A DNA stretch of 64,000 nt from Candidatus Binatia bacterium. Lineage in GTDB: Bacteria; Vulcanimicrobiota; Vulcanimicrobiia; Vulcanimicrobiales; Vulcanimicrobiaceae. The notes under the pieces are model-generated. The model had not been told where the DNA came from. It saw nothing but the letters and a program-made list of their open reading frames with translations, and did not search any database. Location: NCBI GenBank assembly GCA_035544215.1, contig DATKHY010000003.1:697878-761877 (forward strand), in the 5' to 3' direction. Shown here one piece after another: positions 1 to 64,000 of the stretch. Within the stretch, counting starts at the first letter, position 1. The number at the start of each line of letters is the position of its first letter. The position numbers were made by a program, and so were the translations under genes.

Positions 1-2
1 AC

Positions 3-239
3 GGCGCACCCGTCATCGCAGCCAACGCCGCATCGCTGCCCGAGGCCGGCGGCGACGCAGCCCACTACGTCCCGCCCAGCGACGCCGCGGCGCTCGCAGC
101 GGCGATTCTGCGCGTCGCGGGCGACGAGCAGTACGCCGGCGACCTGCGGCGACGCGGGCCAATTCACGCGGCAGCGTTTACGTGGGAACAAACCGCAACG
201 CGGACGCTCGAGGTGATTGAAGGGACGTTGGGCGGGTGA
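3..239 (+). CDS. Glycosyltransferase family 1 (GT4-like), C-terminal fragment; 5-prime end outside the window
   Basis: Frame 3 reads GAPVIAANAASLPEAGGDAAHYVPPSDAAALAAAILRVAGDEQY...FTWEQTATRTLEVIEGTLGG, then TGA at 237-239. The G-x-PVI...SLPE..GDAA...P.D pattern is the conserved C-terminal region of GT1-fold enzymes. It is absent from the ORF track because there is no start in the window. Confidence 0.6.
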   Translation, partial: GAPVIAANAASLPEAGGDAAHYVPPSDAAALAAAILRVAGDEQYAGDLRRRGPIHAAAFTWEQTATRTLEVIEGTLGG

Positions 240-490
240 GCCAGAACCGGTCACAAGGACTCAGTGAGGGGTTCGGTGAGCCTTGCCAAGGGCCACAGCA
301 AACGACTTTTCAAACGCCCGGTCTCGGAAACTAAACGCGAGCACCTTGTTACCTACACGATTTAGATCCCAAAGGCTGCCAACGCGCTTCAGATCGCCGG
401 CTAATCGCTCGATATCTCTCGAGCCATCCTAAATTTGACTGTCATCTCCGCCGTGACCGTCTAGGCGGGCTCAAGCGTTAACAATTACGC

Positions 491-901
491 TCAGCGTGAC
501 TTGATCTCGGAGATTGCCTCATCAATTTTGGAATTTCCCGGCATCGCATCGCGCGCACGATTTAGCGCACGCGAAAGGGTGTCCCGCACCTCATATTCGC
601 CGTCCTTCGTGTGCAACGTCACCGTTACCGGATAGTCGCCATATGAGGTGGTTTTTAATACGACGTTTCCATTATCATCAGGTTGAACCGTCCGAACGGG
701 GTCATAATATGTGGGATCCAGCTCAAACTGCGCGGCGTAGACGTCGGGCGGAGGATTTTTAATTTCGAATATGACCTGATAGTGACTCTTCTGATCACGC
801 TCGATAATCTCGGGATGCCCTTGTGGATCAGTCTTAAAGCGGGCTAGAAGTTCGGGTTCTCGCATTACTAATTGTGCTCTCCGGATGGTGGCGGCGTCCA
901 C
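491..901 (-). CDS. Small soluble beta-rich protein, prokaryotic YEATS (pYEATS)-like
   Basis: 136-aa ORF. An alternative ATG at 865 lies 2 nt after the stop (870-868) of the upstream ORF. Sequence YQVIFEIKNPPPDVYAAQFELDPTYYDPVRTV...VVLKTTSYGDYPVTVTLHTKDGEYEV resembles the pYEATS Ig-fold pattern. This is from memory of the family, not a search. Confidence 0.5.
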   Translation of the reverse strand: MDAATIRRAQLVMREPELLARFKTDPQGHPEIIERDQKSHYQVIFEIKNPPPDVYAAQFELDPTYYDPVRTVQPDDNGNVVLKTTSYGDYPVTVTLHTKDGEYEVRDTLSRALNRARDAMPGNSKIDEAISEIKSR

Positions 902-1524
902 GCCGGCATAAAACTTTTGCGGATTTGGTCCGTCATCCTGTCAAGGTCGGGCGCAATCTTATCGACTGGCGGAAGTCCGTTGAATGGCCACACGCCATTT
1001 TTGGTAGCACTAAATACCGACTCATTGATCGACTTTTGAATCTGAATAACTGTCGCCATGGGATCAGGAGCTGACAGTGCGGCGAGCAGTTGCTGATTCA
1101 AACCGTTGATCGTGGCCGTACAATCGCGGGCAAACACCGCTTTGCTGACGACGTTTTCATGCTTAACGATCAACCCAAGCGCGATATAAACAGCCAAAGC
1201 GGCTACCCCAACGTAAAACCAAATGCCGGGCAACGCCGTACGGAGCGTCTCAAGCGCGTTATTGCCGGGAGGCGCCTTGCCGGAAAATACCCCGAACACC
1301 TGCGTGCCGATACCCAGCGCAAGGAGAGCGGCAATGCCATCGCTCAGATACCCGTCAAATGTTGCGAGACGGACGAACCATTGGCCGTTAACATAGCGCG
1401 CTGCAGCGATCAATGGAAGCACTTCGCGGTACAGTTTCTTCAAAATATAGTGATCGGTTGGCAGTAAGCCGACGGCTGGCGGCTGTTTCATGGTGAGCGC
1501 TGGGAACGCTCGCACAGCATTCAC
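868..1524 (-). CDS. Membrane protein (2-3 TM), YLATT-like partner of the pYEATS-like ORF
   Basis: 218-aa ORF (GTG 1524 or ATG 1491). Hydrophobic helices are GIAALLALGIGTQVFGVF and GIWFYVGVAALAVYIALGLIV, followed by a soluble C-terminal tail. It is translationally coupled to the downstream ORF. Confidence 0.55.
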   Translation of the reverse strand: MNAVRAFPALTMKQPPAVGLLPTDHYILKKLYREVLPLIAAARYVNGQWFVRLATFDGYLSDGIAALLALGIGTQVFGVFSGKAPPGNNALETLRTALPGIWFYVGVAALAVYIALGLIVKHENVVSKAVFARDCTATINGLNQQLLAALSAPDPMATVIQIQKSINESVFSATKNGVWPFNGLPPVDKIAPDLDRMTDQIRKSFMPAWTPPPSGEHN

Positions 1525-1770
1525 GCCTCTAGCCTTTTGTCAGGCTTATTACTTCCTGGCTCGGGTCGACTTGAAATCGACCCCGGGCTGCTTTGGCGGG
1601 AGGCGCCGAGCTTCTGACGCTTCAATATCAGCGCCTGCGCGGCAACGGGTTGAGCACGGCAATACTGGCGATCGGGAAAGATTCGGGCGGCCGCTCTTTT
1701 CAATGCGCTACCTCTCGGTTGATTACTTCCTGTCCTCTCGCCGTTCCACCTCTTGGCTAGTTACATGCAC

Positions 1771-1788
1771 AGCACTTAGCTAAGTGCT
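1771..1788. promoter_or_regulatory. Perfect 18-bp palindrome AGCACTTAGCTAAGTGCT in an AT-rich intergenic region
   Basis: Read directly; the reverse complement is identical. It lies between the divergent 868..1524 (-) and 2275..2769 (+) genes. A related TTAGCT-rich tract is at about 1895-1913. Confidence 0.3.
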
Positions 1789-2274
1789 CTCTTGCTGCTC
1801 TCCCTTGCTGATCACTCCGTGGTAACGCCGATTCTGAGATCAAGGTCGGACCAACCGAGGCTTTGCTACGGAGTGAATCCTATGCTAATTTGGGCTGGCT
1901 TAGCTTAGCTAGACGATATCGATCCCGCTTGTGGCACCGGTTGCGACATCCCGTCAGAAAGCTCGTCGGAGGAACAATACGGGCTATCGGTATAGACTCG
2001 CGCCGAAGCCTAAAGGAGTGTAGCTCGATTTTATCCTTTTTCGGCGCATTTCGCGATGATGAAGTCGCGGCTCTAACCGCGCAGCGTCTTCATCAATTTA
2101 AAATGCAACTCAAATTCAAAGCTCCGATTTTCAAGAAGCAGGGAGACGAGCGATGCTTATTGCGTACGCAGTACGCCACAGAACCATAGGCTTAGCGCCG
2201 GCGCGTTGTATAGAAAGACGGCCAAGTGGACACTGCGGTGGCGTGGCCGAGTCTCACCTTTGCGCGAGTGTAAA

Positions 2275-2769
2275 ATGAGTCAAGCTGCGCGCCAAGCTCT
2301 GGTAGATAACCCGAAGCTCTCATCGAAAGGCTATGACCGCGTTTCCGAGACCCATCGGACCGATCTCCTCAGCGCAGACCGAACGGATACCTATCTAATT
2401 GGAATGCTAACGTGGCTGCTTAATAATTGCGATGAGCCCATCATGTTAACCGCCGTCCGTAGCGATCATACGAACCCCGATCAGCGCTGGCTTCACAGCG
2501 GCGGAAAGGCGGTGGACATGTACCCTAAAAACTGGGAAGACCGCGAGCAGAAGGCGGTCTGCAATGTGCTGAAGGCGCTATCAGAAGACCCGTATTGCGA
2601 GAACGTAGGCCTCGGTGGGATCGTGCGACGATGGCGCACATACGTTACGTGGCCGGAGATACCGTACTTCTGGCTATTTGACGATGACATTCAAGATCAT
2701 ATCCATGCAGGGTCAGCCTGCGAACGAGATCAGACAGGCGGAGTTCGAGCATCGCACAGTAAGGGATGA
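2275..2769 (+). CDS. LAS-type zinc peptidase (peptidase M15 / DD-carboxypeptidase-like)
   Basis: ORF track gives 2206..2769 (TTG); the first ATG is at 2275 (MSQAARQ). Motifs SDH...LHSGGKAVDM (H-x-x-G-x-A-x-D) and DHIHAG (H-x-H) match the M15/hedgehog-DD-peptidase zinc site. Confidence 0.55.
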   Translation: MSQAARQALVDNPKLSSKGYDRVSETHRTDLLSADRTDTYLIGMLTWLLNNCDEPIMLTAVRSDHTNPDQRWLHSGGKAVDMYPKNWEDREQKAVCNVLKALSEDPYCENVGLGGIVRRWRTYVTWPEIPYFWLFDDDIQDHIHAGSACERDQTGGVRASHSKG

Positions 2770-2950
2770 TCCCGTAGGCGCGGGTCGTCGCGTGCATTTG
2801 CTTTAGAGATCTCCTGGGCGAGCCCTAGTTTTCTATTCACGCGCATTTGGATTAGTTACACAAGCTATGTAACTATGACGATGATTTTGCTGAGTCTGTG
2901 AGAAAGGCGCTAGCGAAAAACCAAAACAAAATAAGGCGCGCGGTGAGTTT

Positions 2951-2992
2951 AGAGAGGTGGCAGAGCGATTGAATGCGGCGGTATTGAAATGC
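2951..2992 (+). repeat. tRNA-Ser-like 5-prime-half fragment, copy 1 (not a functional tRNA)
   Basis: AGAGAGGTGGCAGAGCGATTGAATGCGGCGGTATTGAAATGC has a type-II tRNA acceptor 5-prime strand, a D-arm (GCA-GAGCGATTGAA-TGC) and a TTGAAA anticodon-loop-like end. No anticodon 3-prime stem, T-arm or acceptor 3-prime strand follows. Confidence 0.5.
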
Positions 2993-3066
2993 CACTGGAT
3001 CGCTATCAGCGCCAGTCAGCGATAGTTTGCGCTAAGGTAAAATAAGGAGTTCTCGCTCAGCGACGA

Positions 3067-3456
3067 TCACGCGAATCTGGCTCGCTGCAACCAAACTGCA
3101 ACCAAAAATCGTCGCTCGGCGGTAGCGCCCCACACGTACGGGCCGTAATTATGCGGGTTGCAGGACCCATCGTCGCTCCCGAAGTGGTACTTAGGTGGAA
3201 GATCGACGTTTGGGGCGCTATTAAGCTGCCAGCTGAGTAGCGATGAAAGCTCGCCGCGGAATTCCCGTCGCCGTAAACGGCAAACCGGCGCGTCGTCGTA
3301 AAGCGGCAATCATATGGTCGAGCCCGTGGCGCTGGGCATGAGCCCGCCGCCAGTCTGCTGCCCGCTGCAGGCGGCGACGCCCGCCGCCAGGGCGAGTGCC
3401 AGCGCCGAGCGCCGGCAGACTGTAGATTGAAACTAAGGCGAGGCGCGCCGCGTCAT
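3067..3456 (-). pseudogene. Possible decayed lipoprotein gene with two in-frame stops
   Basis: A single minus-strand frame runs from ATG 3456: MTRRASP-TAG(3435-3433)-FQSTVCRRSALALALAAGVAACSGQQTGG...STI-TGA(3312-3310)-LPLYDD...PKYHFGSDDGSCNPHNYGPYVWG. It has a lipobox-like LAAGVAAC and is interrupted twice. Confidence 0.3.
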
Positions 3457-3599
3457 GGGGCGGTCTACAAAACTGCTCGCTAGCTGATTGCGCGGGGAGT
3501 GTAAGGCGCGCGGCGGCGCCCCAACTCGCAGGGCCCAGCGCCACAAAGATGCGATTCGAAGCTGGTCGATGCCTTAATCGGCACCGAGCCGACTCGAAC

Positions 3600-4568
3600 C
3601 TACTTCGTTGTCGTCTGACCCCTCAAGAAAGCTACGAGTCCCGTGATCAGCGAAAAGAGTGCACCAAGAGCACCGCCGATACTTGCGATTACTGCTTTGA
3701 CGTCGTCTATCGTCTTAGCCTGTTTGAGGTTTATCCCAAGAACAGGGGAGGACTGGTCAGCGGTGCCACCATCCGTTTTGGCCGATATTTTGGAAACGAG
3801 TAACGTGTGGACGACCGCCGCCGGAAGCGTGGATGGTGAAATCTCGACTAAGAAACGCCAGCTGTAATTCTTACCTCCATCCTGTGTGACTGCGGCGGAT
3901 TCTGGTCGTGGAGTGACCCAGGCGATGGGATCCATTGTAACTTTCGGCGGATCTTTTGCTGGCTTATCGCAACTAACCGATACGTCGTAGGTTGCGGCAC
4001 TGCCCGGCGTCAAAGTGTCCAGACCACTAAGCACCGCGCTGCACTGCATCGGCGTCGGAACTGGCGTAGGCGTGGGAGCTGGCGTAGCCGGCGATACGGC
4101 TGATCCTGAAAGCGTCGGCATTGGCGCTGGGGCTGGAGGAATACTCGGCATCAGGGAGACCCAGGTGTAATCACCATCGATGGTTCGGGATGGCGTTTCG
4201 TGGAGAGCAAGCGCCATCGCGAAGAGTCCGACCGCCAAGAGAAATGAATAGCCGGGCCTCCACAATGGATCGCCTGTGGGCGCCGGATCCGGCGACTTGA
4301 CACTAACTGAGGCATCGGAACCTGCTGGGCCACGTGGCGGCTCTTTCACGTTCATCAGCTCGCGAGTGCGCGCAAGGTCGCTAAATATCTGGAAGACGCC
4401 AACGTTAAAGATGATGAGCGCTAAAACTGCGAGGGCCTGGCTGATATTTATGTGAATATCCCTAGCGGAAAGCACCAAATAAAATACAACCAGAAGTATC
4501 TCTGCTACCAGCAGACCTCCGATTGACAACCACTTTTGCTGCCTCGGAGTAGGGCTAAAGTCGGCCAC
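3600..4568 (-). CDS. Hypothetical membrane protein (N- and C-terminal TM helices, Pro/Thr-rich linker)
   Basis: 322-aa ORF with GTG start 4568 and GGGAGG 8 nt upstream. TM helices include LSIGGLLVAEILLVVFYLVL and ALAVLALIIFNVGVFQIF, with a C-terminal AVIASIGGALGALFSLITGLVAF. The linker is PAPTPTPVPTP. Confidence 0.6.
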   Translation of the reverse strand: MADFSPTPRQQKWLSIGGLLVAEILLVVFYLVLSARDIHINISQALAVLALIIFNVGVFQIFSDLARTRELMNVKEPPRGPAGSDASVSVKSPDPAPTGDPLWRPGYSFLLAVGLFAMALALHETPSRTIDGDYTWVSLMPSIPPAPAPMPTLSGSAVSPATPAPTPTPVPTPMQCSAVLSGLDTLTPGSAATYDVSVSCDKPAKDPPKVTMDPIAWVTPRPESAAVTQDGGKNYSWRFLVEISPSTLPAAVVHTLLVSKISAKTDGGTADQSSPVLGINLKQAKTIDDVKAVIASIGGALGALFSLITGLVAFLRGQTTTK

Positions 4569-5235
4569 GGCGTTCGACCTCCCGCTATGAAGATTCGACG
4601 CGACGCTAGCGGGCCCTTGGCTCCCTCCTCATCGTCGAAAACGGGACTCAAAAGAAGCAGAGTTCTAAAGCATTTTCCGCGGGCGCGGGTGCCGCTGGCG
4701 GAGGATGTACCTCGCGTCGGCGGTGCAACCCCCATTGGATCTACTTGCACCTGTACACCCCTCTCATGGCGGTAGCGAGAGAGATGTCTCGCGGACAAAG
4801 GCGGAAGTTCTCGCCGAGCCCCCGGACGAACTCCTGACAGGTTTGATTTCCAAGCGCGGCGCGGCTGGTACCGTCAGGGAGGCTTAACTTTACACGTCAA
4901 AGTGCCGAAGCGATGTCGCCGATCGGGACCTCGGCGCGTCCGGTTGGTACCGACCGGTCGCAATCCAATCTGGAGCATGGAGTTCAAGCGCGAGCAGCGA
5001 CGCGGCGATCAGCCATGAAAGTTTTCGGCTCCAGATTATTGTCGACATCTTCACGCGGGAGCGCCTCGCGCTCGAGGGTCCTTCCGGCTTTCGAGCACGC
5101 CCGCTGGACTACGGCCGCGAGCAAGCCCAGTTTGCATCCACTTAGCATTATGTGAGAAACCGACGGTGGCGACGTGACGTCGCGAGAAACGCGGCTACGC
5201 AAAGACTCAATAGCCATCATGGTTTGCGAGGACTT

Positions 5236-5278
5236 GGAGGGGTGGGCAGAGCGGTTGAATGCGGCGGTCTTGAAATGC
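5236..5278 (+). repeat. tRNA-Ser-like 5-prime-half fragment, copy 2
   Basis: GGAGGGGTGGGCAGAGCGGTTGAATGCGGCGGTCTTGAAATGC aligns to copy 1 with about 38 of 42 positions identical and one 1-nt gap (by eye). It ends at the same point just after the CTTGAAA (anticodon TGA) loop. No tRNA 3-prime half follows. Confidence 0.5.
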
Positions 5279-5333
5279 TTACAACAAGCCTCGACAAGTC
5301 CTCATAAATCCCATTTGACCGAGGCGGCGCTTC

Positions 5334-5357
5334 GGCGCCTGGGCGGCGTCTTTTTTT
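5334..5357 (+). terminator. Intrinsic-terminator-like hairpin plus T7 run downstream of tRNA-like copy 2
   Basis: GGCGCC-TGGGC-GGCGTC forms a 6-bp stem with one G-U pair (5334-5350). It is followed immediately by TTTTTTT (5351-5357). Confidence 0.45.
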
Positions 5358-5443
5358 CGAATTGTTAGGTTTTCTTCGTCGAAGAGGCGACGCACGCGCA
5401 TATGCTTGATCATCCAGCTCTTGCGGCGGCTCGTGGTCTCAGA

Positions 5444-8182
5444 TCAATTCGGACGCCCGGATTTACGGCTCGTTTGAACGCGTTCACGGTAGAGGAGCGC
5501 TTGCTCCTGCTTGCGCTGGTAGCGACCGACCTTCGCCAAGTTGCTAAGGATGATCGCCATTTTGGGATGACTGGGCCCCAGCTCCCGCTCGATGACGATC
5601 AACGCCCGCTCAAGGAGTGGCAGCGCCTCCGCGTATTGCCCTTGGCGTATATGAAGCGTAGCTAGATTGTTAAGGCTGACGCCTACTTCGGGGCTCTCCT
5701 CACCCAGTGCCGCCTTATTGATTGCTAATGCGCGGGTGAGCAAGGGAAGTGCCTTCGCATATCGTTTCTGGCGCTCGTAAAGCGTCGCAAGATTATTGAG
5801 ACTAATCGCTACGCCGGGATCTTCAGGGCCCAGCTCCTTTTCCTTTATTGCCAAGGCGCGCTTCAGCAACGGTAACGCCGTGGAATACTGGCGTCGTTTT
5901 ATATAAACTTCTGCGATGTTATTTAGGTTGGCGGCGACCTCAGTGACATCAAGACCTAGCCTCCGCTCGTTAATCGCCAGCGCGCGTTTCCACATGGGAA
6001 GCGCCTTGGCAAATCGCTGTTGGTCGTAATATACCAGAGCCAAATCGTTCAGGCTCTGCGCCACATCGACATGCTGAGCTCCAAGGGCCTGCTCCCGGAT
6101 TGCGAGCGCGCGTTCAAAGAGGAGCAGCGCCTTCGCATATTCTGCTCGTTCACGGTACAGCAACGCAAGATTGTTAAGGCTCCGTCCGATGTCGGGAAAA
6201 TTCGGTTCCGGCGCGCGTTCGCGAATCGCCAACGCTTGCTTATAAATAGGCAGCGCCTCGGCGTAGCGACTTCGTTGGGCCAAATATTCTCCCACCTTAT
6301 TGAAGACGCCCGCTGCCGAGTCCGTCGCCGTCTCTTTGTCTACAAAACGAGCGACCGCTTCGACGTGTTCGACTAACCTGTCACACGCATTCCAACTCTT
6401 AAAGTCTACATTTGGAAAGGTGGCAGCCAGGGCACTCACTGCGCGCCCTGTCAAGACGATCCGCTCATCCCCAGGCAGTGCGTTCAAAACAACCTCCTGT
6501 ACCATCCGATGAATACTGAAAGTGCGACTTTGACGATCGACGCTAATTAAAGAATACTGCGCCAACGGTCGAAGTAACTCGCCGACAAGCAGGTCATCCT
6601 GGTGATCCGGAAGCGCGCCTTTAATATTCTCTCCCAACACGCTCGCGCCGCGTTGGAGCAGTTCGAACGGAATAGCTGTTGGATCCCAAAACGCGCTTAC
6701 CCGGAGCACGTCTCCGGACGCGGGCCAAGAATCCTCGACTACTTTAAAGTTACTGCTCCACGTGATCGCGAGAGCCGCGTGAGCTTCTGGTCGTGCTTTT
6801 GCCAAAAGCTTTATGCCTTGTTTTTGGAGTCCATTGAGGTACGAGGAAAAAGCAGCATCGGTCGCAACGATATATGCGGCGGCTTGCTCAAGAGCGAGTG
6901 GAAAGAACGCTAAGGTTCGCGCGATCTTTTCAGCAGCGGCGCTCTCAGCGGTCGACGGCAGATTCCGGCCCGTTCTGCAAGTCAGAAAGTTAATGGCTTC
7001 TTGCGGTGAAAAGTCTGATACACGCAGTGAGCGCACGATGCCAAGCTTCTGGAGAACGGGATTGCGGGTCGTCGTCAAAATGTGGCCGTGAGGCGCGTTT
7101 GGGAGAAACGCGCGCACCAAGATCTCGTCATCAACGTTATCGAAGACCAGTAGCCATTCTCCTCCATCCCGCTCTAACGAGCCTCGAGCCGTTATTGCCG
7201 TCTCTTCCGAGCTTGGCGCCGCGATTAGCCCACGGAGCTTGGCAATCTGAACGAAGGCATCGATCAGCGTGCCGCGCGTTTCCGCATTTGCCCAGTAGAC
7301 GCCATCAGGATACTTCGCATGCTGGAGGTCTACGTAGCGAATAGCGCTTTGTGTTTTGCCAATTCCACCAACTCCAGACAGGGCTACGCAGCGTTGCGAC
7401 GTAAACTCCAATTCGATTTCCTTTACGAGGTCGTCCCGGCCTGTGAAATAGTGTGTTCGCAGGGCGTCGGGTACGTTAGGCGTAGCGGTTCGGCGTTGAG
7501 GCATTGGGACTTGGGTGCGCTCTAAGGAGCGAAACGTAAAATGCTTTGCAAGTTCCGGATATTTTGCAAACCAAGTCGATATCGGGACGACGTAGGCTTC
7601 CCTAGCGTGGTCTTCCGTTTCAGCTCGAGAGAAATGTGTTAGTCCGATAACGGCGCTCTCCACGCTTTCCAGAACGACGGGAGAGCCGCTTATACCCGGC
7701 TGGGTGTCGCCGATATCAATGAGGCGCCAGGCGTGCGGAATCTCCGCTAAAAACGCGCCAATTTGCATCCCGATCGGCGTTGGGTGGGCCAGTCTAGCGT
7801 TGAAGCGTTGAGACCCGCCTACGGGCCGAGTCACGCCTACAACAGGTGCGCGTAGGCGAAACAGCGCTGGCGACGCAGCCTCCGGAGCTTCGACTGTGTC
7901 ATGTTCGCTGGTTAATTCCAGCACGGCCACATCACGACCAGGATCGGAGCGCTCAACGCACAGTCTAGCAGTCGCTGTGCTCAACGGCTGATCGTTAGCG
8001 GAGAAGAACGTGACCGGGACCGCCCTCCGGTCCACAGCCTCCAGGATGACATGGTAGCAAGTCAACACGATCAGCGCTTTTTCAACTGGGACACAAAGCC
8101 CCTGGCCAATACGATTACCATGAGCATCACAGACGCGCACGGTTGCCTGAGAGATCAGATCCAGTCCGGAGAGCGTGCGCAT
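5444..8182 (-). CDS. STAND NTPase: N-terminal trypsin-like serine protease + NB-ARC ATPase + C-terminal TPR array
   Basis: 912 aa. Protease triad context: CYHV, GRDVAVLEL, GDTQPGISGSPVV. NB-ARC motifs: Walker A GVGGIGKTQSA, Walker B LLVFDNVDD, TTRN, and GLPLAL-like FFPLALEQAAAYI. There are about 8 KLC-type TPR units (ALPLLERALAI.E..LG..HP.VA.SLNNLA.LY). Confidence 0.9.
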   Translation of the reverse strand: MRTLSGLDLISQATVRVCDAHGNRIGQGLCVPVEKALIVLTCYHVILEAVDRRAVPVTFFSANDQPLSTATARLCVERSDPGRDVAVLELTSEHDTVEAPEAASPALFRLRAPVVGVTRPVGGSQRFNARLAHPTPIGMQIGAFLAEIPHAWRLIDIGDTQPGISGSPVVLESVESAVIGLTHFSRAETEDHAREAYVVPISTWFAKYPELAKHFTFRSLERTQVPMPQRRTATPNVPDALRTHYFTGRDDLVKEIELEFTSQRCVALSGVGGIGKTQSAIRYVDLQHAKYPDGVYWANAETRGTLIDAFVQIAKLRGLIAAPSSEETAITARGSLERDGGEWLLVFDNVDDEILVRAFLPNAPHGHILTTTRNPVLQKLGIVRSLRVSDFSPQEAINFLTCRTGRNLPSTAESAAAEKIARTLAFFPLALEQAAAYIVATDAAFSSYLNGLQKQGIKLLAKARPEAHAALAITWSSNFKVVEDSWPASGDVLRVSAFWDPTAIPFELLQRGASVLGENIKGALPDHQDDLLVGELLRPLAQYSLISVDRQSRTFSIHRMVQEVVLNALPGDERIVLTGRAVSALAATFPNVDFKSWNACDRLVEHVEAVARFVDKETATDSAAGVFNKVGEYLAQRSRYAEALPIYKQALAIRERAPEPNFPDIGRSLNNLALLYRERAEYAKALLLFERALAIREQALGAQHVDVAQSLNDLALVYYDQQRFAKALPMWKRALAINERRLGLDVTEVAANLNNIAEVYIKRRQYSTALPLLKRALAIKEKELGPEDPGVAISLNNLATLYERQKRYAKALPLLTRALAINKAALGEESPEVGVSLNNLATLHIRQGQYAEALPLLERALIVIERELGPSHPKMAIILSNLAKVGRYQRKQEQALLYRERVQTSRKSGRPN

Positions 8183-8191
8183 AGCGGCCGG

Positions 8192-8593
8192 TTAGGCTTT
8201 TTCGGCGAACTTCCAAGTTGCTGTAATTTTGAGACCCGCCGTCGATGTTGACTCGCCGGTAAGAAGAACGGGAACGATTGTCGCCCGCCCCTTCAATTCA
8301 AAGCCGAATGAAATTTCGAGTTCAAGCTCGCACGGCCTCAGGGTCTTGGCAGCATCGTGGACCTTCAATCCGATGACTCGGACGCCTTCGTTAACTACGC
8401 GAGCAGCCTCGTCAAAAACATTCGTGGCCGTCACCGCGCGGATGTGTGACTCGTTTGTTACAGGAAGGGCCTGGCCGCTGACGCGAAAGTAAACTATCGC
8501 GCTGCCGATCTGCTGAGCGATTAGGTTGGGCTGTGCAGCTGTAGGCTGGGTCTGCTCCCGTTCACCGCCAACCGCCGTTCGAATCTTACCCAT
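8192..8593 (-). CDS. Trypco2-like (CU044_2847-type) small protein, partner of the trypsin-STAND gene
   Basis: ORF track gives 8192..8617; ATG 8593 has GGAGG 10 nt upstream. The stop is 9 nt before the STAND start. The C-terminus ELELEISFGFELKGRATIVPVLLTGESTSTAGLKITATWKF matches my memory of the trypsin-co-occurring domain 2 pattern. Confidence 0.7.
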   Translation of the reverse strand: MGKIRTAVGGEREQTQPTAAQPNLIAQQIGSAIVYFRVSGQALPVTNESHIRAVTATNVFDEAARVVNEGVRVIGLKVHDAAKTLRPCELELEISFGFELKGRATIVPVLLTGESTSTAGLKITATWKFAEKA

Positions 8594-9010
8594 AGTGACT
8601 ATGCCTCCGAGTATCAAGGTTTGACTTCGTCAATGTTACAGCCGCGGCGAAGGATCCACAATCCGGTGAGTTGCCGTTAGGCGCAGTTTCGGGAAACCTC
8701 ATTCGGCATGGGATGTCTTCACCGCTTTGGCCGAAGTCAACTCAACAGCGACACAGGTCGCGAAGCGAGACCACGCGGCCAGCACCAACGTGCCCGCGAA
8801 GCAGTGGGACGAGATGGCCTCCGAGCAAGCCGCAATCCATCGCACCCTCGTCGCTTTACATCTGAGTCCGATCGAACCCGCAGGCGTGCTTGATGACCGG
8901 CTAACTGTCCAGGACTGCACGGAATTGGGGGTAAGAAGGATTGTCGATCGAGGGCGGAGCGCGGTAATATGAACCGGAGCCCCGACCTTGGGGCCCCGGA
9001 GGTCCGTGGT

Positions 9011-9733
9011 ATGATCACACGCTATGCCATCCCAGCGGGGCTCTTCGTGCTTTCGGCAGCCCTGCCCGTTGCGAGCTCCGCCGCGACGATCGCCCAGATT
9101 CGCGGCAGTCCCTCCAGCTATGCACCGGTCATCGTGGCTCAGAACATCCCTCCGTCGCCTGCGCCGCGGCCAACAACTCAGCTGCTGCCGGCTCCTGCGA
9201 CCACTTCCAAGATTCAGGCCGCTGAGGCGAATCTGCGGCACCTCTCGATTCTAAAGGGTGACTACTTCGGCGCTCCCACACCGATTGCGGGTCCTATTCC
9301 CCTGCCCAACTTTTTCGTCTTCCTCAGCCGAGCGTTTTGCATCCCACCTGCGACGGCAGTCCCGGTGACGTCGCCGTGGTATACGGCGGCGGTGCTCGCG
9401 CTCAACCGCGTTGCATCGGTCGCAGCGCCGCAACGGGTTTCACAATTGCCTCGAACCATTACTCGCGAGCAAGCCGCAGTCGACACCGTGCGAATCGCGA
9501 CCGCGAAGCATGCTATTCAATACGGCGCGTTGCCTGGACGACTCCCGGATTTTGCCGATGAATCGTCGATCGCGCCGGCTGCGCAAGATGCAGCAAAAAT
9601 GGCCGTCTTTTTGCATCTTCTCTCGGTCGGCCCCGATAACCGGTTCAATCCTCAAAGCCCATTGATTACGGGGGATACGTATCTATTGCTCAACGCGGTT
9701 AAAGTGAAGACGGGAAACAATCCATGCACGTAG
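9011..9733 (+). CDS. Secreted protein, possible SLH-like C-terminal domain
   Basis: ORF track gives 8969..9733; ATG 9011 is preceded by GGAGG. Signal peptide is MITRYAIPAGLFVLSAALPVASSAA. The C-terminus LPDFADESSIAPAAQDAAKMAV...GPDNRFNPQSPLITGD resembles an S-layer homology motif (weak). Confidence 0.55.
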   Translation: MITRYAIPAGLFVLSAALPVASSAATIAQIRGSPSSYAPVIVAQNIPPSPAPRPTTQLLPAPATTSKIQAAEANLRHLSILKGDYFGAPTPIAGPIPLPNFFVFLSRAFCIPPATAVPVTSPWYTAAVLALNRVASVAAPQRVSQLPRTITREQAAVDTVRIATAKHAIQYGALPGRLPDFADESSIAPAAQDAAKMAVFLHLLSVGPDNRFNPQSPLITGDTYLLLNAVKVKTGNNPCT

Positions 9734-11874
9734 CGCAACGCGCATTCCTGACCTTCGTAGCGATCATGTCGTTCACGATGATGCTGGCACGGAGCGGAAC
9801 GGTCGATCGCACGTGGCACAGCATCGGTCCCGGCTCCATTAACGCGCCTAAGTACGGGTGGGCGAGCGGACGCGTATCGCAGTTGATCGTCGACGATGAT
9901 GGAGCTCTGGTCGTCGCGACCGCAAACGGTGGCATCTGGCGACGTGCCGCGAGCGACCAAGGGTGGTCTGAGACCAACGCTGGACTGCAGTCGTTGGCGT
10001 TCGGGGCGATCGATCACCGCAGGAAGCTCTACGTTGCGGCAACCGGCGAAGATCACAACTGCACCGACTGTGCCTTTGGGGAAGGGGTCTACAAGAGCAA
10101 CGACGGCGGCCGTAGCTGGACCTTCCTCCCCCGGTCACCGCCAATGCGAGCAGCGGCGATACGAATAGGATCGAGCGATGGACAAGTGATTTGGCTAGCC
10201 GGTTCTACCGGCCTTTGGGAATCGATCAATGGAGGCACCTCCTGGAGTGAAAGCGCACACGACGGTGGAACAGAGTTCATCGATCCCACATCGGTACTCG
10301 TCCTTCCAGGTGACAAAACGGTCATCGTCGGCGATCGGACGGGATTATTTCGAAAAACCAAAGACGATACCGACTGGAAGCTCTTGAATGTCAATCCCGT
10401 TGCCGACCTGCAGCAATATGACTCCGACACGGGCGTTGAGAGCGCGCTTGCGGTCGCGGAAAGTGATCCATCTGAGATCCTGGCCAGTTTCGTGGTATCG
10501 AACACTAATTACGACTACGGTTGCCTGGCGGGACTCTTCATTAGCCACAACACGGGAGACACGTGGACGCAAATCGACGTTGACGACTATGCGAACAGCC
10601 AGAACTTCTATACGCACGTCGATCCCACTGACTCCTCCGTTGGGTGCCAAGGCTGGTACGATGATGCTGTCGCGATCAACCCCACGAACCCGCAGGACAT
10701 CGCCGTTGGCGGATTAACGATTTTTCGATCGTTCGATGGCGGCCGGAGTTGGACGAATCTCGCTCGCGCAAATGGCATCCACCCGGATGTCCACACGCTT
10801 ACGTACGACACGACCGGAGATCTCTATGCGGGGGAAGATGGTGGCGTGGTGGAATTCCCAGCCAATGGCTCTCCGCTAAATCTCAATCAGCATCTAGCAA
10901 TCACGCAATTCTACGGCGATGCGTCGCTGAGTGGCGATGGCACGATCGTCGACGGAACGCAAGACAACGGCACCACTGCCATCAGGGGTACGCTCCAGAG
11001 TCTTGCGCAAGCGCCCACGCCAGCTTGGACGGGGGTTTTCGGCGGCGATGGAGGCAATACGATCATCGACCCGCATGATAGCCAAGCCATGTATGCTGAG
11101 CATTACAATGGCACCCTCTTTTCAACCACAGATGGCGGCGCGAATTGGAAGTTCATCGGTCCCCCGGTAACGGCCGTCGACTGGGTCATGCCATTTCTCG
11201 TGACGACGGATTGGCAAACGATCCTCGCCGGTGGCGATAATGTGTATCGCACAACCACAGGAGGCCAAGGCGGTTCGGCGTGGACTTCGCTTGGACCGTG
11301 GGCTGAACCATCTCCGCATACCTCCGCCGATCCATACATAACGGCCCTCTGGGCGTCGAGCGATGGGAAAATGATAGTCGCTGGTAGGACCGACGGCCAG
11401 CTCGCGAAGATGGCTACGACATCACAATGGTTGAAACCGCCGCAGACTATCGGCAGCGGTCGGATCGCGAGTATTGCGGTCGACCCGCGGGATCACCGTC
11501 ACGCCTTCGTAAGCCTTGCCGACCCCAGTAGATGTAGTATCGAGGAGACCGCCGACTTCGACGCCGTCGCTTCTCAATGGAAAGACGTCACAGGAGATTT
11601 GAAAGATTGTAAGCCGATCGCGCTACAAAAATACGATTGGTTCGACACGAGAACGGCGGCCCTGGCATTTCTCTCCGATCGACTGTTTGTAGGAACGGAA
11701 AGCGGTGTATTCGAGGAAACCAGCCCATCACACTGGTGCCTCCTAGGCGATGGATTGCCGCACGTACCCATCAAGGCGCTTCTCTTCGTGCCCCCTCAAT
11801 CGCTTGTGGCATTTACGCACGGGCGTGGTGCGTGGTACCTAAGTGACATCACCATGCAATGTCAAGTGAGGTAG
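9724..11874 (+). CDS. BNR/Asp-box repeat beta-propeller protein (sortilin/GH74/Ycf48-like)
   Basis: 716 aa with repeated S-x-D-x-G-x-(S/T)-W boxes: SNDGGRSWTF, SINGGTSWSE, SHNTGDTWTQ, SFDGGRSWTN, STTDGGANWKF. The N-terminus is hydrophobic. It overlaps the upstream gene by 10 nt. Confidence 0.8.
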   Translation: MHVAQRAFLTFVAIMSFTMMLARSGTVDRTWHSIGPGSINAPKYGWASGRVSQLIVDDDGALVVATANGGIWRRAASDQGWSETNAGLQSLAFGAIDHRRKLYVAATGEDHNCTDCAFGEGVYKSNDGGRSWTFLPRSPPMRAAAIRIGSSDGQVIWLAGSTGLWESINGGTSWSESAHDGGTEFIDPTSVLVLPGDKTVIVGDRTGLFRKTKDDTDWKLLNVNPVADLQQYDSDTGVESALAVAESDPSEILASFVVSNTNYDYGCLAGLFISHNTGDTWTQIDVDDYANSQNFYTHVDPTDSSVGCQGWYDDAVAINPTNPQDIAVGGLTIFRSFDGGRSWTNLARANGIHPDVHTLTYDTTGDLYAGEDGGVVEFPANGSPLNLNQHLAITQFYGDASLSGDGTIVDGTQDNGTTAIRGTLQSLAQAPTPAWTGVFGGDGGNTIIDPHDSQAMYAEHYNGTLFSTTDGGANWKFIGPPVTAVDWVMPFLVTTDWQTILAGGDNVYRTTTGGQGGSAWTSLGPWAEPSPHTSADPYITALWASSDGKMIVAGRTDGQLAKMATTSQWLKPPQTIGSGRIASIAVDPRDHRHAFVSLADPSRCSIEETADFDAVASQWKDVTGDLKDCKPIALQKYDWFDTRTAALAFLSDRLFVGTESGVFEETSPSHWCLLGDGLPHVPIKALLFVPPQSLVAFTHGRGAWYLSDITMQCQVR

Positions 11875-11935
11875 CGACCACAGTACTCTAATAGGTGTCA
11901 CCTCACCGAGCCTGAGTTATCGTCCGAATTGTCAC

Positions 11936-12259
11936 TCATCTGCTGACGCCTTCAGACGTCCCAGATTGCGCGGTTCCGTGACAATCAGGAGTGCTTCGTG
12001 GTATCGGCGGGGGTGGGGGCGGTGGAGGCGCAACCGGGTCGATTACTTGCGCATGCTTGGGCTTGTCATGCGGCTTGCCCTGACAACCTGAGTTTGGTGG
12101 CGTTGGCGCGGGCGCAGGCGTCACTTGCTCAATCTTTTCTATGGGCACGTAGGGATCAGCGACCGCAAATATGACATCCCTAAAGCCAGTCCCATATTTT
12201 TGGCCACGGGACATCATACACGATGCTAAAACTCCGGTGAAACACAATTCAAATAGCAA
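11936..12259 (-). CDS. Hypothetical Pro-rich small protein
   Basis: 107-aa ORF downstream of, and co-directional with, 12284..12844. It contains PAPAPTPP and PPPPPPPPIP tracts. No recognisable domain. Confidence 0.3.
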   Translation of the reverse strand: MLFELCFTGVLASCMMSRGQKYGTGFRDVIFAVADPYVPIEKIEQVTPAPAPTPPNSGCQGKPHDKPKHAQVIDPVAPPPPPPPPIPRSTPDCHGTAQSGTSEGVSR

Positions 12260-12283
12260 CTTAACCGTCCTCGCGGTGACCTT

Positions 12284-12844
12284 CTATTTTAGTATCGTGA
12301 TCGTGTAGACGAACTTGATGTATAAGTAGAAAAAGACTAGGCTGACCGTTAGTATCAGCAGCCCGATCGAGGCGGACTGTATTTCGACGCCCTTCAGATT
12401 CGCCGTAAACGTGCTCACGTCAGCAGCTGCCTGGGCTTTGGCAAGCCATACGCCCTTCAGAAACTGCAAAATCGAGAGTGCCAAGCCAACAAAGACTACA
12501 ATCAATACGAATACCAAAATGACATAGCCCGTGCCACGCTGGGATTGCAGCGCTGCGACATTTGCCTTCTCCTTGATAAGCTGCTGCTGGTAATACGGCG
12601 TGGCAAAATCCCGCCAGTACGACGTTTGAAACTGATCGTAAGCGCGGCCGACAGTAGGGGGTATTGCAGGAGTCGCTACCGGAGAGTTAGCGGGTTGTGA
12701 CCCCACATATGACGGCACGCTAACAACAACATTGTCAACAGAACCACGCCGAGCGCCGAGGACTGATGCATTCGCAAAATCTGTCTCCTTGCGGGTCTTA
12801 GCGCGTTCAGCATGACTGAATCTAGCTATTCGGGTCAGAAGCAA
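12284..12844 (-). CDS. Hypothetical 2-TM membrane protein
   Basis: 186-aa ORF (TTG start, uncertain) in a low-GC stretch. C-terminal helices are GYVILVFVLIVVFVGLALSILQF and ASIGLLILTVSLVFFYLYIKFVY. Confidence 0.55.
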   Translation of the reverse strand: MLLTRIARFSHAERAKTRKETDFANASVLGARRGSVDNVVVSVPSYVGSQPANSPVATPAIPPTVGRAYDQFQTSYWRDFATPYYQQQLIKEKANVAALQSQRGTGYVILVFVLIVVFVGLALSILQFLKGVWLAKAQAAADVSTFTANLKGVEIQSASIGLLILTVSLVFFYLYIKFVYTITILK

Positions 12845-13045
12845 GTAGGCCCTACCTCGAGGCCAGAACGTCCCGATCTGGTACCTTACGTGATCGTTTG
12901 CTTACTCAACAAGCAAACGCACCGGGCCTGCTGTCTCTTGCAAAGCTTCCACCCGCATGCTAGCCTCAGTGGTGAGGCCATTCGGCCTTCCAGTCATCGT
13001 CCTTCCCGGACTGCGCCTCGTTCTGAAGTCTGCTAGGAGCCTCGC

Positions 13046-14695
13046 ATGCTTCGTCGTTTGCTCGCTGTGTTGGCGCTCGCGGCAATCCTCGCTACGCTCT
13101 TTTCTCCTAGGCGGGCGGACGCGGGATGGGTCTGGGACGGGCATACTTGGACGGTCGCGATCGTGTCCGCGATTGGAGCCGCTGCAGCTGGATACTTTCT
13201 TGCGTACGAGTCCGCCATGCTCCGTTCAAAAGGCAGTGTCAAACAGGGTGAGACTGTAATGCGCTTGACGCTTTTTGGCTCGCCCAAAAGCATCGCGCCT
13301 ACCCCCGATCCGCGACAACTAACCCTACAAGCCTTGCGCGGAATCGTCATGGCTGATATTGCCTACGAGCTTACTGCCCCTAACATCAATCCCGTAACGC
13401 AGATTCATTGGCGCACAAAATTCGAAACGCTGCGGAGTTGTTGGAATACGGCGCTAGTCACGCCGCCGACCCCCGTGCCAAGCCCCTCCGCTTCGCCCAC
13501 GAGCTCATCGACGAGCTCCCCCAGCCCAACACCTAAGCAATCAAAGAAACAGAGCTCGTCCAAAAAACCGAAGGGACAGAAAACGGCCGGCCCTGGCACC
13601 AACCAAACTACCTACACGGGGCTGAGGCTCGTCGTCGCGTACGACCCCACGCGTCTTGGGACAGACACCGGGCTAGCGACCGGCCAGGTCGGCTACGCCG
13701 GATCGCCAGCTCCGTCTCATCACCCTTCCTCTCAACATCCGAAGAAAAAGCGCACCCCGACGACAAAACCTAGCCATTCCCCAAGCCCGTCGCCATCGCC
13801 ATCGCCGTCGCCGTCGCCGTCGCCGAGTCCCTCGGCGACGCCGGCCAAGCCAACCTGTAACGACCTCTTTAACGATGTTATGGATTCGTACAGCGGCGAC
13901 ATCAAAAAAGCCAATGTGCTAGTTGCTTCGTACTCTCGCCCAGCACCCGGCTCCGGCAAGAGTTCGCCAAGCCCCTCGCCTCTGAGTTCGGCCGATGCGG
14001 AGGCACTCGCGTTTCGGCTTCAGACGCAAATCGACACCACGGACCTCGCAGCTTACCTCTCGACGTCACCAAGTCTGCTGTCCCAGGTCGTCAATCAAAA
14101 TGTCGGCTCGTACGTCACCGACGACTATGTGCGCAATCTGTTTCTGGCAACGGCGGCCATTAAATTCATTAATACGCTTCCCACGCCGACGCCCACGCCA
14201 ACGCCGACTCCAAGGCCGGGAACGAAGAATATAAGCCTTCCACCGATCCTTTCGCTGCTCCAGCCGGTGGCTTCGGACTGCCCTGGCGTCAACGCTATTA
14301 CTTCGGGTTTAAAGTGCTTGAACGATGTGAGCTCCATCGAAGTCGCCTTCGCAAACGCGCATATCCAGCGCGAAGCGTGCTACTGGAGCAAACACGTAAT
14401 CATGCCAACCTACAGCGACATCGAGCTTTGGGCGCAGCGGCGGGGGCCTTACGAGGAAACCGGTGCGGCCATTCTGGGAAGGAGTGCTGGCAGCACGCCG
14501 CCGCCGACCCAGGCGCTGATCACAGTCAACCTCGGCGACTTCCCAGGCAGCCTTAACAGCATCGATCCGGGCAGCGTGTACATCAACGGCCTGTTCACGG
14601 GAGGATCATACGAGCCGACGTCTTTGCAGGCCGTGGATGCAATGAACGCCATCAACGCTGATATGACCGTTCTCACGATGCCATCGGGTTGCTGA
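13046..14695 (+). CDS. Secreted/membrane-anchored Ser/Pro/Thr-rich protein
   Basis: 549 aa. The signal MLRRLLAVLALAAILATLF is followed by a second hydrophobic helix (VAIVSAIGAAAAGYFLAY). It has long SPSPSP and PTPTPT linkers and a folded C-terminal part. No known domain recognised. Confidence 0.7.
   Translation: MLRRLLAVLALAAILATLFSPRRADAGWVWDGHTWTVAIVSAIGAAAAGYFLAYESAMLRSKGSVKQGETVMRLTLFGSPKSIAPTPDPRQLTLQALRGIVMADIAYELTAPNINPVTQIHWRTKFETLRSCWNTALVTPPTPVPSPSASPTSSSTSSPSPTPKQSKKQSSSKKPKGQKTAGPGTNQTTYTGLRLVVAYDPTRLGTDTGLATGQVGYAGSPAPSHHPSSQHPKKKRTPTTKPSHSPSPSPSPSPSPSPSPSPSATPAKPTCNDLFNDVMDSYSGDIKKANVLVASYSRPAPGSGKSSPSPSPLSSADAEALAFRLQTQIDTTDLAAYLSTSPSLLSQVVNQNVGSYVTDDYVRNLFLATAAIKFINTLPTPTPTPTPTPRPGTKNISLPPILSLLQPVASDCPGVNAITSGLKCLNDVSSIEVAFANAHIQREACYWSKHVIMPTYSDIELWAQRRGPYEETGAAILGRSAGSTPPPTQALITVNLGDFPGSLNSIDPGSVYINGLFTGGSYEPTSLQAVDAMNAINADMTVLTMPSGC
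13777..13834 (+). repeat. In-frame hexanucleotide (TCGCCN)n microsatellite encoding (SP)n
   Basis: ccaagcccgtcgccatcgccatcgccgtcgccgtcgccgtcgccgagtccctcg encodes SPSPSPSPSPSPSPSPSPS. A second (ACGCCN)n tract encoding PTPTPTPTP lies at 14183-14212. Confidence 0.7.
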
Positions 14696-14759
14696 CAGCG
14701 TTGGAGCGTTACAAGATGAGAAAGTCATACATTACGACCGCTATAAAAGGGGATTCATC

Positions 14760-15551
14760 GTGGGACATGCATTCTTGCCTCTTGATGTTACAGCGGCTGC
14801 GCAGACGCCTGGTACGGCAACGTGGCCTAACTTTACGGGCACTCCTCAGCTCGTTGGGTCGAGCACCAGCGGTCGTGTAACGGTTTACATTGATGCATCA
14901 TATCCTGATGCGATGCAGAACGCCACGGACCTTATCCACGATGCCGATCGCGTCGTTACGGCCAACGATGGGATTTTCGGGACCAGCGGCTCGCCCGTCA
15001 ATGTCCTTATATGGCAGCTAAACGGAAAAAACGACGGCACCGGCGGGGCGGACCACGCATCCTGCGACTACGCGGCGGGGGCTAATATTGAGGTTTGCGC
15101 CTCTATAGGCGCCTCAAACCGCGTTTCGGCGCTTTTTGAGGCGGAGTTGAGCGAGTGCTCTATGGGCGGCAACCTCTGCGGGGTGAGTACCGGTGAGACC
15201 CTCTCACGCTGGTGCTCGGCGGTGATCGGTAACAACGCGCTCCCCGACTTCGTCAGTGCTCCCACGTGGGCACAAGATGGAATGCCCAACTGGGTCGACC
15301 AAACAAAGCAGAGCGACCAGGATTACGATAGCATCGGCTGCGGGATGGCCTTCTTGTCATGGTTGATGCACAGGGGAAATTATTCTCTAAGTTCCATTGC
15401 TCGCGCGATGGTCTCATTGACAGCTTCGGGGACGCTGGCACAGCTTTACGCAGGTTTGAGCGGCGACGCGGCAGGAAACGCCTGGCCCACCTTTTCTACC
15501 GCAGTCAATGCTCTACCCAACGACGTCGTCAACGATGATCCGTTCGGTTAA
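14760..15551 (+). CDS. Hypothetical Cys-rich protein, no signal peptide, immediately upstream of GH25 lysozyme
   Basis: 263-aa ORF (GTG) with conserved-looking Cys pairs (ASCDY, EVCAS, SECSMGGNLCG, RWCS, IGCG). No domain recognised. It lies 64 nt after 13046..14695 and 75 nt before the GH25 gene. Confidence 0.6.
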   Translation: MGHAFLPLDVTAAAQTPGTATWPNFTGTPQLVGSSTSGRVTVYIDASYPDAMQNATDLIHDADRVVTANDGIFGTSGSPVNVLIWQLNGKNDGTGGADHASCDYAAGANIEVCASIGASNRVSALFEAELSECSMGGNLCGVSTGETLSRWCSAVIGNNALPDFVSAPTWAQDGMPNWVDQTKQSDQDYDSIGCGMAFLSWLMHRGNYSLSSIARAMVSLTASGTLAQLYAGLSGDAAGNAWPTFSTAVNALPNDVVNDDPFG

Positions 15552-15626
15552 AGCGACACAGCGATAACATTCTTTGTTACGAATACGCTGCACTTCCTCA
15601 ACCTTAAGAATAGGAATCACAACATC

Positions 15627-16250
15627 GTGATCTACGGCATCGATGTCTCCGGATGGCAAGAGAACATCAACTGGCAGCGAGTGCCAAACTCGCAGATTAA
15701 GTTCGTTTTCGCCAAGGCCACCGAAAGCACGGACTACTACAGTAATCAGTTCCATCAGCAGCATGACGGCGCCAAGCAGTTGGGGATACCGTTTGGAGCC
15801 TATCACTATCTCGACGTTCGGGTCGACGGCGGGCAGCAGGCGGAATACTTTTTGCAGGCGATCGACGGGTATCAGGGACAGCTACTACCCGCACTCGATA
15901 TTGAGGAAACCCACGGTATGTCTGCGGACGGCGTCGTCAATTGCCTCGCGGCATTCTTGAAGGTGGTCGACGCGACGCTGCAAGGCAGGAAAAGTTTGTT
16001 TTACACGTTTTTCTCATTCTGGAACGACACCATGTCGGGGCGCGACGACTTCTCCGGTCATCCGCTGTGGATCGCGCAGTACCCCATCAGGTACACGGAA
16101 GCGATGCAGCCGGCAATTCCTAAGGGCTGGAAGAGCGCTGCAATTTGGCAGTACGCGGATACAGGCGACGTTGCGGGCATCACCGGCATTACCAAGAGTC
16201 CCGACATGGACCGCCTGGTCGGCGACGATCTTTCGCTAATTTCTAGATAG
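15627..16250 (+). CDS. Glycoside hydrolase family 25 lysozyme (muramidase)
   Basis: IYGIDVSGWQENINWQRV...FVFAKATESTDY...GIPFGAYHYL...LPALDIEE are the classic GH25 motifs (GIDVS..Q, KATEG-like, GAYH, D-x-E). There is no signal peptide (endolysin-like). Confidence 0.9.
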   Translation: MIYGIDVSGWQENINWQRVPNSQIKFVFAKATESTDYYSNQFHQQHDGAKQLGIPFGAYHYLDVRVDGGQQAEYFLQAIDGYQGQLLPALDIEETHGMSADGVVNCLAAFLKVVDATLQGRKSLFYTFFSFWNDTMSGRDDFSGHPLWIAQYPIRYTEAMQPAIPKGWKSAAIWQYADTGDVAGITGITKSPDMDRLVGDDLSLISR

Positions 16251-16259
16251 CGCGGAGCG

Positions 16260-16556
16260 TCAAAACGTATATGGAACCGTGTTGCTCGCGGCGCTGGCGT
16301 TGTCGCCCTGCAGCAGCACGCCCACTTGGACCGTTTGCCCTTGCTTATAAATGGCGCCCGCGCCATTCACCGCGGGAATGACAAAGACGATTTGATTCTC
16401 CTTCCACGATACGAGTGCGGCGACACCGTCGTCGAGTTCAGCCACATCGGTTATACTTCCGATAAGATTGGCCCGACGCGGTTTTATCGCTATAAGCCCA
16501 GCTGATTCGCCGGGGGCAATCAGCTCGCCGTTCCAGCTAGCTGTCGGATTCGTCAT
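16260..16556 (-). CDS. Hypothetical small beta-rich protein
   Basis: 98-aa ORF, 23 nt downstream of, and co-directional with, the 592-aa repeat protein. No known domain. Confidence 0.5.
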   Translation of the reverse strand: MTNPTASWNGELIAPGESAGLIAIKPRRANLIGSITDVAELDDGVAALVSWKENQIVFVIPAVNGAGAIYKQGQTVQVGVLLQGDNASAASNTVPYTF

Positions 16557-16579
16557 TTTGCGCCGAGTGTCTAACCGCG

Positions 16580-18358
16580 CTATTGCGGCGCGTGGCTGCT
16601 CAGATCGTGTTGCATCTGGGTGGCCAGTGGCGCGAGCGCGCGAATTTGCGGGAGCGTGGTCGATTCGAGGCGCTTGATCAGATCGTCATCGAAGATGGCA
16701 CGCGCGTCATCTAGACGCCCGAGATTGAAGAGCGCCATGCCCTTATTGTATTGCGCGGCCGGAGCCAGGTCGCGCTCTTGCGGGCTCGTAGCCGCTTCGA
16801 GGCGAGCGACTAGGTCGTCATCGAAGATCTTCAGCGCGTCGTCGAAGCGGCCGAGATCGAGGAGTGCGAGCCCCCTGTTGTACTCGGCGGCCACAGCGAG
16901 GTCATGCACTTGCGGGACGGTGGCCGCCTCGAGGCGCTTGATCAGATCGTCGTTGAAGATGGCGAGCGCATCGTCAAAACGCCCGAGATTGAGTAGTGCC
17001 ACGCCTTTGTTGTAGAGTGCGGCCGGCGCGAGCTCGCGCACTTCTCGGCGAGTTGACGCTTCGAGGCTCTTGACCAGATCGTCATCGAAGATCGCGAGCG
17101 CGTCCGCGTAACGCCCGACGTACAGCAGCGTGAGGCCCCTGCTGTAGGCCGCGGCGGGAGCGAGCTCGCGCACCTGCGGGAGCTGGGATGCTGCGAGATG
17201 CTTGATCAGATCGTCGTCGAGGATGGCGAGAGCGTCGCTATAACGTCCAAGAGAAAGTAGCGCCGATCCCCTGAAGTAGAGCGCCGCCCAGGCGTACTCA
17301 CGCACTTGCGGGTTCGAATCGCCTTCGAGACGCTTGACCAGATCATCGTTAAACGTGTCGAGTGCCGCGGCGAGTTGCCCGAGCATCATGAGCGCTAGGC
17401 CTTTGTTGTAAACGGCGAGCGCTACCCACTGAAGCACATCGGAGTCAGTCGAGGACCCGAACCGGCTAAGCATTGCATCGGACGCCGCCAGCGCCTTTTC
17501 CGGCTGGGTTAATTGATAGTACACGGCGCTTTCGTTCAATAAAGCCTGGGCCACCTGTTTTTGCGTCGCTTCGGGATCGCGAACGACTGCATCAAAACAT
17601 TCTGCTGCCAGGTTGAGATCCTGAGCGGCGTACGCGGCCAGCCCTCGATCGAGCCAATCCTTGGCCGTGTACGTGCTCTTGGGCGTACTCTCTAGTTTCT
17701 TTTCACGGGCCTGGACGGCACGCGCTTCTTCCTCCGAAAGACTCGCCTGCTTCCCCTTATCGAGCGCGTTCTGCAGCTTGGCGAATCCTTTGTCCCATAA
17801 GTCACTCGCGTGGCCGAGTTGAATGTCGGCGCGAGCGATTAGGCCTGAAAGGTATAGCCGAGTGATGAGGAAACCGCTGGTGAATCCCAATATCGGGAAG
17901 TAGATCGTGACCGCTAGCGCCGCGGCGGCGCTCGACGAATGATACGCCGGGCTGGTGGCCCCGACGAACTGCGATATCGCCGACGGTATCTTATACAGCT
18001 CCACCAACCCCAGGCCGACGATGATCTTGGTGAGCCAGTCGGAAATCTGTTCGAGGTTTGTGTTAGGGGTGAGTAACGGATGTTGCTGAGCGCCGTCGGC
18101 TGCGGCGGACGCTACCTTCGGAATGCCAAAGAGAAAGCCGACCAGCAGGCCCGCGATGAAAAGGCCGCCGGCGATGAACGCCGGGAGCTGCCAATATCCC
18201 CAGCCTTGGCTCAGCGCCAGCAGCAACATCCCCGCTAAGAGCGCGACCAAAATGCCTTTAGCGATGGCTTGAGATGCTTCTGCTAGCTCAACCACCTCGC
18301 GTTCCCGCGCGAGGCGCTGCTCGTCCGATGGCGTCGTCGTGGGAGGCCCGTCACTCAT
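16580..18358 (-). CDS. 4-TM N-terminal domain protein with TPR-like 44-aa tandem repeats
   Basis: 592 aa. TM helices lie around aa 35-55, 58-80, 108-122 and 143-168. There are one or two TPR-like units, then about 7 units of exactly 44 aa (LGRFDDALAIFDDDLIKRLEAAT.PQVRELAPAA.YN.GLALL.). Confidence 0.85.
   Translation of the reverse strand: MSDGPPTTTPSDEQRLAREREVVELAEASQAIAKGILVALLAGMLLLALSQGWGYWQLPAFIAGGLFIAGLLVGFLFGIPKVASAAADGAQQHPLLTPNTNLEQISDWLTKIIVGLGLVELYKIPSAISQFVGATSPAYHSSSAAAALAVTIYFPILGFTSGFLITRLYLSGLIARADIQLGHASDLWDKGFAKLQNALDKGKQASLSEEEARAVQAREKKLESTPKSTYTAKDWLDRGLAAYAAQDLNLAAECFDAVVRDPEATQKQVAQALLNESAVYYQLTQPEKALAASDAMLSRFGSSTDSDVLQWVALAVYNKGLALMMLGQLAAALDTFNDDLVKRLEGDSNPQVREYAWAALYFRGSALLSLGRYSDALAILDDDLIKHLAASQLPQVRELAPAAAYSRGLTLLYVGRYADALAIFDDDLVKSLEASTRREVRELAPAALYNKGVALLNLGRFDDALAIFNDDLIKRLEAATVPQVHDLAVAAEYNRGLALLDLGRFDDALKIFDDDLVARLEAATSPQERDLAPAAQYNKGMALFNLGRLDDARAIFDDDLIKRLESTTLPQIRALAPLATQMQHDLSSHAPQ
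16619..17515 (-). repeat. 132-bp tandem coding repeat (about 7 units)
   Basis: The motif GA(T/C)(C/T)AG(A/G)TCGTC(A/G)TCGAAGAT recurs at 16676, 16808, 16940, 17072 and 17204, with a degenerate copy at 17336. The spacing is exactly 132 nt. Confidence 0.8.
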
Positions 18359-18384
18359 TCGACGGGCCTCTTTCTAGGCAGGGG

Positions 18385-19272
18385 CTATTGCCACATGCCC
18401 TTAAGGTCCGAGGCCGTGCAGGCGTTCGCGGTGCAGGCTACGCCTGTAATCGTCTCGATCGTGCGCAGAACCGAGTAGTGGTCGACGTTCTGATTGTACG
18501 AACCCGGTTTCACCGTCGGCCCGATCAGCAGGGTCGCGATCTGGTTCTTTCCGTTCTTGTCGGGTGAGGCTTCGTCCCAGGTGAGGATCAGCAGACCGCG
18601 ATGCGCGGTGTTGTACTTCAGGATCGCGGGGACGTTCTTCGCAAGCCACGTGTCACCGGTTTTCGTGCTGCAATCGTGCATGTCGTTGCAGAGGTTCGGC
18701 ACGACGATCGCCAGCGTCGGCGGCGATTTTGGGAAGCGCTGATACACGAGATTCGACGTCGCCGGTACGTTGGTGAAGTTCACCCACGGGTTGTGCTTGC
18801 GCGCGTATTCGCCCGCATAGCAGCCGGTGTATCCGTCGTGCGGCATCGACTCCGAATAGCCGTCGAAGCCTTTTCCGCCGGTCAGCAACTCGGCCCCGAC
18901 GTTCTCGGTTGAAAACGTGTGCGGACAGGAATCGTCGGTGATTCCTTGCGTCGAACCCGAGAAGAACGCGAGGTAGTTCGGTTGGCTCGGATGGCCGATG
19001 GCGTGGCTGTTTGTCATGAGCGCCGCCTCCGGCACGAGCGTTTTGTTAATGTACGGAGCCTGCGAGCTGCCGATGACCAGATCGTAATCGCGATTTTCCA
19101 TAATGATGACGACGACGTTATTCGCGTGCGGTTTGGCCACAGCGTCGGCTGCGACGATGTTGGCCGGAGCGCCGGCCGCGCTCGGTGCGCCGATGCTCAT
19201 GCCGGCACAACCGGCCAGCAGCGCCGCGGTAACGCCTTGCAGTTTTCGAAGGCAGATTGACAGTTCACTCAT
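18385..19272 (-). CDS. Phosphoesterase-family lipoprotein (acid phosphatase / PLC-type fold), short form
   Basis: ORF track gives 18385..19299; ATG 19272 has AAGGAG 7 nt upstream. Lipobox is ALLAGC. Motifs VVVIIMENRDYDLVIG...PYINK...NYLAFFSGSTQG are typical of the phosphoesterase family. Confidence 0.85.
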   Translation of the reverse strand: MSELSICLRKLQGVTAALLAGCAGMSIGAPSAAGAPANIVAADAVAKPHANNVVVIIMENRDYDLVIGSSQAPYINKTLVPEAALMTNSHAIGHPSQPNYLAFFSGSTQGITDDSCPHTFSTENVGAELLTGGKGFDGYSESMPHDGYTGCYAGEYARKHNPWVNFTNVPATSNLVYQRFPKSPPTLAIVVPNLCNDMHDCSTKTGDTWLAKNVPAILKYNTAHRGLLILTWDEASPDKNGKNQIATLLIGPTVKPGSYNQNVDHYSVLRTIETITGVACTANACTASDLKGMWQ

Positions 19273-19368
19273 ATGCGCACTCCTTTTTCCACCAGTCACC
19301 GTTTCGGAGTTTGCGGATTGGGGCCTTGGTTAAGGAGTGTTAGCAGCCCGGCGTGAAAACACGAAGGC

Positions 19369-19839
19369 ATGATTAGTCTCGCTACGGGGCTCGCCGTACA
19401 CGAAGGGCGTGTCCTGCTCGTCGCGTCGCGCTATCCCAATCATGCCGATCCGCTGTGGAATCTGCCGGGCGGACGGCAGCAGCGCGGCGAGCTCCTCAAG
19501 GAGACCGTCGTACGCGAGGTGTTCGAGGAGACGGGGCTGCGCGTGGAGGTTGGGGAGCTCGCCTACGTGAGCGAGAGCTACGATGGGGCAATCCACTTTT
19601 TGAATGTGACGTTCAACGTCATGCTTCAACAAGCTCGGCATGACACTGGGAGGCACGACGCTCGAAGCGATCATGTCGTGACGCTGGAGTGGGTGCCCAT
19701 CGAGGAGTTAGCGGAAAGGATCGTCGTCCGCGTAGTGCGAGAACCGCTGCTCGGGTATCTACGCGGTGCGCTGCCGGGACGGTACGCCGGATATCACGAC
19801 GCCGGCATTACGATCGAGTGGCCCGCCGACTCGCAATAG
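19369..19839 (+). CDS. NUDIX hydrolase
   Basis: A complete Nudix box is present: GGRQQRGELLKETVVREVFEETGL (G-x5-E-x7-REUXEEXGU). Confidence 0.9.
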   Translation: MISLATGLAVHEGRVLLVASRYPNHADPLWNLPGGRQQRGELLKETVVREVFEETGLRVEVGELAYVSESYDGAIHFLNVTFNVMLQQARHDTGRHDARSDHVVTLEWVPIEELAERIVVRVVREPLLGYLRGALPGRYAGYHDAGITIEWPADSQ

Positions 19840-19852
19840 TTAAGGAGACCTT

Positions 19853-20491
19853 ATGAATTTGGCGTTATTCGGTGCTACCGGGCCAACCGGAATGAACTTA
19901 CTCGAGCGGGCGATAGCAGGCGGCGATACTATTCGGGCGCTCGCGCGGACGCCGGAAAGGCTAAGCCACTTCCGCGATCGCGTGACGGTGATTCACGGGG
20001 ACGTACTAGACGAAAGGACTGTTGCCGAGGCGATCGTTCCCGGTACCGATGCCGTGCTTTCCGCGCTGGGGGTGCCCCCGTCCCAGCGGGACACGAGCTT
20101 TACGCTGCGGCGAGGGATGCATAACATTTTATCGGCGATGCGAGCCTCGGGGACACGGCGCGTCTTAGCCGTTTCAGCATCTGCGTTGTACGTCGATTCT
20201 TTCGACAACCTTCTCTTGCGAATCGCAAAGCCCGCGCTGCAGCGCCTGTTTGCAAAGATGTACGACGACCTGCGTGCGATGGACTCCGAGCTCGAGGGCG
20301 CACAATGTGACTGGACAAGCGTGGTCGCGCCGCAGCTCAACAACAAACCACCCACGGGACAGTACCGAGTGGCGGTTGGCCACAACCTCCCGCGCGGCTA
20401 CTCGATCACGCGTGCCGACCTCGCCCACTCCATGTTCGATTTGATCCTCGACACGAGCGCCTTTCGGCGGCGCGTCTTCGTCGCGAACTAG
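19853..20491 (+). CDS. NAD(P)H-binding atypical SDR (NmrA/BVR-B-like)
   Basis: N-terminal Rossmann motif LALFGATGPTGMNLLERAIAGGDTIRALAR. The 212-aa length is typical of NAD(P)-binding domain proteins. Confidence 0.85.
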   Translation: MNLALFGATGPTGMNLLERAIAGGDTIRALARTPERLSHFRDRVTVIHGDVLDERTVAEAIVPGTDAVLSALGVPPSQRDTSFTLRRGMHNILSAMRASGTRRVLAVSASALYVDSFDNLLLRIAKPALQRLFAKMYDDLRAMDSELEGAQCDWTSVVAPQLNNKPPTGQYRVAVGHNLPRGYSITRADLAHSMFDLILDTSAFRRRVFVAN

Positions 20492-20556
20492 GGCGGGCGC
20501 GGGCTGTGCCGAAGTCCTTCAGCGCTCTTCCGTTGAGCTTCCGGGAGGTGTCGCAG

Positions 20557-21519
20557 ATGAGAATCTTGCTCAGCGCCGCAGCCATGATCTTGCTCGCAGG
20601 ATGCGGAGGCCTTCCACAGGCTCAGGTTGGAACGCAGCCGCCGGGCATCGCGCCGGGGGGCCCGGTAGGCGCAATAGGGAGCACGGACTTGCTCTACGCC
20701 GCGGGGCAGCACTTTGGCTACGTCTTTACCTACCCCGCGGGGAAGTTAGTAGGGTCCTTCCCGCTGCGCATCCACCGTCAGCAAGGCTATTCAAACGGCC
20801 TCTGCTCGGACTCGGGCGGCGACGTTTTTCTAACGGTCTTTTCCGCGAGCTTCGTTAAGATATTCGAATACGCGCACGGCGGCACCAAGCCGATCGCCGA
20901 GTTACGTGACCCACAGCCTACGCCGATCGGTTGCGCTAGCGATCCGACGAGCGGCAACCTTGCGGTAACGAACTCGTTTCCCACCGAGGGCCTAGAGAGC
21001 GTGGCCATCTACAAGGGCACGCAGGGCAAAGCGAAACTCTACTACTCGATCCCAGAAATGCACGTCTTAGCGTTTTGCGCTTACCACAATGCGGGCGATC
21101 TCTTCGTCGATGGCAAGAACAGAACGAACGGCCGGTTCGCGCTTGCCGAGCTTCCAAAAGGCAGCGGCACGTTTCAAAGCATTACCGTCAAGGGACTCGA
21201 TACCCGCAAGCCGGGCAACCTCCAGTGGATAGGCAACTACCTGACTGTCGCCGTTCCCACCGCCCACAGGATCTACACGCTGCAAGTCTCGGGCACGACC
21301 GGGACGATCGTCGGCACGACTGTGCTTCATCGATGGGATACGCGTACGACTGTGCAGTCGTGGATCGACGGCAACACCGTCATCGCTCCACGCGGCCTAA
21401 CGAATGAGACGATCGCATTCTGGAATTACCCTCAAGGCGGCAAGCCGGTCAAAACACTCCGTGGCTTTGCGGCCGGATACATTCACGGCGTGACGGTTAG
21501 CACAGGACAAGGCCGGTAA
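20557..21519 (+). CDS. P1-family beta-propeller-like lipoprotein (divergent copy)
   Basis: ORF track gives 20506..21519; ATG 20557 gives MRILLSAAAMILLAGCGG. P1 motifs: GLCSDSGGDVFL, FEYAHGGTKPI, GCASDPTSGNLAVTN, GDLFVDG, ELPKGSGTFQSI, LQWIGNYLTV, FWNYPQGGKPV. Confidence 0.8.
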   Translation: MRILLSAAAMILLAGCGGLPQAQVGTQPPGIAPGGPVGAIGSTDLLYAAGQHFGYVFTYPAGKLVGSFPLRIHRQQGYSNGLCSDSGGDVFLTVFSASFVKIFEYAHGGTKPIAELRDPQPTPIGCASDPTSGNLAVTNSFPTEGLESVAIYKGTQGKAKLYYSIPEMHVLAFCAYHNAGDLFVDGKNRTNGRFALAELPKGSGTFQSITVKGLDTRKPGNLQWIGNYLTVAVPTAHRIYTLQVSGTTGTIVGTTVLHRWDTRTTVQSWIDGNTVIAPRGLTNETIAFWNYPQGGKPVKTLRGFAAGYIHGVTVSTGQGR

Positions 21520-21538
21520 ATCGAGGGTTACCTTCACG

Positions 21539-22111
21539 TCACCCTTCGACAGGCTCAGGGCGACGCCGGGCGGACCAGCGGGGGCGGTCGATGGTGAGCA
21601 GGATCACGTCGACGGGTTTTCCCGCGACCGTCGCGCCGCGCGGAAGCATGCCTTCGTCCTCGAAGCCGTTGCGGCGCAGCACCGCGCGCGACGGGAGATT
21701 CTCCGGCAGGCAGTAGGCGCGAATGCGCTGCACGCGCGTGCGGCGGAAGCCTTCGTCGACCAGCGCCGCGACCGCCTCGGTAGCGAAGCCGCGACCGCGG
21801 TGCGCGCGCACGACGCTGTAGCCGATCTCCGCCGTGGAGCGGCTCGACTCCGAGATGCGCAGCGAGACCCATCCCAGCGTCTCAGTCCTGTCGCCGAGGT
21901 GCACGAGCCATTCGAAGCGGCCGGTCGCACCCGGGCCAAAGCGCGTCGGGCGGCTGCCTACGGTGCGCAGGAACTGCGCGCGGTTGACGTCAGGAAGGTC
22001 CTGAAAGTCGCGCAGATCCGGCTCCTGCAGCACCTCCCAGAGAACTCCGGCGTTGGCCGCCGTCACCGGCTCCAGCCGTAGACGCGCCGTCCGAATCGTC
22101 CTCACCAGCAT
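21539..22111 (-). CDS. GNAT family N-acetyltransferase (RimJ/RimL-like)
   Basis: ORF track runs to 22156; the likely start is MLVRTIRTARLRLEPV at 22111. Motifs: AEIGYSVVRAHRGRGFATEAVAALVDEGF...NLPSRAVLRRNGF. Confidence 0.85.
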   Translation of the reverse strand: MLVRTIRTARLRLEPVTAANAGVLWEVLQEPDLRDFQDLPDVNRAQFLRTVGSRPTRFGPGATGRFEWLVHLGDRTETLGWVSLRISESSRSTAEIGYSVVRAHRGRGFATEAVAALVDEGFRRTRVQRIRAYCLPENLPSRAVLRRNGFEDEGMLPRGATVAGKPVDVILLTIDRPRWSARRRPEPVEG

Positions 22112-22158
22112 CGCTCCATCACTTGCCGTTCTACCCGCCCCGCGTGATCGGTGCAACG

Positions 22159-22488
22159 ATGGATTTGGCTGCAGCCTACGCCGGGACCGCGCCCGCGTGG
22201 GTCGATTTTACCGGAACGGTCGCGTCGCGTCCGCGCTTCTTCTACGGCTCGCGCACGCACTGCATGCACGAGGCCTTCGACGTACAGAGCAGCGCTGGAA
22301 GGCTCGAGGTGGTCGACAACGTGAGCATCGCGCCGCGCTGTCCCGCACGCGCCGGCGATACGATCGAGATCTGCGGCGAGATGGTTCACGATCCGGGGCG
22401 GCTGCCGGTCGTCCACTGGACCCATCACGATCCCGGCAACCGCCATCCGGACGGATTCATTCGCCTACGCGGGCGGCTCTACGCGTAA
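22159..22488 (+). CDS. DUF3465-like protein
   Basis: ORF track gives 22123..22488. The C-terminal GDTIEICGEMVHDPGRLPVVHWTHHDPGNRHPDGFIRLRGRLY matches the DUF3465 signature (HWTH.DP...H..G(W/F)I). Confidence 0.6.
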   Translation: MDLAAAYAGTAPAWVDFTGTVASRPRFFYGSRTHCMHEAFDVQSSAGRLEVVDNVSIAPRCPARAGDTIEICGEMVHDPGRLPVVHWTHHDPGNRHPDGFIRLRGRLYA

Positions 22489-22505
22489 CGAAGGTGATGC
22501 CGGAG

Positions 22506-23003
22506 CTAAATGACCCAGACGGCTCCCTTGCCGTGCCCCGCGCAGCTCGGGAACGCGGAACACTTGAACGAGATAGTTTGAGAGTAGTGGCCAATCTTGG
22601 TCGATTTCGTGGCGGTCACCGTTTCGGTCGTCGGGTTGCCGGGATTGGGGCTGAACGTGCCGGCGAGGCCGGCATGGCTCATCTTGGTCGACCAGTGGAC
22701 CCTGCCGCACTTTACGACCTTCGAGCCCTTCTTGCACGTCAGCTTGATGCCGAGCTTCGCGCTGCCGCCCGGCCTCACGCAGACCTTGAGTATTTTTGGA
22801 TTCGTGCACGCGTCGGGCATGAAGCCCTCCGGCGCCATGCCGCTCACGCTAAACCCCGCCGTCATCCGCGAGGACGGCGCGAAGCCGGATCCCGCTCCGG
22901 TGCTCGGTAAGGACCGGCCGCCCGAGCAGCCGGCAATGAGTAACACTCCCACAGCTAAACCCGCTAGGTACGGGCGCGCTCCGCGGTTGAAAAGTAGCTT
23001 CAC
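22506..23003 (-). CDS. Hypothetical Cys-rich lipoprotein
   Basis: The ORF-track ORF is trimmed to GTG 23003 (AAAGGAGG 5 nt upstream): VKLLFNRGARPYLAGLAVGVLLIAGCSGG. It is the last gene of the co-directional run 24901->22506. Confidence 0.6.
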   Translation of the reverse strand: MKLLFNRGARPYLAGLAVGVLLIAGCSGGRSLPSTGAGSGFAPSSRMTAGFSVSGMAPEGFMPDACTNPKILKVCVRPGGSAKLGIKLTCKKGSKVVKCGRVHWSTKMSHAGLAGTFSPNPGNPTTETVTATKSTKIGHYSQTISFKCSAFPSCAGHGKGAVWVI

Positions 23004-23026
23004 CGCAACCTCCTTTTTGACACCTG

Positions 23027-23821
23027 CTACTTGCGTGATACGTACTGCGCCACCTGCCCGCGATGGGCCGAATCCATTCGCAACAGCTCCGGTATCGTCA
23101 CGAAGCGATAGCCGCGGCGCTTGAGCGTGTCGACGATCAGGCGCGTCGCTTCGACGTCCGAGCTGCGGTCGCATAGGCTCGGTGCGTGCATGCGCGCGCA
23201 GAGGATGCCGCGGTTGCCGTCGTGCAGCGTGATGATGGCGCCGTCACCCGCATAGCGCAGCACGCGCGCCGCGATCACGCGCGGCGGCGGATCCTCCCAG
23301 TCGTTGGCGAGCGGAACCGACCACATCACCGGCGTGTAGCCCAGCTTTCGAACCTCGTCGAGCACGAGCCAGTCGCGCGAACCGAAGGGCGGACGCATGA
23401 TTCGCGTGTGACGCCCGGTCGCGGCGAAGATGGCCGCGTCGGTACGCTGCAACGTGCGGCGCAGCCCCGTTTCGTCGTAGAGCACGAGGTGACCGTGATT
23501 CCACGTGTGATTGCCAACAGCGTCCCCCGCCGCGGCCTCGCGGCGCACGATCTGCGGGTAGGCCTGCACCGCGCGCCCCACGACGAAGAACGTCGCGTGC
23601 ACGTGCTCGTCGCGCAGCACATCGAGAATCTCGGCCGTGTACGGCGGATTCGGGCCGTCGTCGAACGTGAGCGCGACGACGCGCTGGTTCTTCGGGCCGC
23701 TCACGAGCGTCTTGCCGAAGAGCTGGTTGCCCGGGCTTTCGGCCGCCTCGTACGCGACGAAGAGCAGCGCCGCGAGCAGCGCAGCGCACACCGAGACGCG
23801 GAGGGCGAATCGCGTTCGCAC
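23027..23821 (-). CDS. Polysaccharide deacetylase (CE4, NodB homology domain)
   Basis: VVALTFDDGPNPPYTAEILDVL...ATFFVVG...GNHTWNHGHL are canonical NodB motifs (TFDDGP, H-x-x-x-H). Confidence 0.9.
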   Translation of the reverse strand: MRTRFALRVSVCAALLAALLFVAYEAAESPGNQLFGKTLVSGPKNQRVVALTFDDGPNPPYTAEILDVLRDEHVHATFFVVGRAVQAYPQIVRREAAAGDAVGNHTWNHGHLVLYDETGLRRTLQRTDAAIFAATGRHTRIMRPPFGSRDWLVLDEVRKLGYTPVMWSVPLANDWEDPPPRVIAARVLRYAGDGAIITLHDGNRGILCARMHAPSLCDRSSDVEATRLIVDTLKRRGYRFVTIPELLRMDSAHRGQVAQYVSRK

Positions 23822-23824
23822 GCG

Positions 23825-24475
23825 TTAGCCGTGCAGCCCGCGGATCCGGGCCTGCGCCGCTGCTACGTTGCGACGAAACTCGTCCGGCCCGAAGTCTCGG
23901 AAGGCCTGGACGATCTGCGCGTAGTGCGGATCGGCGATCTGCGAGCTCTGCAAGCGCAAGAGATCCTTGGGCACGCCCTTGGAGAGGTCGATGTTGAATT
24001 GGCGCCCGGCTTTAGTCGCCCAGTACTCCGGGTTCGTGAACGTCACCGTCCGCTCGCCCTGCTTGTAGTCCGCAAGCTGCTTGACGTAGACCGTGTAGAA
24101 TGCGTCCGGCTCGGGGAGCGGCGGCTTGTCGATCAGTTGCCAGATTCCGTCTTGCTCCAACAATCCGAAAAAGAAGCTCACGTCGTAGACGCGCGCCGCC
24201 GGCGCATTGACCTTGATCACGTGGCCGTTGTAGCCGCGAATCTCGTACTCGAAGCTCGAGACGCCCTCGACGTCGGACATCCGGTACGCCTCCTGATAGA
24301 TCGGGGGCTTCGGATACTTGATCGTCATCCGCGCGTAGAGCTCGCTCGGCGCGTGCTGCGCATGAATCGCCGGCGCGAACCGGCCCATCTCGCCCGGTCC
24401 GTAGATCCGCCAGCCCAGAAAGAGCATCACCGCCGATAGGACGATGATGAAGAGCCCGATGGGGAAACGGCGCAT
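23825..24475 (-). CDS. Hypothetical membrane-anchored protein
   Basis: 216 aa with N-terminal TM helix FPIGLFIIVLSAVMLFLGW. It sits 3 nt upstream of the deacetylase gene. No domain recognised. Confidence 0.65.
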   Translation of the reverse strand: MRRFPIGLFIIVLSAVMLFLGWRIYGPGEMGRFAPAIHAQHAPSELYARMTIKYPKPPIYQEAYRMSDVEGVSSFEYEIRGYNGHVIKVNAPAARVYDVSFFFGLLEQDGIWQLIDKPPLPEPDAFYTVYVKQLADYKQGERTVTFTNPEYWATKAGRQFNIDLSKGVPKDLLRLQSSQIADPHYAQIVQAFRDFGPDEFRRNVAAAQARIRGLHG

Positions 24476-24484
24476 TATCGCGGC

Positions 24485-24901
24485 CTACTTTACCGGTGCG
24501 TTCGCTTCCTGGTCGAGCACCCGGTTGACCAGGCGATCGGCCACGACGTTCTGCTCGCGCGGCACGTGTCCGATATCGACGCTCTCAAACGCACGTAGCA
24601 GCCGCATGGCTTGGCGATGAAGCGGCTGCAGTCCGGCGTTTTTGACGCGATACTCGCCGCGCAGCTGCTTCACTACGAGCTCGGAGTCCAGACGCACTCG
24701 CAGGCTACGGATTCCACGCTTGCTCGCGGCCTCCAAACCGAGCAAGAGCGCGGTCCATTCCGCGACGTTGTTGGTGGCAACGCCGAGATAGGCGCCAATC
24801 TCCTCGAGCAGCTCGCCGCCGGGCGCGATCAGGACCGCGGCGCTCGCCGCGGGACCGGGGTTACCGCGGGATCCGCCGTCGGCGAAGAGCGTCGCTTCCA
24901 T
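24485..24901 (-). CDS. Ribonuclease H (RNase HI family)
   Basis: Trimmed to ATG 24901 (MEATLFADGGSRGNPGPAA...NNVAEWTALLLGLEAA...DSELVVKQL...HVPREQNVVADRL). The DEDD-type RNase H motifs are present. Confidence 0.85.
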   Translation of the reverse strand: MEATLFADGGSRGNPGPAASAAVLIAPGGELLEEIGAYLGVATNNVAEWTALLLGLEAASKRGIRSLRVRLDSELVVKQLRGEYRVKNAGLQPLHRQAMRLLRAFESVDIGHVPREQNVVADRLVNRVLDQEANAPVK

Positions 24902-24964
24902 TGCAGGCCGCCCTTCGGCGGCAGCAAGGCATAGACCGCCCGCCAGCGGGGTACACGGGATAGC

Positions 24965-25321
24965 ATGATGCACACGTCCATTCTTCGCGCCGCCGCGCTG
25001 GCGGCGGCCCTCGCGCCGGTCCTCGCGGCGCCGCACAGCCTCGCCGCCGCCCAGAACTCGACGTTCTACGGCATTACCGTGCACGTCTCGTCGACCAACA
25101 TTAAGGTTCAGGACCCCAAGACGAAGCAGGTCCTAAGCTTCACGATCGTGCCGAAGTTCGACCAGGTCTTCTCCGCCAACGGCAAGACGACGTACCAAAT
25201 GAGCGCGGTCAAGGCCGGCCAATACGTCGGCATCATCTACGATCAGCGGGCGCTCGGGGTGCGCCACGCGGACAAGATCTATTTGTTGACTAACGCTAAT
25301 CAAAGGATCGGAACGCAGTAA
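24965..25321 (+). CDS. Small secreted protein, unknown function
   Basis: 118 aa with signal peptide MMHTSILRAAALAAALAPVLAAPHSLAAA and a beta-rich mature part. Confidence 0.6.
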   Translation: MMHTSILRAAALAAALAPVLAAPHSLAAAQNSTFYGITVHVSSTNIKVQDPKTKQVLSFTIVPKFDQVFSANGKTTYQMSAVKAGQYVGIIYDQRALGVRHADKIYLLTNANQRIGTQ

Positions 25322-25331
25322 CGAGAAGTGC

Positions 25332-25359
25332 GCCGCCTCCCGAAATCGAAAGAGGCGGC
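25332..25359 (+). promoter_or_regulatory. 8-bp GC hairpin whose 3-prime arm contains the RBS of the phosphoesterase gene
   Basis: GCCGCCTC-ccgaaatcgaaa-GAGGCGGC ends 1 nt before ATG 25361. The AGAGG Shine-Dalgarno lies in the 3-prime arm. Confidence 0.3.
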
Positions 25360-25360
25360 T

Positions 25361-26767
25361 ATGCGTTCTCGGACCATCGCGTTTTTGATGCTCGCCGGCG
25401 CGGTGCTCGCCGCGTGCGGCGGCGGCTCGACCTCGGTCCCCGCTACACAGCAGGCGGCGAGCCGTCATGCGAGCGGGGCGAGCGGCCATGGGAGCTCATC
25501 GAGCTCGCCGATTCAGCACGTCGTGATCGTGGTCCAGGAAAACCGCACCTTCAACGATTTGTTCGCCACGTTTCCGGGCGGGGACGGAACGACGTACGGC
25601 AAGGTCGAGGCGAATCCCAACTGCAGCCCGCCGATCCAAGCGGGAACGATCCCGCTCCAAAAGGTGCCGCTCAGCGTCCCGAGTGACATGAATCATTCGT
25701 ATCCCGCGTATCAACAGGCGCGGGATAGCGGTAACATGGACGGCTTCGACCTGGTTCACTCCAAAGGCGGCGCCGGGCCGCCGGAGTGCACGTTTCCATA
25801 TCAGTATACCGACCCCGGGGCCATCGTACCCTACTGGGACATGGCCGAGCAGTACGCCTTGGCCGAGCACATGTACACGACCCAGGGCAGCGACAGCTTC
25901 ACCGCGCATCAGGACCTGATTCGCGGCGGCACGGAGGTCGAGCGGGGCAAGGCGCTGGTCGACCTCCCGACCTGCGGCATCTGCTGGTGGGGCTGCGACG
26001 CGCGGAACGGCACGACCACGCATCTCGTGACCAAGCTGGGCGCGTATCTGCGGCGTCCCGGTCCGTTTCCGTGTACCAGGCACTTCCAGATTCCGTATCC
26101 CACGCTGCGAAATCTGATGGATGCTAAACGCATCACGTGGAAATATTATCTGCCGGTGAAGACCGCGTCCTACGGCCAACTGATGAGCGCCTTCGACGTT
26201 ATCTGGCCCGTGCGCAACGGGCCGGAATGGAAGAATAACATCATCACCCCGCAGACGGCGATCTTCAACGATATCTCGAACGGGACGCTGCCGCAGGTGT
26301 CGTGGGTGATCCCGGACCAGAACGAGTCGGACCATCCCCACACCTCCCAGGACACCGGGCCTTCGTGGGTCGCGAGCATCGTGAACGCGATCGGCCAGAG
26401 CACCTACTGGCAGCACACGGCGATCATCATCGTGTGGGACGATTGGGGCGGATTCTACGACAACATGCCACCCCAGCAGCTGGACTACGGGGGCCTGGGC
26501 TTTCGCGTGCCGGCGATCATCGTGTCGCCCTACGCCAAGCCGGGATATATTTCGACGACGAACTACGAGTTCGGCAGCATCCTGCGGTACATCGAGGACA
26601 ACTGGAATCTCGGGCAGCTGGGCACGAGCGACTCGCGCGCCGCCAGCCTCATCGACTCCTTCAACTACTCGCAGCCGCCGATCACGTTCGTCAAGATTCC
26701 GTCGCAGTACTCGAAAGAGTACTTCATCCGCGCTAAGTACTCGGGGCCGCCCGACACGGACATGTAA
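25361..26767 (+). CDS. Phosphoesterase family lipoprotein (phospholipase C / AcpA-type)
   Basis: ORF track gives 25328..26767; ATG 25361 gives MRSRTIAFLMLAGAVLAACGGG. Motifs: IQHVVIVVQENRTFNDLFATFPG, SWVIPDQNESDHP, WDDWGGFYD, GFRVPAIIVSPY. Confidence 0.9.
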   Translation: MRSRTIAFLMLAGAVLAACGGGSTSVPATQQAASRHASGASGHGSSSSSPIQHVVIVVQENRTFNDLFATFPGGDGTTYGKVEANPNCSPPIQAGTIPLQKVPLSVPSDMNHSYPAYQQARDSGNMDGFDLVHSKGGAGPPECTFPYQYTDPGAIVPYWDMAEQYALAEHMYTTQGSDSFTAHQDLIRGGTEVERGKALVDLPTCGICWWGCDARNGTTTHLVTKLGAYLRRPGPFPCTRHFQIPYPTLRNLMDAKRITWKYYLPVKTASYGQLMSAFDVIWPVRNGPEWKNNIITPQTAIFNDISNGTLPQVSWVIPDQNESDHPHTSQDTGPSWVASIVNAIGQSTYWQHTAIIIVWDDWGGFYDNMPPQQLDYGGLGFRVPAIIVSPYAKPGYISTTNYEFGSILRYIEDNWNLGQLGTSDSRAASLIDSFNYSQPPITFVKIPSQYSKEYFIRAKYSGPPDTDM

Positions 26768-26777
26768 CGCGGCTGAA

Positions 26778-26806
26778 TTTGCGGAAGCTTGTATTGCTTC
26801 CGCAAA
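26778..26806 (+). terminator. 11-bp hairpin after the phosphoesterase gene (no T-run)
   Basis: TTTGCGGAAGC-ttgtatt-GCTTCCGCAAA, starting 11 nt after the stop. Confidence 0.35.
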
Positions 26807-26868
26807 GGCGCTCAAAGGCGAGTCGATGAACGTATTCGCCCCCAGGCTCTTTCAGGTGGAGTAACGTT

Positions 26869-27882
26869 GTGAATACGACCCCTTTAGTGAAATACGCCGG
26901 TGCTCTGTTTGCGCTTGGGATTTGCTCGGCATGCGTCAGCTCAGCGGGGGCACCGTCAACCGCTGCGCTCAACGTACGATACGTCGGTAAGACGCTCTGG
27001 CTGAACGGAAGGCCTGTAACTGCGGCGCGGGTGAATCTGAACCCCGCGCCCCGTTACGCGACGCTTTTCCCCGACCGGCGCGCCAGGTCGAAGTTTGAAT
27101 ACGTCATTAATTTCTACGGTACCTACGCCAGCATCTTCGACTACCCGAAGAGCACGAAGCAGATCGGTACGATCAATAACGTCGGCGGCCAAGGCTGCAC
27201 CAACGTCCTCTACGGCTATGGGAGGCAGACTTTTTGGATCGTGGCGGGCCAAAACCAGATCACGCAGTACCAGGTCCCCCAGACGCCGATCAAGACGCTC
27301 GATGCGCCCGCCGGGAGTATGCCGTCTAGCTGCGCCATGAATGCCGCCGGCGACCTTGCCGTCGGGATCTTGAACGGCACCGACGAGGGCGACGTCGTAA
27401 TCTATAACCACGCGAGCGGCTCGGGCAAGGTTTACACCACGCCGATGGACGAAGAATTCTTCGACGGCTACGACAACCAGGGGAATCTCTTTGCCGACGG
27501 CTTCACCGGCTTCCGCTCGGGCTTCGCGCTCACCGTACTCCCGAAGGGTGGCAACAAGTTCCTGTTGGTCACAACGAGCAACGCTGTGGGGTTCCCCGGC
27601 TCCGTGGAGTGGGACGGCACGTACCTCACCGTCTTCGATCAGAATGCAAACGCGGTCTATCAATACTCGGTCAGCGGAACGATTGCGACGTTGAAGGGCA
27701 CGGTATCCCTCAAGGGTTCCAGCGACTGCGGCCAGACCTGGATCGTCAAAGGCCTCATCTACTGCGGGGATGCGGGTAACAACGGCGGCGAGGTTTTCAA
27801 GTACCCAGCCGGCGGTTCACCGATCGCCGTCTTTACGGGCAACTTCGACACCCCACTCGGAATGGTGGCAGCAGCAAAATAA
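26869..27882 (+). CDS. P1-family lipoprotein, tandem copy B1
   Basis: 337 aa, GTG start preceded by GGAGTAACGTT. Signal ends in a CSAC motif. P1 motifs: IFDYPKSTKQIG, SSCAMNAAGDLAVG, YDNQGNLFADG, LPKGGNKF, VEWDGTYLTV, FKYPAGGSPIAVF. Confidence 0.85.
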   Translation: MNTTPLVKYAGALFALGICSACVSSAGAPSTAALNVRYVGKTLWLNGRPVTAARVNLNPAPRYATLFPDRRARSKFEYVINFYGTYASIFDYPKSTKQIGTINNVGGQGCTNVLYGYGRQTFWIVAGQNQITQYQVPQTPIKTLDAPAGSMPSSCAMNAAGDLAVGILNGTDEGDVVIYNHASGSGKVYTTPMDEEFFDGYDNQGNLFADGFTGFRSGFALTVLPKGGNKFLLVTTSNAVGFPGSVEWDGTYLTVFDQNANAVYQYSVSGTIATLKGTVSLKGSSDCGQTWIVKGLIYCGDAGNNGGEVFKYPAGGSPIAVFTGNFDTPLGMVAAAK

Positions 27883-27886
27883 CGCT

Positions 27887-28867
27887 GTGAATACGTCCGG
27901 TTTAGTAAAACGCGCCGGTGCTCCGTTTGCACTTGCTCTGTGTTCGGCGTGCGGCGCCCCGCAGCCAGCCGCTGCGCTCAATGCAGGATACGTCGCGGTA
28001 ACGGCCGCGCGGGTGAATCTGAATCCGCTGCCCCGTTACGCGACGACTGTTCCCGAGCTACGTGCGAAGGGGACCTTTGAGTACGTCATCAACTTCTATG
28101 GGACCTACGCCGGCATCTTCGACTACCCGAAGAGCACGAAGCAGATCGGTACGATCAATAACGTCGGGGGCCAGGGCTGCACGAACGTCCTCTACGGCTA
28201 TGGACGGAAGACCTTCTGGATCGTGGCGGGCGTCAACCAGATCACGGAGTACGAGATTCCCCAGAAGCCGATCAAGACGCTCGAGGCGCCCGCCGGCAGT
28301 ATGCCGTCAAGCTGCGCTATGAATTTCGCCGGAGACCTGGCCGTTGGGATCTTGAACTACACGGACGCAGGCGACGTCGTGATCTACAAACACGCGAGCG
28401 GCTCCGGCACCGTTTTCCCCACACCGCTGGCCAAAGAGTTCTTCGACGGCTACGACAACCAAGGAAATCTCTTTGCCGACGGCTCTAACCGCATCCGTTC
28501 GGGCGCCTTCGAGCTCGTTGAACTCCCGAAGGGCAGCAGTAAGTTCGAAACGATCGCAACGAGCAACGTTGTGGGGTTCCCTGGCTCCGTGCAGTGGGAC
28601 GGCAAATACCTCACGATCCTCTCTCAGAGCCAGAACTCGATCTATCGGTACACGGTCAGCGGAGCGAAGGCGGCGTTGAAGGACACCGTTATGCTGCGGG
28701 GTGCCGCCGATTGCGCGCAGACCTGGATCGTCAAGGGCCTCGTCTACTGTGCGGATGCGGGTAACAATATTGGCGCGGTTTACAAGTATCCGGCCGGCGG
28801 TTCACCGATTGCCGTCTTTACGGGCAATTTCGACAGCCCGCTCGGCGTGGTAGCAGCAGCGAAATAA
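27887..28867 (+). CDS. P1-family lipoprotein, tandem copy B2
   Basis: The in-frame GTG at 27887 (VNTSGLVKRAG...CSACGAP) lies 4 nt after the B1 stop. A 53-nt run is identical to B1 (28115-28167 vs 27133-27185). It lacks about 8 aa (RYVGKTLWLNGRP region) relative to B1/B3/B4. Confidence 0.85.
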   Translation: MNTSGLVKRAGAPFALALCSACGAPQPAAALNAGYVAVTAARVNLNPLPRYATTVPELRAKGTFEYVINFYGTYAGIFDYPKSTKQIGTINNVGGQGCTNVLYGYGRKTFWIVAGVNQITEYEIPQKPIKTLEAPAGSMPSSCAMNFAGDLAVGILNYTDAGDVVIYKHASGSGTVFPTPLAKEFFDGYDNQGNLFADGSNRIRSGAFELVELPKGSSKFETIATSNVVGFPGSVQWDGKYLTILSQSQNSIYRYTVSGAKAALKDTVMLRGAADCAQTWIVKGLVYCADAGNNIGAVYKYPAGGSPIAVFTGNFDSPLGVVAAAK

Positions 28868-28895
28868 TCTGGATTTATCGCTAAGGAGTAACGTT

Positions 28896-29918
28896 GTGAA
28901 TAGGACTGATCTATTGAAATACGCCGGTGCTCTAGTTGCACTAGCGCTATGTTCGGCATGCGGAGGCGCCCTTCGGCAGGCTCAGGGTGACATGGCCCCG
29001 TCAACCGCAGCGCTCAATGCACGGTACATTGGTAGAACGCTCTTCGTGAACGGAACGCCGGTAACGGCCGCGCGGGTGAATCTGAATCCGCTGCCCCGTT
29101 ACGCGACGCTTTTCCCTGACCTGCAAGCGAAGTCGAAGTTTGAGTATGTCATCAACTTCTACGGTACGTACGCCAGCATCTTCGACTACCCCAAGAGCAC
29201 GAAACAGATCGGTACGATCAATAACGTCGGCGGACAAGGGTGCACGAACGTCCTCTGGGGTTATGGGAAGAGGACCTTCTGGATCGTCGCGGGAGCTCAA
29301 CAGATCTCGTTGTACCTGGTCCCCCAGAAGCTTCTCCGGACGCTCTCCGTGCCCACCGGTATGCCATCGAGCTGTGCCATGAATTTCGCCGGCGACCTTG
29401 CGGTTGGGATCTTGAACTACACCAACGCGGGCGACGTCGTGATCTTCAAGCACGCGGGCGGCGCGGGCACCTATTATCCCACGCAGTTGACCAGAGAGTA
29501 CTTCGACGGCTACGACAACAAGGGGAATCTCTTCGCCGACGGTTTTAGGAGTAGTGGGTTCGGGCTCGTCGAGCTTCCGAAGGGCAGCAGCAAGTTCCAA
29601 CTGATCACAACGAGCAACAGAGTGGGGTTCCCCGGCTCCGTGCAGTGGGACGGCAAGTACCTCACCGTCCTCGATCAGTACGGGAACTCGATCTATCAAT
29701 ATACCGTCAGCGGAACGAGGGCGACGCTGAAGGGCACCGTGTCGCTCAAGGGTGCCGGTGATTGCGCGCAGACCTGGATCGTTAAGGGGCTCGTGTATTG
29801 CGGGGATGCAACTGACAACAATGGCTCGGTCTACAGGTACCCCGCCGGCGGTTCGCCGATTGCCGTCTTTACGGGCAATTTCGACACCCCGCTCGGCGTG
29901 GTGGCAGCGGAGAAATAA
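28896..29918 (+). CDS. P1-family lipoprotein, tandem copy B3
   Basis: 340 aa, GTG preceded by AAGGAGTAACGTT. The architecture matches B1, with an extra GGALRQAQGDM segment after the CSAC motif. Confidence 0.85.
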   Translation: MNRTDLLKYAGALVALALCSACGGALRQAQGDMAPSTAALNARYIGRTLFVNGTPVTAARVNLNPLPRYATLFPDLQAKSKFEYVINFYGTYASIFDYPKSTKQIGTINNVGGQGCTNVLWGYGKRTFWIVAGAQQISLYLVPQKLLRTLSVPTGMPSSCAMNFAGDLAVGILNYTNAGDVVIFKHAGGAGTYYPTQLTREYFDGYDNKGNLFADGFRSSGFGLVELPKGSSKFQLITTSNRVGFPGSVQWDGKYLTVLDQYGNSIYQYTVSGTRATLKGTVSLKGAGDCAQTWIVKGLVYCGDATDNNGSVYRYPAGGSPIAVFTGNFDTPLGVVAAEK

Positions 29919-29922
29919 CGGC

Positions 29923-31083
29923 CTATTGCTCCAGTTCTTGCAGCGTGTTCGTCTTCGTATCGGTATAGAATAGGGCCGTATCGCTATCGCTCGTGCCGGT
30001 CGCAACGAGTCCGAAGATGTGAGCAGTCGGGCTCGTGTCGATTGTCTTTGTGTCAAGAATCTTTCCCGTCGGTGTTAGCTCCACCAGCGTGTTTCCGCCT
30101 TTCGTATTCGCAACGATGAGGTTTCCGTTCGGTAGGAGAGCAGAAGCTACGGGTGCATCCAGCGGAGAGCCACTATAGACGAGCTTCGCGCACGTGTGCT
30201 TTGGGTGAAGGCATCTGAATCTCTTACCACCGGGTTGCACGACGATCTCGTCCTTCTCAAGTAGTTGGCTGGCGGTCGAAACGGCGACGATCGTGTTGTC
30301 GACCCCGTCCACGATATAAAGCGTGTCGTTGCAAAGAGTACCGATTCTAGTGCTATTGTATTGAATTCCGGATGGGCCCAAGACACTCCATCCGGAGCCC
30401 TTATTGACGCCGAAACCGGTTATCACTTGGGTCACTTTCGCGTGGCCGGAGCGACTGACGGGGATGAACGCCAATTTAATAATTGAGCCGGTCTTGGAAT
30501 CTGCAATGTAGATGTCCTCAGGCGCGTAGGGAAGACCGCAGAATGCATCGGCGTCGTCGAACGGAACCTGGATGGGAGAGCCATAAGTTTTCTTCAGCGC
30601 GCCGGTTGGATCGAACTTCGAAACGCGACCGCTGCTCAGCCCCGCGCCGTATACGTAATTTGTCGCGGTGGTGGCGTCACTGTCGCAGCCCTCAATCTTA
30701 CGACTTTGGGCAAAAGTCCTTAGCGTGGAGTGCGGGCGTGGATCGAGTACTTCGATCGTCGTACCTTTCCCGGCGGTGCCCGCAGCGTCGTCGAAGTTGC
30801 AAACGACCAGCTGCCCTTTCTTGAGCCCAAAGGTCGATCGGGCGACCGAAATCGCGCGGGGGCCCATGTCGCCGTTCTTCGGATCGACCGTCGAGCCGAT
30901 TCTCACGTCCTTAGTAAGTTTTTTCAGAATCGACGTGTTGTCGTCTGGAATGATGGAACTCGCGCCTAGCGCGGAGACTTGCGACGTGTCGGAGACCGGA
31001 ACTGTTGTGTTTCCTCCACACGCCGAAGTTGCAAACAGCGCTCCCGCGGTTAGGATAAGTGCGCGATTGTTAAAAGTTGGCAT
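29923..31083 (-). CDS. NHL/beta-propeller-like lipoprotein
   Basis: Trimmed to ATG 31083 (MPTFNNRALILTAGALFATSACGG; AGGAG upstream). NHL-like blades are present, e.g. ALLPNGNLIVANTKGGNTLVELTPTG. It interrupts the B1-B4 array on the opposite strand. Confidence 0.75.
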   Translation of the reverse strand: MPTFNNRALILTAGALFATSACGGNTTVPVSDTSQVSALGASSIIPDDNTSILKKLTKDVRIGSTVDPKNGDMGPRAISVARSTFGLKKGQLVVCNFDDAAGTAGKGTTIEVLDPRPHSTLRTFAQSRKIEGCDSDATTATNYVYGAGLSSGRVSKFDPTGALKKTYGSPIQVPFDDADAFCGLPYAPEDIYIADSKTGSIIKLAFIPVSRSGHAKVTQVITGFGVNKGSGWSVLGPSGIQYNSTRIGTLCNDTLYIVDGVDNTIVAVSTASQLLEKDEIVVQPGGKRFRCLHPKHTCAKLVYSGSPLDAPVASALLPNGNLIVANTKGGNTLVELTPTGKILDTKTIDTSPTAHIFGLVATGTSDSDTALFYTDTKTNTLQELEQ

Positions 31084-31251
31084 CCCAAAAAGCTCGCTCC
31101 TAAGACAGTGCTGACGATGCGGGCTTCGAAGTGCCTCTTTCGTCGCCTGCAAGAGCGAGCGACCGCACGCTCTAGTCGCCCAGGCATCAGCGAACACTAC
31201 CCAAAAGCAATCCCAAAGCACGGAAAAGGTCTTCTTCCAGGGAGTAACGCC

Positions 31252-32262
31252 ATGAATACGCCCGGTTTAGTAAAATGCGCCGGCGCTCTGCTTGCACTCG
31301 CGATGTGCTCGGCGTGCTGGAGCTCGGCAGGCGCGCCGTCAGCCGCTGCGCTCAGCGCACGATACGTCGGTAGGACGCTCTTCGTGAATGGAAAGCCCGT
31401 AACCGCAGCGCGCGTGAATCTGAGCCCGTTGCGCCGTTCCGCGACAACTGTTCCTGACCGGGATTTGGACTCGAGGACCTTTGAGTACGTTATCAACGAT
31501 TACGGTACCTACGCCGGCATCTTCAAATATCCGAACAGCGATAAGGAAATCGGTAAGATCACTAACGTCGGTGGCCAAGGCTGCACGAACGTCCTCTACG
31601 GCTACGGGAAGAAGATTTTCTGGATCGTCGCGGCCTTTAACCAGATCACGGAATACACCATCCTCAAGAAGCCGCTCAAGACGCTCTCCGATTCCGTCGG
31701 TATGCCATCCAGCTGCGCCATGAATACCAGCGGCGACCTTGCCGTCGGGATCTTGAATGGCAGCGGCGCGGGCGACGTCGTGATCTACAAGAACGCGAGC
31801 GGCTCGGGCACCGTTTACACCACGCCCTTGGCCAGCGAGTTCTTCGACGGCTACGACAGCCAGGGGAATCTCTTCGCCGACGGCTTTTCCAGTGCCAGTG
31901 GCTTCAGGCTCGTCGAGCTCCCGAAGGGCGGCACTAAATTCCAAACGATCGCCACAAGCAACAGCGTGCAGTTCCCAGGCTCCGTGCAGTGGGACGGCAA
32001 GTACGTCACAGTCCTCGATCAGCTATCCAACGCGATCTACCAGTACACCATCAGCGGAACGAACGCAACGTTGCAGGGCACGGTATCGTTCCAGGGCTCC
32101 AGCGACTGCGCGCAGAGCTGGAACGTTAAGAACCTCGTCTACTGCGGGGATGCGGGGACCAACGACGGCGAGGTTTTCAAGTACCCCGCCGGCGGTTCAC
32201 CCGTTGCGACCTTTACCGGCGGTTTCGACCTACCGCTCGGCGTGGTGGCAGTAGAGAGATAA
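31252..32262 (+). CDS. P1-family lipoprotein, tandem copy B4
   Basis: ORF track gives 31108..32262; ATG 31252 gives MNTPGLVKCAGALLALAMCSAC. Same motif set as B1-B3 (SSCAMNTSGDLAVG, YDSQGNLFADG, ELPKGGTKF, VQWDGKYVTV, FKYPAGGSPVATF). Confidence 0.85.
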   Translation: MNTPGLVKCAGALLALAMCSACWSSAGAPSAAALSARYVGRTLFVNGKPVTAARVNLSPLRRSATTVPDRDLDSRTFEYVINDYGTYAGIFKYPNSDKEIGKITNVGGQGCTNVLYGYGKKIFWIVAAFNQITEYTILKKPLKTLSDSVGMPSSCAMNTSGDLAVGILNGSGAGDVVIYKNASGSGTVYTTPLASEFFDGYDSQGNLFADGFSSASGFRLVELPKGGTKFQTIATSNSVQFPGSVQWDGKYVTVLDQLSNAIYQYTISGTNATLQGTVSFQGSSDCAQSWNVKNLVYCGDAGTNDGEVFKYPAGGSPVATFTGGFDLPLGVVAVER

Positions 32263-32325
32263 CTTTTCACGGCGGTTAACGTGCACCGCTAGCGCAAAGC
32301 AACTCAACGCCGAAGACCTCCTGCG

Positions 32326-33273
32326 CTACCAACTGATAACGACGAGGCCGTTTGTGGTCGCGTTTTTCCAGCCTTGCCAACTCTGGAAGCGCGTGGCACT
32401 TGGCTCGATGTAGGACGAACCTCCGCCGCCGCCACCACCGCCGTAGCCGTATGTGTAAAAACCCCCAGTGCCGCCGCCGCCCCCACCGCCGCCGTAATAA
32501 CCACCGCCGCCGCCGCCACCAGTGCCACCGACGGGCTTGCAAAACTTTCCCTTCTGACAGCCTTTCCCGCCGCCGCCACCGCGGCCGACCGAGCCGTTAG
32601 CCCCCGGCCGCGGGTAAGTTGAGCTTCCGGCGATACCACCTTGTCCGCCACTCTCTTGCGTGCCACCCCCGCCTCCCACACCCCACTCGCCGGGGCAGCA
32701 TCGCGGATCTCCGGCAGCGCCTATGCTGCCCCCGCCCTTTCCGCCCGCGCCCCAGTAGCTTCCAAATGCTTCGCCACCTTGGCCGCCGCCGCCGCCGGCA
32801 ACGACAATGCGATCCGTCAACCGATCGCCGCCTTCGCGAATATCGGACGCGCCCCCACCACCAAATCCGTCGTTATATCCGTGGCGGTTCATGCCGGCGT
32901 GCGCGCCGCCGTTGAATCCGCCCGCGGCCCCGGACGGCTGCCCACCGACGAAGACTGCCAGCGTCTCGTCGGGCGTAACCGGGATAATCGCAAAGACGCG
33001 ACCGCCGGTGGCGAAGACCGTACTGCTGCGATCGCCATGGCCTCCCGCGGCGCCGCGAACGACGACTTCAATCTTCGTCACGGAAACCGGTACTCTAAAA
33101 TCCTGCTCCTTGCCAGTGTAGTTAAACGTGCGGTTACGCGGATACGTAGCCGGGCTAATCGCACGGCTTTCCGGCATTGCGCCTGGAGCAGCGATAGGTG
33201 GTTGCGACCCGCAGCCTGCGAGCAATGCAGCTGCCGCGCCGATTGTAAGCGCGTTGCGACCCAGTGTCCCCAT
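32326..33273 (-). CDS. Glycine-rich lipoprotein (Gly_rich / ALK-type glycine-rich domain-like)
   Basis: Trimmed to ATG 33273: MGTLGRNALTIGAAAALLAGCGS. Then FNYTGKEQDFRVPVSVTKIEVVVRGAAGG...GGRVFAIIPVTPDETLAVFVGG...GGGGASDIREGGDRLTDRIVVAGGGGG, followed by poly-Gly and the tail SSYIEPSATRFQSWQGWKNATTNGLVVISW. Confidence 0.75.
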   Translation of the reverse strand: MGTLGRNALTIGAAAALLAGCGSQPPIAAPGAMPESRAISPATYPRNRTFNYTGKEQDFRVPVSVTKIEVVVRGAAGGHGDRSSTVFATGGRVFAIIPVTPDETLAVFVGGQPSGAAGGFNGGAHAGMNRHGYNDGFGGGGASDIREGGDRLTDRIVVAGGGGGQGGEAFGSYWGAGGKGGGSIGAAGDPRCCPGEWGVGGGGGTQESGGQGGIAGSSTYPRPGANGSVGRGGGGGKGCQKGKFCKPVGGTGGGGGGGYYGGGGGGGGTGGFYTYGYGGGGGGGGSSYIEPSATRFQSWQGWKNATTNGLVVISW

Positions 33274-33313
33274 AAAGCGATGCCTCCCGAAGCAGAACGG
33301 ACCAGCGGCTAGG

Positions 33314-33340
33314 AACGTTCGACGGCGCCGCATTCGTTCC
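33314..33340 (-). promoter_or_regulatory. ECF-like promoter candidate GGAAC-N18-CGTT in a conserved leader
   Basis: In gene orientation: GGAACGAATGCGGCGCCGTCGAACGTTCC. It lies about 40 nt upstream of ATG 33273, within a leader that is about 80 percent identical (by eye) to the one at 55785-55853. Confidence 0.3.
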
Positions 33341-33403
33341 AGCGTCTAAGGCAGGCGAGCCATCGCTTGAAACCGCTCGCGTTCTTCGTACCTTCGATAG
33401 CGT

Positions 33404-34294
33404 ATGAGTACGTCACAAACAGCTGGCGCGTCGACGCGTCCGGCGGCCGCGAGCGGCACGTTCAAAATCGGCGGAGACCTGCCGGTGCATCGCCTCGGCT
33501 TCGGCGCGATGCGCATCACCGGCAATGGCATCTGGGGACCGCCGGCTAACCATGACCAGGCGATCGCGGTGCTCAAAGCCGCGGTCGAACTCGGGGTTAC
33601 CATCATCGATACCGCCGACTCGTACGGCCCGCACGTCTCCGAAGAACTGATCGCCGAAGCCCTCTATCCGTATCCCGCCGACCTCGTCATCGCTACCAAA
33701 GCGGGCCTCGTTCGCCCCGGCCCGGGCAAGTGGGAGCCTGACGGCCGGCCGCAGCATTTGCGCGAAGCCGTCGATGGCAGCCTCAAACGGTTGCGCCTGG
33801 ATAGCATCGATCTTCTGCAGCTGCATCGTCCCGATCCCAAGGTGCCGTTCCACGATCAGGTCGGCACGCTCGTCGAGTTGCAGCACGAAGGCAAGATTCG
33901 CCACATCGGCCTCTCCAACGTCGGCATCGAGCAGATCAAAGCCGCTCGGCAACTCGCGCAGATCGTCTCGGTGCAGAATCTCTACAATCTCACCGACTGC
34001 GAGTCCGAAGACGTCGTCGAGTACTGCACGCGCGAAAACCTCGCGTTCATTCCGTGGTTCCCGCTCGCAACCGGCGATCTCGCCAAGCACGGCGGCGCGC
34101 TCGCGCAAATCGCGCACCGCTACAACGCCTTACCGTCGCAGGTCGCGCTTGCCTGGCTCTTGGCAAAATCGCCGGTGATCCTGCCGATTCCGGGCACATC
34201 TAAAGTCGAGCACCTCAAGGAGAACCTCGGCGCCGCCTTGCTGAAGCTGAGCGACGCGGATAAGGCCGCACTCAACGAAATAGCAACTGGGTGA
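33404..34294 (+). CDS. Aldo/keto reductase
   Basis: LGFGAMRITG...IIDTADSYG...LRLDSIDLLQLHRPD...IGLSNV are standard AKR motifs; 296 aa. Confidence 0.9.
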   Translation: MSTSQTAGASTRPAAASGTFKIGGDLPVHRLGFGAMRITGNGIWGPPANHDQAIAVLKAAVELGVTIIDTADSYGPHVSEELIAEALYPYPADLVIATKAGLVRPGPGKWEPDGRPQHLREAVDGSLKRLRLDSIDLLQLHRPDPKVPFHDQVGTLVELQHEGKIRHIGLSNVGIEQIKAARQLAQIVSVQNLYNLTDCESEDVVEYCTRENLAFIPWFPLATGDLAKHGGALAQIAHRYNALPSQVALAWLLAKSPVILPIPGTSKVEHLKENLGAALLKLSDADKAALNEIATG

Positions 34295-35958
34295 TCCGCA
34301 GTCCGCGGCTTCCGCAGGATGAGCGCGCCTTTCCCTCGCTGACGCAAGCGCAGATCGAGCGGTTTGCCGCGCGAGGCAAAAAGCGCAGCGTACGCGAGGG
34401 CGAAGTTCTCGTCGAAGCCGGCGATCGCGTCATTCCGTTCTTCGTGGTGCTGTCGGGCGAGCTCGACTTCGTGCGCAGTCCCGTGCGCAGCTTCGAAGCT
34501 GAGACCCTCGTGGCCGTCGTCACACCGGGGCGTTTCACCGGCGAGATCAGCGTGCTCTCGGGGCGCTCGGCGATCTTTAGCATCCGCGTCGGCCTTGCGG
34601 GCGAGGTCATCGAGCTCGACCGGCAGAGCATGCTGGCGGTGGTACAAGCCGATGCCGAGCTCAACGAGGTCGTCATGCGCGCTTTCATCACCCGGCGACT
34701 CGCGATCGTCGGCGCAGAGCTCGGCGACGTCGTGCTGGTGGGCTCGACACACTCGCGCGACACGTTGCGCCTCAAGGAGTATCTCACGCGGAACGGTCAT
34801 CCGTACCAATACGTCGACCTCGACGACCATGGCGACATCGAGCACCTCATGGACGCTTTCAACATCAGCGTCGACGAGATACCAGTGCTGATCTGCCAGG
34901 GGCGCGAGGTGCTGCGTAATCCTTCGAACCGCAAGGTCGCCGAATGCCTCGGCTTCAACGAAGCCGTAGATCCCACCAAAGTGCGAGATCTCGTCATTGT
35001 CGGCGCCGGCCCGTCGGGTTTGGCGGCGGCCGTGTACGCGGCGTCGGAAGGCCTAGACACCCTGATGATCGAGACGACAGCCCCCGGGGGGCAAGCCGGC
35101 AGCAGCTCGCGCATCGAAAACTATCTCGGTTTCCCGACCGGCATTTCGGGTCAAGAACTCGCCGGGCGAGCGTGGGTGCAAGCAGAGAAGTTCGGGGCGC
35201 AGACGCTGATGGCAAGCGGCGCGCACTTGCACTGCGACGAGCGGCCGTACGTCGTAGAGACCGACGACGGCGGGCGAATTCCGACCCGCAGCATCGTGAT
35301 TGCCACCGGCGTCGAGTATCGCAAGCTGCCGCTAACGGAGCTGCCGCGCTTCGAGGGCGCCGGTTGTTACTACGCAGCCACCAAGATCGAAGTTGATTAC
35401 TGCGGCGCTGAAGATGTGATCGTCGTCGGTGGCGCCAACTCCGCCGGCCAAGCCGCCGTGTTCCTCTCGGAGCGAGCGCGGCGCGTGTACATGTTGATTC
35501 GCGGCGACGGCCTTTCCGCGACGATGTCGCGCTATCTTGTCGCGCGGATCGAGCAGACTCCAAACATCGAGGTGCGGCCGCACACCGAGATCGTCGCGCT
35601 CGAGGGCGACGACCACGTGGAGCGGGTGCGCTGGCGCAACAATCAAACCGGAGAAACCGAGGAGCGTCTGATCCGTCACGTCTTCTTGATGACGGGGGGC
35701 GCGCCGAATACGGCGTGGCTCGACGGCTGCGTAGTCCTCGATGAGAAGGGCTTCATCAAAACGGGCCCTGCGCTTACGACCCAAGAGCTCCTGCAGGCGA
35801 AATGGCCACTGCCGCGCCGACCGTTTCTGCTGGAGACGACGCTGCCGCGCGTCTTCGCGGTCGGCGACGTACGCAGCGGCAGCGTCAAGCGCGTCGCGTC
35901 CGGCGTCGGCGAGGGCTCGATCTCGATCTCGCTCCTACACGAGGCGCTGAAAGAGTAG
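34291..35958 (+). CDS. Cyclic-nucleotide-binding domain fused to thioredoxin-reductase-like FAD oxidoreductase
   Basis: N-terminal cNMP-binding motif FFVVLSGELDF...GRFTGEISVLSGRSAIFSIRV, then DLVIVGAGPSGLAAAVYAASEGL (FAD) and VIVVGGANSAGQAAVFL (NAD(P)H). GTGA overlap with the AKR stop. Confidence 0.9.
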   Translation: MIRSPRLPQDERAFPSLTQAQIERFAARGKKRSVREGEVLVEAGDRVIPFFVVLSGELDFVRSPVRSFEAETLVAVVTPGRFTGEISVLSGRSAIFSIRVGLAGEVIELDRQSMLAVVQADAELNEVVMRAFITRRLAIVGAELGDVVLVGSTHSRDTLRLKEYLTRNGHPYQYVDLDDHGDIEHLMDAFNISVDEIPVLICQGREVLRNPSNRKVAECLGFNEAVDPTKVRDLVIVGAGPSGLAAAVYAASEGLDTLMIETTAPGGQAGSSSRIENYLGFPTGISGQELAGRAWVQAEKFGAQTLMASGAHLHCDERPYVVETDDGGRIPTRSIVIATGVEYRKLPLTELPRFEGAGCYYAATKIEVDYCGAEDVIVVGGANSAGQAAVFLSERARRVYMLIRGDGLSATMSRYLVARIEQTPNIEVRPHTEIVALEGDDHVERVRWRNNQTGETEERLIRHVFLMTGGAPNTAWLDGCVVLDEKGFIKTGPALTTQELLQAKWPLPRRPFLLETTLPRVFAVGDVRSGSVKRVASGVGEGSISISLLHEALKE

Positions 35959-35995
35959 CTTCAGGCGGAGCCGTTACCAAGCGCGCCGCGGCGCC

Positions 35996-36976
35996 CTAAT
36001 GCTTCGACGCGAGACTCGCCGTGACACCCTGGGCACCCTGCTCGTTGTATAGGCTAAACACCGCACCACCGCCCTCGGGGTAGTCGTAGAAGAGCACTCC
36101 ATACTGAGAATTCGTTAGGACGAGCTGATTCGCTCGTTTGACCGATTTTGGGCCGCCGATCCGGCCGAGCCAAAACGCTCCGCCACTCTGCCCGGACCTT
36201 TCCGTGAGCATGTAGCCTTCTTCGATGCCTCGCGTTCCGTGGATGGTATACCATTCGAAAATGCTAGGATACTGGTAATACGGCACGTCGAACTCCACGA
36301 CGAAGTATTCACCGTCCCAGCGAACGTAGCCGGGGCGCGTCCATTGGGAGCTGTGTGGCAGCGTTACACTTTTGAAAGCGCTCCCCCCATGCCGCAGGAT
36401 CGCGAAGCTGAGCATCGACGACTCCTCTCCGCTGATGAGAAGATTTCCGCTCGCGTCGTAACTGCCCGAACTGTACGCTGAGAAGCCCTTTTCCGCATAA
36501 ATCTTCGGCCTCACTTTGCCCTTCACGTACACTGCGACGTCTCCGGGGCCGGACTCGTTAATGACAGCAAGGTCGCCGGTAACCGGGTCAACGGAGCAAT
36601 CGATCGGATTCGGGTTCGGATCGATAAACGTTTTGACCGGCGCCGATCCGCCGTGCGCGAACTCCAGAATGTCGGCCGCCCCGTTATTCGTTACGTAGAC
36701 GTTGCCCTGGGGATCGGTGCACGATCCGGCGGCGTGCGAAAAATAGTTGAGCGTACCAACCTGCGTGTTGCTTCCGTAATCGTAGACGTCCACCGCGCTG
36801 TACGCCGACACGTAGAGGAGGTTTTTGCCCACGTTCGGCGTCAGGGACGACGCGAGCGCAACGCTGGAGTGCGGAACCGACGGCACGGACTGCGACGGAG
36901 CCTGCAAGCCTGCGCAGCCGGCCACAATACCGCAGGCGCAGGCAGCCAGTGCAAAGCGTAGGAGAGTCCCGTACAT
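35996..36976 (-). CDS. P1-family lipoprotein, copy A1
   Basis: Lipobox GIVAGCAG. Motifs: GSCTDPQGNVYVT, LEFAHGGSAPV, CSVDPVTGDLAVIN, YDASGNLLISG, VRWDGEYFVV, FYDYPEGGGAV. Confidence 0.8.
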   Translation of the reverse strand: MYGTLLRFALAACACGIVAGCAGLQAPSQSVPSVPHSSVALASSLTPNVGKNLLYVSAYSAVDVYDYGSNTQVGTLNYFSHAAGSCTDPQGNVYVTNNGAADILEFAHGGSAPVKTFIDPNPNPIDCSVDPVTGDLAVINESGPGDVAVYVKGKVRPKIYAEKGFSAYSSGSYDASGNLLISGEESSMLSFAILRHGGSAFKSVTLPHSSQWTRPGYVRWDGEYFVVEFDVPYYQYPSIFEWYTIHGTRGIEEGYMLTERSGQSGGAFWLGRIGGPKSVKRANQLVLTNSQYGVLFYDYPEGGGAVFSLYNEQGAQGVTASLASKH

Positions 36977-36990
36977 CGTCGTGCGATTCC

Positions 36991-37998
36991 TTAGTGCGCC
37001 ACGCTGATGGCGACGCCCTGGAAGTTGCTGCCGTCAGGGGCTTGAATCGCCTTGAAGGCCTTACCGCCGGCCGGATATGGCCAGAAGTACAGCTGGCGTG
37101 TCGGTCCGCCGTTGCCGGCGTCGGGTCCCACGATGAACTTCGCTTGTATTGCGAACTCGACGTCGAGGTACGTTCCCTCATCGTGGTAAGTGCGCAGGCT
37201 GGTGGTACCGACGATCCGCGCTCCGGATCCCGAGACGGTCACGCGGTCCACGCGCACCGGCCCCTTCGCACCTCCCAGAACCGTTACGGCTAGATCTCGC
37301 GCGTTCCACTGCAAGCTACCTGGAGCAATGTTCTTGTTGAAGTAGACGTGTCTCAACGCGCTACCGTTTCGTGGCAGCTCGTTGATGAAGTTCGCGTTGC
37401 CGTCGGCGAAGATGTTTCCCTTGCCGTCATACGTACAGTAGTAGTAGTGCGTTATGCTCGAGTCATAGTAGTCCTGAGGTGATCCTTGCGCGTGTTGGTA
37501 AACGGCGATGTCGCCTTGGCCGCCCACTGCGAAATCCTCATAGTTGGCGATCGCCAAATTTCCCGTCGATGGATCGACCGAACAGCCCGACGGCACGCCG
37601 GAGCCGCCGAGACCGTTGATCCCCCGAGTTGATCCGTGCGAGTATTCGTCGTAGAATGCCTGACCGTTCGTAATCCAGCCTACAACCCATACGTTACCCT
37701 GCGTGTCGGAGCAGAGCCCCTCATATGTTTCCTCCGTGTCGGGCTCGAGAAACCCCACCTGTTTGCCCTGGGGATAGGTATAAATGTAGACGCCTCCTTT
37801 GCCCCACACGCCCTGATCGGACACATAAATGAGGTCCTGGCTCGCCGCACCGGGGAGTATCCAGGAATACCCCGGCACGCGATGATGTTCCGCGACGGAA
37901 CTGACGAATGACGTAGAGAACGGCGCGGCGGGCTGCGGATTTCCGCACGCGGCCAGCGATGCTCCCGCCGAGAGGGCGAGCCAAGCGCGTCTATTCAT
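36991..37998 (-). CDS. P1-family lipoprotein, copy A2
   Basis: Lipobox SLAACG. Motifs: GLCSDTQGNVWVV, GCSVDPSTGNLAIAN, YDGKGNIFADG, ELPRNGSAL, LQWNARDLAV, FWPYPAGGKAF. The start overlaps the stop of A3 (ATGAATAG). Confidence 0.8.
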   Translation of the reverse strand: MNRRAWLALSAGASLAACGNPQPAAPFSTSFVSSVAEHHRVPGYSWILPGAASQDLIYVSDQGVWGKGGVYIYTYPQGKQVGFLEPDTEETYEGLCSDTQGNVWVVGWITNGQAFYDEYSHGSTRGINGLGGSGVPSGCSVDPSTGNLAIANYEDFAVGGQGDIAVYQHAQGSPQDYYDSSITHYYYCTYDGKGNIFADGNANFINELPRNGSALRHVYFNKNIAPGSLQWNARDLAVTVLGGAKGPVRVDRVTVSGSGARIVGTTSLRTYHDEGTYLDVEFAIQAKFIVGPDAGNGGPTRQLYFWPYPAGGKAFKAIQAPDGSNFQGVAISVAH

Positions 37999-38944
37999 GG
38001 ATCCTTCCGAGGCTTACGGTCACCGCAACGGGTTGCGAGATGCCCTGCGAGATCTCCGCGATGCCGTCGCCACCGGCGGGGTAGTTCCAGTATTCGACTA
38101 ATCCCTCGTATCCACCGACGACCTGCGTACCCTGCCGCTTCGAACTATTGCTGTAGATCCAGAACGGCCCGGTCTGGCCGCAACAGACTTGCAGGTTGGT
38201 GACGCCGATATAGTATCCCAGCCCTTTGATAACGCTCACGCGGTAGAGGTTCTCGTCGTCAAGGACGTAATATCGGCCGTCCCACTGTATTCCGTTGATC
38301 TCTTCCCACGGAGACCCGTACGGTCCCGGCACCGTAACGTTGAGCAGCCGGTTGCCGCCCTTGGGCAGCCACGCGAAGCTCGAATAGCGGCTGCCGAACT
38401 GACCGTTCGACGCGAGGAGGTTGCCATCGTTATCGTACGCACAGGCTTGGAACTGCGGGATCGTCTTAATCGTGAAGAATTTCGGCGATCCGCTGGCGTG
38501 GGCATATACGGCGATGTTCCCTTGACTGGAGCTGCCCGCTTCGTTCGCCACCGCAAGCGACCCGGTCGTTTCATCAACGGAGCAGGAGTAGGGAGCATAA
38601 GGCGAATCGTCGATAGTCCGTAGCGGCTTCTTTCCCGCGTGCGCATATTCGACGATTTTCTTCGCGCCGTAATCTGCGATGTAGACGTTTGCGGACTTGT
38701 CGACGCACTCGCCCATCGGTTGAGTGAAGCCCGTCAGTTCGGCAACCAGCGTCTTCTGCCAGTACGTGTATACCGTTACCTCGCCGTTTCCGTCGGAGAT
38801 ATACAGAAGGTCGAGTTTCTTTACGACGAGGTCAGGGCGGGCGCCCTCGATCTTTAGGGGTGTGGCGTTCGCCCCGGCATATTGCGCTGCGGAGCTGCAG
38901 CCGGCTGCGGCGAGCACCCCGCACAGGACGATCGATCTGATCAT
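37991..38944 (-). CDS. P1-family lipoprotein, copy A3
   Basis: Lipobox LAAAGCSS. Motifs: GECVDKSANVYIAD, VEYAHAGKKPL, CSVDETTGSLAVAN, YDNDGNLLASNG, LPKGGNRL, IQWDGRYYVL, YWNYPAGGDG. ATGA overlap with A4. Confidence 0.8.
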   Translation of the reverse strand: MIRSIVLCGVLAAAGCSSAAQYAGANATPLKIEGARPDLVVKKLDLLYISDGNGEVTVYTYWQKTLVAELTGFTQPMGECVDKSANVYIADYGAKKIVEYAHAGKKPLRTIDDSPYAPYSCSVDETTGSLAVANEAGSSSQGNIAVYAHASGSPKFFTIKTIPQFQACAYDNDGNLLASNGQFGSRYSSFAWLPKGGNRLLNVTVPGPYGSPWEEINGIQWDGRYYVLDDENLYRVSVIKGLGYYIGVTNLQVCCGQTGPFWIYSNSSKRQGTQVVGGYEGLVEYWNYPAGGDGIAEISQGISQPVAVTVSLGRIHE

Positions 38945-39936
38945 GGGGCTCCACCTCCCGTTACGACGCTGACGGCTGCACCAAAAGGTGTGGAATCATT
39001 ATGAGCATTGTGGGCGGTAGGTTTCCCCCCGCCCGGATACGGCCACACGTACGTCGCGCTTGGGACCGACCCGCAGAAATCGGAGTCCGAGCCCACCACG
39101 TGTCCCTGCCAAATGACACCTTGAATGAGATCACACAGTTGACCGCCGGTAGAATTCTCCAGCGCTATCTTCCCCTTGATTGCGGCTCCGGTCTTTGAAA
39201 CCGACAAGCGATAGATACAGCTGACGGTCTGATTGCCGCAGTTCTGGTCGCCGATCGCGAGATAGCTGGAACTCCACTGCACTAGCCCCGGGTAGTAAAT
39301 TCTTCCCCCTGAGATGGCGATGCTTTTCGCCTGCACAGCGTTGACCGGCAGCTCCGACAGCATGAACTTACCGTTGGCGTTGCGGCCGTCGAAGAACAAA
39401 TTCCCCGCGCTGTCGTACCAGCCGAAGTTATAATAGAACTGTTTGGGATTGCTGTAGATGTTCGGGACACCGGCGGCGTGGTGGTAGATGAGCACGGCAC
39501 CGGGGAGGCTTCCGGTACCCAACAAGTTCATGACGGCGAGGTTTCCAGTCTTGGGATTCCATGCGCATCCGCCGGGGTATCCGGAGGTATCGCTGAGGCG
39601 TCGCCCGATCGAACCCGAGTGTTCGACTTCGAAGATGGTCTGCGCCGTGCCGTCGGTTACCCAGACGTTGCCTTTATTGTCGGAACACTCTCCCTGTGGC
39701 TGCGTGAATCCCGTGACAATTTCGATCAGCTTCAGTGTGGGAAGCGTGTAGATGTAGACCTCCGAGGTGCCGGGATCCGAAACGAAGACCCACGCCTTAC
39801 TGGCCTTAAAGTTTGGATTTTCAACTGAACTCGAAGCCGCAAGAGTCGCGGGCTGCGACTGCAGACCGCTGCAGCCGGCAATGGTGAACATCGAAAGCGC
39901 GGCCAGCCTGTAGCACCGCGTAAAGGCAATTTTCAT
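38941..39936 (-). CDS. P1-family lipoprotein, copy A4
   Basis: Lipobox FTIAGCSG. Motifs: GECSDNKGNVWVTD, GCAWNPKTGNLAVMN, YDSAGNLFFDG, ELPVNAVQAKSI, VQWSSSYLAI, VWPYPGGGKP. It lies 4 nt downstream of the Gly-rich gene. Confidence 0.8.
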   Translation of the reverse strand: MKIAFTRCYRLAALSMFTIAGCSGLQSQPATLAASSSVENPNFKASKAWVFVSDPGTSEVYIYTLPTLKLIEIVTGFTQPQGECSDNKGNVWVTDGTAQTIFEVEHSGSIGRRLSDTSGYPGGCAWNPKTGNLAVMNLLGTGSLPGAVLIYHHAAGVPNIYSNPKQFYYNFGWYDSAGNLFFDGRNANGKFMLSELPVNAVQAKSIAISGGRIYYPGLVQWSSSYLAIGDQNCGNQTVSCIYRLSVSKTGAAIKGKIALENSTGGQLCDLIQGVIWQGHVVGSDSDFCGSVPSATYVWPYPGGGKPTAHNAHNDSTPFGAAVSVVTGGGAP

Positions 39937-39940
39937 CTCG

Positions 39941-40846
39941 TCACCAGCTTATGACGACGAGGCCGTTAGTAGTAGCGTTCTTCCAGCCTTGCCACATCAC
40001 GACTTTCGTTGCACGCGACTCGACGTAGGATGAACCTCCGCCACCGCCGCCACCACCGCCGATCGCGCTCGTGCCTACACCTCCCGCGCCGCCTCCACCG
40101 CCGCCGTAGTATCCGCCGCCGCCGCCGCCGCCGGAACCACCGTAACTACCGGCGCCGCCAGCCCCCCCGACCGCAAGACTCCCGGCCGCGCCGGGGTCGC
40201 CGTTGCCCAGCGAGCCCGAGCCGCTGCCTCCGCCGCTTCCGCCTTCCTGTTGCGTACCGCCGCCGCCGCCGCCACCACCATAATACTGAGAGCCGTCCCC
40301 ACCGACGCCGCCCGTACCGCCACTCATGCCGCCGCCCTTCCCACCGACACCGCCCGGGAAATTTTTTAACCCGCCCCCGACGCCGCCACCGCCGCCCGAT
40401 ATTATGATCCTATCGACCAGTCTTCGGCCTCGCTCGCGGACGTCGCTGGCGCCTCCACCGCCGAAACCCGAAAGTGTACCCTCGTCGCCGCCTATAGCGC
40501 CCCCGTTGAAACCGGCTGTGCGCGCCGCCCCCATGCCACCAACGTAGACATACAGCAACTCTCCCGCCTTCACTGGCACGATTGCATAGACACGACCTCC
40601 GCGCGCTACGTCGGCGGAGCCACCCCCGGCCGCGCCGCGCGCCACGACCGTGATGCTGGTCACTCCCTGCGGAACTTTGAAATTCTGTACCTTGTCGATG
40701 AAATGAAAGGTATGCGATTGCGTGACGGCAGGGTGGTCGTTTCCGAGTAGCGCCGGGACTGTTCCGGCACTCTTGCCGCATCCGGCAGCCAGCGTGGCAA
40801 CGGCAACGCCGAGAGCGCAGCGAGCGAACGAACGAAACTCCATCAT
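39941..40846 (-). CDS. Glycine-rich lipoprotein (Gly_rich-like), paralog of 32326..33273
   Basis: Trimmed to ATG 40846 (AGGAG upstream): MMEFRSFARCALGVAVATLAAGCG. Then FHFIDKVQNFKVPQGVTSITVVARGAAGG...GGASDVRERGRRLVDRIIISGGGGG, followed by poly-Gly and the tail SSYVESRATKVVMWQGWKNATTNGLVVISW. Confidence 0.75.
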   Translation of the reverse strand: MMEFRSFARCALGVAVATLAAGCGKSAGTVPALLGNDHPAVTQSHTFHFIDKVQNFKVPQGVTSITVVARGAAGGGSADVARGGRVYAIVPVKAGELLYVYVGGMGAARTAGFNGGAIGGDEGTLSGFGGGGASDVRERGRRLVDRIIISGGGGGVGGGLKNFPGGVGGKGGGMSGGTGGVGGDGSQYYGGGGGGGGTQQEGGSGGGSGSGSLGNGDPGAAGSLAVGGAGGAGSYGGSGGGGGGGYYGGGGGGAGGVGTSAIGGGGGGGGGSSYVESRATKVVMWQGWKNATTNGLVVISW

Positions 40847-40955
40847 GCCTGACTCCTGACCGGAGAACGACGGGCCAAGATGACGTTCGGCGCCGGCGCC
40901 GCATCCCATCCCGTCGGGCCGCGCATTGCGTCGCTGCTGGACTAAGCGCTACGCA

Positions 40956-41942
40956 CTAGTGAGTGACCGCGATTCCGTTTGAGAAAACGCCGGTCTGCTC
41001 ATATTCGGTCGCTTTCGTACTCGCCGTGAGCGGATAGGGCATCGAGTACACCTCTCCCCCCTCCGTAGAAACCCACAGGGTCGTCTCGCTGTTCTGCATT
41101 GCCAACTCGGCGAGATTACCGTACGAGGAGAGCGTTATCGTCAGCGACGGCGTCGTCGCTCCCGGCGGAAACACCTTGATATCGTCCGACGCAGACTCAA
41201 CGACGACGATGTTCCCGGCACTATCGACGACTAACCCTTGAGGCTGATCGATCGTCATACCCAGAAGCCGCTTGTTCGTAAGGCCCGGTCCGAACTCCGC
41301 AATCGAGCTATTAATTCCCGTCCGGCGGTATGCGACATAAAGATTGCCGCTCGCGTCAAAGGCCATTCCGTCTTCTTCTGAGCCTAATCGCACGCGCCTG
41401 ATCGGTACGTTCGTGCCTGCGTTGTACTCGACGACAAACCCTTTATTGTGGCTCTCGGCTTCGCGATCCCCAACGAAGACGTGCCCCGCTGAATCGGCCA
41501 CCGCGTATAACGGTTCGTGCAGTCTCTTCGAGAACGTCATCGACGGGCTCGAGGAGCCATACGGGTAGACGGTGACGCTGCGGTGAAACGCGTTCGCGAC
41601 GTAGAGCGTATTGTTGGCGTCGAGGCTCAATCCCCACGGGCCGTGGACGCCGTTGGAGATCGAGCCTATCTGTTTCTGATTCGGCCCCGTGAGCGGAAAG
41701 AGGTCGATGGCGCCGTAGTAGTCGTTGCCGATATACAACAGGGGCTGACTGGTGGCGAAGCGCGGGAGCGGCCTCGAGGCGCGGCGCGAGACTGCGTCGC
41801 CCGGCAAGGGCGTTGAAGCCGCATTCTCTTGCAGCTGCGGGAACGCCGTTTGCCCGCTTTGCCGCGGCCCTCCGCAACCGGCGAACGTGATCCCCATCGC
41901 GATGGTAAATATGAGGCTCAGGCGTTTAGAGATTCCAGCCAT
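40956..41942 (-). CDS. NHL-repeat beta-propeller lipoprotein
   Basis: Trimmed to ATG 41942 (MAGISKRLSLIFTIAMGITFAGCGG). Blades: GPWGLSLDANNTLYVANAFHRSVTVYPYG, LYAVADSAGHVFVGD, GMAFDASGNLYVAY, PQGLVVDSAGNIVVVES...IKVFPPG. Confidence 0.8.
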   Translation of the reverse strand: MAGISKRLSLIFTIAMGITFAGCGGPRQSGQTAFPQLQENAASTPLPGDAVSRRASRPLPRFATSQPLLYIGNDYYGAIDLFPLTGPNQKQIGSISNGVHGPWGLSLDANNTLYVANAFHRSVTVYPYGSSSPSMTFSKRLHEPLYAVADSAGHVFVGDREAESHNKGFVVEYNAGTNVPIRRVRLGSEEDGMAFDASGNLYVAYRRTGINSSIAEFGPGLTNKRLLGMTIDQPQGLVVDSAGNIVVVESASDDIKVFPPGATTPSLTITLSSYGNLAELAMQNSETTLWVSTEGGEVYSMPYPLTASTKATEYEQTGVFSNGIAVTH

Positions 41943-42063
41943 TGTCTTTCCCCCGCTAGTGAATTGTGATGCCGTTGGGTCCAGAGCGCCGTGCGAATCG
42001 AGGTTCTCATGCAACGGTTTCCTCTCATATGCGATGCTCCACACTATAACGGAGTGGAGAGAT

Positions 42064-43311
42064 CTATGGCGTGAATCGGAAGACCGTGCCGCAACATCTT
42101 TTGAGGTATTTCGTATTGCCTCCGCGAGAGGCCGTGCCGTACAGCGAGCCGTGCAGGTCCGTCAGGGCCGTCATCGGACTGTTCCCATCGCTGCCGCCTG
42201 CAAAACGATGCAACACACTCTCCGCGCCGCTCGTCGTTACGCTGTAAATCGTGCCGCAGCCGAGGTTAGTTGTCGGAAAACAGTCCGTACCGCCACCGCT
42301 GTAGGTTGTGCCGTACAGTGTGCCGTTGAGGTCGAGCAAGCCTCCCACCGGGTCTGCTCCGTCGGAGCCGCCGACAAAGCGGTACACGACTTGTTCCGCA
42401 CCGCTCGTGGTGATGCTGTAAACGGTTCCTAATCCGGAACCGCCGCTACCAGTCAATCCGTAGAGCGTTCCACTAACTGAGATCAACTCACCCTCGGGGT
42501 ACGCCCCGTCAGAGCCTCCGCCGAAGGAATACAGCACTTTGTGCTTCCCCGACATGCTTAGGCTGTAAAACGTTCCACAGCCCGCGGTGCCATTGCCACA
42601 TCCAGTTCCGGCGCCGCCCACAGTGGTCGTGCCGTACAGCATGCCGTTGATGAAGACCAACGCCTTCGGCGAGCTACCGTCGGGGCCGCTCTTGAAGCGG
42701 TACAGCACCTTCTCCTCACCGGAAGTGGTTAGGCTGTAGACGACTCCGCAGTTGCATTTCCCCCCTCCTCCTCCCGCGGTGCCGAAGAGCGTTCCGTTCA
42801 CGTTGATCAAGCGCCCTTGCGGGTGCTGTCCGTCGGAGAGGCCCTTGAAACTGTACAGGAGCGCCTCGACGCCGGCCGTCGTGATGCCGTAGACGGTTCC
42901 TCTCCGCGACGCGCCGCCTCTGGGAGTCGTTCCGTAGAGCGTGCCCTTTACGTCGGTTAGGCCAGTATCCGGTTGCGCGCCATCCCCTGCGCTGAAGGAA
43001 AACACCAGGCTGACGCGGCCCAGCGGGCTGATGCTGTACACGGTCCCGCATCCATGTGAGCATTGCCTGGTGCCCCCTTCCGACGCGGTGCCGTAGAGCG
43101 TGCCCTTGACATCGAGTAAGCGGCCCAATGGTTCTCCGCCATTGGCGTGGTCATCGAACCGGTAAAGCACCTCGTAAGACGATGTAGCGAGGTGGATGCT
43201 CTGCGTCAGCCCGCCCGGCGTAGCGCCGGTCGGCGGCTGCGCCGCTGCGCAGCCCGCAAGCAATGCCGCAGCGGCGCCGATGCTAAGCGCGTGGTAGGCC
43301 AAAGTATTCAT
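42064..43311 (-). CDS. GloVer (Gloeo_Verruco) tandem-repeat lipoprotein
   Basis: Trimmed to ATG 43311 (GGAGG upstream): MNTLAYHALSIGAAAALLAGC. There are about 8 repeats of G(T)LYGTT..GG....G(T)VY(S)....G.E.VLY.F.GG.DG..P.G.L....GTLYG. Confidence 0.8.
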   Translation of the reverse strand: MNTLAYHALSIGAAAALLAGCAAAQPPTGATPGGLTQSIHLATSSYEVLYRFDDHANGGEPLGRLLDVKGTLYGTASEGGTRQCSHGCGTVYSISPLGRVSLVFSFSAGDGAQPDTGLTDVKGTLYGTTPRGGASRRGTVYGITTAGVEALLYSFKGLSDGQHPQGRLINVNGTLFGTAGGGGGKCNCGVVYSLTTSGEEKVLYRFKSGPDGSSPKALVFINGMLYGTTTVGGAGTGCGNGTAGCGTFYSLSMSGKHKVLYSFGGGSDGAYPEGELISVSGTLYGLTGSGGSGLGTVYSITTSGAEQVVYRFVGGSDGADPVGGLLDLNGTLYGTTYSGGGTDCFPTTNLGCGTIYSVTTSGAESVLHRFAGGSDGNSPMTALTDLHGSLYGTASRGGNTKYLKRCCGTVFRFTP

Positions 43312-43454
43312 GTGCGAAGCCTCCGAGAGAGAGCTATTGCATCGTAGCATCCGGCGTTCACGGGGACAAGGCGAAGCAGACATTCGGCGGCCGCGCTGTC
43401 AGTTCTCCCTCGGCTCAGCTTCTTTCAAGGTGCACCGCCAGCGCATCGCGCTTT

Positions 43455-44012
43455 TTAGTCCGGCGATTCCGGCGGCGCGACGCCGGCCATTCGGGGATCG
43501 TGCAGCAGCCGCGCGTAGTAACGATCGAGCTTGCCGGCCTCGATGTACGCTTTCGCGCGCATCGCGAGGTGCTCGAACATCGCGGCAAAGTGCGGGGTGC
43601 CATGACGACGCAGATAGACCGCCTCAGCGAGGGCATCCCATAGCCGCACGATTTCGACGCCGTACTTCGTCAGCATGAGCCGTTCGGTGTCGGTTCGCGT
43701 CAGGGCGAGCATCGTCAGGTTGTCGAGGAAGCGAAGGAGCGTTTCGATTTCGGAGAACTCCGGTACGGGCTGCGGCTGCGCCAGCCGGTAGCGCAGCGAT
43801 CGATCGGTCTCCAGGCGTCGAGCAACCTCCTGGAACGAACGGAAGACTTCGGTGGCGTTCGCGGTTTCTAGCCGATCGACCAAGTGGAGATAGATCGTAA
43901 TCTCGTTGGCATTTCGTATGTGGCGGATCTGGAGCACCGCCGCGAGCGCGGCGACTGCCACGATAGACGCCGAAGCGACCGAGGCGATGGCGGCAACCCA
44001 ACTCGCGTCCAT
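43455..44012 (-). CDS. Hypothetical protein with N-terminal TM anchor
   Basis: Trimmed to ATG 44012: MDASWVAAIASVASASIVAVAALAAVLQI, followed by an alpha-helical soluble domain. No family recognised with confidence. Confidence 0.55.
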   Translation of the reverse strand: MDASWVAAIASVASASIVAVAALAAVLQIRHIRNANEITIYLHLVDRLETANATEVFRSFQEVARRLETDRSLRYRLAQPQPVPEFSEIETLLRFLDNLTMLALTRTDTERLMLTKYGVEIVRLWDALAEAVYLRRHGTPHFAAMFEHLAMRAKAYIEAGKLDRYYARLLHDPRMAGVAPPESPD

Positions 44013-44068
44013 GGCGTAGTCCCTTGGATTTGGAGGACGGAAAGTCCGCCTCACCGTAGGCTGCGCGC

Positions 44069-44530
44069 ATGTCGATCATCACGCGCGACGCACTCCTCCA
44101 CTTCGCCCACTTCGTCTGCATCTTCGTGCTGGCCAGCCTCTTGGCCGGCGAGCTGCTGCTACTGAGGAGATCGTTATCGCGCGAGGGGGTGGCGCAGCTG
44201 CAAGGCGTCGATCGATACTACGGGATGATGGCCGGCCTCGTCATCGTAACGGGGCTGTTGCTAGTGTTCTTCGGCGAAAAGGGCGCTTCATATTACGCCC
44301 ACAATGCGATCTTTTGGGTCAAGATGGTGATCTTCGTGACGATCGCGCTCATCTCGATCGCGCCGACCATCGCGTATTTGCGCTGGAACCAGCGTCTCGG
44401 TGCTGACGGATCAATCGTGCTGGACGACGGCGAGTATCGGCGGTTGCGGACTCTGCTTTGGGTCCAGATTGGGCTGTTCGTGTTCCTCCCGCTCTGCGCG
44501 GCATTGATGGCGAACGGGATATCGGGGTGA
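44069..44530 (+). CDS. Small polytopic membrane protein (DUF2214-like)
   Basis: 153 aa with 4 predicted TM helices (HFAHFVCIFVLASLLAGELLLL, GMMAGLVIVTGLLLVFF, IFWVKMVIFVTIALISIAP, LWVQIGLFVFLPLCAALMA). Confidence 0.6.
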   Translation: MSIITRDALLHFAHFVCIFVLASLLAGELLLLRRSLSREGVAQLQGVDRYYGMMAGLVIVTGLLLVFFGEKGASYYAHNAIFWVKMVIFVTIALISIAPTIAYLRWNQRLGADGSIVLDDGEYRRLRTLLWVQIGLFVFLPLCAALMANGISG

Positions 44531-44566
44531 GGCGCGCGTCGGTCGCGATATCCAGCACGTAGAGTT

Positions 44567-44724
44567 CGTCCTTCGACTCGCTGCGCTCGCTCAGGACTGC
44601 CAGGCACCCGCGTCCTTCGACTACGCTCGCTGCGCTCGCTTCGCTCAGGATGACATCGTCACTTGCGTCCTTCGACGGAGCCTGTCCTGAGCGAGCGAAG
44701 CCAGTCGAAGGGCTCAGGATGACA
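44567..44724 (+). repeat. REP-like interspersed repeat, cluster of three units (one containing an inverted copy)
   Basis: Units begin CGTCCTTCGAC at 44567, 44611 and 44666 and end ...GCTCAGGA(C/T)(T)GACA. The third contains the inverted segment TGTCCTGAGCGAGCGAAGCCAGTCGAAGG. The last unit supplies the final codons and stop of the sigma-factor ORF. Confidence 0.7.
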
Positions 44725-45634
44725 AAATCGGGCTGAACCTCGCATCTTTTGCGATGTAGGGTACGTAGCGGAAGTCGCGGATCTCGGAGATTTGTTCGTT
44801 TTCCGATTTGAGGAGAACGAAGTAGGCCGGAGCGTCGCTGGTTGGCGGGCGGAACATCGCGATCGCGGCAACGCCATCGACGTAGCCCGCTTGCGCGCGA
44901 ATGTCTTCGGTCCGCAGGACCTCGGCGTAGCGATCGAAGTAGCCTGCGTCGGCCACCTTGCGCTGCACGAGCGAAACCTGGTCGAGTCGCGCCTCCGCGG
45001 CCAGCAGCGCGCGAAGCGCTTTCCAGTCGTGGTGGTTGAAGAGGTCGACGTAGCGCCGCAGCGTCGCCTGCTCGTGCGCCGACGCGTGCCGCACCGGTTG
45101 TGCGAGTGCGGCGTGCAGCGTTCGAGCGATGTTCGCGCGCCCCCTCGAGAGCGCCGCCTTCACCGCACCGACGCTCGTTTCCATCGTCGTCGCGGCCTCC
45201 TCGAGCGATTGCCCGAGGACGTCTTTTAAGATGAGGGCGCTGCGCTGCACGGGCGGCAGCTCGACGAAGACCGTCAGCGCCGCTTCCACGAGCTCCGGAT
45301 CGACGCCCGCCTCCTCGGCCTCGGCGCGGTCCGGAACGTCGGAGACGAGCTCCACGTTCTTGCGTTCGTAGCGTTTGAGAAAGTCCATAGCGGTATTGTG
45401 TGCGATCCGGAAGAGCCAGGGCCGCAGGTTGGGCGGCTCCCGCATCTGGCCCAGTGCGTAATAGGCTTTTGCCAGCGTGTCTTGGACGACGTCTTCACCG
45501 TCGAAAACCGAGCCCGTCATGCGGGCGGAGTACCGATGGAGCTCGGGGCGAATCTCTTCCACGAGCTCCATGAACCGGTCGCGCGCCTCCGCCATCGCAG
45601 GCAGCAAGGCGCGCGTTTCGTCTTGCGTGGTCAC
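44714..45634 (-). CDS. ECF-type sigma-70 family sigma factor with ~110-aa C-terminal extension (SigJ/ECF41-like)
   Basis: Region 2: ELHRYSARMTGSVFDGEDVVQDTLAKAY...RPWLFRIAHNTAMDFLKR. Region 4: LPPVQRSALILKDVLGQSLEEAATTMETSVGAVKAALSRGR. A long C-terminal NTF2/SnoaL-like tail follows. No anti-sigma gene is seen. GTG start. Confidence 0.9.
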   Translation of the reverse strand: MTTQDETRALLPAMAEARDRFMELVEEIRPELHRYSARMTGSVFDGEDVVQDTLAKAYYALGQMREPPNLRPWLFRIAHNTAMDFLKRYERKNVELVSDVPDRAEAEEAGVDPELVEAALTVFVELPPVQRSALILKDVLGQSLEEAATTMETSVGAVKAALSRGRANIARTLHAALAQPVRHASAHEQATLRRYVDLFNHHDWKALRALLAAEARLDQVSLVQRKVADAGYFDRYAEVLRTEDIRAQAGYVDGVAAIAMFRPPTSDAPAYFVLLKSENEQISEIRDFRYVPYIAKDARFSPILSS

Positions 45635-45762
45635 CGCAGCATGCGCGCGAGCGTGGCGCCGATCGTGAGCAGCATTCCGGCGGTCATTCCGGTTCCTATT
45701 TGGCTAGCGGGTACGAGCATCTCCTCGAGCGGGAGGCCCATCACGTGAGCGATGATGATCAT
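45631..45762 (-). CDS. Unannotated 43-aa hydrophobic small ORF bridging DUF899 and the sigma factor
   Basis: MIIIAHVMGLPLEEMLVPASQIGTGMTAGMLLTIGATLARMLR. Its ATG overlaps the DUF899 stop (ATGA) and its TGA overlaps the sigma GTG start (GTGA). Third-codon positions are mostly G/C. It is below the ORF-track size cutoff. Confidence 0.4.
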   Translation of the reverse strand: MIIIAHVMGLPLEEMLVPASQIGTGMTAGMLLTIGATLARMLR

Positions 45763-46511
45763 GTCGTCTTACCCGATCGTATCATGTCGAGCGCGGCCTC
45801 GCTCACCTGCTTCCACTGCGCGTCCACCGGTGCGGAGCTGTAGTTGTCGTGCCAGTTCCACCATTCGTACGGAGGCGTTTGCGGGTAACCCGCCGGTGAG
45901 TCTTCCCAGTTCTCTTGGCGCCCGTGTGGCGTGATGTCGAGGTAGGACCACGTGCTGCCCATCGCCTCGTCGCCGCGGTTGTTGACGAAGTACGTGCGGT
46001 ACACGCGATCGCCGTCGCGGAAGAACACGTTCGTACCGTGCCACTCGTCCACGCCGAAGTCTTTGTCGAAGTCGTCGGTTAGCGTGTACCATGGCATCTG
46101 CCAGCCCATCCGCGTTTTGAGGCGGGCGATGTCGGCCTGCGGCGCGCGCGACGCGTATGCCAGCGTGGTGTCGCGGGCGTTGAGGTGCGCGAGGTGCGCG
46201 ACCTGATCGGCCCCAAACGAGCAGCCGCGGCAGGCGTGGTCGGGCCAGCCGAAGACGCCCGGCTCGAAGAATGCACGGTAGACGATCAGCTGCTTGCGGC
46301 CCTCGAAAAGGTCGAGCAGGCTGACGCGACCGTTTGGGCCCTCGAATTGGTAGTTCTTCTTCACTTCTACCCACGGCATGCGGCGCCGCTCTGCGGCTAG
46401 TGCGTCGCGGGCTCGGGTCATCGCCTTCTCTTTGACGAGCAGCGCTTCGCGTGCGGCTTCCCACTCTTGCGGCGCCACGATCGAGGGAGCGTTGGTTGGA
46501 CGGTCGCTCAT
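45759..46511 (-). CDS. DUF899 thioredoxin-like family protein
   Basis: PQEWEAAREALLVKEKAMTRARDALAAERRRMPWVEVKKNYQFEGPNGRVSLLDLFEGRKQLIVY...CRGCSF...MGWQMPWYT is the characteristic DUF899 pattern. Confidence 0.9.
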   Translation of the reverse strand: MSDRPTNAPSIVAPQEWEAAREALLVKEKAMTRARDALAAERRRMPWVEVKKNYQFEGPNGRVSLLDLFEGRKQLIVYRAFFEPGVFGWPDHACRGCSFGADQVAHLAHLNARDTTLAYASRAPQADIARLKTRMGWQMPWYTLTDDFDKDFGVDEWHGTNVFFRDGDRVYRTYFVNNRGDEAMGSTWSYLDITPHGRQENWEDSPAGYPQTPPYEWWNWHDNYSSAPVDAQWKQVSEAALDMIRSGKTT

Positions 46512-46645
46512 TGTATTAACTCCTGTTAAGCGGATCGGTTGGCTATCATGAAGACGATTGGGGAGGCGGAAAAGATACGCCGATGGCCAAACTTAGGGAG
46601 CGGCCTTAAGGCTGCTTCTCTTCCTCCACTCCTAGGAGGTTCCCA

Positions 46646-47626
46646 ATGCGAATTTTCTCGCTCCTTGGCTTATCTTTCGCGGCGATACTCTTTGCCGCGT
46701 GCTCTTCGAGCGCTCCGTTGATCGGAGCAAATCCGACATCACCGGGGCAAATGCAAAGCGCGCTGCGCGGCATCGGCCCGAACGGTGTGCCGCCGCACGT
46801 CTCAACGATGCGCGGCTGGATGGTCTCGCCGGACCGGCACCACCACCATAGATTGAAGCGGCTCTACGTTTCCGACGAGGGCGATGGCGTCGTCGACGTC
46901 TTTGCGCTGCCGTCCCTCTCGCTCGTCGGACAGATCACGGCCGGGCTCAGTCAGCCCGAAGGTATCGCGACGGACAGGCTCGGCAACTTGTACGTTTCTA
47001 ACCTAAGCGGCAATACCGTCACCGTCTACCATCAAGGCAAGACGAGCCCATACCTGACGCTCACGGGATCCAGCGGCCCCGACGACGTGGCCGTGGCCAA
47101 GAACGGCTACGTGCTTGCCGGCGATACCGGCGGCGGCGTTGACGTGTACCCGCCCGGTGCGACCTCGCCGAGCACGCGGCTGATCAACTCGGCGATCTCC
47201 AGCGTCTACGGAGTCGGCGTAGATTCTCACAACAACGTATACGCGGCGGGTTTCGGCGGCGCCGGAGCAGTCGTCGTCGAGTACGCCAACATGGCGGGGT
47301 CCGGAACGAATCTGGGCTTGACGGGCCTGGGTGGTCCGGCCGGTGTGCTGGTCGATAACCACGGCAATCTCGTCGTTTCCGATATCGGGTTAAGCCTCAT
47401 CGACATCTATCCGCCCGGAAAGACATCGCCCTCCTCGACTATATCGGTGACATCCCCCGACCGCACGTCGATCAACAACCTGGAGAATACCCTGTACGTG
47501 CCCCAAGGAGGGAACGACTCAGTCGATATCCTCAGTTACCCCGCCGGTTCGTCTCTCGGTTCGCTCGGGCTTACGAACTTCGTCTCCGGAGCGGCGACGG
47601 CTCCGGCTCCGGCGCCGGTGCCCTAA
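46646..47626 (+). CDS. NHL-repeat beta-propeller lipoprotein
   Basis: Lipobox ILFAACSS. Blades: PEGIATDRLGNLYVSNLSGNTVTVYHQG, PDDVAVAKNGYVLAGD, VYGVGVDSHNNVYAAG, PAGVLVDNHGNLVVSD...IDIYPPG. Confidence 0.8.
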   Translation: MRIFSLLGLSFAAILFAACSSSAPLIGANPTSPGQMQSALRGIGPNGVPPHVSTMRGWMVSPDRHHHHRLKRLYVSDEGDGVVDVFALPSLSLVGQITAGLSQPEGIATDRLGNLYVSNLSGNTVTVYHQGKTSPYLTLTGSSGPDDVAVAKNGYVLAGDTGGGVDVYPPGATSPSTRLINSAISSVYGVGVDSHNNVYAAGFGGAGAVVVEYANMAGSGTNLGLTGLGGPAGVLVDNHGNLVVSDIGLSLIDIYPPGKTSPSSTISVTSPDRTSINNLENTLYVPQGGNDSVDILSYPAGSSLGSLGLTNFVSGAATAPAPAPVP

Positions 47627-47648
47627 CGGTTGCGGTTCTAAAAGCGAC

Positions 47649-47678
47649 GGCCTCGAACCCGCGGTTCGGGGCCTTTTC
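47649..47678. terminator. Bidirectional intrinsic terminator between convergent genes
   Basis: An 11-bp stem GGCCTCGAACC-cgc-GGTTCGGGGCC is followed by TTTT on the plus strand, with an A-run upstream that serves the minus strand. Confidence 0.55.
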
Positions 47679-48370
47679 TATACGAGCACGTCCCAGCCAT
47701 ATTCGAGCAACGGTTTGGCTTTCTTGACCAGCGCGATGCTTTCTTCGATCAAGCCCTCACCGGCGACGTCGCGGTCGGAGAGCTTTTCGCTCACCATGAA
47801 CGTGCCAATCTTGAAATAGCGTGCGATTGGGCTCTCGGCCAACGCTTCGAATCCGCGAGGCATACGCTTGAGAGCTTCGTGCTCCTCGGATAGTGCGAGT
47901 CCGTTGCGTTCGAGGGAACGAAGGACGCTTTGAAAGCGCTTCGGATCCGACGCCATCGCCTCGCGCCAGCGCTGCAGCGGCTCCTTATCGAGCTGGTAGA
48001 ACCCCGCAACCGCGAACGACTCCTTCGGGGTGATGTGGATGTAGAGGCCACCCGGTGCGCCGCGCACGCCGCGGTAAGGCAGGTACGTTCCAAGGTTCGT
48101 CTTGTACGGGCTCTTGTCACGCGAAAAGCGCACGTCACGATAGATGCGGAAGCCTACGCGCGAGGGATCGGCATCGATCGGGATCTTTGCTTTTCGCAGC
48201 GCGGCGGCGAGGTCTGCCGTTAAGGCTCGAAGCGGAAACAGGCACTCGCGCTCGTAGATTTCCTTACGGGGCGTGAACCACGCCCGGTCGTTGTTCTTCT
48301 TCAGGTCGCGAAGAAACTTGAGTGCCTGCGGCGAGAAACCGGAGAACCTATCGACTGTCGCCTTTGCCAT
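47678..48370 (-). CDS. DUF2461 (TIGR02453) family protein
   Basis: Trimmed to ATG 48370 (GGAGG upstream): FSGFSPQALKFLRDLKKNNDRAWFTPRKEIYE...FRIYRDVRFSRDKSPYKTNLG...GGLYIHITPKESF. Confidence 0.85.
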   Translation of the reverse strand: MAKATVDRFSGFSPQALKFLRDLKKNNDRAWFTPRKEIYERECLFPLRALTADLAAALRKAKIPIDADPSRVGFRIYRDVRFSRDKSPYKTNLGTYLPYRGVRGAPGGLYIHITPKESFAVAGFYQLDKEPLQRWREAMASDPKRFQSVLRSLERNGLALSEEHEALKRMPRGFEALAESPIARYFKIGTFMVSEKLSDRDVAGEGLIEESIALVKKAKPLLEYGWDVLV

Positions 48371-49421
48371 CGCTACCTCCGATGCGGCCTTGCGCCGCGC
48401 AGGACGCGGCGTTGCCGCCGAAGATCGCCGCGAGCCCGCAGTCCGATGTGAACATTCGGCGGTTGTCGTGCGGCACACCCCTCACGAACGCGTACGTTTG
48501 CGCTGTTCCCTCCGGGTGCCGGCGGCCGATGTATGCGATGTAAAAGTTGGCGCGGGCGAATCGGTACGGACCCTGCGCTTCTCCACCGCAGGTACGATCG
48601 AGATCCTCCTCCTTTGGATTGACGTCGGCCGTTCCCATCAGATATACGACGTGGCGGCGCACGTAGTGCGCTTCTAGCTCGGCGGCGCTTCCGGTGACGT
48701 AACGCGGAGCGCCGCGCAGGCCGTAGCGCCATGCGTCGAAGTCCCCGCAGTTGGCCTGCGGGTTCGGCCGCCAATCGGTAAAGTAGAGGTAGGACGACGG
48801 ATTCAAGACGATAAGGCGCACAGGTAGGCGGCCGCCGTCGAGCTGCAGCGCTTTCCCCACGACCGCGTAGCGCTGGACGATCTGACCGCCCGCGGAGTGT
48901 CCGGCGATCACGATCTCGCGCAGCCTTGGGAAGCGCGCCGGATCCGAGAGCCGCGCGACGATCGCATCGAAAACGTCGTACGTGCTGATCGGCGCGGGAG
49001 CGATCGCGTCGGAGCCGCCGGGCCACTGCGAGTTCCAGTAGAGCGTCTGCGGCGGCACGGCGCGGCCGGACAAGTCGCTCTTCTCGACGAACTGCGGGGC
49101 GATCACGAGCGTGTCGCTCAACACGTGGGCGGCATCGGCCGCGATGACGCCCGTGTCGTAGTAGTAGTCGGCATCGCGCAAGACGCCGTGCACGACGACG
49201 ATCGCGCGCGTCACGGTCTCGTCGCCGTCGAGCGATGAGGTACCGAAATACCGCGCATATCCTTCGCCCAGCGCCGTTCGGACGAGGAACTCGCGATCCG
49301 CCAGGCGCCCCGAGTTGTCCGGCTGCGGCGTCGTGGTAACCGGGACGGTGACGCCGTACAGGCTTGCGGCGAGTGCTGCGACGAACAGCCGCGCCGCTGC
49401 GAGATTGAGCCGGCTCTGCAT
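48348..49421 (-). CDS. Secreted alpha/beta-hydrolase-like protein
   Basis: Signal is MQSRLNLAAARLFVAALAASLYG. Nucleophile elbow is VIAGHSAGGQIVQRYA. 357 aa; subfamily not recognised. Confidence 0.7.
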   Translation of the reverse strand: MQSRLNLAAARLFVAALAASLYGVTVPVTTTPQPDNSGRLADREFLVRTALGEGYARYFGTSSLDGDETVTRAIVVVHGVLRDADYYYDTGVIAADAAHVLSDTLVIAPQFVEKSDLSGRAVPPQTLYWNSQWPGGSDAIAPAPISTYDVFDAIVARLSDPARFPRLREIVIAGHSAGGQIVQRYAVVGKALQLDGGRLPVRLIVLNPSSYLYFTDWRPNPQANCGDFDAWRYGLRGAPRYVTGSAAELEAHYVRRHVVYLMGTADVNPKEEDLDRTCGGEAQGPYRFARANFYIAYIGRRHPEGTAQTYAFVRGVPHDNRRMFTSDCGLAAIFGGNAASCAAQGRIGGSDGKGDSR

Positions 49422-49454
49422 AGTGACATTTGAGTCCGACGTCGGGGCTTCGTC

Positions 49455-49506
49455 ACCCTTCGTCCTTCGACTCCGCTCGGCTGCGCCTCGCTTCGCTCAG
49501 GATGAC
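49455..49506 (+). repeat. REP-like interspersed repeat unit
   Basis: CCCTTCGTCCTTCGACTCCGCTCGGCTGCGCCTCGCTTCGCTCAGGATGACA lies in the divergent intergenic region 49422-49536. Confidence 0.7.
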
Positions 49507-49536
49507 AATAGGGGTCTATGGATGAAGTGAAAGACC

Positions 49537-49848
49537 ATGAGCGTCGCACCGGTAATGGCATCATGGTCGTTCGACATCACGCCGGACCAGCTTCAGGCGA
49601 TGGTGGCGCACGTGAAGCAGACTTTGAAACACTTACCAGCAGTTCCGGGGTGGTTAGGGACCGACTGTTTCACCAATGAAAAGCGAACCCGGGTTATGAT
49701 ACTGACAAAGTGGGAATCGAAGGACGCCTGGGGCCGCAGTGTGTGGGATAAGGTAATCAGCGAATCCCTCGCAGATTTCGTCGACCGCAGCAGCAATCAA
49801 GAGTTCAACTTGTACTTCCACATCGCGCCGGAGCCGGACGCCTCGTAG
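49537..49848 (+). CDS. ABM (antibiotic biosynthesis monooxygenase)-like small protein
   Basis: 103 aa. GWLGTDCFTNEKRTRVMILTKWESKDAW is typical of a ferredoxin-like ABM/Dabb fold. Confidence 0.6.
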   Translation: MSVAPVMASWSFDITPDQLQAMVAHVKQTLKHLPAVPGWLGTDCFTNEKRTRVMILTKWESKDAWGRSVWDKVISESLADFVDRSSNQEFNLYFHIAPEPDAS

Positions 49849-49868
49849 CGGCCTCAAGCGCGGAAAAT

Positions 49869-49900
49869 GAAGGAGCCCGGCGCGTGCGTCGGGCTCCTTC
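49869..49900 (-). terminator. Intrinsic terminator of the 644-aa phosphoesterase gene
   Basis: An 11-bp stem GAAGGAGCCCG / CGGGCTCCTTC with a 10-nt loop. On the minus strand it is followed by ATTTTCC. Confidence 0.55.
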
Positions 49901-49916
49901 GCGCTAGGCGGGAATT

Positions 49917-51851
49917 CTAGTCGTCGTCGTCTCTACGCCGAATCATCACGGCGTGACGCGTCCCCTCGAGCTGCTGGTGCAAGTAATAGCCGGCGGTCTC
50001 GTACATCGGCGGAAGCGACGCCGGAGACTGTATCGGCGTTAAGCCCAGCGAAGCACAGCTCATGTTCGGCGGAGAACTCGGCGAGTGAATCTCCGCGAGC
50101 GACGGCGGGTTCTCGGCGCCACCGCGGAGCTTGCGCGCGTCGAGCGCATCGAACAGGTCCGAGGTGGCGGTATCGCCGTCGGCCGGCGGCAGGCCCACCG
50201 AAACGCCCTTGGCCTCATCCGGCAGCGACGAGAACTTCGGCACGCCGAAGATCGCCTCTATCATCTTGGAGACCGAGCCATGATCGGCATAGTCGTGCAC
50301 CACGACGCCCGTCTTGGAGAACGGCGAGATCACTAACGCCGGCAAACGAACGCCGTCGCCGCACGCGTAGCCCTCTTCCGGTCCGGTCCTATCCTCCGGG
50401 CACGTCTGGCCAAAGTCCGGCGGCGCCAAGTGGTCGTAGAAGCCTCCGCTGTCGTCCCAGGTCACGACGATGACCGAGTCCTTCCAGTATTTGCTCTTCG
50501 CAATGGCATTGATGACCGAGGCGAGATACGCCTCAGCTACCTGATGATCGGAGCTGCCGCTGCCGGGATGGTCATCATCGCCGACATAATACTTCTTACT
50601 CGATGGATTGTTCGTAAAGATCGAGTCGGCCGGGACGAAGCCGTAGGTATTCTCGTTTCCGCCCTTGACCCAGAAGACTCCCGAACCCGGCAGTTTTCCG
50701 CCTTTGATGTCTGAAATCAGACCGTTGCTCTTTGCGTTGTCGCGCAGCGTCTTCTTGCTGGCGAAGGCCGACTGCGGATTGTTTATGTAGTCGAAGTAGA
50801 GCGGCGCGGTGTGATGCGCGGAGAAGCCTGCGTTGGCCGTGTATAGTCCTTCTTCGTACCACGCCCAGTCAAACGACTGACGGCTGCTTTTGCCTTCCCG
50901 GCGAATGTCGCGGCCGATGTAGCCTACGACTTTCGACTTCTGAGCCTTGCGGTCCATTTCCGGATTGAGCAACACCGGCATCGTTGCATAACTTTGGAAC
51001 GTGTTGCTGTCTCCCGTATACGAGGTCACGGGGAACTTCAGCTCGGCCGGCGGCGGGTTGTCGTCGTTAGAGATCGGCACGCCGTCGGTGTAGCCTCCCC
51101 CGCTCGGGAGCGGCACCGAGAGTGTCCCTTCGCCTGCAGCCGCCTCGGTTTGTCCGATTTGACCCGCGAACAACTGAATGTTGCTCGGCGTCGAGTCGCC
51201 GGTGTTCGCTTGGAAGTAGTGATCGAAGAGCGCGAAGTTTTTCGCATAGTACCAGAGATAGGGGACCGTGTCGCAATCGTACACGCCCTCGATAGCGATC
51301 GACTCGTTGTGCTGCTCGATCTGCTGAGGGCTCGGCGTTGGCCCCAGCGGCGGCGCTCCCCCCTCGGCATCCACGAGGAAATCGTCCATCTTGCCCCGGT
51401 CGATCGATGCTTCTTGATCGAAACGACCGTTGTTGCCACCGTTGATGTCGGGCGCATCGGAAACGTAGTTGGGGCTGCTTTGATTCGTCGAGATCAGGAA
51501 CGGACGCTGACAGCTGAAAGTTTGTGGATCGTACTGGCAGTCCGTTTGTTGGGCCAGATACGTGCCCAGGTTCTCGACGTACTGGCCGTTCACTCCGGGA
51601 AACAGGCCATAGACCTGATCGAAAGTGTGATTCTCTTGAACTAGCACGAAGACGTGCTTGATTCGCGAGCGCGCTAAGCCGGCTATTTTCTCACGGTACG
51701 CGGCATCCGCCAGCTGCGCAGCCGCGGATCCCGGTCCTCCGAGTTGCGCACCCTGCGGCGTCAGAGCGGAGCCTGGGGTGCCCACTCCTCCGCAAGCTGC
51801 GAGCGCGCAGGACGCTGTAAAAATTACGATGTGCGAAGCTAATCGACGCAT
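49917..51851 (-). CDS. Phosphoesterase family lipoprotein (phospholipase C / AcpA-type), long form
   Basis: Lipobox CALAACGG. Motifs: IKHVFVLVQENHTFDQVYGLFPG, VTWDDSGGFYDH, GDGVRLPALVISPF. 644 aa. Confidence 0.9.
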   Translation of the reverse strand: MRRLASHIVIFTASCALAACGGVGTPGSALTPQGAQLGGPGSAAAQLADAAYREKIAGLARSRIKHVFVLVQENHTFDQVYGLFPGVNGQYVENLGTYLAQQTDCQYDPQTFSCQRPFLISTNQSSPNYVSDAPDINGGNNGRFDQEASIDRGKMDDFLVDAEGGAPPLGPTPSPQQIEQHNESIAIEGVYDCDTVPYLWYYAKNFALFDHYFQANTGDSTPSNIQLFAGQIGQTEAAAGEGTLSVPLPSGGGYTDGVPISNDDNPPPAELKFPVTSYTGDSNTFQSYATMPVLLNPEMDRKAQKSKVVGYIGRDIRREGKSSRQSFDWAWYEEGLYTANAGFSAHHTAPLYFDYINNPQSAFASKKTLRDNAKSNGLISDIKGGKLPGSGVFWVKGGNENTYGFVPADSIFTNNPSSKKYYVGDDDHPGSGSSDHQVAEAYLASVINAIAKSKYWKDSVIVVTWDDSGGFYDHLAPPDFGQTCPEDRTGPEEGYACGDGVRLPALVISPFSKTGVVVHDYADHGSVSKMIEAIFGVPKFSSLPDEAKGVSVGLPPADGDTATSDLFDALDARKLRGGAENPPSLAEIHSPSSPPNMSCASLGLTPIQSPASLPPMYETAGYYLHQQLEGTRHAVMIRRRDDDD

Positions 51852-51868
51852 TGTGTTACGACCCTCCA

Positions 51869-51897
51869 GCTTTGAAGTGACGTGCGTGACTTCAAGC
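51869..51897 (-). promoter_or_regulatory. Imperfect hairpin / GTCAC direct repeats in the 5-prime leader of the 644-aa phosphoesterase gene
   Basis: In gene orientation: GCTTGAAGTCACGCACGTCACTTCAAAGC, immediately upstream of the RBS GGAGGG. The 7-bp core stem is TTGAAGT/ACTTCAA, and the loop carries GTCAC-N4-GTCAC. Confidence 0.3.
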
Positions 51898-52067
51898 TAC
51901 CAGAAGGCAACCTGGGCTTACAACGCGGAGAAAGGCGGGTTTGATAAGATGGATTAACGCTTCTTAACGCTATCGTTTTGTCAGCGTGAAGTTGTGATTA
52001 ACATGGATGGGCGTCACAGCCATGCTCGACCGCTCGTTATGGAATCAAGCCAGAATCGAGGTGGCGC

Positions 52068-53504
52068 ATGCAACGCATCCGCTTTATAACCGTCGCGCTT
52101 CTACTTTTCGCGATACCGCTCCAGATCATCGCGGATCCACCCGAACGCACCACCACGACTGCCGACCGTCAATCCATCAACCTGACCGTTTATAACGGGG
52201 GAACGGCGCTCATCCACGACCGCCGAACCTTGCGCCTGGACGACGGCCTCAATCGCATTGCGTGGCGAGACGTCAGCGCCCAGATGGACCCGACCTCGGC
52301 ATTGGTGGATGGCGGTGGATCGGCGAATGCGATCCGCGTCGTCGAGCAGAACTTCAACTTCGATCTGCTCGACCCATCCGCGCTGCTCGACAAGTACGTC
52401 GGCCAGGAGGTCACCGTCGTTCACGAAGCGCGCTTCGCCGGCGAGCGCGATGCGCGCGAAAGGGCGCGCATCCTCAGCACCAACGGCGGAATCGTCCTGC
52501 AGTATCGCGACCGCATAGAGACCCAGCTGCGTGGCTACATCATCTTTCCGGCCTCGCCGAAGAACTTTCGCGACCGCCCCACGCTTGATCTCGACCTGGA
52601 CAGCGGCGAGAGCGGGACCACGGCGTTGGATTTGAGCTATCTCACTAGTGGGCTCAGTTGGCGTGCGGATTATGTCGGCGTGGTCTCTTCGGATCAAAGG
52701 CACCTTTCCCTGACGGGCCTCGTGACGCTCTCCAACACGAGCGGCGCCTCATATGAAAACGCGCGACTGCAGCTGGTCGCGGGGAACGTCAATGTCGTCG
52801 GGCCCCCCTCCCTGTACGCCATGAAAACGATCGCGCGCGTCACTTCGAACGTGCAGCAGGAAAACTACTTCGAATATCACCTCTACACGCTCGCGCGCCC
52901 GACGAGCATCCTCGACAAGCAGACGAAGCAGCTCACGCTCCTGGCGGCACGGGGAATACCGATCCACGAAACCCTCGAGCTGCGCGGCTCTCCCGAGTAT
53001 TACCGGAACGCCGACTCCGACATCGGCGCTCGTCTGCCGGTTGGCGCGTACGTCACGTTCGAAAACCGCGGCGGCGATCTCGGCATTCCATTGCCGGGGG
53101 GAATCGTGCGGCTCTACAAAAGCGACTCTCGCGGTCTTTCCCAGTTCATGGGATCCGACCAGATCGATCACACGCCGCGGAACGAGACGGTGCGGCTGCA
53201 CCTCGGGGATTCCTTCGACGTGACCGCCCGCAAACGGCAGACGGAGTTTCGGTTCTCGAGCGCTTGTTCTGCGGACAGCTCCTATCAAATTGTGGTCGCG
53301 AACGCTAAGACGGTCGCTCAGAACGTGCTCGTCGTCGAACCGATTCCGGGCGACTGGCAGATCGTTGACGAAAACGTTTCGCACGTCAAGTCATCGGCAT
53401 TTACCGCTACCTGGAACCTTCGCGTTCCGGCCGACTCACGTTCTATGTTAACCTACACGGCGCGCGTGAGCTGGTGCTATGAAGGGACCGATCAAGCTCG
53501 TTAG
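52068..53504 (+). CDS. DUF4139-domain protein (MuiA-like)
   Basis: Signal is MQRIRFITVALLLFAIPLQ. NLTVYNGGTALIHDRR..., LSYLTSGLSWRADYVGVV and LVTLSNTSGASYENARLQLVAG fit the DUF4140/DUF4139 pattern. Confidence 0.75.
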   Translation: MQRIRFITVALLLFAIPLQIIADPPERTTTTADRQSINLTVYNGGTALIHDRRTLRLDDGLNRIAWRDVSAQMDPTSALVDGGGSANAIRVVEQNFNFDLLDPSALLDKYVGQEVTVVHEARFAGERDARERARILSTNGGIVLQYRDRIETQLRGYIIFPASPKNFRDRPTLDLDLDSGESGTTALDLSYLTSGLSWRADYVGVVSSDQRHLSLTGLVTLSNTSGASYENARLQLVAGNVNVVGPPSLYAMKTIARVTSNVQQENYFEYHLYTLARPTSILDKQTKQLTLLAARGIPIHETLELRGSPEYYRNADSDIGARLPVGAYVTFENRGGDLGIPLPGGIVRLYKSDSRGLSQFMGSDQIDHTPRNETVRLHLGDSFDVTARKRQTEFRFSSACSADSSYQIVVANAKTVAQNVLVVEPIPGDWQIVDENVSHVKSSAFTATWNLRVPADSRSMLTYTARVSWCYEGTDQAR

Positions 53505-53704
53505 CGGGGTCTCGCCATCTCGGGTCCGACGAAGCGCTGCGGCGCTTGGAGGGACGGCGAAACCGGGGTTCGATGCACGGCCGCGGGCGGCGCACCGATC
53601 GGCAACAGCGTGAAGTCCTGAGCGTCCCGAGGTTCGCCGCAGCCCGCGAGGAGCATGGCGAGAATGGTTGCCCCGATAATGTAGCGGCCACGACTAAAGC
53701 GCAT
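53501..53704 (-). CDS. Possible 67-aa lipoprotein
   Basis: MRFSRGRYIIGATILAMLLAGCGEPRDAQDF... has a good lipobox and fills an otherwise empty intergenic gap. It could also be a gene remnant. Confidence 0.3.
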   Translation of the reverse strand: MRFSRGRYIIGATILAMLLAGCGEPRDAQDFTLLPIGAPPAAVHRTPVSPSLQAPQRFVGPEMARPR

Positions 53705-53788
53705 CGCGTTCAACTCCTCGTTGCATGGACGACTGGGGGGACGGGGACCGTTCACGGGTTCGGGCACGAAAACCTGGAATACAGCCGC

Positions 53789-54445
53789 GTGAAGGTTACC
53801 GCCTCGATGATGATCGCTCTAGCGAGCCTCGTAGTCTATCTCGCGCTCGCCGTCGCAGGCATGGGTGGGCTCGCCGCCTTCTTCGCGCACCCCGCGTTGA
53901 TCGCGACCGCGATACTGTTCCTCGTTTTCACGATCGCCGGGGTGTTTGCCGGCGGTAACGTGAGCCCGGGCGAGAGAGAGGATCGCAGCAACCGGTGGGT
54001 CTTGTTGCCTATCATCGTCATCGGACTGGTGTCGGCGTTTGTGGCCCCGTGGACCGACCGCATCGGCTTCTGGACGATCGACGGCGAGGCGACGCGCTGG
54101 CTCGGCGTTGCGCTAATCGCCGTCGGCGGGACGCTGCGCATCGCGCCGGTCTTCATCCTCGGCAACCGCTTCAGCGGCCTCGTCGCGATTCAGCCCGGGC
54201 ACATGCTCGTGACGACCGGGCTGTACGCGCGCATCCGCCATCCCAGTTACCTCGGATTGCTCGTCAGCGCTCTGGGTTGGTGCCTTGCTTTTCGCTCCGG
54301 CGTGGGCGTTTTGCTCACGTTGCTGCTCGTGCCGCCCGTCGTCGCGCGAATGAACTCGGAAGAGGCGCTGCTCAGCTCACAGTTCGGCGCGGACTACGAC
54401 GCGTATCGCTCGCGAACGTCGCGGTTGGTGCCGGGGGTGTATTGA
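53789..54445 (+). CDS. Isoprenylcysteine carboxyl methyltransferase (ICMT)/phospholipid methyltransferase family membrane protein
   Basis: ORF track gives 53546..54445; the start is probably GTG 53789 or ATG 53807, before the first TM helix. Signature: LVTTGLYARIRHPSYLGLLVSALGW. Confidence 0.8.
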   Translation: MKVTASMMIALASLVVYLALAVAGMGGLAAFFAHPALIATAILFLVFTIAGVFAGGNVSPGEREDRSNRWVLLPIIVIGLVSAFVAPWTDRIGFWTIDGEATRWLGVALIAVGGTLRIAPVFILGNRFSGLVAIQPGHMLVTTGLYARIRHPSYLGLLVSALGWCLAFRSGVGVLLTLLLVPPVVARMNSEEALLSSQFGADYDAYRSRTSRLVPGVY

Positions 54446-54447
54446 CG

Positions 54448-54469
54448 GTAGCGCGTTGCAACGCGCTAC
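54448..54469. other. Perfect 22-bp palindrome GTAGCGCGTTGCAACGCGCTAC
   Basis: It starts 3 nt after the ICMT stop and has no T-run. It could be a hairpin terminator or a protein-binding site. Confidence 0.3.
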
Positions 54470-54479
54470 AAATAGTTTC

Positions 54480-54606
54480 CCTCTGACATCCAACGCTGCT
54501 TCCTGCAGCATCCACGATCGGCGGCTGCGATCCGCCGCACCCTGCCAGCAAGGCCGCAGCACCGCCGATCCAAAGCACGCCGCGCGGCTATTGCAATTAT
54601 CTTCAT
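54480..54606 (-). pseudogene. Truncated, frameshifted 5-prime remnant of a lipoprotein gene
   Basis: ATG 54606 gives MKIIAIAARRAL. In the next frame follows IGGAAALLAGCGGSQPPIVDAAG, nearly the same signal peptide as genes 32326..33273 and 54705..55784. The frame then runs antisense into the ICMT gene end. Confidence 0.35.
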
Positions 54607-54704
54607 TACTTATGCCACGTTGAATGCCCGCTCTCGGTTTGCGTCGTAAAAGTCGAGCTACTCAGCGCCGTGCCTAGATCTTGTCCGTGATCAAAACAAT
54701 CGAG

Positions 54705-55784
54705 TCATTCTCGGGGGAAGACCAGCTCGCCGATCTTGTTTCTGAACCCCTCGGCAAACCACATGTTCCCATCCGGGCCCTTAACGATACCAACTACCTG
54801 GAACTTTGGCTGGCTCCCGTTAATCGCGCCCGGCAGTTTGTAATCGTTCACGACCTGCCCTTGGAGATTCATGGAGATTATGTGACCTACGAACGGCTGG
54901 GTTATCCACCAATTCCCGTCCGGGCCTAGTGCTATACCGTCGCCCTGATCTGCTATCGAATACTTCGTAATTTGTCCATCGGGTGTAATCTTTCCGACCC
55001 ACGCGTTGGTCTTCGGACCATCAGCCGCGGTAAACCATACATTGCCGTCGGGGCCTTCCGTAACGTTCCACACACCGTCCGCCGCAACAATAGGAAAGTT
55101 GGTAATCGCCCCGTCGGCCGTCACGCGGGTTATTTGCGGGCAGTTTCCGCTGTCGCCGATCCAGAATGTTTCACCTTCGCCCACTGCCAATGGGCCCGGG
55201 TAGCAGTAAAAACCAGGCAAACGTATCGTTTTTACCAGCTTGGGTTTAATGGTGAGCTCGTCGAGGTTACCCGAGTATACTCCCGTTCCCGGGGACGTGG
55301 CTACCATCCATAGATGCCGCCGTGCGGACACGATGCCCGCAGTCCATCCACATCCCGATTGGCCACACACCCTGTACTGGGATATCAGCCCATTTTTGAC
55401 TAGACCAATGGTTTGAGTGTAGTAGTCGGTAAACCAAACGTTTCCATCGGGACCGTGCGTAAAATGATAGGCCGAATCGTACCCAGAACCATTGCGCTTC
55501 TCGGGTAGGGCGTGCGCCGTGACGGCACCGTTAGGGAGCATTCGTCCAAGATACGGATAAAAGGAGTTAAACCAAAGAGCTCCCGCCGAGTCGAACGCGA
55601 GCTGGTAGAGATCCTCGAGCTTTTTGTTCTTGACAACGTACTCCTTAAGAACGGGGCCGCTCCTCCGCAGAGCGCTTTGGTTCGCCCGGGCCGCCCCGCC
55701 GATCGGCAGCTGCAATCCGCCGCAGCCCGCAAGCAATGCGCCTGCGGCTCCGATGCTAAGCGCGAAGCGAGCTAAGGTTCCCAT
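54705..55784 (-). CDS. Vgb (virginiamycin B lyase)-type beta-propeller lipoprotein
   Basis: Signal is MGTLARFALSIGAAGALLAGCGG. Repeated GPDGN(V/W/M)WFT blades: THGPDGNVWFTDYY, TEGPDGNVWFTAADG, ALGPDGNWWITQP, VKGPDGNMWFAEGF. Confidence 0.8.
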   Translation of the reverse strand: MGTLARFALSIGAAGALLAGCGGLQLPIGGAARANQSALRRSGPVLKEYVVKNKKLEDLYQLAFDSAGALWFNSFYPYLGRMLPNGAVTAHALPEKRNGSGYDSAYHFTHGPDGNVWFTDYYTQTIGLVKNGLISQYRVCGQSGCGWTAGIVSARRHLWMVATSPGTGVYSGNLDELTIKPKLVKTIRLPGFYCYPGPLAVGEGETFWIGDSGNCPQITRVTADGAITNFPIVAADGVWNVTEGPDGNVWFTAADGPKTNAWVGKITPDGQITKYSIADQGDGIALGPDGNWWITQPFVGHIISMNLQGQVVNDYKLPGAINGSQPKFQVVGIVKGPDGNMWFAEGFRNKIGELVFPRE

Positions 55785-55824
55785 GTGCCATGCCTCCCCG
55801 AAGCTGAACGGACGAGCGACTGAG

Positions 55825-55852
55825 AACGTTCGGCGGCCGCGCCGTCAGTTCC
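55825..55852 (-). promoter_or_regulatory. ECF-like promoter candidate GGAAC-N19-CGTT in a conserved leader
   Basis: In gene orientation: GGAACTGACGGCGCGGCCGCCGAACGTTC. It lies about 40 nt upstream of ATG 55784 and is followed by the conserved TCCGTTCAGCTTCGGGGAGG leader/RBS. Confidence 0.35.
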
Positions 55853-56060
55853 ATCGCGGGAGCCAGGCCGCCAAGAGTGAAGCCGTCTCGCGGCTCGCTC
55901 CGAGGTCCCCGCGCTGATCGGCGCCCCTCGTCCCGTCTGGCTTCGGTCGAAGTTTGCCGGTTCTCAGGATCATGCTTATCCGCGTACGGCGGGGCTTCCT
56001 GAAAGCAAGAAACAGGGCAGTGACACCTCCCGGTGAGATGGAAGCTAACGGACACCTAAG

Positions 56061-57008
56061 ATGTTGATCGGCGATTGGATCTCAATTTCGTGGCCCAACG
56101 CGACGGCGATGCTGACTATCTATTGGCTCGTCAAAGCGTTCTGGCCGCTCACGATCCTTGCTGCCATCGCCGTGTGGTTCTGGTGGCGGCGGCGTTCGAG
56201 TGTAGGAGCGCGCATCGTTGCCGGCCTCGCCGCAGCGCTTTGGGTGTGCTCGGCTATCCCGTATCTATATTTCGTGGGTGGGCAAATCGCGTTCGCGGCG
56301 CAGGTACGGTCGCGGCAGGAGACGCTGAGGGACGCTACCGTGATTGCGGGCATCCGTCTTCCCGCCGGGACGCTCGTAACGCATCCGACTGCGCAAGCGC
56401 GGAACGAGATCGCGTCGCTCGATCTTCAACAAGAGGCTAGCGTTTACGGGACGCCGTTGACGGGACACGTCGACTTCAACAACGGGCAGCCAAATGGATT
56501 CGTAACGCTTGCGCGAGATGCGGCGATCGGCGGCATCCCCTGTTCCTCGGATGCGCAGGTGCAACTCAAGGATGGGAAGGTCGACACGTGCACGATGTCG
56601 CGCTCGAGCATCGTCCGCGGGATTCCGTGCCGGGGTGAGGTGTCATTAAGCAACGGGACGCAGTGCGTGCTTTCCTCGGACTATCGGAGCTTCGGCGTTA
56701 CGTGGCGGGCAGGCACGCAGGCGAGCATCGACGGAAATGGCGGGTCGTTCGACATCATGGCGCAACCACCGAATCTCCACGTGGTCGGTTCGCCTCTTCC
56801 CAGTCGCGCGATCGTCGAGTTTACCGGCGGGCGTCTCTACGGAGTAAACTTCACGATCAATCCATGGCGCATGCAAGGATGCACGATCAATTACATCGCC
56901 GTTGCATACGGCGCTGCGCCCGGCAAAACGACCGGTGCGTGCCGCCTCCCGCGAGGGCGCGACGGTAACGTCGTATTACCACCGACCGCGTTTACGGTTA
57001 ACTCCTAG
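56061..57008 (+). CDS. Hypothetical membrane protein (3 N-terminal TM helices plus beta-rich domain)
   Basis: 315 aa. TM helices: LTIYWLVKAFWPLTILAAIAVWFWW, IVAGLAAALWVCSAIPYLYFV. No family recognised. Confidence 0.6.
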   Translation: MLIGDWISISWPNATAMLTIYWLVKAFWPLTILAAIAVWFWWRRRSSVGARIVAGLAAALWVCSAIPYLYFVGGQIAFAAQVRSRQETLRDATVIAGIRLPAGTLVTHPTAQARNEIASLDLQQEASVYGTPLTGHVDFNNGQPNGFVTLARDAAIGGIPCSSDAQVQLKDGKVDTCTMSRSSIVRGIPCRGEVSLSNGTQCVLSSDYRSFGVTWRAGTQASIDGNGGSFDIMAQPPNLHVVGSPLPSRAIVEFTGGRLYGVNFTINPWRMQGCTINYIAVAYGAAPGKTTGACRLPRGRDGNVVLPPTAFTVNS

Positions 57009-57010
57009 TC

Positions 57011-57058
57011 GCCCTTCGCCCTTCGAGACGCGCGCTTCGCGCGCTCCTCAGGATGACA
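57011..57058 (+). repeat. REP-like interspersed repeat unit
   Basis: GCCCTTCGCCCTTCGAGACGCGCGCTTCGCGCGCTCCTCAGGATGACA lies between convergent genes. Confidence 0.65.
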
Positions 57059-57102
57059 ACAGGAGGGGGCGAGTGTTTGATGCTCGCCCCCGTTTCTGTT
57101 TG

Positions 57103-58389
57103 TTAGTAGGCTTTGATGCCGTGTGGAGTTCCCCATCCGGCCGGGCCGCTGTACTTTTGGTAGCCGCCACCGGTCTTTGGCAGGCCGGCTTCGCAGAGAT
57201 AATCGCCGCAACTGCCGTCGCTGCCGGAAGTGATTTGGTGCAGCTGCAGCCGGTGTTTCCTCGGCGAAAGGTCCCAAAACGTCTCGCCGCCCGTCAAGCT
57301 GCCCGGGTTATCGACGAGACCGACGATGCCGGCCGTCAGCGGCGCCGCGACGCTCGTTCCACAGATGTCCAACCAGCCGCCGTAACTGCTGATGTACTCG
57401 GCCACGCCGGGGCTACAGCCCGCTTCGGCCGAGATGTCCGCGATGGTTCGGCCGTTGCAGTCCGGATCGTGCTGCCATTTCGGCTTGGGAGTGGTAGTCG
57501 CGCAGCCGGCTCCCGCGCCGTCCCAGGCGCTTTCGCTATAGGTCGAGCCTGACTTTGCCAATTGCGTGCCGCCTATGGCGAGCACGTTTGCGAGCGCCGC
57601 CGGCCACTCGATCTCCGGATATCCGTTGTCGCCGGACGACGCTATATAACCGACGCCGGGTGTATTGAAGTAGTTCGGAAAGTTCGAATCACCGCAATTC
57701 TCGCCGTAGTTGAAGCTGCTGCAGCCCCAGCTGTTGCTAAGGATCTTGGCACCGAGCTTCACGGCGGTGGCTTCGGCTTTTTCCAAGCCGCAGACCACGG
57801 CACCACAGTTGCCGCCTTCGATCAAGTAGATCGTACATTTGGGGCAGCTTACCGAGACCATTTCGATGTCGAGATCGGTCTCGATGCACCAACCGAAGTT
57901 CTGGCAGCTCTCAGGATAGTTGCTTTCCTGCCCTTCCTCATTGAACTTCGAGAATGTCGCCGTTCCCAATCCGAACGTAGTGCGGTAGGTCGCGAGATCC
58001 GACTGGGCAGTAGGTAAGTCGCCCAGCTCGATGAGCGCGACTATCGTTCCCGATCCCTTGCCCAGCGAGGGGGTAAGGTTATAGCGAGTTTGCAGGTCGG
58101 CGGGCTGCCAGCCGCAGTTGTCGCCAGAGGGCGAGCAAGGCGGCTTCCCACCCCTGTTGACGATCAACACATGGCACATTACGCGTCCGACTAACAGTTT
58201 GCAGCCGGGCCGGGCTTCGTGCTTGGCTTTCCACTCCGGCACAAAGTGCGCGGAAGCGGAAGTACCGCCTTGCGACGCGACACCGGCCGTCGGAGTACTC
58301 GATGGGCCGGCCCCGTTACAGCCGGCGATCGCTAGCGCCACCACCAGCGAAGAAAGTTTCAAGGATACTCTCACAAACGCTCCTCTCAA
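57103..58389 (-). CDS. Peptidase S53 (sedolisin/kumamolisin-like) lipoprotein
   Basis: Lipobox LAIAGCNG. GWQPADLQTRYNL...GSGTIVALIELGD...DLATYRTTFGL is typical of the sedolisin mature N-terminus. The serine motif is GTSVAAPLTAGIV. Confidence 0.8.
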   Translation of the reverse strand: MRGAFVRVSLKLSSLVVALAIAGCNGAGPSSTPTAGVASQGGTSASAHFVPEWKAKHEARPGCKLLVGRVMCHVLIVNRGGKPPCSPSGDNCGWQPADLQTRYNLTPSLGKGSGTIVALIELGDLPTAQSDLATYRTTFGLGTATFSKFNEEGQESNYPESCQNFGWCIETDLDIEMVSVSCPKCTIYLIEGGNCGAVVCGLEKAEATAVKLGAKILSNSWGCSSFNYGENCGDSNFPNYFNTPGVGYIASSGDNGYPEIEWPAALANVLAIGGTQLAKSGSTYSESAWDGAGAGCATTTPKPKWQHDPDCNGRTIADISAEAGCSPGVAEYISSYGGWLDICGTSVAAPLTAGIVGLVDNPGSLTGGETFWDLSPRKHRLQLHQITSGSDGSCGDYLCEAGLPKTGGGYQKYSGPAGWGTPHGIKAY

Positions 58390-58450
58390 TAGGTAGACAT
58401 GGGGGGCACGAGTTACTTATGAGGAAACGCAGCAGTTGCCTCCCACTCAA

Positions 58451-58540
58451 CCTTCGTCCTTCGTCTCGCTCCGCTCGCTCAGGACTGCGCATCACTCCCG
58501 CCCTTCGACTGCGGCGCTGCGCGCCGCGCTCAGGATGACA
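58451..58540 (+). repeat. REP-like interspersed repeat, two units
   Basis: CCTTCGTCCTTCGTCTCGCTCCGCTCGCTCAGGACTG and CCCGCCCTTCGACTGCGGCGCTGCGCGCCGCGCTCAGGATGACA. Confidence 0.65.
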
Positions 58541-58566
58541 GAGAGAACTCGGGATAACGCAAGTGG

Positions 58567-59007
58567 CTATTGGGGATTCGCAGGGGCTTCGTCGTTGAAG
58601 AAGCCGACGATCGTATTATTGGAGTCGATGACGAACATGATGGGTTGCGAACCCTTCTCGAAGTCGGCGCGGTAATGGTAGCGCCGATACTGCTGCATCG
58701 AGTCCGCGCGCAAAAATTGCAACTGCCGGAACTTCCCTAGCCCCGCGAATGCGTCGTTGATCTGCGCCAACAGTTGCTGCGTGAAGCCCTGCCGCATCTG
58801 CGACGAGATGCCGCTTGGGACATGGCCTGCGAGCACCGTCTTGAAGAAGGTGGTGAAGCGGCCCGTCTGCCCGCTGTCGGGCGCCGGCGCCGATTTGAGT
58901 TCCGGCGGAGCGGGCTGCGCGTCGGGCGGCGCCGGCTGTGCGCAGACCGGCGCTGCGGCGCTCATCATGAGCCCACAGAACAGCGCGGCGGCAACTTTCG
59001 AGATCAT
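58567..59007 (-). CDS. Small secreted protein, tandem paralog 2
   Basis: 146 aa with signal MISKVAAALFCGLMMSAAAPVCA. It shares FF.TVLAGHVP.G.ISSQMRQGFTQQLL.QI..AFAG.GKFR.LQF with the upstream gene. Confidence 0.65.
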   Translation of the reverse strand: MISKVAAALFCGLMMSAAAPVCAQPAPPDAQPAPPELKSAPAPDSGQTGRFTTFFKTVLAGHVPSGISSQMRQGFTQQLLAQINDAFAGLGKFRQLQFLRADSMQQYRRYHYRADFEKGSQPIMFVIDSNNTIVGFFNDEAPANPQ

Positions 59008-59008
59008 C

Positions 59009-59425
59009 TTAGGATTTGTCCTGAAAGAAGCCCACGATTGTTCCGTTCGAATCGAGGATGAACACTATGCCTTGCGACCCGTTTTCAAAGACGGCCATGT
59101 AATGGTAGCGCAAATACTGCTGGATCGTGTCCGCGCTGACGAACTGCAGCTCCCGAAACTTGCCCTCTCCGGCGAACGCAGCGGCGATCTGCCCCAATAG
59201 TTGTTGCGTGAAGCCCTGCCGCATCTGCGAAGAGATGTTTCCGCCCGGAACGTGTCCCGCAAGCACCGTCGTGAAGAAGCTCGTGAAGTCCGCCGTCTGT
59301 TTGCTGGTCGGCGCCGGGGCCGATGGAGTAGCGGGCCCCGAAGTGGGCACCGGGGGCGGTGCGGAGGGTACCGCGCCAAACGTGGCTCCGCAGAGCAACG
59401 CCGCGACGGCGAGTTTCGAGAGCAT
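59009..59425 (-). CDS. Small secreted protein, tandem paralog 1
   Basis: 138 aa with signal MLSKLAVAALLCGATFGA. The mature part is more than half identical, by eye, to 58567..59007. There is a 1-nt gap between the two genes. Confidence 0.65.
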   Translation of the reverse strand: MLSKLAVAALLCGATFGAVPSAPPPVPTSGPATPSAPAPTSKQTADFTSFFTTVLAGHVPGGNISSQMRQGFTQQLLGQIAAAFAGEGKFRELQFVSADTIQQYLRYHYMAVFENGSQGIVFILDSNGTIVGFFQDKS

Positions 59426-59614
59426 TTAGGTCGAGCGTCCTTTCCTACGGAGCATTGCGCGAGCCTTTTCGATTCGCCGCGACCGCGCCTCGAGTCTTTT
59501 CGCGTCTTCGATCCAAAGCACATATTCTTTGCGATGCGTGTACGATAAGCTGTCGTACGCTCGCCTTTCGACCGCAGTCATCGCCTCCGCGAAGCCTCGG
59601 GGTAAGTCCGTCAC
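59426..59614 (-). CDS. YdeI/OmpD-associated (OmdA) domain small protein
   Basis: The GTG at 59614 overlaps the stop of the upstream lipocalin-like gene (GTGA). VTDLPRGFAEAMTAVERRAYDSLSYTHRKEYVLWIEDAKRLEARSRRIEKARAMLRRKG matches the OmdA pattern. Confidence 0.6.
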   Translation of the reverse strand: MTDLPRGFAEAMTAVERRAYDSLSYTHRKEYVLWIEDAKRLEARSRRIEKARAMLRRKGRST

Positions 59615-60150
59615 GCGCGCTTCCACACGAGCACGTTCGAACTGCCCCAGATCTCGGGCGGCAGCGTGCGGATGGTCAGCGTGTCGCCGGCGAGCTTGAA
59701 CTGGCGCTCGAGCGTGACGCCGACCAGATCGGTAAAGACGCTCACCTCGACGTGGTGAAACACGCGGTCGCCGCGGATCTCGTAGCGGCCGGCGTAGGCG
59801 AGAAAGTTGCGCAGTGACTCGCTGCGTGCAGTCTCGGACGCGCTCGTTCCGGTGGGCGAGTGGAGTTCCGGGCGATGGGTGCCGCCGAGCACCGCGGCCA
59901 TGCGGTCCTGCGCGGTATAAATAAGGTAGCCTACCGGCGAGGGGCCGAAGCGCGGCTCTTCGGTGGCCTTGCCTTCGTCCACGTTGAAGCTCACGAGGCT
60001 CCACGCACCGACGACGCCGGCCGGTTCGGCCGCAACAGCTGGGACGGTCGCGATCGCCGCGAGCACGCCGAACGAGGCCGCCGCTTCCAGCAGGCCCTTG
60101 CGAGACAACGATTGTAATTGCGGTGAATCACCGCGAGTAAATAACGCCAT
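59611..60150 (-). CDS. Lipocalin-like domain secreted protein
   Basis: Start is ATG 60150 or TTG 60108. VVGAWSLVSFNV...PVGYLIYTAQDRMAAVL...FLAYAGRYEIRGDRVFHHVEVS...GDTLTI fits the lipocalin-like (Lipocalin_5-type) pattern. Confidence 0.7.
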   Translation of the reverse strand: MALFTRGDSPQLQSLSRKGLLEAAASFGVLAAIATVPAVAAEPAGVVGAWSLVSFNVDEGKATEEPRFGPSPVGYLIYTAQDRMAAVLGGTHRPELHSPTGTSASETARSESLRNFLAYAGRYEIRGDRVFHHVEVSVFTDLVGVTLERQFKLAGDTLTIRTLPPEIWGSSNVLVWKRA

Positions 60151-61048
60151 GATCAAACGGGGTCTTTTGACCCTCGCGATTACGCTCCTCGGTGCGAGCC
60201 CTTCGGTCGCACCGCGAGACGCCGCGCCCGAGGCGATGACGCCGCAGAAGATTTTCGACGCGGCGTTCCGGCGCTTGCAGTCGTACCCCGTGCCGCCGTA
60301 CGCCGTGTGGACCGCGACCTGGAACATCCGTGAGCGGCCGATGGGCTATTACACCGGCGAGAAGGCGAGCGTCGAGACGAGCCGCTACGCCGTGCGCCTC
60401 TCCGACGGGATCGAGAACGTCAGCGACCCGATTCCGAGCGGCAAGCTGCCGCCCGCGACGATCGAGGACGAGTTCCTGGGCCCGTTCGCGTGGACGATGC
60501 GCTCGTCGGTGCGCGTCGCGCCGCCCGGCGGCGTGATGATGCAGCCCGACATCGAGGGCCTCAAGACGATCGCCACGGTCGTCGCGATCGCGCAGTCGCC
60601 GTACACCTTCGGATTTACGCGCGCCGGCGCGCTGCCGATCGAAACCGTCGACGGACATCGCGTCTATCATTTGGAGCTGCGGCCCCGCAGCGATTCGCAG
60701 CTGCACAATCTGCGCGATCTCTGGATCGACGCCGACACGTACGATTTGTGGAGGGCGCATTTCGTCGGGACGTATCGTCCCTTTCCGAACGCACCGCTGA
60801 GCCCCACCGACGTCATGGTAAACTTTCGCAACGTGCTCGGGCGCTGGGTCGTTACGCGCGCCGCCTGGAACTGGGACGACGCACCCCTCTCCTTCATGTT
60901 CGACGTGACCAACGACGAGATCGGCTTGCCCGCTTCGCTCCCGGACTGGCTCTTCGATGCAAAACAGTACCAGCGTCACCAAGATGCCGGCGAGCCGGAC
61001 TACATCGGCGAGCTTCTCAAGCGCATGCGGGCGGGGTCGAACGGGTAA
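60149..61048 (+). CDS. Hypothetical secreted protein (LolA-like fold suspected)
   Basis: ORF track gives 59963..61048; ATG 60149 gives the signal MIKRGLLTLAITLLGASPSVA. GHRVYHLELRPRSDSQLHNLRDLWIDADTYDLWR resembles lipoprotein-sorting-like proteins (weak). Confidence 0.6.
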   Translation: MIKRGLLTLAITLLGASPSVAPRDAAPEAMTPQKIFDAAFRRLQSYPVPPYAVWTATWNIRERPMGYYTGEKASVETSRYAVRLSDGIENVSDPIPSGKLPPATIEDEFLGPFAWTMRSSVRVAPPGGVMMQPDIEGLKTIATVVAIAQSPYTFGFTRAGALPIETVDGHRVYHLELRPRSDSQLHNLRDLWIDADTYDLWRAHFVGTYRPFPNAPLSPTDVMVNFRNVLGRWVVTRAAWNWDDAPLSFMFDVTNDEIGLPASLPDWLFDAKQYQRHQDAGEPDYIGELLKRMRAGSNG

Positions 61049-61076
61049 GGCTGCAGCCTGCGCCGAAGGCCGGAGC

Positions 61077-62498
61077 ATGGAGCGTTCCCGTTTTACTGCC
61101 CTCGCTGTGGCGTTTGTCCTCGCGTCCTGCGGCGGCGGTTATGCCGGCGGGTCCGGGGGCGCGACGCCTGCGTTCGTCGTCGACACGCATCGTCAAGGCA
61201 GCTCCGGTCTAATCAAGCACGTCGTCATCATGATTCAAGAGAATCGCAGCTTCAACAATTTCTTCGCGACGTTCCCGGGCGCCGACGGAACCACGTACGG
61301 CATGATGGGCAAGAAGCGGATCCACTTGACGGAAACCAATCTCGTCTGGCCGTGCGACCTCGGGCATTCGCGCAACGCGTATCTCGAGGACGACGACAAC
61401 GGTAAGATGGACGGATTCTATCTCGAGGGCAACGGGAACAAAGCGCCGTGCATCGGGCAGGCCGGCCGGCGCCCGTACCAATACGTGAAACCGGCGCAGA
61501 TCCAGCCGTACTGGGACATGGCCGGGCAGTACGTGCTAGCCGAGCACATGTTCCAGACGCAAGGCAGCGGCAGCTTTACCGCGCATCAAGACTTGATTCG
61601 CGGCGGCACGACGTTCGACGCGGCGCTCGACGAGGCGCTGGTGGATTTTCCGACGGTCGCGCCGTGGGGCTGCAACGCGCCGCCAAAGGCCAAGACGTCG
61701 TACCTGCTGTGGACTGGGAGCTACATCCACGGCGAGCACAACAAAGGGCCGTTCCCGTGCACCAACAAGTTTCCCGGATCGGGAAGCTACTATCACACGC
61801 TGGCCGACGAGCTCGACGCGAAGAAGATCTCGTGGAGGTACTACACGCCGAAGCTCAGCTCCACCGGCAGACTGTGGAACGCGTTCAATATGATCGCATC
61901 CGTACGGTACGGTCCGGAGTGGGGCACGAACGTCGTGTGGCCGGAGACGACGATCTTCACGGACATCACGAACGGCACGCTGCCGGCAGTGTCGTGGTTG
62001 ATTCCGGACGGCAAGAACTCCGATCACCCGGGCTCCGCCGCGACGGACACGGGGCCGTCGTGGGTGGCGAGCGTCGTGAACGCGATCGGTCAGAGTTCGC
62101 TGTGGGACTCCACCGCGATCGTCGTCGTGTGGGACGATTGGGGAGGATTTTACGATAACATGCCGCCGCCGCCGGTCGGGGGGTCGCAGTTCGATCACTG
62201 GGGCGGCTTGGGCTTCCGCGTTCCCTGTATCATCGTTTCGCCGTACGCGCGCGAGGCGACGAAGAGCAAGCCCGGCTACATCTCTCCCACGGACTACGAG
62301 TTCGGCAGCATCCTGAAGTTCGTCGAGGACAACTGGGATCTGCCGCGACTCGGGACAACCGACGGCCGCGCCAACAGCATCGTCGACTCGTTCGATTTCA
62401 CGCAGCCGCCGCGCACGTTCACGAAGATTCCCTCATCGTACCCGCTCGAGTATTTCGAGCGCGAGGCGCCTTCGAACATTCCCCTCGACTCTGAATAG
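61077..62498 (+). CDS. Phosphoesterase family lipoprotein (PLC/AcpA-type), tandem copy 1
   Basis: ORF track gives 60957..62498; ATG 61077 gives MERSRFTALAVAFVLASCGGG. Motifs: IKHVVIMIQENRSFNNFFATFPG, SWLIPDGKNSDHP, WDDWGGFYD, GFRVPCIIVSPY. Confidence 0.9.
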   Translation: MERSRFTALAVAFVLASCGGGYAGGSGGATPAFVVDTHRQGSSGLIKHVVIMIQENRSFNNFFATFPGADGTTYGMMGKKRIHLTETNLVWPCDLGHSRNAYLEDDDNGKMDGFYLEGNGNKAPCIGQAGRRPYQYVKPAQIQPYWDMAGQYVLAEHMFQTQGSGSFTAHQDLIRGGTTFDAALDEALVDFPTVAPWGCNAPPKAKTSYLLWTGSYIHGEHNKGPFPCTNKFPGSGSYYHTLADELDAKKISWRYYTPKLSSTGRLWNAFNMIASVRYGPEWGTNVVWPETTIFTDITNGTLPAVSWLIPDGKNSDHPGSAATDTGPSWVASVVNAIGQSSLWDSTAIVVVWDDWGGFYDNMPPPPVGGSQFDHWGGLGFRVPCIIVSPYAREATKSKPGYISPTDYEFGSILKFVEDNWDLPRLGTTDGRANSIVDSFDFTQPPRTFTKIPSSYPLEYFEREAPSNIPLDSE

Positions 62499-62514
62499 CG
62501 GAGAACTTTTTCGC

Positions 62515-63912
62515 ATGAGCCGTTTTCGCATTGCACTCCTCGCCGGAGCGTTCGTCCTTTCATCCTGCGGCGGAGGCGCCGGCGGCGGCGGATTGCCGTT
62601 CCAGGCCCCATCAAGTTCGCATAAGAGCGGCAGCATACCAATCTCGCACATCATCATCATGATCCAGGAGAACCGCAGCTTCAACAATCTCTTCGCGACG
62701 TTCCCCGGGGCCGACGGGACGACGAGGGGCAAAATGGGCAAGAAGATCATTCGCTTGAAACCGGAACCACTGATTTGGCCGTGCGACTTCGGGCATTCGC
62801 GCAGCGGGTTCTTGAAAGACTACGACGACGGCAAGATGAACGGGTTCGGCACGGAGAGCGGCGGCAAGGGCAGCAAATGCACGCCGCAGGCGGGGCGCAA
62901 CTCGTATCAGTACGTGATTCCCGCGCAGCTCGGCCCGTACTGGGACGTCGCCGGGCAGTACGTGCTCGCCGATCATACGTTCCAGACGCAAGGCAGCGGC
63001 AGCTTCACCGGACACCAGGATCTGATCCGCGGCGGCACGACGTTCGATTCGGCGGAGGACGAGGCGTTGGTCGACTTTCCGACCGGCACGCCGTGGGGCT
63101 GCAACGCACCGCCGAACACGACGACCTCCATGCTGGTCTGGACCGGCAGCGGCATCCAGGGGCCCAAGAAAGGTCCGTTCCCGTGCACCGACAAGTTTCC
63201 GGGATCGGGCAGCTACTATAAGACGCTGGCCGATCTGCTTGACGCGAAGTCGGTCAGTTGGAAGTACTACACGCCGACGCTCGGCGGCGCCGGTGCGCTG
63301 TGGAATGCGTTCGACATGATCGCGTCGGTCCGCAACGGTCCGGAGTGGAAGACGAACATCGTTTCACCCGACAAGAAGATTTTCGACGACATCACGAACG
63401 GGACACTGCCCAGCGTCTCGTGGGTGATACCCGACGCACCGTATTCCGATCATCCGGGCGGCGGCTCAGGCGCCGGAGGACCGTCGTGGGTCGCAAGCGT
63501 CGTCAACGCTATCGGTTTGAGCCCGTACTGGGGCTCGACCGCGATCATCGTCACCTGGGACGACTGGGGTGGCTTCTACGACGAGGTGAAGCCGCCGCAG
63601 CCGTTCGACCACTGGGGCGGCCTCGGATTTCGCGTTCCGATGATGATCGTCTCGCCCTACGCGCGCGAGACCGTGCCCAGCAAGCCCGGCTACATCTCAC
63701 ACACGCAGTACGAGTTCGGCAGCATCATCAAGTTCGTCGAGGACATCTGGGGCCTCGGCCGCCTCAACACCACCGACACGCGCGCCAACAGCATCATCGA
63801 CTCGTTCGACTTCTCACAGAAACAGCGCACGTTCACGAAGATTCCGTCGTCGTATTCACGCGAGTACTTCGAGCATTTGCCACCGTCGAACGAGCCGATA
63901 GACAGCGAGTAG
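62515..63912 (+). CDS. Phosphoesterase family lipoprotein (PLC/AcpA-type), tandem copy 2
   Basis: Signal is MSRFRIALLAGAFVLSSCGGG. Motifs: ISHIIIMIQENRSFNNLFATFPG, SWVIPDAPYSDHP, WDDWGGFYD, GFRVPMMIVSPY. It is a close paralog of 61077..62498 and 25361..26767. Confidence 0.9.
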   Translation: MSRFRIALLAGAFVLSSCGGGAGGGGLPFQAPSSSHKSGSIPISHIIIMIQENRSFNNLFATFPGADGTTRGKMGKKIIRLKPEPLIWPCDFGHSRSGFLKDYDDGKMNGFGTESGGKGSKCTPQAGRNSYQYVIPAQLGPYWDVAGQYVLADHTFQTQGSGSFTGHQDLIRGGTTFDSAEDEALVDFPTGTPWGCNAPPNTTTSMLVWTGSGIQGPKKGPFPCTDKFPGSGSYYKTLADLLDAKSVSWKYYTPTLGGAGALWNAFDMIASVRNGPEWKTNIVSPDKKIFDDITNGTLPSVSWVIPDAPYSDHPGGGSGAGGPSWVASVVNAIGLSPYWGSTAIIVTWDDWGGFYDEVKPPQPFDHWGGLGFRVPMMIVSPYARETVPSKPGYISHTQYEFGSIIKFVEDIWGLGRLNTTDTRANSIIDSFDFSQKQRTFTKIPSSYSREYFEHLPPSNEPIDSE

Positions 63913-63915
63913 AGC

Positions 63916-64000
63916 TTAGTCGTCGTCGGGGGGACGGTAGTCGGGCGGCTGTGCCAGGAAGAACTCCTCGCCCTGAGGTGCTTTGATCGGGATGAACTTG
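63916..64000 (-). CDS. 3-prime end of an unidentified CDS (start outside the window)
   Basis: The minus frame reads ...KFIPIKAPQGEEFFLAQPPDYRPPDDD then TAA (63918-63916). Third positions are GC-rich. It is too short to assign. Confidence 0.3.
   Translation of the reverse strand, partial: KFIPIKAPQGEEFFLAQPPDYRPPDDD

Follow-up and report, generated by a model that had tools for sequence, protein, structure and literature searches.

A pYEATS protein paired with a two-helix membrane protein in a low-GC island: a candidate conflict cassette

Near the left end of the window, by which is meant the whole stretch of 64,000 nucleotides that was analysed, two small minus-strand genes follow one another at the edge of a low-GC region, and the locus raises the question of what the two products are, how firmly they are linked and what the pair might do. 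The initial annotation proposed a three-TM membrane protein coupled to a pYEATS-like protein within a conflict system. To our knowledge the pYEATS domain has been catalogued but no member has been tested. It was reportedly introduced by Burroughs and Aravind in J Bacteriol in 2020. In a 2026 preprint, pYEATS is cited as a domain that binds ligands in conflict systems.

The two genes and their products

The features of the pair, all on the minus strand, are as follows.
868-1524, minus strand: gene of the two-TM, putatively SLATT-like membrane protein (215-218 aa), from the ORF list, the sequence and annotated lengths
1279-1341, minus strand: TM helix 1 (about aa 62-82), from hydropathy
1162-1227, minus strand: TM helix 2 (about aa 100-121), from hydropathy and an AF2 helix at 101-122
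868-1161, minus strand: predicted cytoplasmic helical tail (about aa 122-218), from alignments, AF2 helices and hhalign columns
863-882, minus strand: coupling junction, from direct reading of the sequence
491-865, minus strand: gene of the stand-alone pYEATS protein (124 aa), from Pfam PF20305, the AF2 model and Foldseek
596-781, minus strand: core pYEATS domain, including LDPTYYDP (Y53) and TSYGDY (Y75, Y78), from the Pfam match and alignments

Both open reading frames described in the initial annotation (868-1524 and 491-901, minus strand) are present in the ORF list and, given the many intact homologues of each, both are real genes. The membrane-protein gene has alternative starts at GTG 1524, GTG 1515 (with AGAGG 10 nt upstream) and ATG 1491, and public gene callers place the start at 1524, 1515 or 1491, giving 218, 215 or 207 aa; for the pYEATS gene they use ATG 865, giving 124 aa (P0003). 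At the junction GGAGAG (882-877) is followed by the TAG stop of the first gene (870-868) and the ATG of the second (865-863), which leaves a gap of 2 nt, as had been claimed; homologous pairs either overlap by 4 nt or 17 nt or are separated by 1-38 nt. From the sequence, the pYEATS gene is predicted to be translationally coupled to the membrane-protein gene.

Profile, predicted fold and motif all identify the small protein as a prokaryotic YEATS domain. Its match to the Pfam family PF20305 (pYEATS) scores 36.6 bits (E 4.2e-9) against a gathering cut-off of 26.9 bits, and a whole-genome scan with the same family (37.7 bits) indicates a single copy in the genome. The AF2 model, of high confidence (pLDDT 94.4), consists of eight strands with two helices after them at the C-terminus, and the best 50 Foldseek matches in the PDB are all eukaryotic YEATS domains (TM about 0.5, E about 1e-4), with no other fold among them. 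The assignment made in the initial annotation is thus borne out, by a profile match above the cut-off, by fold and by the retention of the aromatic motifs, although its description of the protein as all-beta holds for the strands and misses the two helices. The eukaryotic YEATS family PF03366 reaches 15.6 bits (E 0.016), below its 22-bit gathering cut-off, and a PDB profile search returned nine weak matches, all of them to Yaf9 or Taf14 (E of at least 0.5). In the alignment to Yaf9, LDPTYYDP corresponds to LHDTYPNP and TSYGDY to TGWGEF, which places Y53, Y75 and Y78 opposite the Y, W and F of Yaf9. These three tyrosines are the predicted aromatic-cage residues and the cage appears intact: they are invariant across 13 close relatives, and in 24 of 27 relatives both position 53 and position 75 hold an aromatic residue, the remaining 3 having lost the two jointly. 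No informative N-terminal domain was found in a 475-aa pYEATS protein of another genome (L028).

The membrane protein had been credited with two to three TM helices plus a soluble tail, and likened to a three-TM module. Only two segments reach TM-like hydropathy, at aa 64-82 (KD19 1.75) and aa 100-121 (2.10), and the same two peaks recur in the mean of 75 relatives (1.33 and 1.88). Given that the N-terminal helix at aa 25-43 is amphipathic, with a KD19 of about 0.3, the number of TM helices is two; the two helices and the predicted cytoplasmic tail stand, and the three-TM description does not. The tail carries motifs conserved in the family alignments (RAxLARxC, PM, WPW/LPP and W209) and, in the AF2 model, helices at 125-149, 156-175 and 187-204. 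This model is all-helical and of moderate confidence (pLDDT 72.8), and Foldseek of it against the PDB returned generic helical bundles only (E of at least 1.4, TM of at most 0.25). The family comprises 196 clusters at 50% identity; a homologue search with its profile returned 10 proteins, none of them annotated, and the window protein itself matches nothing in Pfam, NCBIfam, PADLOC or PHROGs.

The only Pfam family that recurs among the relatives is SLATT_5 (PF18160), matched by 6 of 75 members with a best E of 3.7e-5; no member reaches the gathering cut-off of 29.5 bits and the window protein has no match. When the family was compared by hhalign with 12 SLATT_5 proteins, the alignment reached a probability of 79% (E 1.6e-5) over 64 columns, the first helices of the tail being the part that aligns, while reversed and 30 column-shuffled controls reached at most 0.3% (E of at least 0.19); against a 4-sequence SLATT_5 profile the probability was only 7%. 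This sub-threshold match, specific but partial, suggests that the membrane partner is a distant SLATT_5-like relative. Among 401 genomes from the phylum to which the window belongs, SLATT_5 was not found. In the 12 loci sampled, SLATT_5 genes adjoin reverse transcriptases in 4, which marks their context as defence-type. The name YLATT, used in the initial annotation, was not found in the literature searched, and no YLATT-named model of Pfam, NCBIfam or PADLOC matches the membrane protein or its 75 relatives. If a YLATT family has been described, the membrane partner is presumably a member of it, as the invariant partner of this pYEATS clade.

Linkage, distribution and surroundings of the pair

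The linkage between the two genes is strict. The membrane gene lies directly upstream of the pYEATS gene in 13 of 13 close loci and in 5 of 5 distant ones, that is, in all 18 distinct loci counted, and P0120 is a single 326-aa protein in which both modules are fused. The initial annotation was open to refutation by a different fold of the small protein or by genes that part company in other genomes; what was found is a YEATS match in both fold and profile, together with adjacency throughout and one natural fusion.

The distribution of the pair is sporadic and HGT-like. It is carried by 1 of 61 genomes when this genome is compared with its relatives (absent in 60 of 60) and by 1 of 81 when a Pseudolabrys carrier is compared with its own (absent in 80 of 80). 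The host belongs to the Vulcanimicrobiota/Eremiobacterota, whereas the 10 homologous loci in reference genomes are all from proteobacterial MAGs, nine of them alphaproteobacterial or unclassified and one betaproteobacterial, and this spread across phyla occurs at 45-68% identity. The GC content of the pair is below that of its flanks in 14 of 17 loci and synteny is not conserved beyond the pair. In Nitrosomonas Nm34 the operon reads unknown-TIR-2TM-pYEATS and adjoins an AEP/VapE primase, the TIR gene (TIR_2, E 3.6e-25) being directly upstream of the 2TM-pYEATS pair, and another copy of the pair adjoins a transposase HTH fragment. In seven alphaproteobacterial loci the neighbours are transporters, metabolic or DNA-repair genes; no defence genes were seen beside these copies and, given the housekeeping nature of their neighbours, an association with defence islands holds in a minority of loci only.

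The surroundings in the window comprise the following features.
About 250-18000, no strand: low-GC accessory island, from the GC profile, with the pair at its left edge
1525-2205, no strand: ORF-free region (680 nt) that precedes the operon and is common to the divergent gene, from the sequence and repeat family D18
2206-2769, divergent from the pair: 187-aa ORF, possibly a LAS/M15-type peptidase, from an H..G.AVD ... DHIH pattern seen by eye
5444-8182, minus strand: trypsin-STAND-TPR gene, in the island
15627-16250, plus strand: GH25 lysozyme gene, endolysin-like, in the island

The genome has a GC content of 64.4%, with a standard deviation of 3.6% and a 1st percentile of 54.1% in 2-kb windows. 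Positions 124-2123 have a GC content of 54.1%, and values of 54-60% continue to about 18 kb. The left edge of the island is sharp, at about 250, after a glycosyltransferase gene of 70% GC. The AT-rich patch that had been placed at about 250-3100 is therefore real, but its extent is far larger, at about 18 kb. The ORF-free region contains a perfect 18-bp palindrome, AGCACTTAGCTAAGTGCT, at 1771-1788 and a 16-nt direct repeat at 1543-1558 and 1717-1732, and is possibly a regulatory region; a scan of it for sigma-70-type promoters and terminators gave nothing above shuffles. The neighbouring 187-aa ORF was considered as a recurrent third partner and rejected: a BLASTP search (E up to 10) covering all ORFs of at least 70 aa in 17 homologous loci found no relative, so this neighbour does not recur. 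Likewise rejected was a connection with the tRNA-like repeats (2959-2992 and 5245-5278), which are both on the right side of the pair and thus do not enclose it. The genome has 8 TIR-domain genes, most of them encoding STAND-type proteins of ~900 aa; none is in the island and the nearest is about 56 kb away.

Readings of the pair

It is suggested, with slightly more confidence than doubt, that the pair is a self-contained and horizontally mobile two-gene conflict cassette in which the pYEATS sensor gates a SLATT-like 2TM effector. The product of the first gene would reside in the inner membrane, with a hairpin of two helices that is preceded by an amphipathic helix at the N-terminus and followed by a cytoplasmic helical tail of ~100 aa, and that of the second would be a cytoplasmic stand-alone pYEATS protein whose aromatic cage is intact. 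Most likely both proteins belong to one complex, in which the pYEATS protein would dock on the cytoplasmic tail, a contact that is covalent in the natural fusion. As the sensor, the pYEATS protein would bind a ligand that appears upon infection or another insult, perhaps an acyl-amide-bearing peptide or a small molecule derived from NAD+ or a nucleotide. Ligand binding would then lead to release or oligomerisation of the 2TM partner, whose oligomers would make the membrane permeable or depolarise it, such that the cell is halted or killed, as in abortive infection.

The pair looks like a member of a computationally predicted kind of phage-defence or conflict cassette. The conflict-system reading of the initial annotation is in part sustained, by the sporadic distribution, the low-GC island with its trypsin-STAND-TPR gene and the one TIR operon. 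Against it speak the sub-threshold level of the SLATT match, the moderate confidence of the membrane-protein model and its failure to match a PDB fold, and the housekeeping neighbours of the alphaproteobacterial copies. It also counts against a cassette that PADLOC-DB v2 (E up to 1) returned 0 families for both proteins, that PHROGs and NCBIfam gave no match for either, and that no signal-generating enzyme adjoins the pair in this window. A narrower version, which we put forward tentatively and think rather less probable than not, is a minimal anti-phage system of one sensor and one effector, in which the YEATS cage reads an infection-specific acyl-amide and gates the SLATT-like pore directly. 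The acyl-amide would here be a modified lysine or a small metabolite, with the same cage as in the eukaryotic histone readers.

The TIR gene directly upstream of the pair in the Nm34 operon, together with the 8 TIR-domain genes of this genome, raises the possibility that the pair serves in trans as the effector arm of a Thoeris-like pathway of the TIR type, in which pYEATS would bind an NAD+-derived signal from a TIR enzyme encoded elsewhere and open the 2TM effector, much like the Macro-TM effectors of type II Thoeris. This is unlikely, given that a TIR gene is adjacent in just 1 of the 18 loci, that the nearest one here is so distant and most are STAND-type proteins with their own logic, and that nucleotide binding by a YEATS cage has no support. 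The tight translational coupling, strict pairing, sporadic HGT-like distribution and GC below that of the flanks would also be expected of a toxin-antitoxin-like addiction pair that stabilises mobile DNA, with a constitutively toxic 2TM protein and, encoded downstream of it, a small soluble partner that neutralises it stoichiometrically and senses no ligand. However, a putative toxin gene in first position and the existence of a fusion are unusual for a labile-antitoxin design, most copies lie in chromosomal housekeeping contexts and not on plasmids or in prophages, and the conservation of the cage residues, together with their paired covariation, speaks for a ligand site; we would give this explanation little weight.

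The housekeeping neighbours of the seven alphaproteobacterial copies, and the absence of matches in defence-system libraries, fit a non-conflict module for membrane-associated sensing or housekeeping, for example of the envelope or of metabolic state through an acylated ligand. Such a module is quite improbable in view of the extreme patchiness among close relatives, the spread across phyla with atypical GC and no synteny beyond the pair, the similarity to SLATT effectors, and the TIR and mobile-element contexts. Finally, a holin-like role in a phage lysis cassette is brought to mind by the GH25 endolysin-like gene in the same island and by the possible LAS/M15-type peptidase, but it is disfavoured to the point of being very improbable: the GH25 gene is 14 kb away, the peptidase-like ORF is unrelated to any ORF in the 17 homologous loci, Pfam scans of the homologous neighbourhoods list no lysozyme or endolysin family, and a protein of 215 aa with a 100-aa cytoplasmic domain is atypical for holins. 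Neither protein is matched in PHROGs, and the lysis-cassette identity was rejected.

What emerges here is a 2TM partner of pYEATS with a specific, distant SLATT resemblance, a pairing that is invariant across deep divergence and sometimes takes the form of a fusion, and a YEATS aromatic cage that is kept and co-varies as a pair, in a module whose obligate membrane partner is represented in none of Pfam, NCBIfam, PADLOC and PHROGs. If a defence role of the conflict cassette were proven, the theme of a sensor and a 2TM effector would gain a new sensor fold, and the cassette would tell what the YEATS fold did before its histone-reader role. If the acyl-amide reading were true, the pair would represent a new class of abortive-infection sensor and would connect chromatin readers functionally with bacterial immunity.

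Comparison with known systems

The 124-aa protein shares fold and aromatic motifs with the Pfam pYEATS family, and differs from it by the two extra C-terminal helices and, unlike pYEATS domains fused to TIR, ParA or other enzymes, by being stand-alone with an obligate 2TM partner. With the eukaryotic acyl-lysine readers (GAS41/YEATS4, Taf14, Yaf9 and AF9/ENL) it has in common the Ig-like beta-sandwich, the sandwich aromatics and the loop motifs, LDPTY of pYEATS being equivalent to LH(D/E)(T/S)(Y/F) and SYGDY to G(W/Y)G(E/A)F, whereas the eukaryotic cage His is mostly Asp in pYEATS and the chromatin context is absent.

SLATT_5 and the membrane partner both have two TM helices after an amphipathic helix in which an R-L motif is conserved, post-TM helices with a common RA....C motif, and the role of a small membrane partner to a soluble sensor or enzyme. 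The ENH..DY motif of SLATT_5 is missing in the membrane partner, which has PM / WPW..LPP / W instead. The SLATT family is named for SMODS or SLOG partners, and SLATT_5 is found here beside reverse transcriptase, whereas the partner of the membrane protein is pYEATS in 18 of 18 loci, not SMODS or SLOG. YLATT as described in the initial annotation has three TM helices and the membrane partner has two.

Type II Thoeris has effectors in which a Macro domain is combined with TM helices (PMC11204291), and this joining of a small ligand-binding domain to TM helices follows the same logic as the pair. Nevertheless, the pair is not a member of Thoeris: the TIR gene of Thoeris is missing from this locus and from 17 of the 18 loci, and the sensor fold is YEATS where that of Thoeris is Macro or SLOG. 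Among the 2TM effectors of bacterial immune systems, the membrane partner would be a distant relative.

The gene pair and its junction

Both minus-strand open reading frames described in the initial annotation are present in the ORF listing, an upstream membrane-protein gene (868-1524) and a downstream gene for a prokaryotic YEATS (pYEATS) protein (491-865), and three elements mark their junction:

882-877, minus strand: GGAGAG, ahead of the pYEATS ATG
870-868, minus strand: TAG, stop of the upstream gene
865-863, minus strand: ATG, start of the pYEATS gene, 2 bases past the upstream stop

An alternative pYEATS start at GTG 901 gives an overlapping 136-aa form; the public gene call (P0003) has 124 aa. 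The upstream gene is annotated with three starts (218, 215 and 207 aa), and AGAGG lies 10 nt upstream of GTG 1515, a candidate start for it.

The proposal that the two genes form one module is supported by their co-conservation. At each of the 13 distinct loci of the clade with a complete pYEATS, the window included, the membrane-protein gene immediately precedes pYEATS on its strand, with a junction that is either a 4-nt overlap or a gap of 1-3 nt. A pYEATS gene also directly follows five distant members of the membrane-protein family, 17-24% identical to the window protein, and a single 326-aa polypeptide (P0120) holds both modules. The pairing is invariant among the examined loci of the clade with a complete pYEATS, and the two genes are translationally coupled and occasionally fused. 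One uncultured alphaproteobacterium genome carries a 50-residue pYEATS fragment alone, without the membrane partner (L018, 4001-4150). Elsewhere the same genome encodes a 475-aa protein that ends in a pYEATS domain (L028, 4116-5540; E 4e-11) and whose N-terminal ~370 aa match no Pfam family. No recurrent third gene accompanies the pair in the neighbourhoods examined.

The YEATS fold and its predicted cage

The assignment of the small protein to pYEATS, first made as a likeness, is upheld by profile, fold and loop motifs. The 124-aa protein scores 36.6 bits (E 4.2e-9) with Pfam family PF20305, whose cut-off is 26.9 bits, and the eukaryotic YEATS family PF03366 is its second Pfam match, under its cut-off. 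The AlphaFold2 model, built with 13 homologues (pLDDT 94.4, pTM 0.87), consists of eight strands followed by two C-terminal helices, and its first 50 Foldseek matches in the PDB are all eukaryotic YEATS domains, GAS41, Taf14, Yaf9, ENL, AF9 and YEATS2 among them (TM-score ~0.5, E 7e-5 to 3e-3). Against PDB sequences the 13-homologue profile finds Yaf9 and Taf14 only, weakly (E 0.5-1.6), and aligns LDPTYYDPVR of pYEATS with LHDTYPNPVR of Yaf9 and TSYGDY with TGWGEF; these segments are the two loops that make the acyl-lysine aromatic sandwich in the AF9 and Yaf9 structures.

Y53, Y75 and Y78 are invariant across the close pYEATS family. Both position 53 and position 75 hold an aromatic residue in 24 of 27 relatives and are non-aromatic together in the other three, a joint loss that is the pattern expected of a functionally coupled pair. 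The cage His of eukaryotic YEATS domains is mostly Asp in this family. In the three exceptions (loci L014, L016 and L017) Y53 has become D or H, Y75 has become S, A or T, and Y78 has become F, with the 2TM partner kept; judging by these substitutions, their predicted ligand site may be altered or lost. The small protein is a cytoplasmic domain of the YEATS fold whose conserved cage is a putative ligand site.

The two-helix partner and its relation to SLATT

No Pfam, PADLOC, PHROGs or NCBIfam model matches the upstream protein. A five-orthologue profile searched against 1.84 billion cluster representatives recovered 196 clusters, 111 of them at E 1e-10 or better, and given that nearly all are ~200 aa long, the protein belongs to a real, un-named family. 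The two to three transmembrane helices initially assigned to it come down to two: hydropathy shows exactly two segments of transmembrane grade (aa 64-82 and 100-121), for the window protein and for the average over 75 relatives alike, and aa 25-43 form an amphipathic N-terminal helix. AlphaFold2 predicts an entirely helical protein (pLDDT 72.8) in which three helices follow TM2, and the model has no meaningful fold match in the PDB. Charged residues flanking the hairpin suggest, by the positive-inside rule, an N-in/C-in topology with a cytoplasmic tail, which is consistent with the lack of a signal peptide in pYEATS and with its fusion behind the tail in P0120. pYEATS has an obligate 2TM partner with a helical, probably cytoplasmic tail.

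When the 75 members were scanned singly, SLATT_5 (PF18160) was the sole recurrent Pfam family, in six members (best E 3.7e-5). The 75-sequence family profile was compared by hhalign with 12 genuine SLATT_5 proteins of proteobacteria. The match has a probability of 79% (E 1.6e-5); its 64 columns span the last part of TM2 and the two helices that follow, and they include a common RA....C motif. In the controls, made with reversed profiles and with 30 column shuffles, the probability reached at most 0.3% and E was at least 0.19. A relaxed alignment with SLATT_5 runs co-linearly over the N-terminal helix and both TM helices. With four SLATT_5 sequences only, the probability is 7%, so that the result hinges on profile depth. 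Given this dependence, the absence of the SLATT_5 ENH..DY motif and the fact that no member passes the Pfam cut-off, the 2TM protein is best described as SLATT-like, not as a SLATT member.

A reverse transcriptase gene (RVT_1, ~440-460 aa) adjoins or overlaps the SLATT_5 2TM gene at four of the 12 sampled loci (L027, L034, L037 and L038, all proteobacterial), which shows such 2TM proteins in their usual role, that of membrane partner to a soluble component. At another locus, L036, the SLATT_5 gene lies beside a type I R-M specificity subunit.

Genomic context and possible function

The AT-rich patch noted around the pair is real, but its extent is that of an ~18-kb island in the GC scan instead of about 250-3100. 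Across the assembly (3.23 Mb, 9 contigs, 64.4% GC) 2-kb windows have a standard deviation of 3.6% and a 1st percentile of 54.1%; GC is 54.1% in the first 2 kb of the window and 54-60% up to about 18 kb, and the left edge is sharp, directly after a 70%-GC GT4 glycosyltransferase gene. Other features in the island are:

1543-1558 and 1717-1732: 16-nt direct repeat, GGCTTATTACTTCCTG / GGTTGATTACTTCCTG, ORF-free region
1771-1788: perfect 18-bp palindrome, AGCACTTAGCTAAGTGCT, ORF-free region
2206-2769, plus strand: 187-aa ORF, divergent from the pair
5444-8182, minus strand: 912-aa Trypsin_2/STAND/TPR protein (N-terminal Trypsin_2, DUF7779, many TPRs)

The palindrome and direct repeat lie in the 680-nt ORF-free region that separates the operon from the divergent gene and may be operator sites. 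The 187-aa product has no match in Pfam, PHROG or NCBIfam and no homologue adjoining the pair in the other loci examined; by eye its H..GGKAVD ... DDIQDHIH pattern recalls LAS/M15-type zinc peptidases. The 912-aa product, a conflict protein of the STAND type, scores 332 bits with the NCBIfam FxSxx-COOH-system TPR protein model, whose cut-off is 300. A 34-nt direct repeat (family D5; 2959-2992 and 5245-5278) has copies 94% identical and 2.3 kb apart, and five tandem 132-nt units (44-aa repeats; family D1, 16632-17423) lie within a gene at the island's right end. ARAGORN finds no tRNA in window positions 1-12000.

The pair behaves as accessory and horizontally mobile. No copy of the membrane-protein gene occurs in 36 genomes of the same genus, in 24 of the same order or class, or in 80 relatives of a Pseudolabrys carrier. 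The host phylum is Vulcanimicrobiota/Eremiobacterota, and the host's EF-Tu shares a 90% cluster with Candidatus Tumulicola. The homologous loci in reference genomes are all in proteobacterial MAGs (10 of 10: eight alphaproteobacterial, one labelled 'uncultured proteobacterium' only and one Nitrosovibrio); a more distant pair occurs in Nitrosomonas sp. Nm34. In 14 of 17 loci the pair has a lower GC than the flanking DNA, the difference reaching 15 points.

A conflict-type context is seen at three places: this window, Nm34 and L020, a locus with a transposase HTH fragment and a DUF5675 gene near the pair. In Nm34 (L019 456-2604, FORD01000028.1) four same-strand genes form an operon, for a 136-aa unknown, a 235-aa TIR_2 protein, the 2TM protein and pYEATS in that order; 1, 55 and 8 nt separate them, and 3 kb downstream there is a gene for an AEP/PriCT/VapE primase. 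The window's genome has eight TIR_2-domain genes, none near the pair and five in open frames of ~880-940 aa; eight is a large complement for a 3.2-Mb genome. The alphaproteobacterial copies, which lie amid ordinary transport, metabolic and DNA-repair genes, count against a conflict context.

It is suggested that pYEATS would dock on the tail of the 2TM protein and serve as sensor, and that ligand binding would turn the 2TM protein oligomeric and membrane-permeabilising, as proposed for SLATT effectors, so that the infected cell stops growing or dies. Candidate ligands are an acyl-lysine-like amide and an NAD+-derived molecule, the latter hinted at by the TIR gene in the Nm34 operon. Rival readings would make the pair the in-trans effector arm of a Thoeris-like pathway, a toxin-antitoxin, a holin, or a device for sensing outside conflict.

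pYEATS is a curated Pfam family, cited by its authors as a domain that binds ligands in conflict systems. The initial annotation gives its pairing with a three-TM 'YLATT' module as established; that name occurs in none of the searchable papers, and the partner has two TM helices. The pair belongs to a kind predicted computationally, to which the present analysis adds the SLATT-like partner, the invariant pairing and the co-varying cage residues.

Follow-up and report, generated by a model that had tools for sequence, protein, structure and literature searches.

Two adjacent genes on the minus strand of the window (the whole 64-kb stretch of DNA analysed here) fairly probably form an immune module of the abortive-infection type, belonging to the class 'protease-effector plus STAND sensor', in which the STAND part of a large protein would sense, its protease domain would transduce, and a small partner protein would be both substrate and death effector. 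The small gene (8192..8593, minus) encodes 133 aa from its ATG and is the upstream member of the pair. The large gene (5444..8182, minus), lying downstream on the same strand, encodes 912 aa comprising a trypsin-like protease, an NB-ARC (AP-ATPase) STAND module and a TPR array.

A GGAGG ribosome-binding site, read directly from the sequence (8604..8608, minus), precedes the small gene's ATG by 10 nt, and an alternative TTG start eight codons upstream of this ATG would give a product of 141 aa. Between the TAA stop of the small gene and the ATG of the large one there is a 9-nt spacer, CCGGCCGCT (8183..8191, minus). The lengths of both frames, the gap and the ribosome-binding site, all given in an earlier note on this DNA, were reproduced from the sequence. 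This is an operon arrangement, and translational coupling of the two genes is probable. Related loci have a gap of 0 to 6 nt, or an overlap, between the stop of the small gene and the start of the downstream one; the exception is L014, where the called downstream gene begins 113 nt past the stop, although the protease-domain match nonetheless begins about 14 nt past it.

[quoted passage not shown] The motifs CYHV (aa 42-45), GRDVAVLEL (82-90) and GDTQPGISGSPVV (158-170) contain a His-Asp-Ser triad, H44, D84 and S165, in the chymotrypsin-fold order previously claimed, and the corresponding codons were verified in the sequence at 8051-8053, 7931-7933 and 7688-7690 (minus). The catalytic residue S165 is the first Ser of GISGSP and was aligned with GDSGSP of complement factor D, in a PDB match that is not itself significant. 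D84 is invariant among homologs, and the His and Ser positions are kept in full-length homologs; the fragment homolog P0106 carries Gln at the position of the catalytic His.

The protease is followed by a nucleotide-binding oligomerisation module (aa 242-571; 6470..7459, minus), supported by NF040586, DUF7779, motifs and fold. All the STAND motifs listed in the earlier note were located: GVGGIGKTQSA (270-280, with the Walker A K276), LLVFDNVDD (344-352, with the Walker B D348), TTRN (371-374, the TTR being 371-373) and the GLPL-like FFPLALEQAAAYI (426-438). To these can be added an MHD-like H558-R559 inside the winged-helix/DUF7779 region (aa 487-571; Pfam DUF7779, E 7e-11). The motif residues are invariant across 48 homologs. 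Although Pfam NB-ARC reaches only 17.7 bits, below its 23.5 threshold, the NB-ARC assignment stands, taking into account that NCBIfam NF040586 scores 332 bits over aa 242-610 (cut-off 300), that PF00931 is present in dozens of homologs, and that the AlphaFold model of the NB-ARC-TPR part (pLDDT 90.9) has as its best STAND match in the PDB the ADP-bound Apaf-1 (1z6t, E 5.5e-11, Foldseek). By its motifs and predicted fold, the large protein is thus a STAND NTPase of the AP-ATPase/NB-ARC clade with an Apaf-1-like fold. The likeness to Apaf-1 (1z6t, 3sfz) extends through the nucleotide-binding, winged-helix and helical domains (about 530 aligned columns) and includes the Walker A, Walker B, TTR, GLPL-like and MHD-like motifs. 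The two proteins differ in that identity is 16%, the sensor of the large protein is made of TPRs and not of WD40 repeats, and the protease is fused directly instead of being recruited through a CARD domain.

The C-terminal part (aa 572-907; 5462..6469, minus) is a kinesin-light-chain-type TPR array. Pfam TPR_12 and TPR_10 match it with E-values of 8e-59 and 1e-58, and the model places 16 helices between aa 571 and 907, that is, the eight units that had been estimated, six of them in a clean 42-aa register. KLC1 is matched both by sequence in the PDB (E 2.5e-42) and by structure (Foldseek against the KLC1 TPR domain, TM-score up to 0.8, identity 36-44%), and no tandem repeat was found at the DNA level in this region. 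The array is the presumed ligand sensor, and the sensor role earlier given to it is plausible for the STAND-plus-repeat part. The description of the protein as Avs/NLR-like holds for its architecture only, since no Avs type was recognised by PADLOC, whose sole match to it was a generic TPR model (E 4e-7); this comparison covered the Avs1-5 models, and roughly 90 newer STAND families come from Lee et al. (2026). There were no Avs structures among the top 50 Foldseek matches of the model either.

The small protein belongs to the Trypco1/CU044_2847 ('Pepco'-class) proteins. It scores above the curated thresholds of both Pfam Trypco1 (PF19493; 27.2 bits, threshold 24.6, aa 34-129) and NCBIfam CU044_2847_fam (24.6 bits, cut-off 23), its homologs reach 30-41 bits, and the NCBI entry of the identical protein is named 'CU044_2847 family protein [Candidatus Binatia bacterium]'. 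From the label 'Trypco2 / CU044_2847' proposed earlier, the second half can therefore be kept and the first has to be replaced by Trypco1, the Pfam scan having given no Trypco2 (PF19631) match at E<=0.1. Among the families for which the earlier note had suggested profile searches, Trypsin_2, TPR_10 and TPR_12 were matched, NB-ARC fell below its threshold and Trypco2 was not matched. A profile search with the small protein gathered 115 cluster representatives at E<=1e-3.

Its predicted layout consists of a beta-hairpin (23-38), a flexible linker, an amphipathic helix (59-85) and three strands (89-128), and its single-chain AlphaFold model is poor (pLDDT 51). The amphipathic character of aa 57-75 is pronounced (moment 2.1, against a shuffle maximum of 1.38±0.21), and after the helix comes an E-x-E-x strand, ELELEISFGFELK, with strong alternation (3.0-3.2 against 2.3-2.6±0.4). 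As far as can be judged from such predictions, the amphipathic helix and alternating strands are compatible with a barrel.

The association between the small protein and the protease goes beyond this genome. In nine of nine non-redundant related loci (L001, L005, L006, L008, L010, L011, L012, L013 and L014), whose hosts include Terriglobia and Niastella MAGs, a Trypco1 homolog is the immediate upstream neighbour of a homolog of the protease domain (32-55% identity). This adjacency indicates that the pairing is not due to chance, and it bears out the earlier description of a two-gene conflict-type module with the small gene consistently beside trypsin-STAND genes. The NB-ARC module of the type found in the large protein follows the pair only in L006, L008 and L012; nSTAND3 takes its place in L005, L010 and L011. 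The Trypco1-protease pair thus behaves as a portable cassette, found on at least two different STAND types. Conversely, the heads seen on the closest NB-ARC-TPR relatives are adenylate cyclase, TIR/SEFIR, HTH, GAF or LuxR, and among 92 hits only one protein (P0014) beside the window's own entry has the protease head. The present protein shares with NF040586 'FxsT' and the cyclase-, TIR- and HTH-NB-ARC-TPR proteins 45-49% identity over NB-ARC/DUF7779 and the 42-aa KLC-type TPR array, and differs from these swappable-head proteins in its trypsin-like protease head and its partner gene.

This kind of organisation has precedents. Kaur, Burroughs, Iyer and Aravind (Kaur et al. 2020, eLife, PMC7159879) defined Trypco1 and Trypco2 as families that accompany trypsin domains in conflict systems, each to the exclusion of the other, in a work that contains predictions only and proposes no mechanism for Trypco1. 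The Trypco1-trypsin pairs reported there in vWA-MoxR/VMAP and STAND systems resemble the window pair in the Trypco1 family itself and in its position next to a gene where a trypsin-like domain is joined to an NTPase-based conflict protein. Unlike the vWA-MoxR/VMAP systems, the window pair is a minimal form made of two genes, with an AP-ATPase-TPR protein as its chassis, since neither vWA nor MoxR genes were found near it. The earlier statement that this architecture lacked experimental characterisation is out of date, because the sister pair SsPepco + SsAvs4 of Streptomyces subrutilus has been studied by Evans et al. (2025, bioRxiv 10.1101/2025.11.14.688446), who treat both Trypco1 and Trypco2 as 'Pepco'. 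According to these authors, the Pepco class forms constitutive 9-10-mers, SDS-resistant beta-barrels that are toxic once cleaved. SsPepco, a Trypco2, is a pre-formed beta-barrel pore toxin, activated when the trypsin domain of Avs4 cleaves it after Ile97 (ARI97|R98, with Arg at P1'), and tested relatives are likewise cut after Ile. Toxicity of the SsPepco + SsAvs4 pair is triggered by the phage portal and needs both the catalytic Ser and Pepco; the module is antiviral, and infected cells are killed. In all four protease-effector pairs tested, the partner is substrate and toxin. The shuffling of pair and STAND described above matches their picture of a protease-effector module recombined with many sensors.

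Both modules have a gene of ~120-130 aa directly upstream of a trypsin-STAND-helical-repeat gene, and both small proteins contain an amphipathic helix followed by strongly alternating beta-strands, together with an Ile-Arg dipeptide in a flexible segment. There are also differences. SsPepco scores 65.6 bits with Trypco2 and does not match Trypco1, the family of the small protein here; the hhalign probability between the two is below 1% with 12- and 60-sequence profiles, and BLASTP gives no significant match between the protease domains of the large protein and SsAvs4. The small protein has about 55 extra N-terminal residues, and the sensor beside it is not an Avs4 but combines an Apaf-1-type NB-ARC with TPRs of the KLC type. 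The trigger of SsAvs4 is the phage portal. As in the Pepco class, which pairs with serine or cysteine proteases, a small protein stands beside a protease fused to an immune sensor; its dependence on that protease we infer. In the best reading, by analogy, the small protein is a predicted protease substrate, latent toxin and death effector, with Trypco1 presumably acting like Trypco2. Four features are carried over from the Trypco2/Avs4 literature, namely the need for a phage trigger, the cut after Ile, the pre-formed beta-barrel and the toxicity, and they would apply here to the extent that the analogy holds.

Taking this into account, the following process can be proposed. The 912-aa protein would be kept inactive in an ADP-bound, Apaf-1-like closed state until a ligand, which is most likely a protein or peptide of an invader, is bound by its KLC-type TPR array. 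Nucleotide exchange and NB-ARC oligomerisation would then bring the N-terminal trypsin-like domains (H44/D84/S165) together, and the activated protease would cleave the co-translated 133-aa Trypco1 protein at a specific site. Through this cut, the latent small protein would become a toxin active on membranes, probably as a small oligomeric beta-barrel collared by an amphipathic helix, and the cell would be killed or arrested. The effector role formerly assigned to the protease would thus be only half right, as in Evans et al. (2025) it is the transducer, and the small protein the death effector. Similarly, from the roles of cofactor, substrate or inhibitor considered for the small protein, only that of substrate fits their results.

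The candidate cleavage site is Ile51-Arg52 (codons 8438..8443, minus), in the linker that joins the N-terminal hairpin to the helix. Of 60 family members, 51 have an aliphatic residue at position 51 (I in 32, L in 15, V in 4), and the seven sequences with a checked genomic context have I or L there, with R52 and V54 invariant. Taking into account that this conserved dipeptide lies in a low-confidence flexible linker (pLDDT about 37-41) and offers Ile at P1 and Arg at P1', as in the tested relatives, it is taken as the putative site of the cut. SsPepco is cut in a 20-aa C-terminal tail, whereas only six residues follow the last strand here, and the charged, proline-rich tail cut after a conserved Ile that characterises the Pepco class is absent from the small protein. 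Across the Trypco1 family, the tail past the invariant Trp127 ranges from 2 to 54 aa (median 9, 6 aa in this case), and no conserved Ile was found in these tails in the family alignment; activation through the C-terminal tail, as published, therefore cannot be general for Trypco1. Charged, Pro-rich tails do occur in some Trypco1 homologs. A cut after Ile51 would, we infer, remove an N-terminal pro-segment rather than a C-terminal tail. It is possible, though doubtful, that Trypco1 proteins are mechanistically distinct protease-licensed toxins, from which a ~50-residue N-terminal pro-segment (the beta-hairpin) is cut off after Ile51, freeing a core of a helix and three strands, which would form a pore by assembly or insertion, and that they operate with an NB-ARC/KLC-TPR sensor family responding to a new trigger.

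A different role can be considered for the small protein, in which it would assist or control the protease (as trans-acting pro-domain, chaperone, inhibitor, antitoxin or adaptor), with the protease killing by cutting host or phage proteins directly. The Trypco1 family has no consistent cleavable C-terminal tail and no detectable similarity to the tested Trypco2, and one defence caspase described by Evans et al. (2025) works without any partner effector, making direct proteolysis a real mode. This role is nevertheless unlikely, considering that the strictly linked Trypco1-protease pair moves as a unit between STANDs, as do all four tested protease-effector pairs, that the amphipathic helix and strongly alternating strands are typical of membrane-active barrels, and that the conserved Ile-Arg of the flexible linker matches the known P1 and P1' residues.

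The surroundings of the pair leave room for a function outside immunity. Neither gene was recognised as a known defence protein by PADLOC, which the earlier note had proposed to run, no defence-model match was obtained among 10 neighbouring proteins, and no mobile-element hallmark was found adjoining the window copy. The pair could accordingly be a non-immune signalling or regulated-proteolysis module, in which the TPR array would receive an endogenous ligand in stress, in development or in the sensing of peptides, in the manner of bacterial AP-ATPase regulators. The cyclase, HTH, LuxR or GAF heads of the closest NB-ARC-TPR relatives are typical of signalling proteins, and Kaur et al. link AP-ATPase-TPR proteins to the sensing of modified endogenous peptides. 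Against it, TIR and SEFIR heads occur on the same NB-ARC-TPR chassis, related loci adjoin protelomerase, integrase and T5orf172 genes, which suggests that they lie in mobile or variable regions, the window copy is surrounded by ORFans in a stretch of lower GC, where a pYEATS conflict-system domain lies 4.5 kb from it, and the sister module is experimentally antiviral. Counting against the immune reading, on the other side, the patterns used to search IMG/VR viral contigs brought up no relatives. On balance, a signalling function appears quite improbable.

A role for the large protein as TPR component of an FxSxx-COOH peptide-modification system, which the NCBIfam 'equivalog' name of NF040586 (FxSxx_TPR) and its above-cut-off score would give it, is very hard to sustain, given that the match covers only the NB-ARC-TPR chassis from aa 242 onward, that no frame of at least 250 aa in the 64-kb window has a CxxxCxxC radical-SAM motif, that no Radical_SAM or SPASM match was obtained among the 20 neighbouring proteins scanned, and that the FxS-linked AP-ATPase, as described, has an N-terminal TIR and not a trypsin. 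Only two frames in the window end in FxSxx, one of them just beyond the stop of the large gene (5156-5368, plus strand), and they are read as fortuitous because the window holds no radical-SAM partner.

The abortive-infection reading of the pair does not overturn current understanding. The two-gene design had been foreseen in 2020 and was demonstrated in a sister family in 2025. The window pair would extend the principle of protease-licensed death effectors on NLR-like sensors to an uncultured phylum (Binatota) and to the Trypco1 branch. The published rule of activation through the C-terminal tail does not transfer to Trypco1, for which Ile51-Arg52 offers a concrete candidate cut site. Finally, the ligand of this Apaf-1-like NB-ARC/KLC-TPR chassis would inform a large bacterial NLR-like family, whose members also include proteins with cyclase, TIR and HTH heads.

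The locus is a genuine, well-formed operon of a Trypco1 gene ('Pepco'-class) and a trypsin-NB-ARC-TPR gene, and it falls within the protease-licensed immune modules, a known class that has by now been characterised in part. The large ORF (912 aa, 5444..8182, minus strand, read from the sequence) is preceded on the same strand by the small ORF (8192..8593), which encodes 133 aa from its ATG, or 141 aa if a TTG eight codons upstream is used. A GGAGG (8604-8608, minus) lies 10 nt ahead of this ATG, and the spacer between the small-gene TAA and the large-gene ATG is 9 nt, CCGGCCGCT. The arrangement described in the earlier note, two adjoining same-strand ORFs with a GGAGG and a nine-nt gap, was thus reproduced, and all the motifs that it quoted from the large protein are present, at aa 42-45, 82-90, 158-170, 270-280, 344-352, 371-374 and 426-438. 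NCBI holds identical copies of both proteins from a 'Candidatus Binatia bacterium' MAG, named 'CU044_2847 family protein' and 'tetratricopeptide repeat protein', and nothing more. A promoter and terminator scan gave results no better than chance. The two genes share one reading frame, with the TAA and three codons between them (window 8182-8194, minus), and stop-codon read-through would yield a Trypco1-protease fusion; this shared frame is probably coincidental, since in homologous loci the genes overlap or lie 1 to 6 nt apart and the frame relation is not kept.

The small protein matches Trypco1 in Pfam (PF19493, 27.2 bits, threshold 24.6) and CU044_2847_fam in NCBIfam (24.6 bits, cut-off 23). 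It had been taken for a Trypco2 / CU044_2847 protein, and only the second part of this assignment holds, as there is no Pfam match to Trypco2 and the one obtained is to its sister family. When 1.84 billion cluster representatives were searched with a profile built from its close homologs, 115 were retrieved at E<=1e-3 and 56 at E<=1e-10, so this branch is not abundant. The protein has no significant match among PDB sequences, and its AlphaFold monomer is of low confidence (pLDDT 51).

In the large protein, Pfam recognises a protease domain, Trypsin_2, at aa 31-180 (33.0 bits, threshold 27.6), with a catalytic triad formed by H44, D84 and S165, the latter being the first Ser in GISGSP, which aligns to GDSGSP of complement factor D. 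The profile of this domain gave no significant match to PDB sequences. DUF7779 follows at aa 487-571 (E 7e-11), and TPR_10, TPR_12 and TPR_NPHP3 give very strong matches from about aa 600 to 900. The Pfam check bears out the protease and the repeats, with Trypsin_2, TPR_10 and TPR_12 above threshold or strong, but not the NB-ARC domain, which at 17.7 bits lies under its threshold of 23.5. Residues that do not vary across the 48 aligned homologs include G270, G273, G275 and K276 of Walker A, D348-N349 of Walker B, T371 (TTR), A434 (GLPL-like) and the MHD-like H558-R559. The AlphaFold2 model of aa 236-912 obtained from this alignment is confident (pLDDT 90.9, pTM 0.81). When it was compared with the PDB, the top STAND match of its nucleotide-binding half was ADP-bound Apaf-1 (1z6t, E 5.5e-11, ~530 aligned columns), and its TPR half resembled the TPR domains of kinesin light chains (TM-score up to 0.8, 36-44% identity); no Avs/NACHT structure appeared in the top 50 matches. 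The sixteen helices that the model shows between aa 571 and 907 pair into eight TPR units, in agreement with the earlier count of about eight KLC-type units; a 42-aa register is cleanly kept by six. Recent amplification or hypervariability of these units was rejected, since TRF detected no tandem repeat at the DNA level.

From aa 242 onward, the large protein scores 332 bits (cut-off 300) with NF040586, an AP-ATPase-TPR family that NCBIfam names for the TPR protein of FxSxx-COOH systems; in FxSxx peptide systems, TIR-headed AP-ATPase-TPR proteins have been described (Kaur et al. 2020, PMC7159879). Membership of such a system is ruled out by the absence of a radical-SAM motif (CxxxCxxC, in frames of at least 250 aa) from the 64-kb window, and for the same reason the above-cut-off name reflects a common chassis only. 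A 70-codon stop-to-stop frame (5156-5368, plus) runs towards the large gene, ends a short way beyond the stop of that gene with FFSNC, and fits the FxSxx-COOH pattern, as does just one other frame in the window; as the radical-SAM partner is missing from the window, it is read as fortuitous. Membership of Avs1-5 was ruled out by PADLOC.

According to Kaur et al. 2020 (PMC7159879), Trypco1 and Trypco2 adjoin trypsin-like domains in conflict systems built on NTPases, and the two exclude each other. The statement of the earlier note that the architecture was experimentally uncharacterised is out of date, since Evans et al. (bioRxiv 10.1101/2025.11.14.688446) have studied SsPepco together with a trypsin-Avs4 (SsAvs4) from Streptomyces subrutilus. 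In that pair, toxicity is triggered by phage portals and requires both Pepco and the catalytic Ser of the protease. Pepco is a constitutive nonameric/decameric β-barrel that resists denaturation, and a cut made by the protease after Ile97 takes off a C-terminal tail of 2 kDa; the fragment with the exact Ile97 end is lethal, an amphipathic N-terminal helix being needed, and a related MBL effector is also cleaved after Ile (Evans et al.). The protease had been proposed as the effector, with the small protein as cofactor, substrate or inhibitor; of these roles only that of substrate fits, and in the pair studied by Evans et al. the protease acts as transducer, its small partner being substrate and killer at once.

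The two systems are nevertheless distinct in family. SsPepco, whose sequence was taken from the supplement of Evans et al., is a Trypco2 protein (65.6 bits) matching neither Trypco1 nor CU044_2847, whereas the window protein is Trypco1. Homology between them found no significant support in hhalign with 12- and 60-sequence profiles, in which the ELxLEVxF strand alone was aligned, and BLASTP gave no significant match between the window protease and that of SsAvs4. They have a layout in common: an amphipathic helix (aa 57-75 in the window protein), then a strand in which acidic and hydrophobic residues strongly alternate (ELELEISFGFELK in the window protein, AELCLEVEFRK in SsPepco), then a G-K turn and another two strands. 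The dispensable segments are placed differently, at the C-terminal tail in SsPepco and, in the Trypco1 branch, in about 55 extra N-terminal residues, which in the window protein comprise a predicted β-hairpin (aa 23-38) and a low-confidence linker.

Judging from the aligned sequences, the published rule of C-terminal-tail removal after Ile cannot be general for the Trypco1 branch, since in 60 sequences of the branch the tail beyond the invariant Trp127 is anything from 2 to 54 residues long (median 9), with no conserved Ile; in the window protein it has six residues, KFAEKA. In 51 of these 60 sequences the linker has an aliphatic residue at position 51, and the seven sequences whose genomic context was checked carry a motif [IL]51-R52-x-V54 in which R52 and V54 are invariant, as well as a further conserved [IV]-R at residues 4-5. 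The [IL]51-R52 of these seven echoes the SsPepco cut site, ARI|R. The activation site of Trypco1 probably differs from that of SsPepco, Ile51-Arg52 being the candidate. Taking into account the failure of the tail rule, the extra N-terminus and the conserved aliphatic-Arg at 51-52, we infer that a cut after Ile51 would free Trypco1 of an N-terminal pro-segment and so license it.

Nine non-redundant related loci were compared, seven from metagenomes (L001, L005, L006, L008, L012, L013 and L014) and two, in a Terriglobia MAG (L010) and a Niastella MAG (L011), retrieved with a hand-made degenerate DNA pattern from GTDB genomes, of which an initial scan had given no loci; a scan of IMG/VR found no relatives. 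The adjacency of small-gene homologs to trypsin-STAND genes, left to be checked by the earlier note, is consistent: in 9/9 loci a window-type protease-domain homolog (32-55% identity) comes directly after the Trypco1 homolog, its start usually a few nt from the small-gene stop or overlapping it. The window-type NB-ARC module stands behind the pair only in L006, L008 and L012, and an nSTAND3-type ATPase with TPRs takes its place in L005, L010 and L011. The closest NB-ARC-TPR relatives (45-49% identity) bear adenylate cyclase, TIR/SEFIR, HTH, GAF or LuxR heads, and a protease head was present in only one of 92 NB-ARC-TPR hits, the window's own entry aside; when the protease domain was the only query, just two proteins came up. 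With the pair joined to differing STANDs and the chassis bearing other heads, Trypco1 plus protease is a portable cassette on interchangeable STAND chassis. In L014, two protease-domain copies lie behind the Trypco1 gene (1137-1775 and 2963-3537), the second (P0106) with Gln at the catalytic His position, and in L010 the trypsin / STAND / TPR gene is broken into three ORFs (1189-4379); these duplicate and split copies may be decaying or mis-assembled.

The pair lies within the first ~16 kb of the window, with a GC of 0.56-0.59, compared with 0.60-0.66 in most stretches at ~16-26 kb and from ~32 kb on. This region looks like a variable genomic island, consisting mostly of ORFs without a Pfam or family match; Pro/Ser/Thr-rich proteins are predicted at 3600-4568 (minus) and 13046-14695 (plus). 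No integrase was matched in the 20 neighbouring proteins scanned, no tRNA gene was found in the 64-kb window, and PADLOC had no match among 10 neighbours checked for a defence-island context. Around the pair, Pfam recognised nothing beyond a pYEATS domain, a lysozyme of the GH25 type and a BNR/sortilin-like protein. pYEATS is a domain associated with conflict-system surveys. The 136-aa pYEATS protein (491-901, minus, 36.6 bits), 4.5 kb from the pair, has directly upstream an ORF for a 218-aa protein without a family match (868-1524, minus), and their overlap makes a second small conflict-type pair possible. The name pYEATS is absent from Kaur et al. 2020 (PMC7159879). The GH25 lysozyme/muramidase gene (15627-16250, plus; Glyco_hydro_25, E 1e-43), amid ORFans, could be a phage remnant or encode a secreted enzyme. 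A second TPR protein close to the pair, of 592 aa (16580-18358, minus), carries TPRs over roughly aa 277-560, and its N-terminal half (~270 aa) has no family match.

In several related loci, a ResT/TelK-type protelomerase gene (PF16684) is found directly upstream of the Trypco1 and trypsin-STAND pair (4409-5917 in L001-L004, 907-1983 in L008 and 251-1327 in L009), a phage-type integrase lies 1.3 kb downstream in L005, and a T5orf172/MUG113 gene is present in L006. These neighbours hint at mobile or variable regions, and the cassette may ride linear-plasmid or prophage-like elements.

The best-supported reading of the whole chain, which we consider moderately probable, is that the TPR/NB-ARC part would sense a ligand, the large protein would then oligomerise and its protease be switched on, and the small protein would be cut at a specific site, leading to cell death directed at the membrane. 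The residual interest of the locus lies in a Trypco1 protein without detectable similarity to the experimentally tested Trypco2, and in an Apaf-1-like, KLC-TPR sensor family.

Follow-up and report, generated by a model that had tools for sequence, protein, structure and literature searches.

Old tandem paralogues of a large family of exported lipoproteins with a predicted NHL-type propeller fold

The window, the whole 64,000-nt stretch of DNA that was analysed, carries nine copies of one lipoprotein gene within 19 kb, four of them grouped around a gene on the opposite strand, which raises the questions of how old such an array is and what its products do. A first-pass annotation had read the locus as a recent duplication homogenised by gene conversion, leading to antigenic-type variation of a surface protein. 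The analysis largely refutes that reading, which we regard as most improbable. The nine copies encode exported lipoproteins of a large family that has no curated model and, on balance, they probably serve as non-catalytic, lipid-anchored binding modules with specificity set by the loops of the top face of a propeller.

Organization of the array

The genes of the family and the partner gene that stands among them are, in coordinates of the window:

B1: 26869–27882, plus strand; predicted 337-residue propeller lipoprotein with a GTG start, defined by its open reading frame and translation and scoring 406 bits against the family profile
B2: 27887–28867, plus strand; predicted 326-residue propeller lipoprotein with a GTG start, about 9 residues missing in its N-terminal region
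B3: 28896–29918, plus strand; predicted 340-residue propeller lipoprotein with the ‘LRQAQGD’ linker variant
Partner: 29923–31083, minus strand; 386-residue lipoprotein with weak resemblance to SGL/NHL proteins, transcribed towards B3 and away from B4
B4: 31252–32262, plus strand; predicted 336-residue propeller lipoprotein with an ATG start, of a B sub-lineage distinct from B1–B3
A0: 20557–21519, plus strand; divergent member of 320 residues with an LLAGC lipobox
A1: 35996–36976, minus strand; divergent member of 326 residues, the final gene in a minus-strand run
A2: 36991–37998, minus strand; divergent member of 335 residues
A3: 37991–38944, minus strand; divergent member of 317 residues, sharing 4 nt with A4 and 8 nt with A2
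A4: 38941–39936, minus strand; divergent member of 331 residues

The family profile finds exactly these nine copies in the window, the same set that had been listed in the first-pass annotation. All four B genes are present and intact, with the gaps of 4 nt (B1/B2) and 28 nt (B2/B3) first described, and CSAC ends the signal peptide in each of them alike. Some details of the earlier description change. The identical run shared by B1 and B2 exists, at 27131 and 28113, and is 55 nt long instead of 53 nt; the internal deletion in B2 is likewise real and closer to 9 than to 8 residues; and the insertion noted after CSAC in B3 is an extra ‘LRQAQGD’ linker behind the lipobox. The common start context is shared except that B2 reads AAAATAACGCTGTG, without the GGAG, because its start lies only 4 nt past the B1 stop codon. 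‘Near-identical’, the term originally applied to the four genes, overstates their similarity: identity between B copies is 69–77% in protein and 80–84% in DNA, and the five A copies are 28–38% identical to B1–B4 and among themselves.

In the NCBI annotation B2 is a protein of 284 residues with no signal peptide (P0039), and B2–B4 are all called without signal peptides, so that these genes need re-annotation. The N-terminus is conserved in homologues, which supports the longer B2 start.

That the array is an assembly artefact has practically no probability. Two further public records, one an ENA k141 contig and the other a JGI contig, match 27991–48944 with 100% identity. Arrays like this one recur across many independent assemblies, contigs of 2–3 Mb included, and a collapsed or expanded repeat is unlikely because the copies differ by 16–20% in DNA.

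Export signals and predicted propeller fold

The family comprises 8,268 matching clusters at 50% identity. It had gone unrecognised at first reading, and indeed no Pfam or NCBIfam model covers it and nothing on the propeller lipoprotein family was found in the literature. Homologues of B type come almost only from metagenome-assembled genomes (MAGs) of Eremiobacterota (Cybelea and Tumulicola), a restriction that rests on MAG labels and has exceptions in one homologue from Dormibacteraeota, two loci from Acidiferrales and the source MAG itself, which is labelled Binatia. The search for B-type loci, which yielded 78, was seeded with peptide patterns from the four B copies, the nine-copy alignment being too poorly conserved, and the co-occurrence counts given below are therefore biased towards B-type neighbourhoods. 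At 57 of these 78 loci there are at least two copies.

All nine proteins begin with a signal peptide, composed of a positive n-region and a hydrophobic core, followed by a lipobox cysteine. Among 108 B-type proteins from the 78 foreign loci the signal peptide is conserved and this cysteine, Cys22, is at least 97% conserved, whereas position 19 (−3) varies between C, L, V, I and G, giving the lipobox L-x-[SA]-A-C. A lipobox-like motif is present in 121 of 133 diverse family representatives, in which the column of the lipobox cysteine is 98% conserved. These sequence signals agree with the lipoprotein identity assigned earlier, and the proteins are predicted to be lipid-anchored. For the phylum Eremiobacterota a single representative is in culture, and it possesses an outer membrane (PMC9758169).

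In the AlphaFold model of B3, residues 82–338 span about 24 strands, the pLDDT being 80–92 over residues 130–330, and Foldseek searches with this model return six-bladed propellers (LRP2 YWTD, Pizza6, the PknD sensor, Keap1 and Brat; E ~1e-9, TM 0.5–0.6). A profile of the nine copies matches Pizza proteins (Pizza7H, E = 5e-13) and the NHL domain of PknD (E = 1e-6) over blades 1–2, and the Pfam NHL model (PF01436) reaches E = 0.03–0.12, below its cut-off, in only two of the nine. Model and profile matches together point to the NHL-related propeller that blade-like motifs had suggested at the outset. The predicted protein would start with a signal peptide that ends in the lipobox cysteine and continue through a variable linker into a six-bladed propeller of NHL type.

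The closest parallel in sequence is the extracellular sensor of Mycobacterium tuberculosis PknD (PDB 1RWI), with the Pizza designer propellers that derive from it: as here, a six-bladed propeller is placed outside the cytoplasm and carries a blade motif of the ‘G.A.D..G.VYV’ type. In PknD a transmembrane helix connects the propeller to a kinase, whereas the present proteins have a lipid anchor, and they further differ from PknD and Pizza in their less regular blades, an invariant cysteine pair, a ‘YP.GG’ closure motif and their expansion into arrays. We know of no catalytic activity in the PknD sensor domain or the Pizza proteins. The best Foldseek matches, the YWTD (LDL-receptor class B) propellers of LRP2, LRP6 and nidogen (TM ~0.6), are six-bladed extracellular modules that bind through their top face. 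They are eukaryotic and have the YWTD motif and flanking EGF domains, both absent from the present family; neither the motif nor a YWTD Pfam match occurs in the nine copies, and the likeness is one of fold only, at 11–14% identity.

Residues conserved throughout the family are glycines, prolines, aromatics, a cysteine pair and the repeated turn motifs ‘D..GN[LV]’ and ‘[YL]..GG..P’. The cysteine pair (C116 and C160 in B3) is present in 99–100% of family members and would link blades 1 and 2 by a disulfide. The predicted propeller closes where its C-terminal strand pairs with the first strands of the N-terminal end. Among the family-conserved residues no single polar constellation of catalytic type stands out, and the Glu/Asn/Asn/Asp set that binds metal in the central channel of SGL enzymes is not conserved through the family.

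These residues bear on the possibility that the propellers are enzymes, namely SGL-, strictosidine-synthase- or Vgb-like lactonases, lyases or hydrolases, with paralogues that differ in substrate specificity. SGL enzymes (SMP-30/gluconolactonase/LRE, PF08450) belong to the same six-bladed fold class, secreted hydrolases abound in the surrounding region (five PF04185 phosphoesterases and an S8 peptidase) and the window also encodes a propeller of the Vgb-lyase family. One three-domain homologue carries the IMG label ‘sugar lactone lactonase YvrE’, and the partner protein passes the Pfam SGL threshold; the label and the score together leave an enzymatic role some probability. D118, E139, H142, D163, D207 and D252 are conserved in most of the family, yet the conserved acidic and histidine residues repeat from blade to blade, which indicates structural turns, and the first four, 90–93% conserved elsewhere in the family, are replaced in the B copies, which are still under purifying selection. 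No model for SGL, lactonases or Vgb matches any of the nine copies (with E up to 1 allowed for SGL), only the partner passing the SGL cut-off, and the nearest relatives in sequence are the non-enzymatic PknD sensor and Pizza derivatives. An enzymatic role is accordingly judged unlikely, although it keeps a real share of the probability.

The loops of the top face are more variable than those of the bottom face (1.47 versus 0.82 bits, p = 9e-4), with blades and faces assigned by us from the AlphaFold strand list and the NHL motif. The pattern is only suggestive because outer strands and loops exceed inner strands in variability in any propeller. It fits the diversification of a binding surface proposed in the first-pass annotation, with the most variable positions in top-face loops and the conserved ones in repeated structural motifs. 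As binding modules, the propellers would be non-catalytic and attached to one membrane of a diderm cell, on the surface or within the periplasm, and the variable top-face loops would set ligand or partner specificity. A mechanism of the same kind is known for the lipid-anchored propeller XusB (DUF4374) of Bacteroides, a surface lipoprotein that captures siderophores for a TonB-dependent transporter and whose homologues use wholly different loop residues to bind their various ligands (PMC13142918). XusB differs in having seven blades, in belonging to an unrelated family and in its adjacent TonB-dependent transporter; the window proteins scanned and the recurrent neighbours included no transporter of that kind.

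Age of the duplications

The copies are old. Synonymous divergence between B copies is 0.44–0.52 in every pair, with dN/dS of 0.30–0.45. Across loci, paralogues at the same locus are mutual closest relatives in only 11% of cases, and the mean best identity is 72% within a locus versus 83% for the best copy at another locus. B1 and B4 have their nearest relatives in other genomes, not in neighbouring copies, and B1 groups with B2 and B3 together with L001_9416 and L006_9968, two copies from other genomes. The array is thus a set of old paralogues under purifying selection, neither recent nor homogenised, in which B1–B3 stem from a lineage-specific yet old triplication and B4 from a distinct lineage of greater age.

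The signs that could be taken for recent exchange are local. Besides the 55-nt run of B1 and B2, an exact run of 50 nt is common to B2 and B3; synonymous differences dip in places, for example to a pS of 0.07 over codons 181–210 of B3 and B4; and 18 of 108 B-type proteins, dispersed over copies that differ in other respects, carry the ‘LRQAQGD’ linker variant. A permutation test for conversion gives p values of 0.011 (B1/B2) and 0.029 (B2/B3), uncorrected for the six pairs tested; the other four of the six are not significant, and the low values are lost on correction. The dS values and the rarity of same-locus closest relatives overturn the recent duplication first proposed, and the gene conversion invoked with it finds weak support in these tests.

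An antigenic role gains no support either, the lineage being free-living in soil and every copy being complete, from ribosome-binding site and start codon to signal peptide. Cassette systems of the vls or pilS kind, in contrast, keep silent cassettes that lack expression signals and exchange long, near-identical tracts with an expression site; here each copy has expression and export signals of its own, at a dS of 0.44–0.52.

The conserved partner and other neighbours

The partner gene had been described as splitting the array, a wording that is misleading because the order B, partner, B is itself conserved: it recurs at loci L001, L014, L017, L047, L052 and L053, and at L002 and L004 the genes placed like B4 after the partner share the upstream context of B4. 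The partner adjoins B-type genes in about 40 of the 78 loci. It has 1,044 homologues, of which the best 120 are 75–97% identical. It is more conserved than the B-type genes and linked to them, and is not an interruption. The partner scores 28.9 bits against Pfam SGL (cut-off 26.3 bits) and has no detectable relation to the B/A family (profile–profile probability 1.9%); its profile found no match among PDB sequences, and its AlphaFold model (mean pLDDT 33) is unusable. Adjacent paralogues and the conserved partner may work jointly in one assembly.

Some family members are also joined by natural gene fusion. Orthologues of A4 and A3 are joined in that order behind a single lipobox in the two-propeller lipoproteins P0125 and P0127, and the same fusion, with A4 as the N-terminal and A3 as the C-terminal half, is found in P0001 and P0002, both of which are truncated at the N-terminus.

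Lipid-anchored propellers in a diderm lineage, with conserved synteny to other lipoproteins and with fusions, would also suit envelope scaffolds or assembly factors comparable to BamB and TolB, each paralogue serving a different envelope machine. Propeller envelope factors of the BamB/TolB kind are normally single-copy, whereas this family has thousands of clusters and multiple copies per locus, and none of the Bam, Tol or Lpt genes was seen beside its members. Such a role is distinctly unlikely, and binding modules remain the reading that we prefer.

Further features flank the array:

PF04185 phosphoesterase lipoprotein: 25328–26767, plus strand; 101 nt upstream of B1 (Pfam E = 5e-50)
B1 leader: 26795–26868, plus strand; motif AAAGGC.C-N5-GCGAG-N2-GATGAA...ATTCGCC followed by the ribosome-binding site GGAGTAACG, conserved upstream of B-type genes in other genomes
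Glycine-rich lipoprotein: 39941–40909, minus strand; first of three lipoprotein genes directly upstream of A4
NHL-repeat lipoprotein: 40956–42044, minus strand; upstream of A4 on the same strand
GloVer-repeat lipoprotein: 42064–43383, minus strand; upstream of A4 on the same strand

Neither of two regulatory candidates was retained. A structured RNA leader finds no support, the only predicted hairpin being a 5-bp stem that pairs the Shine–Dalgarno sequence, with no covariation; Rfam has no match in the whole window, B1 leader included. A sigma-54 promoter was rejected for the ‘GGCAC-N5-TGC’ motif upstream of B-type genes, which would need one more base in its spacer to fit the canonical GG-N10-GC. 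Promoter-like and terminator-like sites in general are no commoner than in shuffled sequence.

The phosphoesterase gene next to B1 invites comparison with Tli immunity genes, which typically form tandem arrays of periplasmic lipoproteins beside type VI Tle effectors; the tandem lipoproteins would then confer immunity to secreted phosphoesterase or phospholipase toxins. In 18 of the 78 loci, B-type genes have a PF04185 member no more than 10 kb away, an adjacency that may be chance because both families are multi-copy. Tle/Tli arrays pair a secreted lipase effector with type VI markers, whereas the frequent PF04185 neighbours here are lipoproteins, the one beside B1 having a Sec-type signal; no type VI, Rhs or PAAR genes were recognised among the window proteins scanned, and PADLOC gave no credible defence-system match. 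The tightest and most conserved neighbour of the B-type genes is the SGL-like partner, not the phosphoesterase. An immunity function is very unlikely.

GloVer-type proteins occur in 29 of the 78 loci. A bolder proposal, which we think rather improbable, is that the family, the SGL-like partner and the GloVer-repeat and glycine-rich lipoproteins make up a phylum-specific modular envelope system, in which strings of lipid-anchored propellers, sometimes fused, would assemble into a substrate-capture or surface layer unlike TonB-linked or S-layer systems. If true, it would explain a large share of the unexplained secretome of Eremiobacterota, which are abundant in acidic and nutrient-poor soils (PMC9758169). 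Hypothetical exported repeat proteins often form expanded families in metagenome-assembled genomes, and in that respect the locus holds no mechanistic surprise. The family, which runs to thousands of diverged members and to several copies at a locus, is probably significant in how these cells meet their surroundings. It is now defined by its lipobox, predicted six-bladed NHL-type propeller, cysteine staple and ‘YP.GG’ closure motif, its arrays are ancient, and the conserved partner and natural fusions are targets for family models, re-annotation and tests of interaction or ligand binding.

Two far weaker NHL-like relatives were also picked up in the window by the family profile, at 40956–42044 and 46646–47626.

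Paralogue array of the propeller lipoproteins

The paralogue array of this lipoprotein propeller family is real and correctly located. The ORF list and translations place four more alike copies (B1–B4) on one strand and a further lipoprotein gene, here termed the partner, on the other:

26869–27882, plus strand, B1
27887–28867, plus strand, B2
28896–29918, plus strand, B3
29923–31083, minus strand, partner (386 amino acids)
31252–32262, plus strand, B4

The gaps of 4 nt (B1/B2) and 28 nt (B2/B3) were verified; the end of the partner lies 4 nt past B3 and its start 168 nt ahead of B4. The first-pass annotation described the B copies as near-identical, which overstates their likeness, as they share 69–77% identity in protein and 80–84% in DNA. 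The exact run reported between B1 and B2 exists but spans 55 nt, not 53 nt, and a 50-nt exact run is common to B2 and B3. The start context is likewise shared only in part, B2 being devoid of its GGAG because the B2 start lies only 4 nt past the B1 stop.

When the nine proposed family copies were combined into a profile and the window was searched with it, exactly those nine were recovered (357–410 bits), confirming the count, together with two far weaker NHL-type relatives (40956–42044 and 46646–47626). The five divergent copies, A0–A4, share 28–38% identity with the B copies and among themselves. On the minus strand, A4, A3, A2 and A1 are closely packed into one run, overlapping by 4 and 8 nt, and genes for glycine-rich, NHL-repeat and GloVer-repeat lipoproteins lie ahead of them in the same orientation. 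An assembly artefact is unlikely: positions 27991–48944 are identical in one ENA contig and one JGI contig, and the B copies differ from one another by 16–20% in DNA.

The claim that the array arose by recent duplication and homogenisation is not supported by its divergence. Pairs among B1–B4 have dS values of 0.44–0.52, with dN/dS of 0.30–0.45, and among 62 B-type copies having a paralogue at the same locus, only 11% have it as their closest relative; the mean best identity of B-type copies is 72% within the locus versus 83% elsewhere. B1 has its nearest relative in another genome (79%, versus 74% for its neighbours), and the nearest relatives of B4, which belongs to another sub-lineage than B1–B3, are foreign copies. 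B1–B3 group with one copy each from two other genomes, and their triplication is therefore lineage-specific but old. The signal for gene conversion, also proposed at first, is weak: of the six pairs compared in a GENECONV-style permutation, B1/B2 and B2/B3 reached p values of 0.011 and 0.029 before correction for that number, and the other four were not significant. Short, old conversion tracts among the B copies are possible.

Export, fold and distribution of the family

The prediction of export holds, a signal peptide and lipobox being present in all nine copies. The N-terminus MNTTGLVKYAGALVALAICSAC is kept in 104 B-type genes of other genomes, where its second cysteine is invariant and its first variable (C, L, V, I, G), giving a lipobox of the form L-x-[SA]-A-C. 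A lipobox-like motif occurs in 121 of 133 diverse family representatives, with the lipobox cysteine column 98% conserved. The NCBI versions of B2 (284 amino acids, P0039), B3 (290, P0054) and B4 (292, P0097) are without signal peptides; N-terminal conservation in more than 100 homologues favours the longer, lipoprotein starts as the probably correct ones. Directly after the lipobox, B3 carries an alternative linker, ‘LRQAQGD’ (residues 23–33, window about 28962–28994), which occurs in 18 of 108 B-type homologues, otherwise dissimilar copies from many genomes; it may reflect an old dimorphism or the exchange of a small module.

None of the nine copies is covered by a Pfam or NCBIfam model, NHL being matched only faintly in this comparison (E 0.03–0.12), and the family thus lacks a curated model. 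The AlphaFold model shows B3 to be all-β over residues 82–338, with pLDDT of 80–92 across residues 130–330 and low confidence for residues 1–80. When compared with the PDB by Foldseek, it matched six-bladed propellers, including the YWTD domains of LRP2 and LRP6, nidogen, Pizza6, the PknD sensor, Keap1 and Brat (E about 1e-9, TM 0.5–0.6, identity 11–17%). The nine-copy profile matches the PknD NHL domain by sequence (E 1e-6), and Pizza derivatives of PknD down to 5e-13, which supports the early proposal of an NHL-related propeller. In our own assignment, made by reading the model strands against the NHL motif, B3 would have six blades, the last of them closed by the C-terminal strand and the first three N-terminal strands. 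A cysteine pair, C116 and C160 (B3 numbering), lies on inner strands of neighbouring blades and is conserved in 99–100% of the family, and the B copies have a second pair, C290 and C302. We infer that the conserved pairs form disulfides, as would suit proteins located outside the cytoplasm. An outer membrane containing lipopolysaccharide is present in the phylum's sole cultured member (PMC9758169).

A word-indexed search returned at least 2189 matches to the family. When cluster representatives were searched exhaustively, 8268 clusters (50% identity) matched at E up to 1e-3 and 2822 at E up to 1e-30. Where a source is named, it is mostly Candidatus Cybelea or another member of the Eremiobacterota. 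The B-type loci of species-representative genomes are labelled Eremiobacteraeota, Vulcanimicrobiota, Cybelea or Tumulicola, except for two from an Acidiferrales-labelled MAG; 57 of the 78 loci compared have at least two family copies within 10 kb. NCBI lists the MAG containing the window as ‘Candidatus Binatia bacterium’ (locus tags VMT95_055xx). The nearest relatives of the window genes checked are from Candidatus Cybelea and other Eremiobacterota, and neighbouring genes are 86–93% identical to a Cybelea MAG (aldo-keto reductase up to 93%), by which the Binatia label is probably wrong.

Conserved neighbours and proposed role of the propellers

The partner, at first taken as a gene interrupting the array, is a conserved neighbour and the most informative one of the B genes. 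It directly adjoins a B-type gene in about 40 of the 78 loci, usually divergently, and the order B, partner, B is repeated in loci L001, L014, L017, L047, L052 and L053. Its homologues are 66–87% identical in fetched loci and 75–97% among the best database matches, making it better conserved than the B genes. Its product is likewise a lipoprotein and lies narrowly above the Pfam SGL cut-off (28.9 versus 26.3 bits); no relationship to the B/A family was detectable, and no solved relative was found by sequence. Other recurrent neighbours are GloVer-repeat lipoproteins, often multi-copy (29 of 78 loci), and PF04185 phosphoesterases (18 of 78). Several other assemblies encode the A4 and A3 orthologues as one fused protein, in A4–A3 order with one lipobox in front, which suggests that adjacent paralogues may act jointly. 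Database proteins with two or three fused propellers (P0001, P0002, P0125 and P0127; also P0121–P0132) include A4-like plus A3-like fusions, ordered as in the adjacent window genes.

Residues conserved family-wide are glycines, prolines, aromatics, the cysteine pair and the turn motifs ‘D..GN[LV]’ and ‘[YL]..GG..P’, which recur from blade to blade. The main rival to a binding function is an enzymatic role; D118, E139, H142 and D163 are 90–93% conserved elsewhere in the family and are replaced in the B copies, which are under purifying selection despite these replacements. Among 108 B-type proteins, variability is lowest in inner strands and peaks in the loops that we assigned to the top face (1.47 versus 0.82 bits for those assigned to the bottom face, p = 9e-4). 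The structural type of the conserved residues and the top-face variability favour the family proteins being non-catalytic, lipid-anchored binding modules, in which top-face loops would set specificity; roles as immunity proteins or envelope scaffolds are less likely. The closest functional analogue is XusB, a propeller lipoprotein whose homologues bind different siderophores through different loop residues (PMC13142918). No TonB-dependent transporter was seen among the window proteins scanned or the recurrent neighbours of the 78 loci.

Leader and other exported genes

A conserved leader lies 5′ of B1 (26795–26868) and recurs upstream of B-type genes in loci L002, L004, L007, L013, L017, L019, L022, L025 and L066; within the window, its 5′ half is found at B1 only. 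It is made up of AAAGGCAC-N5-(T/C)GCGAG-N2-GATGAATCTGATTCGCC, a variable GC-rich hairpin-like stretch and GCGATCGTGTCTACTCAAAAGGAGTAACGTAATG, and its TACTC is able to pair with the Shine–Dalgarno GAGTA. The leader gave no Rfam match and no covariation, and a sigma-54 promoter within it was rejected, the spacing being one base too short.

The window is unusually rich in secreted β-propeller proteins, among them four of other families, and five PF04185 phosphoesterase genes (phospholipase C/acid phosphatase family) within 64 kb constitute a second expanded exported family of the region, with lipoprotein-type or signal-like N-termini in the two inspected (25328–26767 and 18385–19299):

9724–11874, plus strand, exported propeller, sortilin/BNR-like
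40956–42044, minus strand, exported propeller, NHL repeat (E 2.5e-9)
46646–47626, plus strand, exported propeller, SBBP/strictosidine-synthase-like
54705–55784, minus strand, exported propeller, virginiamycin B lyase family (E 6e-34)
18385–19299, PF04185 phosphoesterase
25328–26767, PF04185 phosphoesterase
49917–51851, PF04185 phosphoesterase
60957–62498, PF04185 phosphoesterase
62515–63912, PF04185 phosphoesterase

Two glycine-rich lipoproteins on the minus strand (32326–33333 and 39941–40909) are 41% identical over their N-terminal halves and have the same C-terminal end, WQGWKNATTNGLVVISW. For the former, Pfam gives a match to the ALK/LTK glycine-rich domain (PF12810, E 7e-8), an unusual finding in a bacterium; of the 78 related loci, 5 contain similar genes. 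The minus-strand gene at 42064–43383 encodes a 439-residue lipoprotein built from tandem repeats of the GloVer ‘choice-of-anchor’ type (TIGR03803, E 5e-54). A gene for an ECF-type sigma factor with an extended C-terminus (44714–45634, minus strand) is located 1.3 kb away from where the minus-strand lipoprotein run ends.
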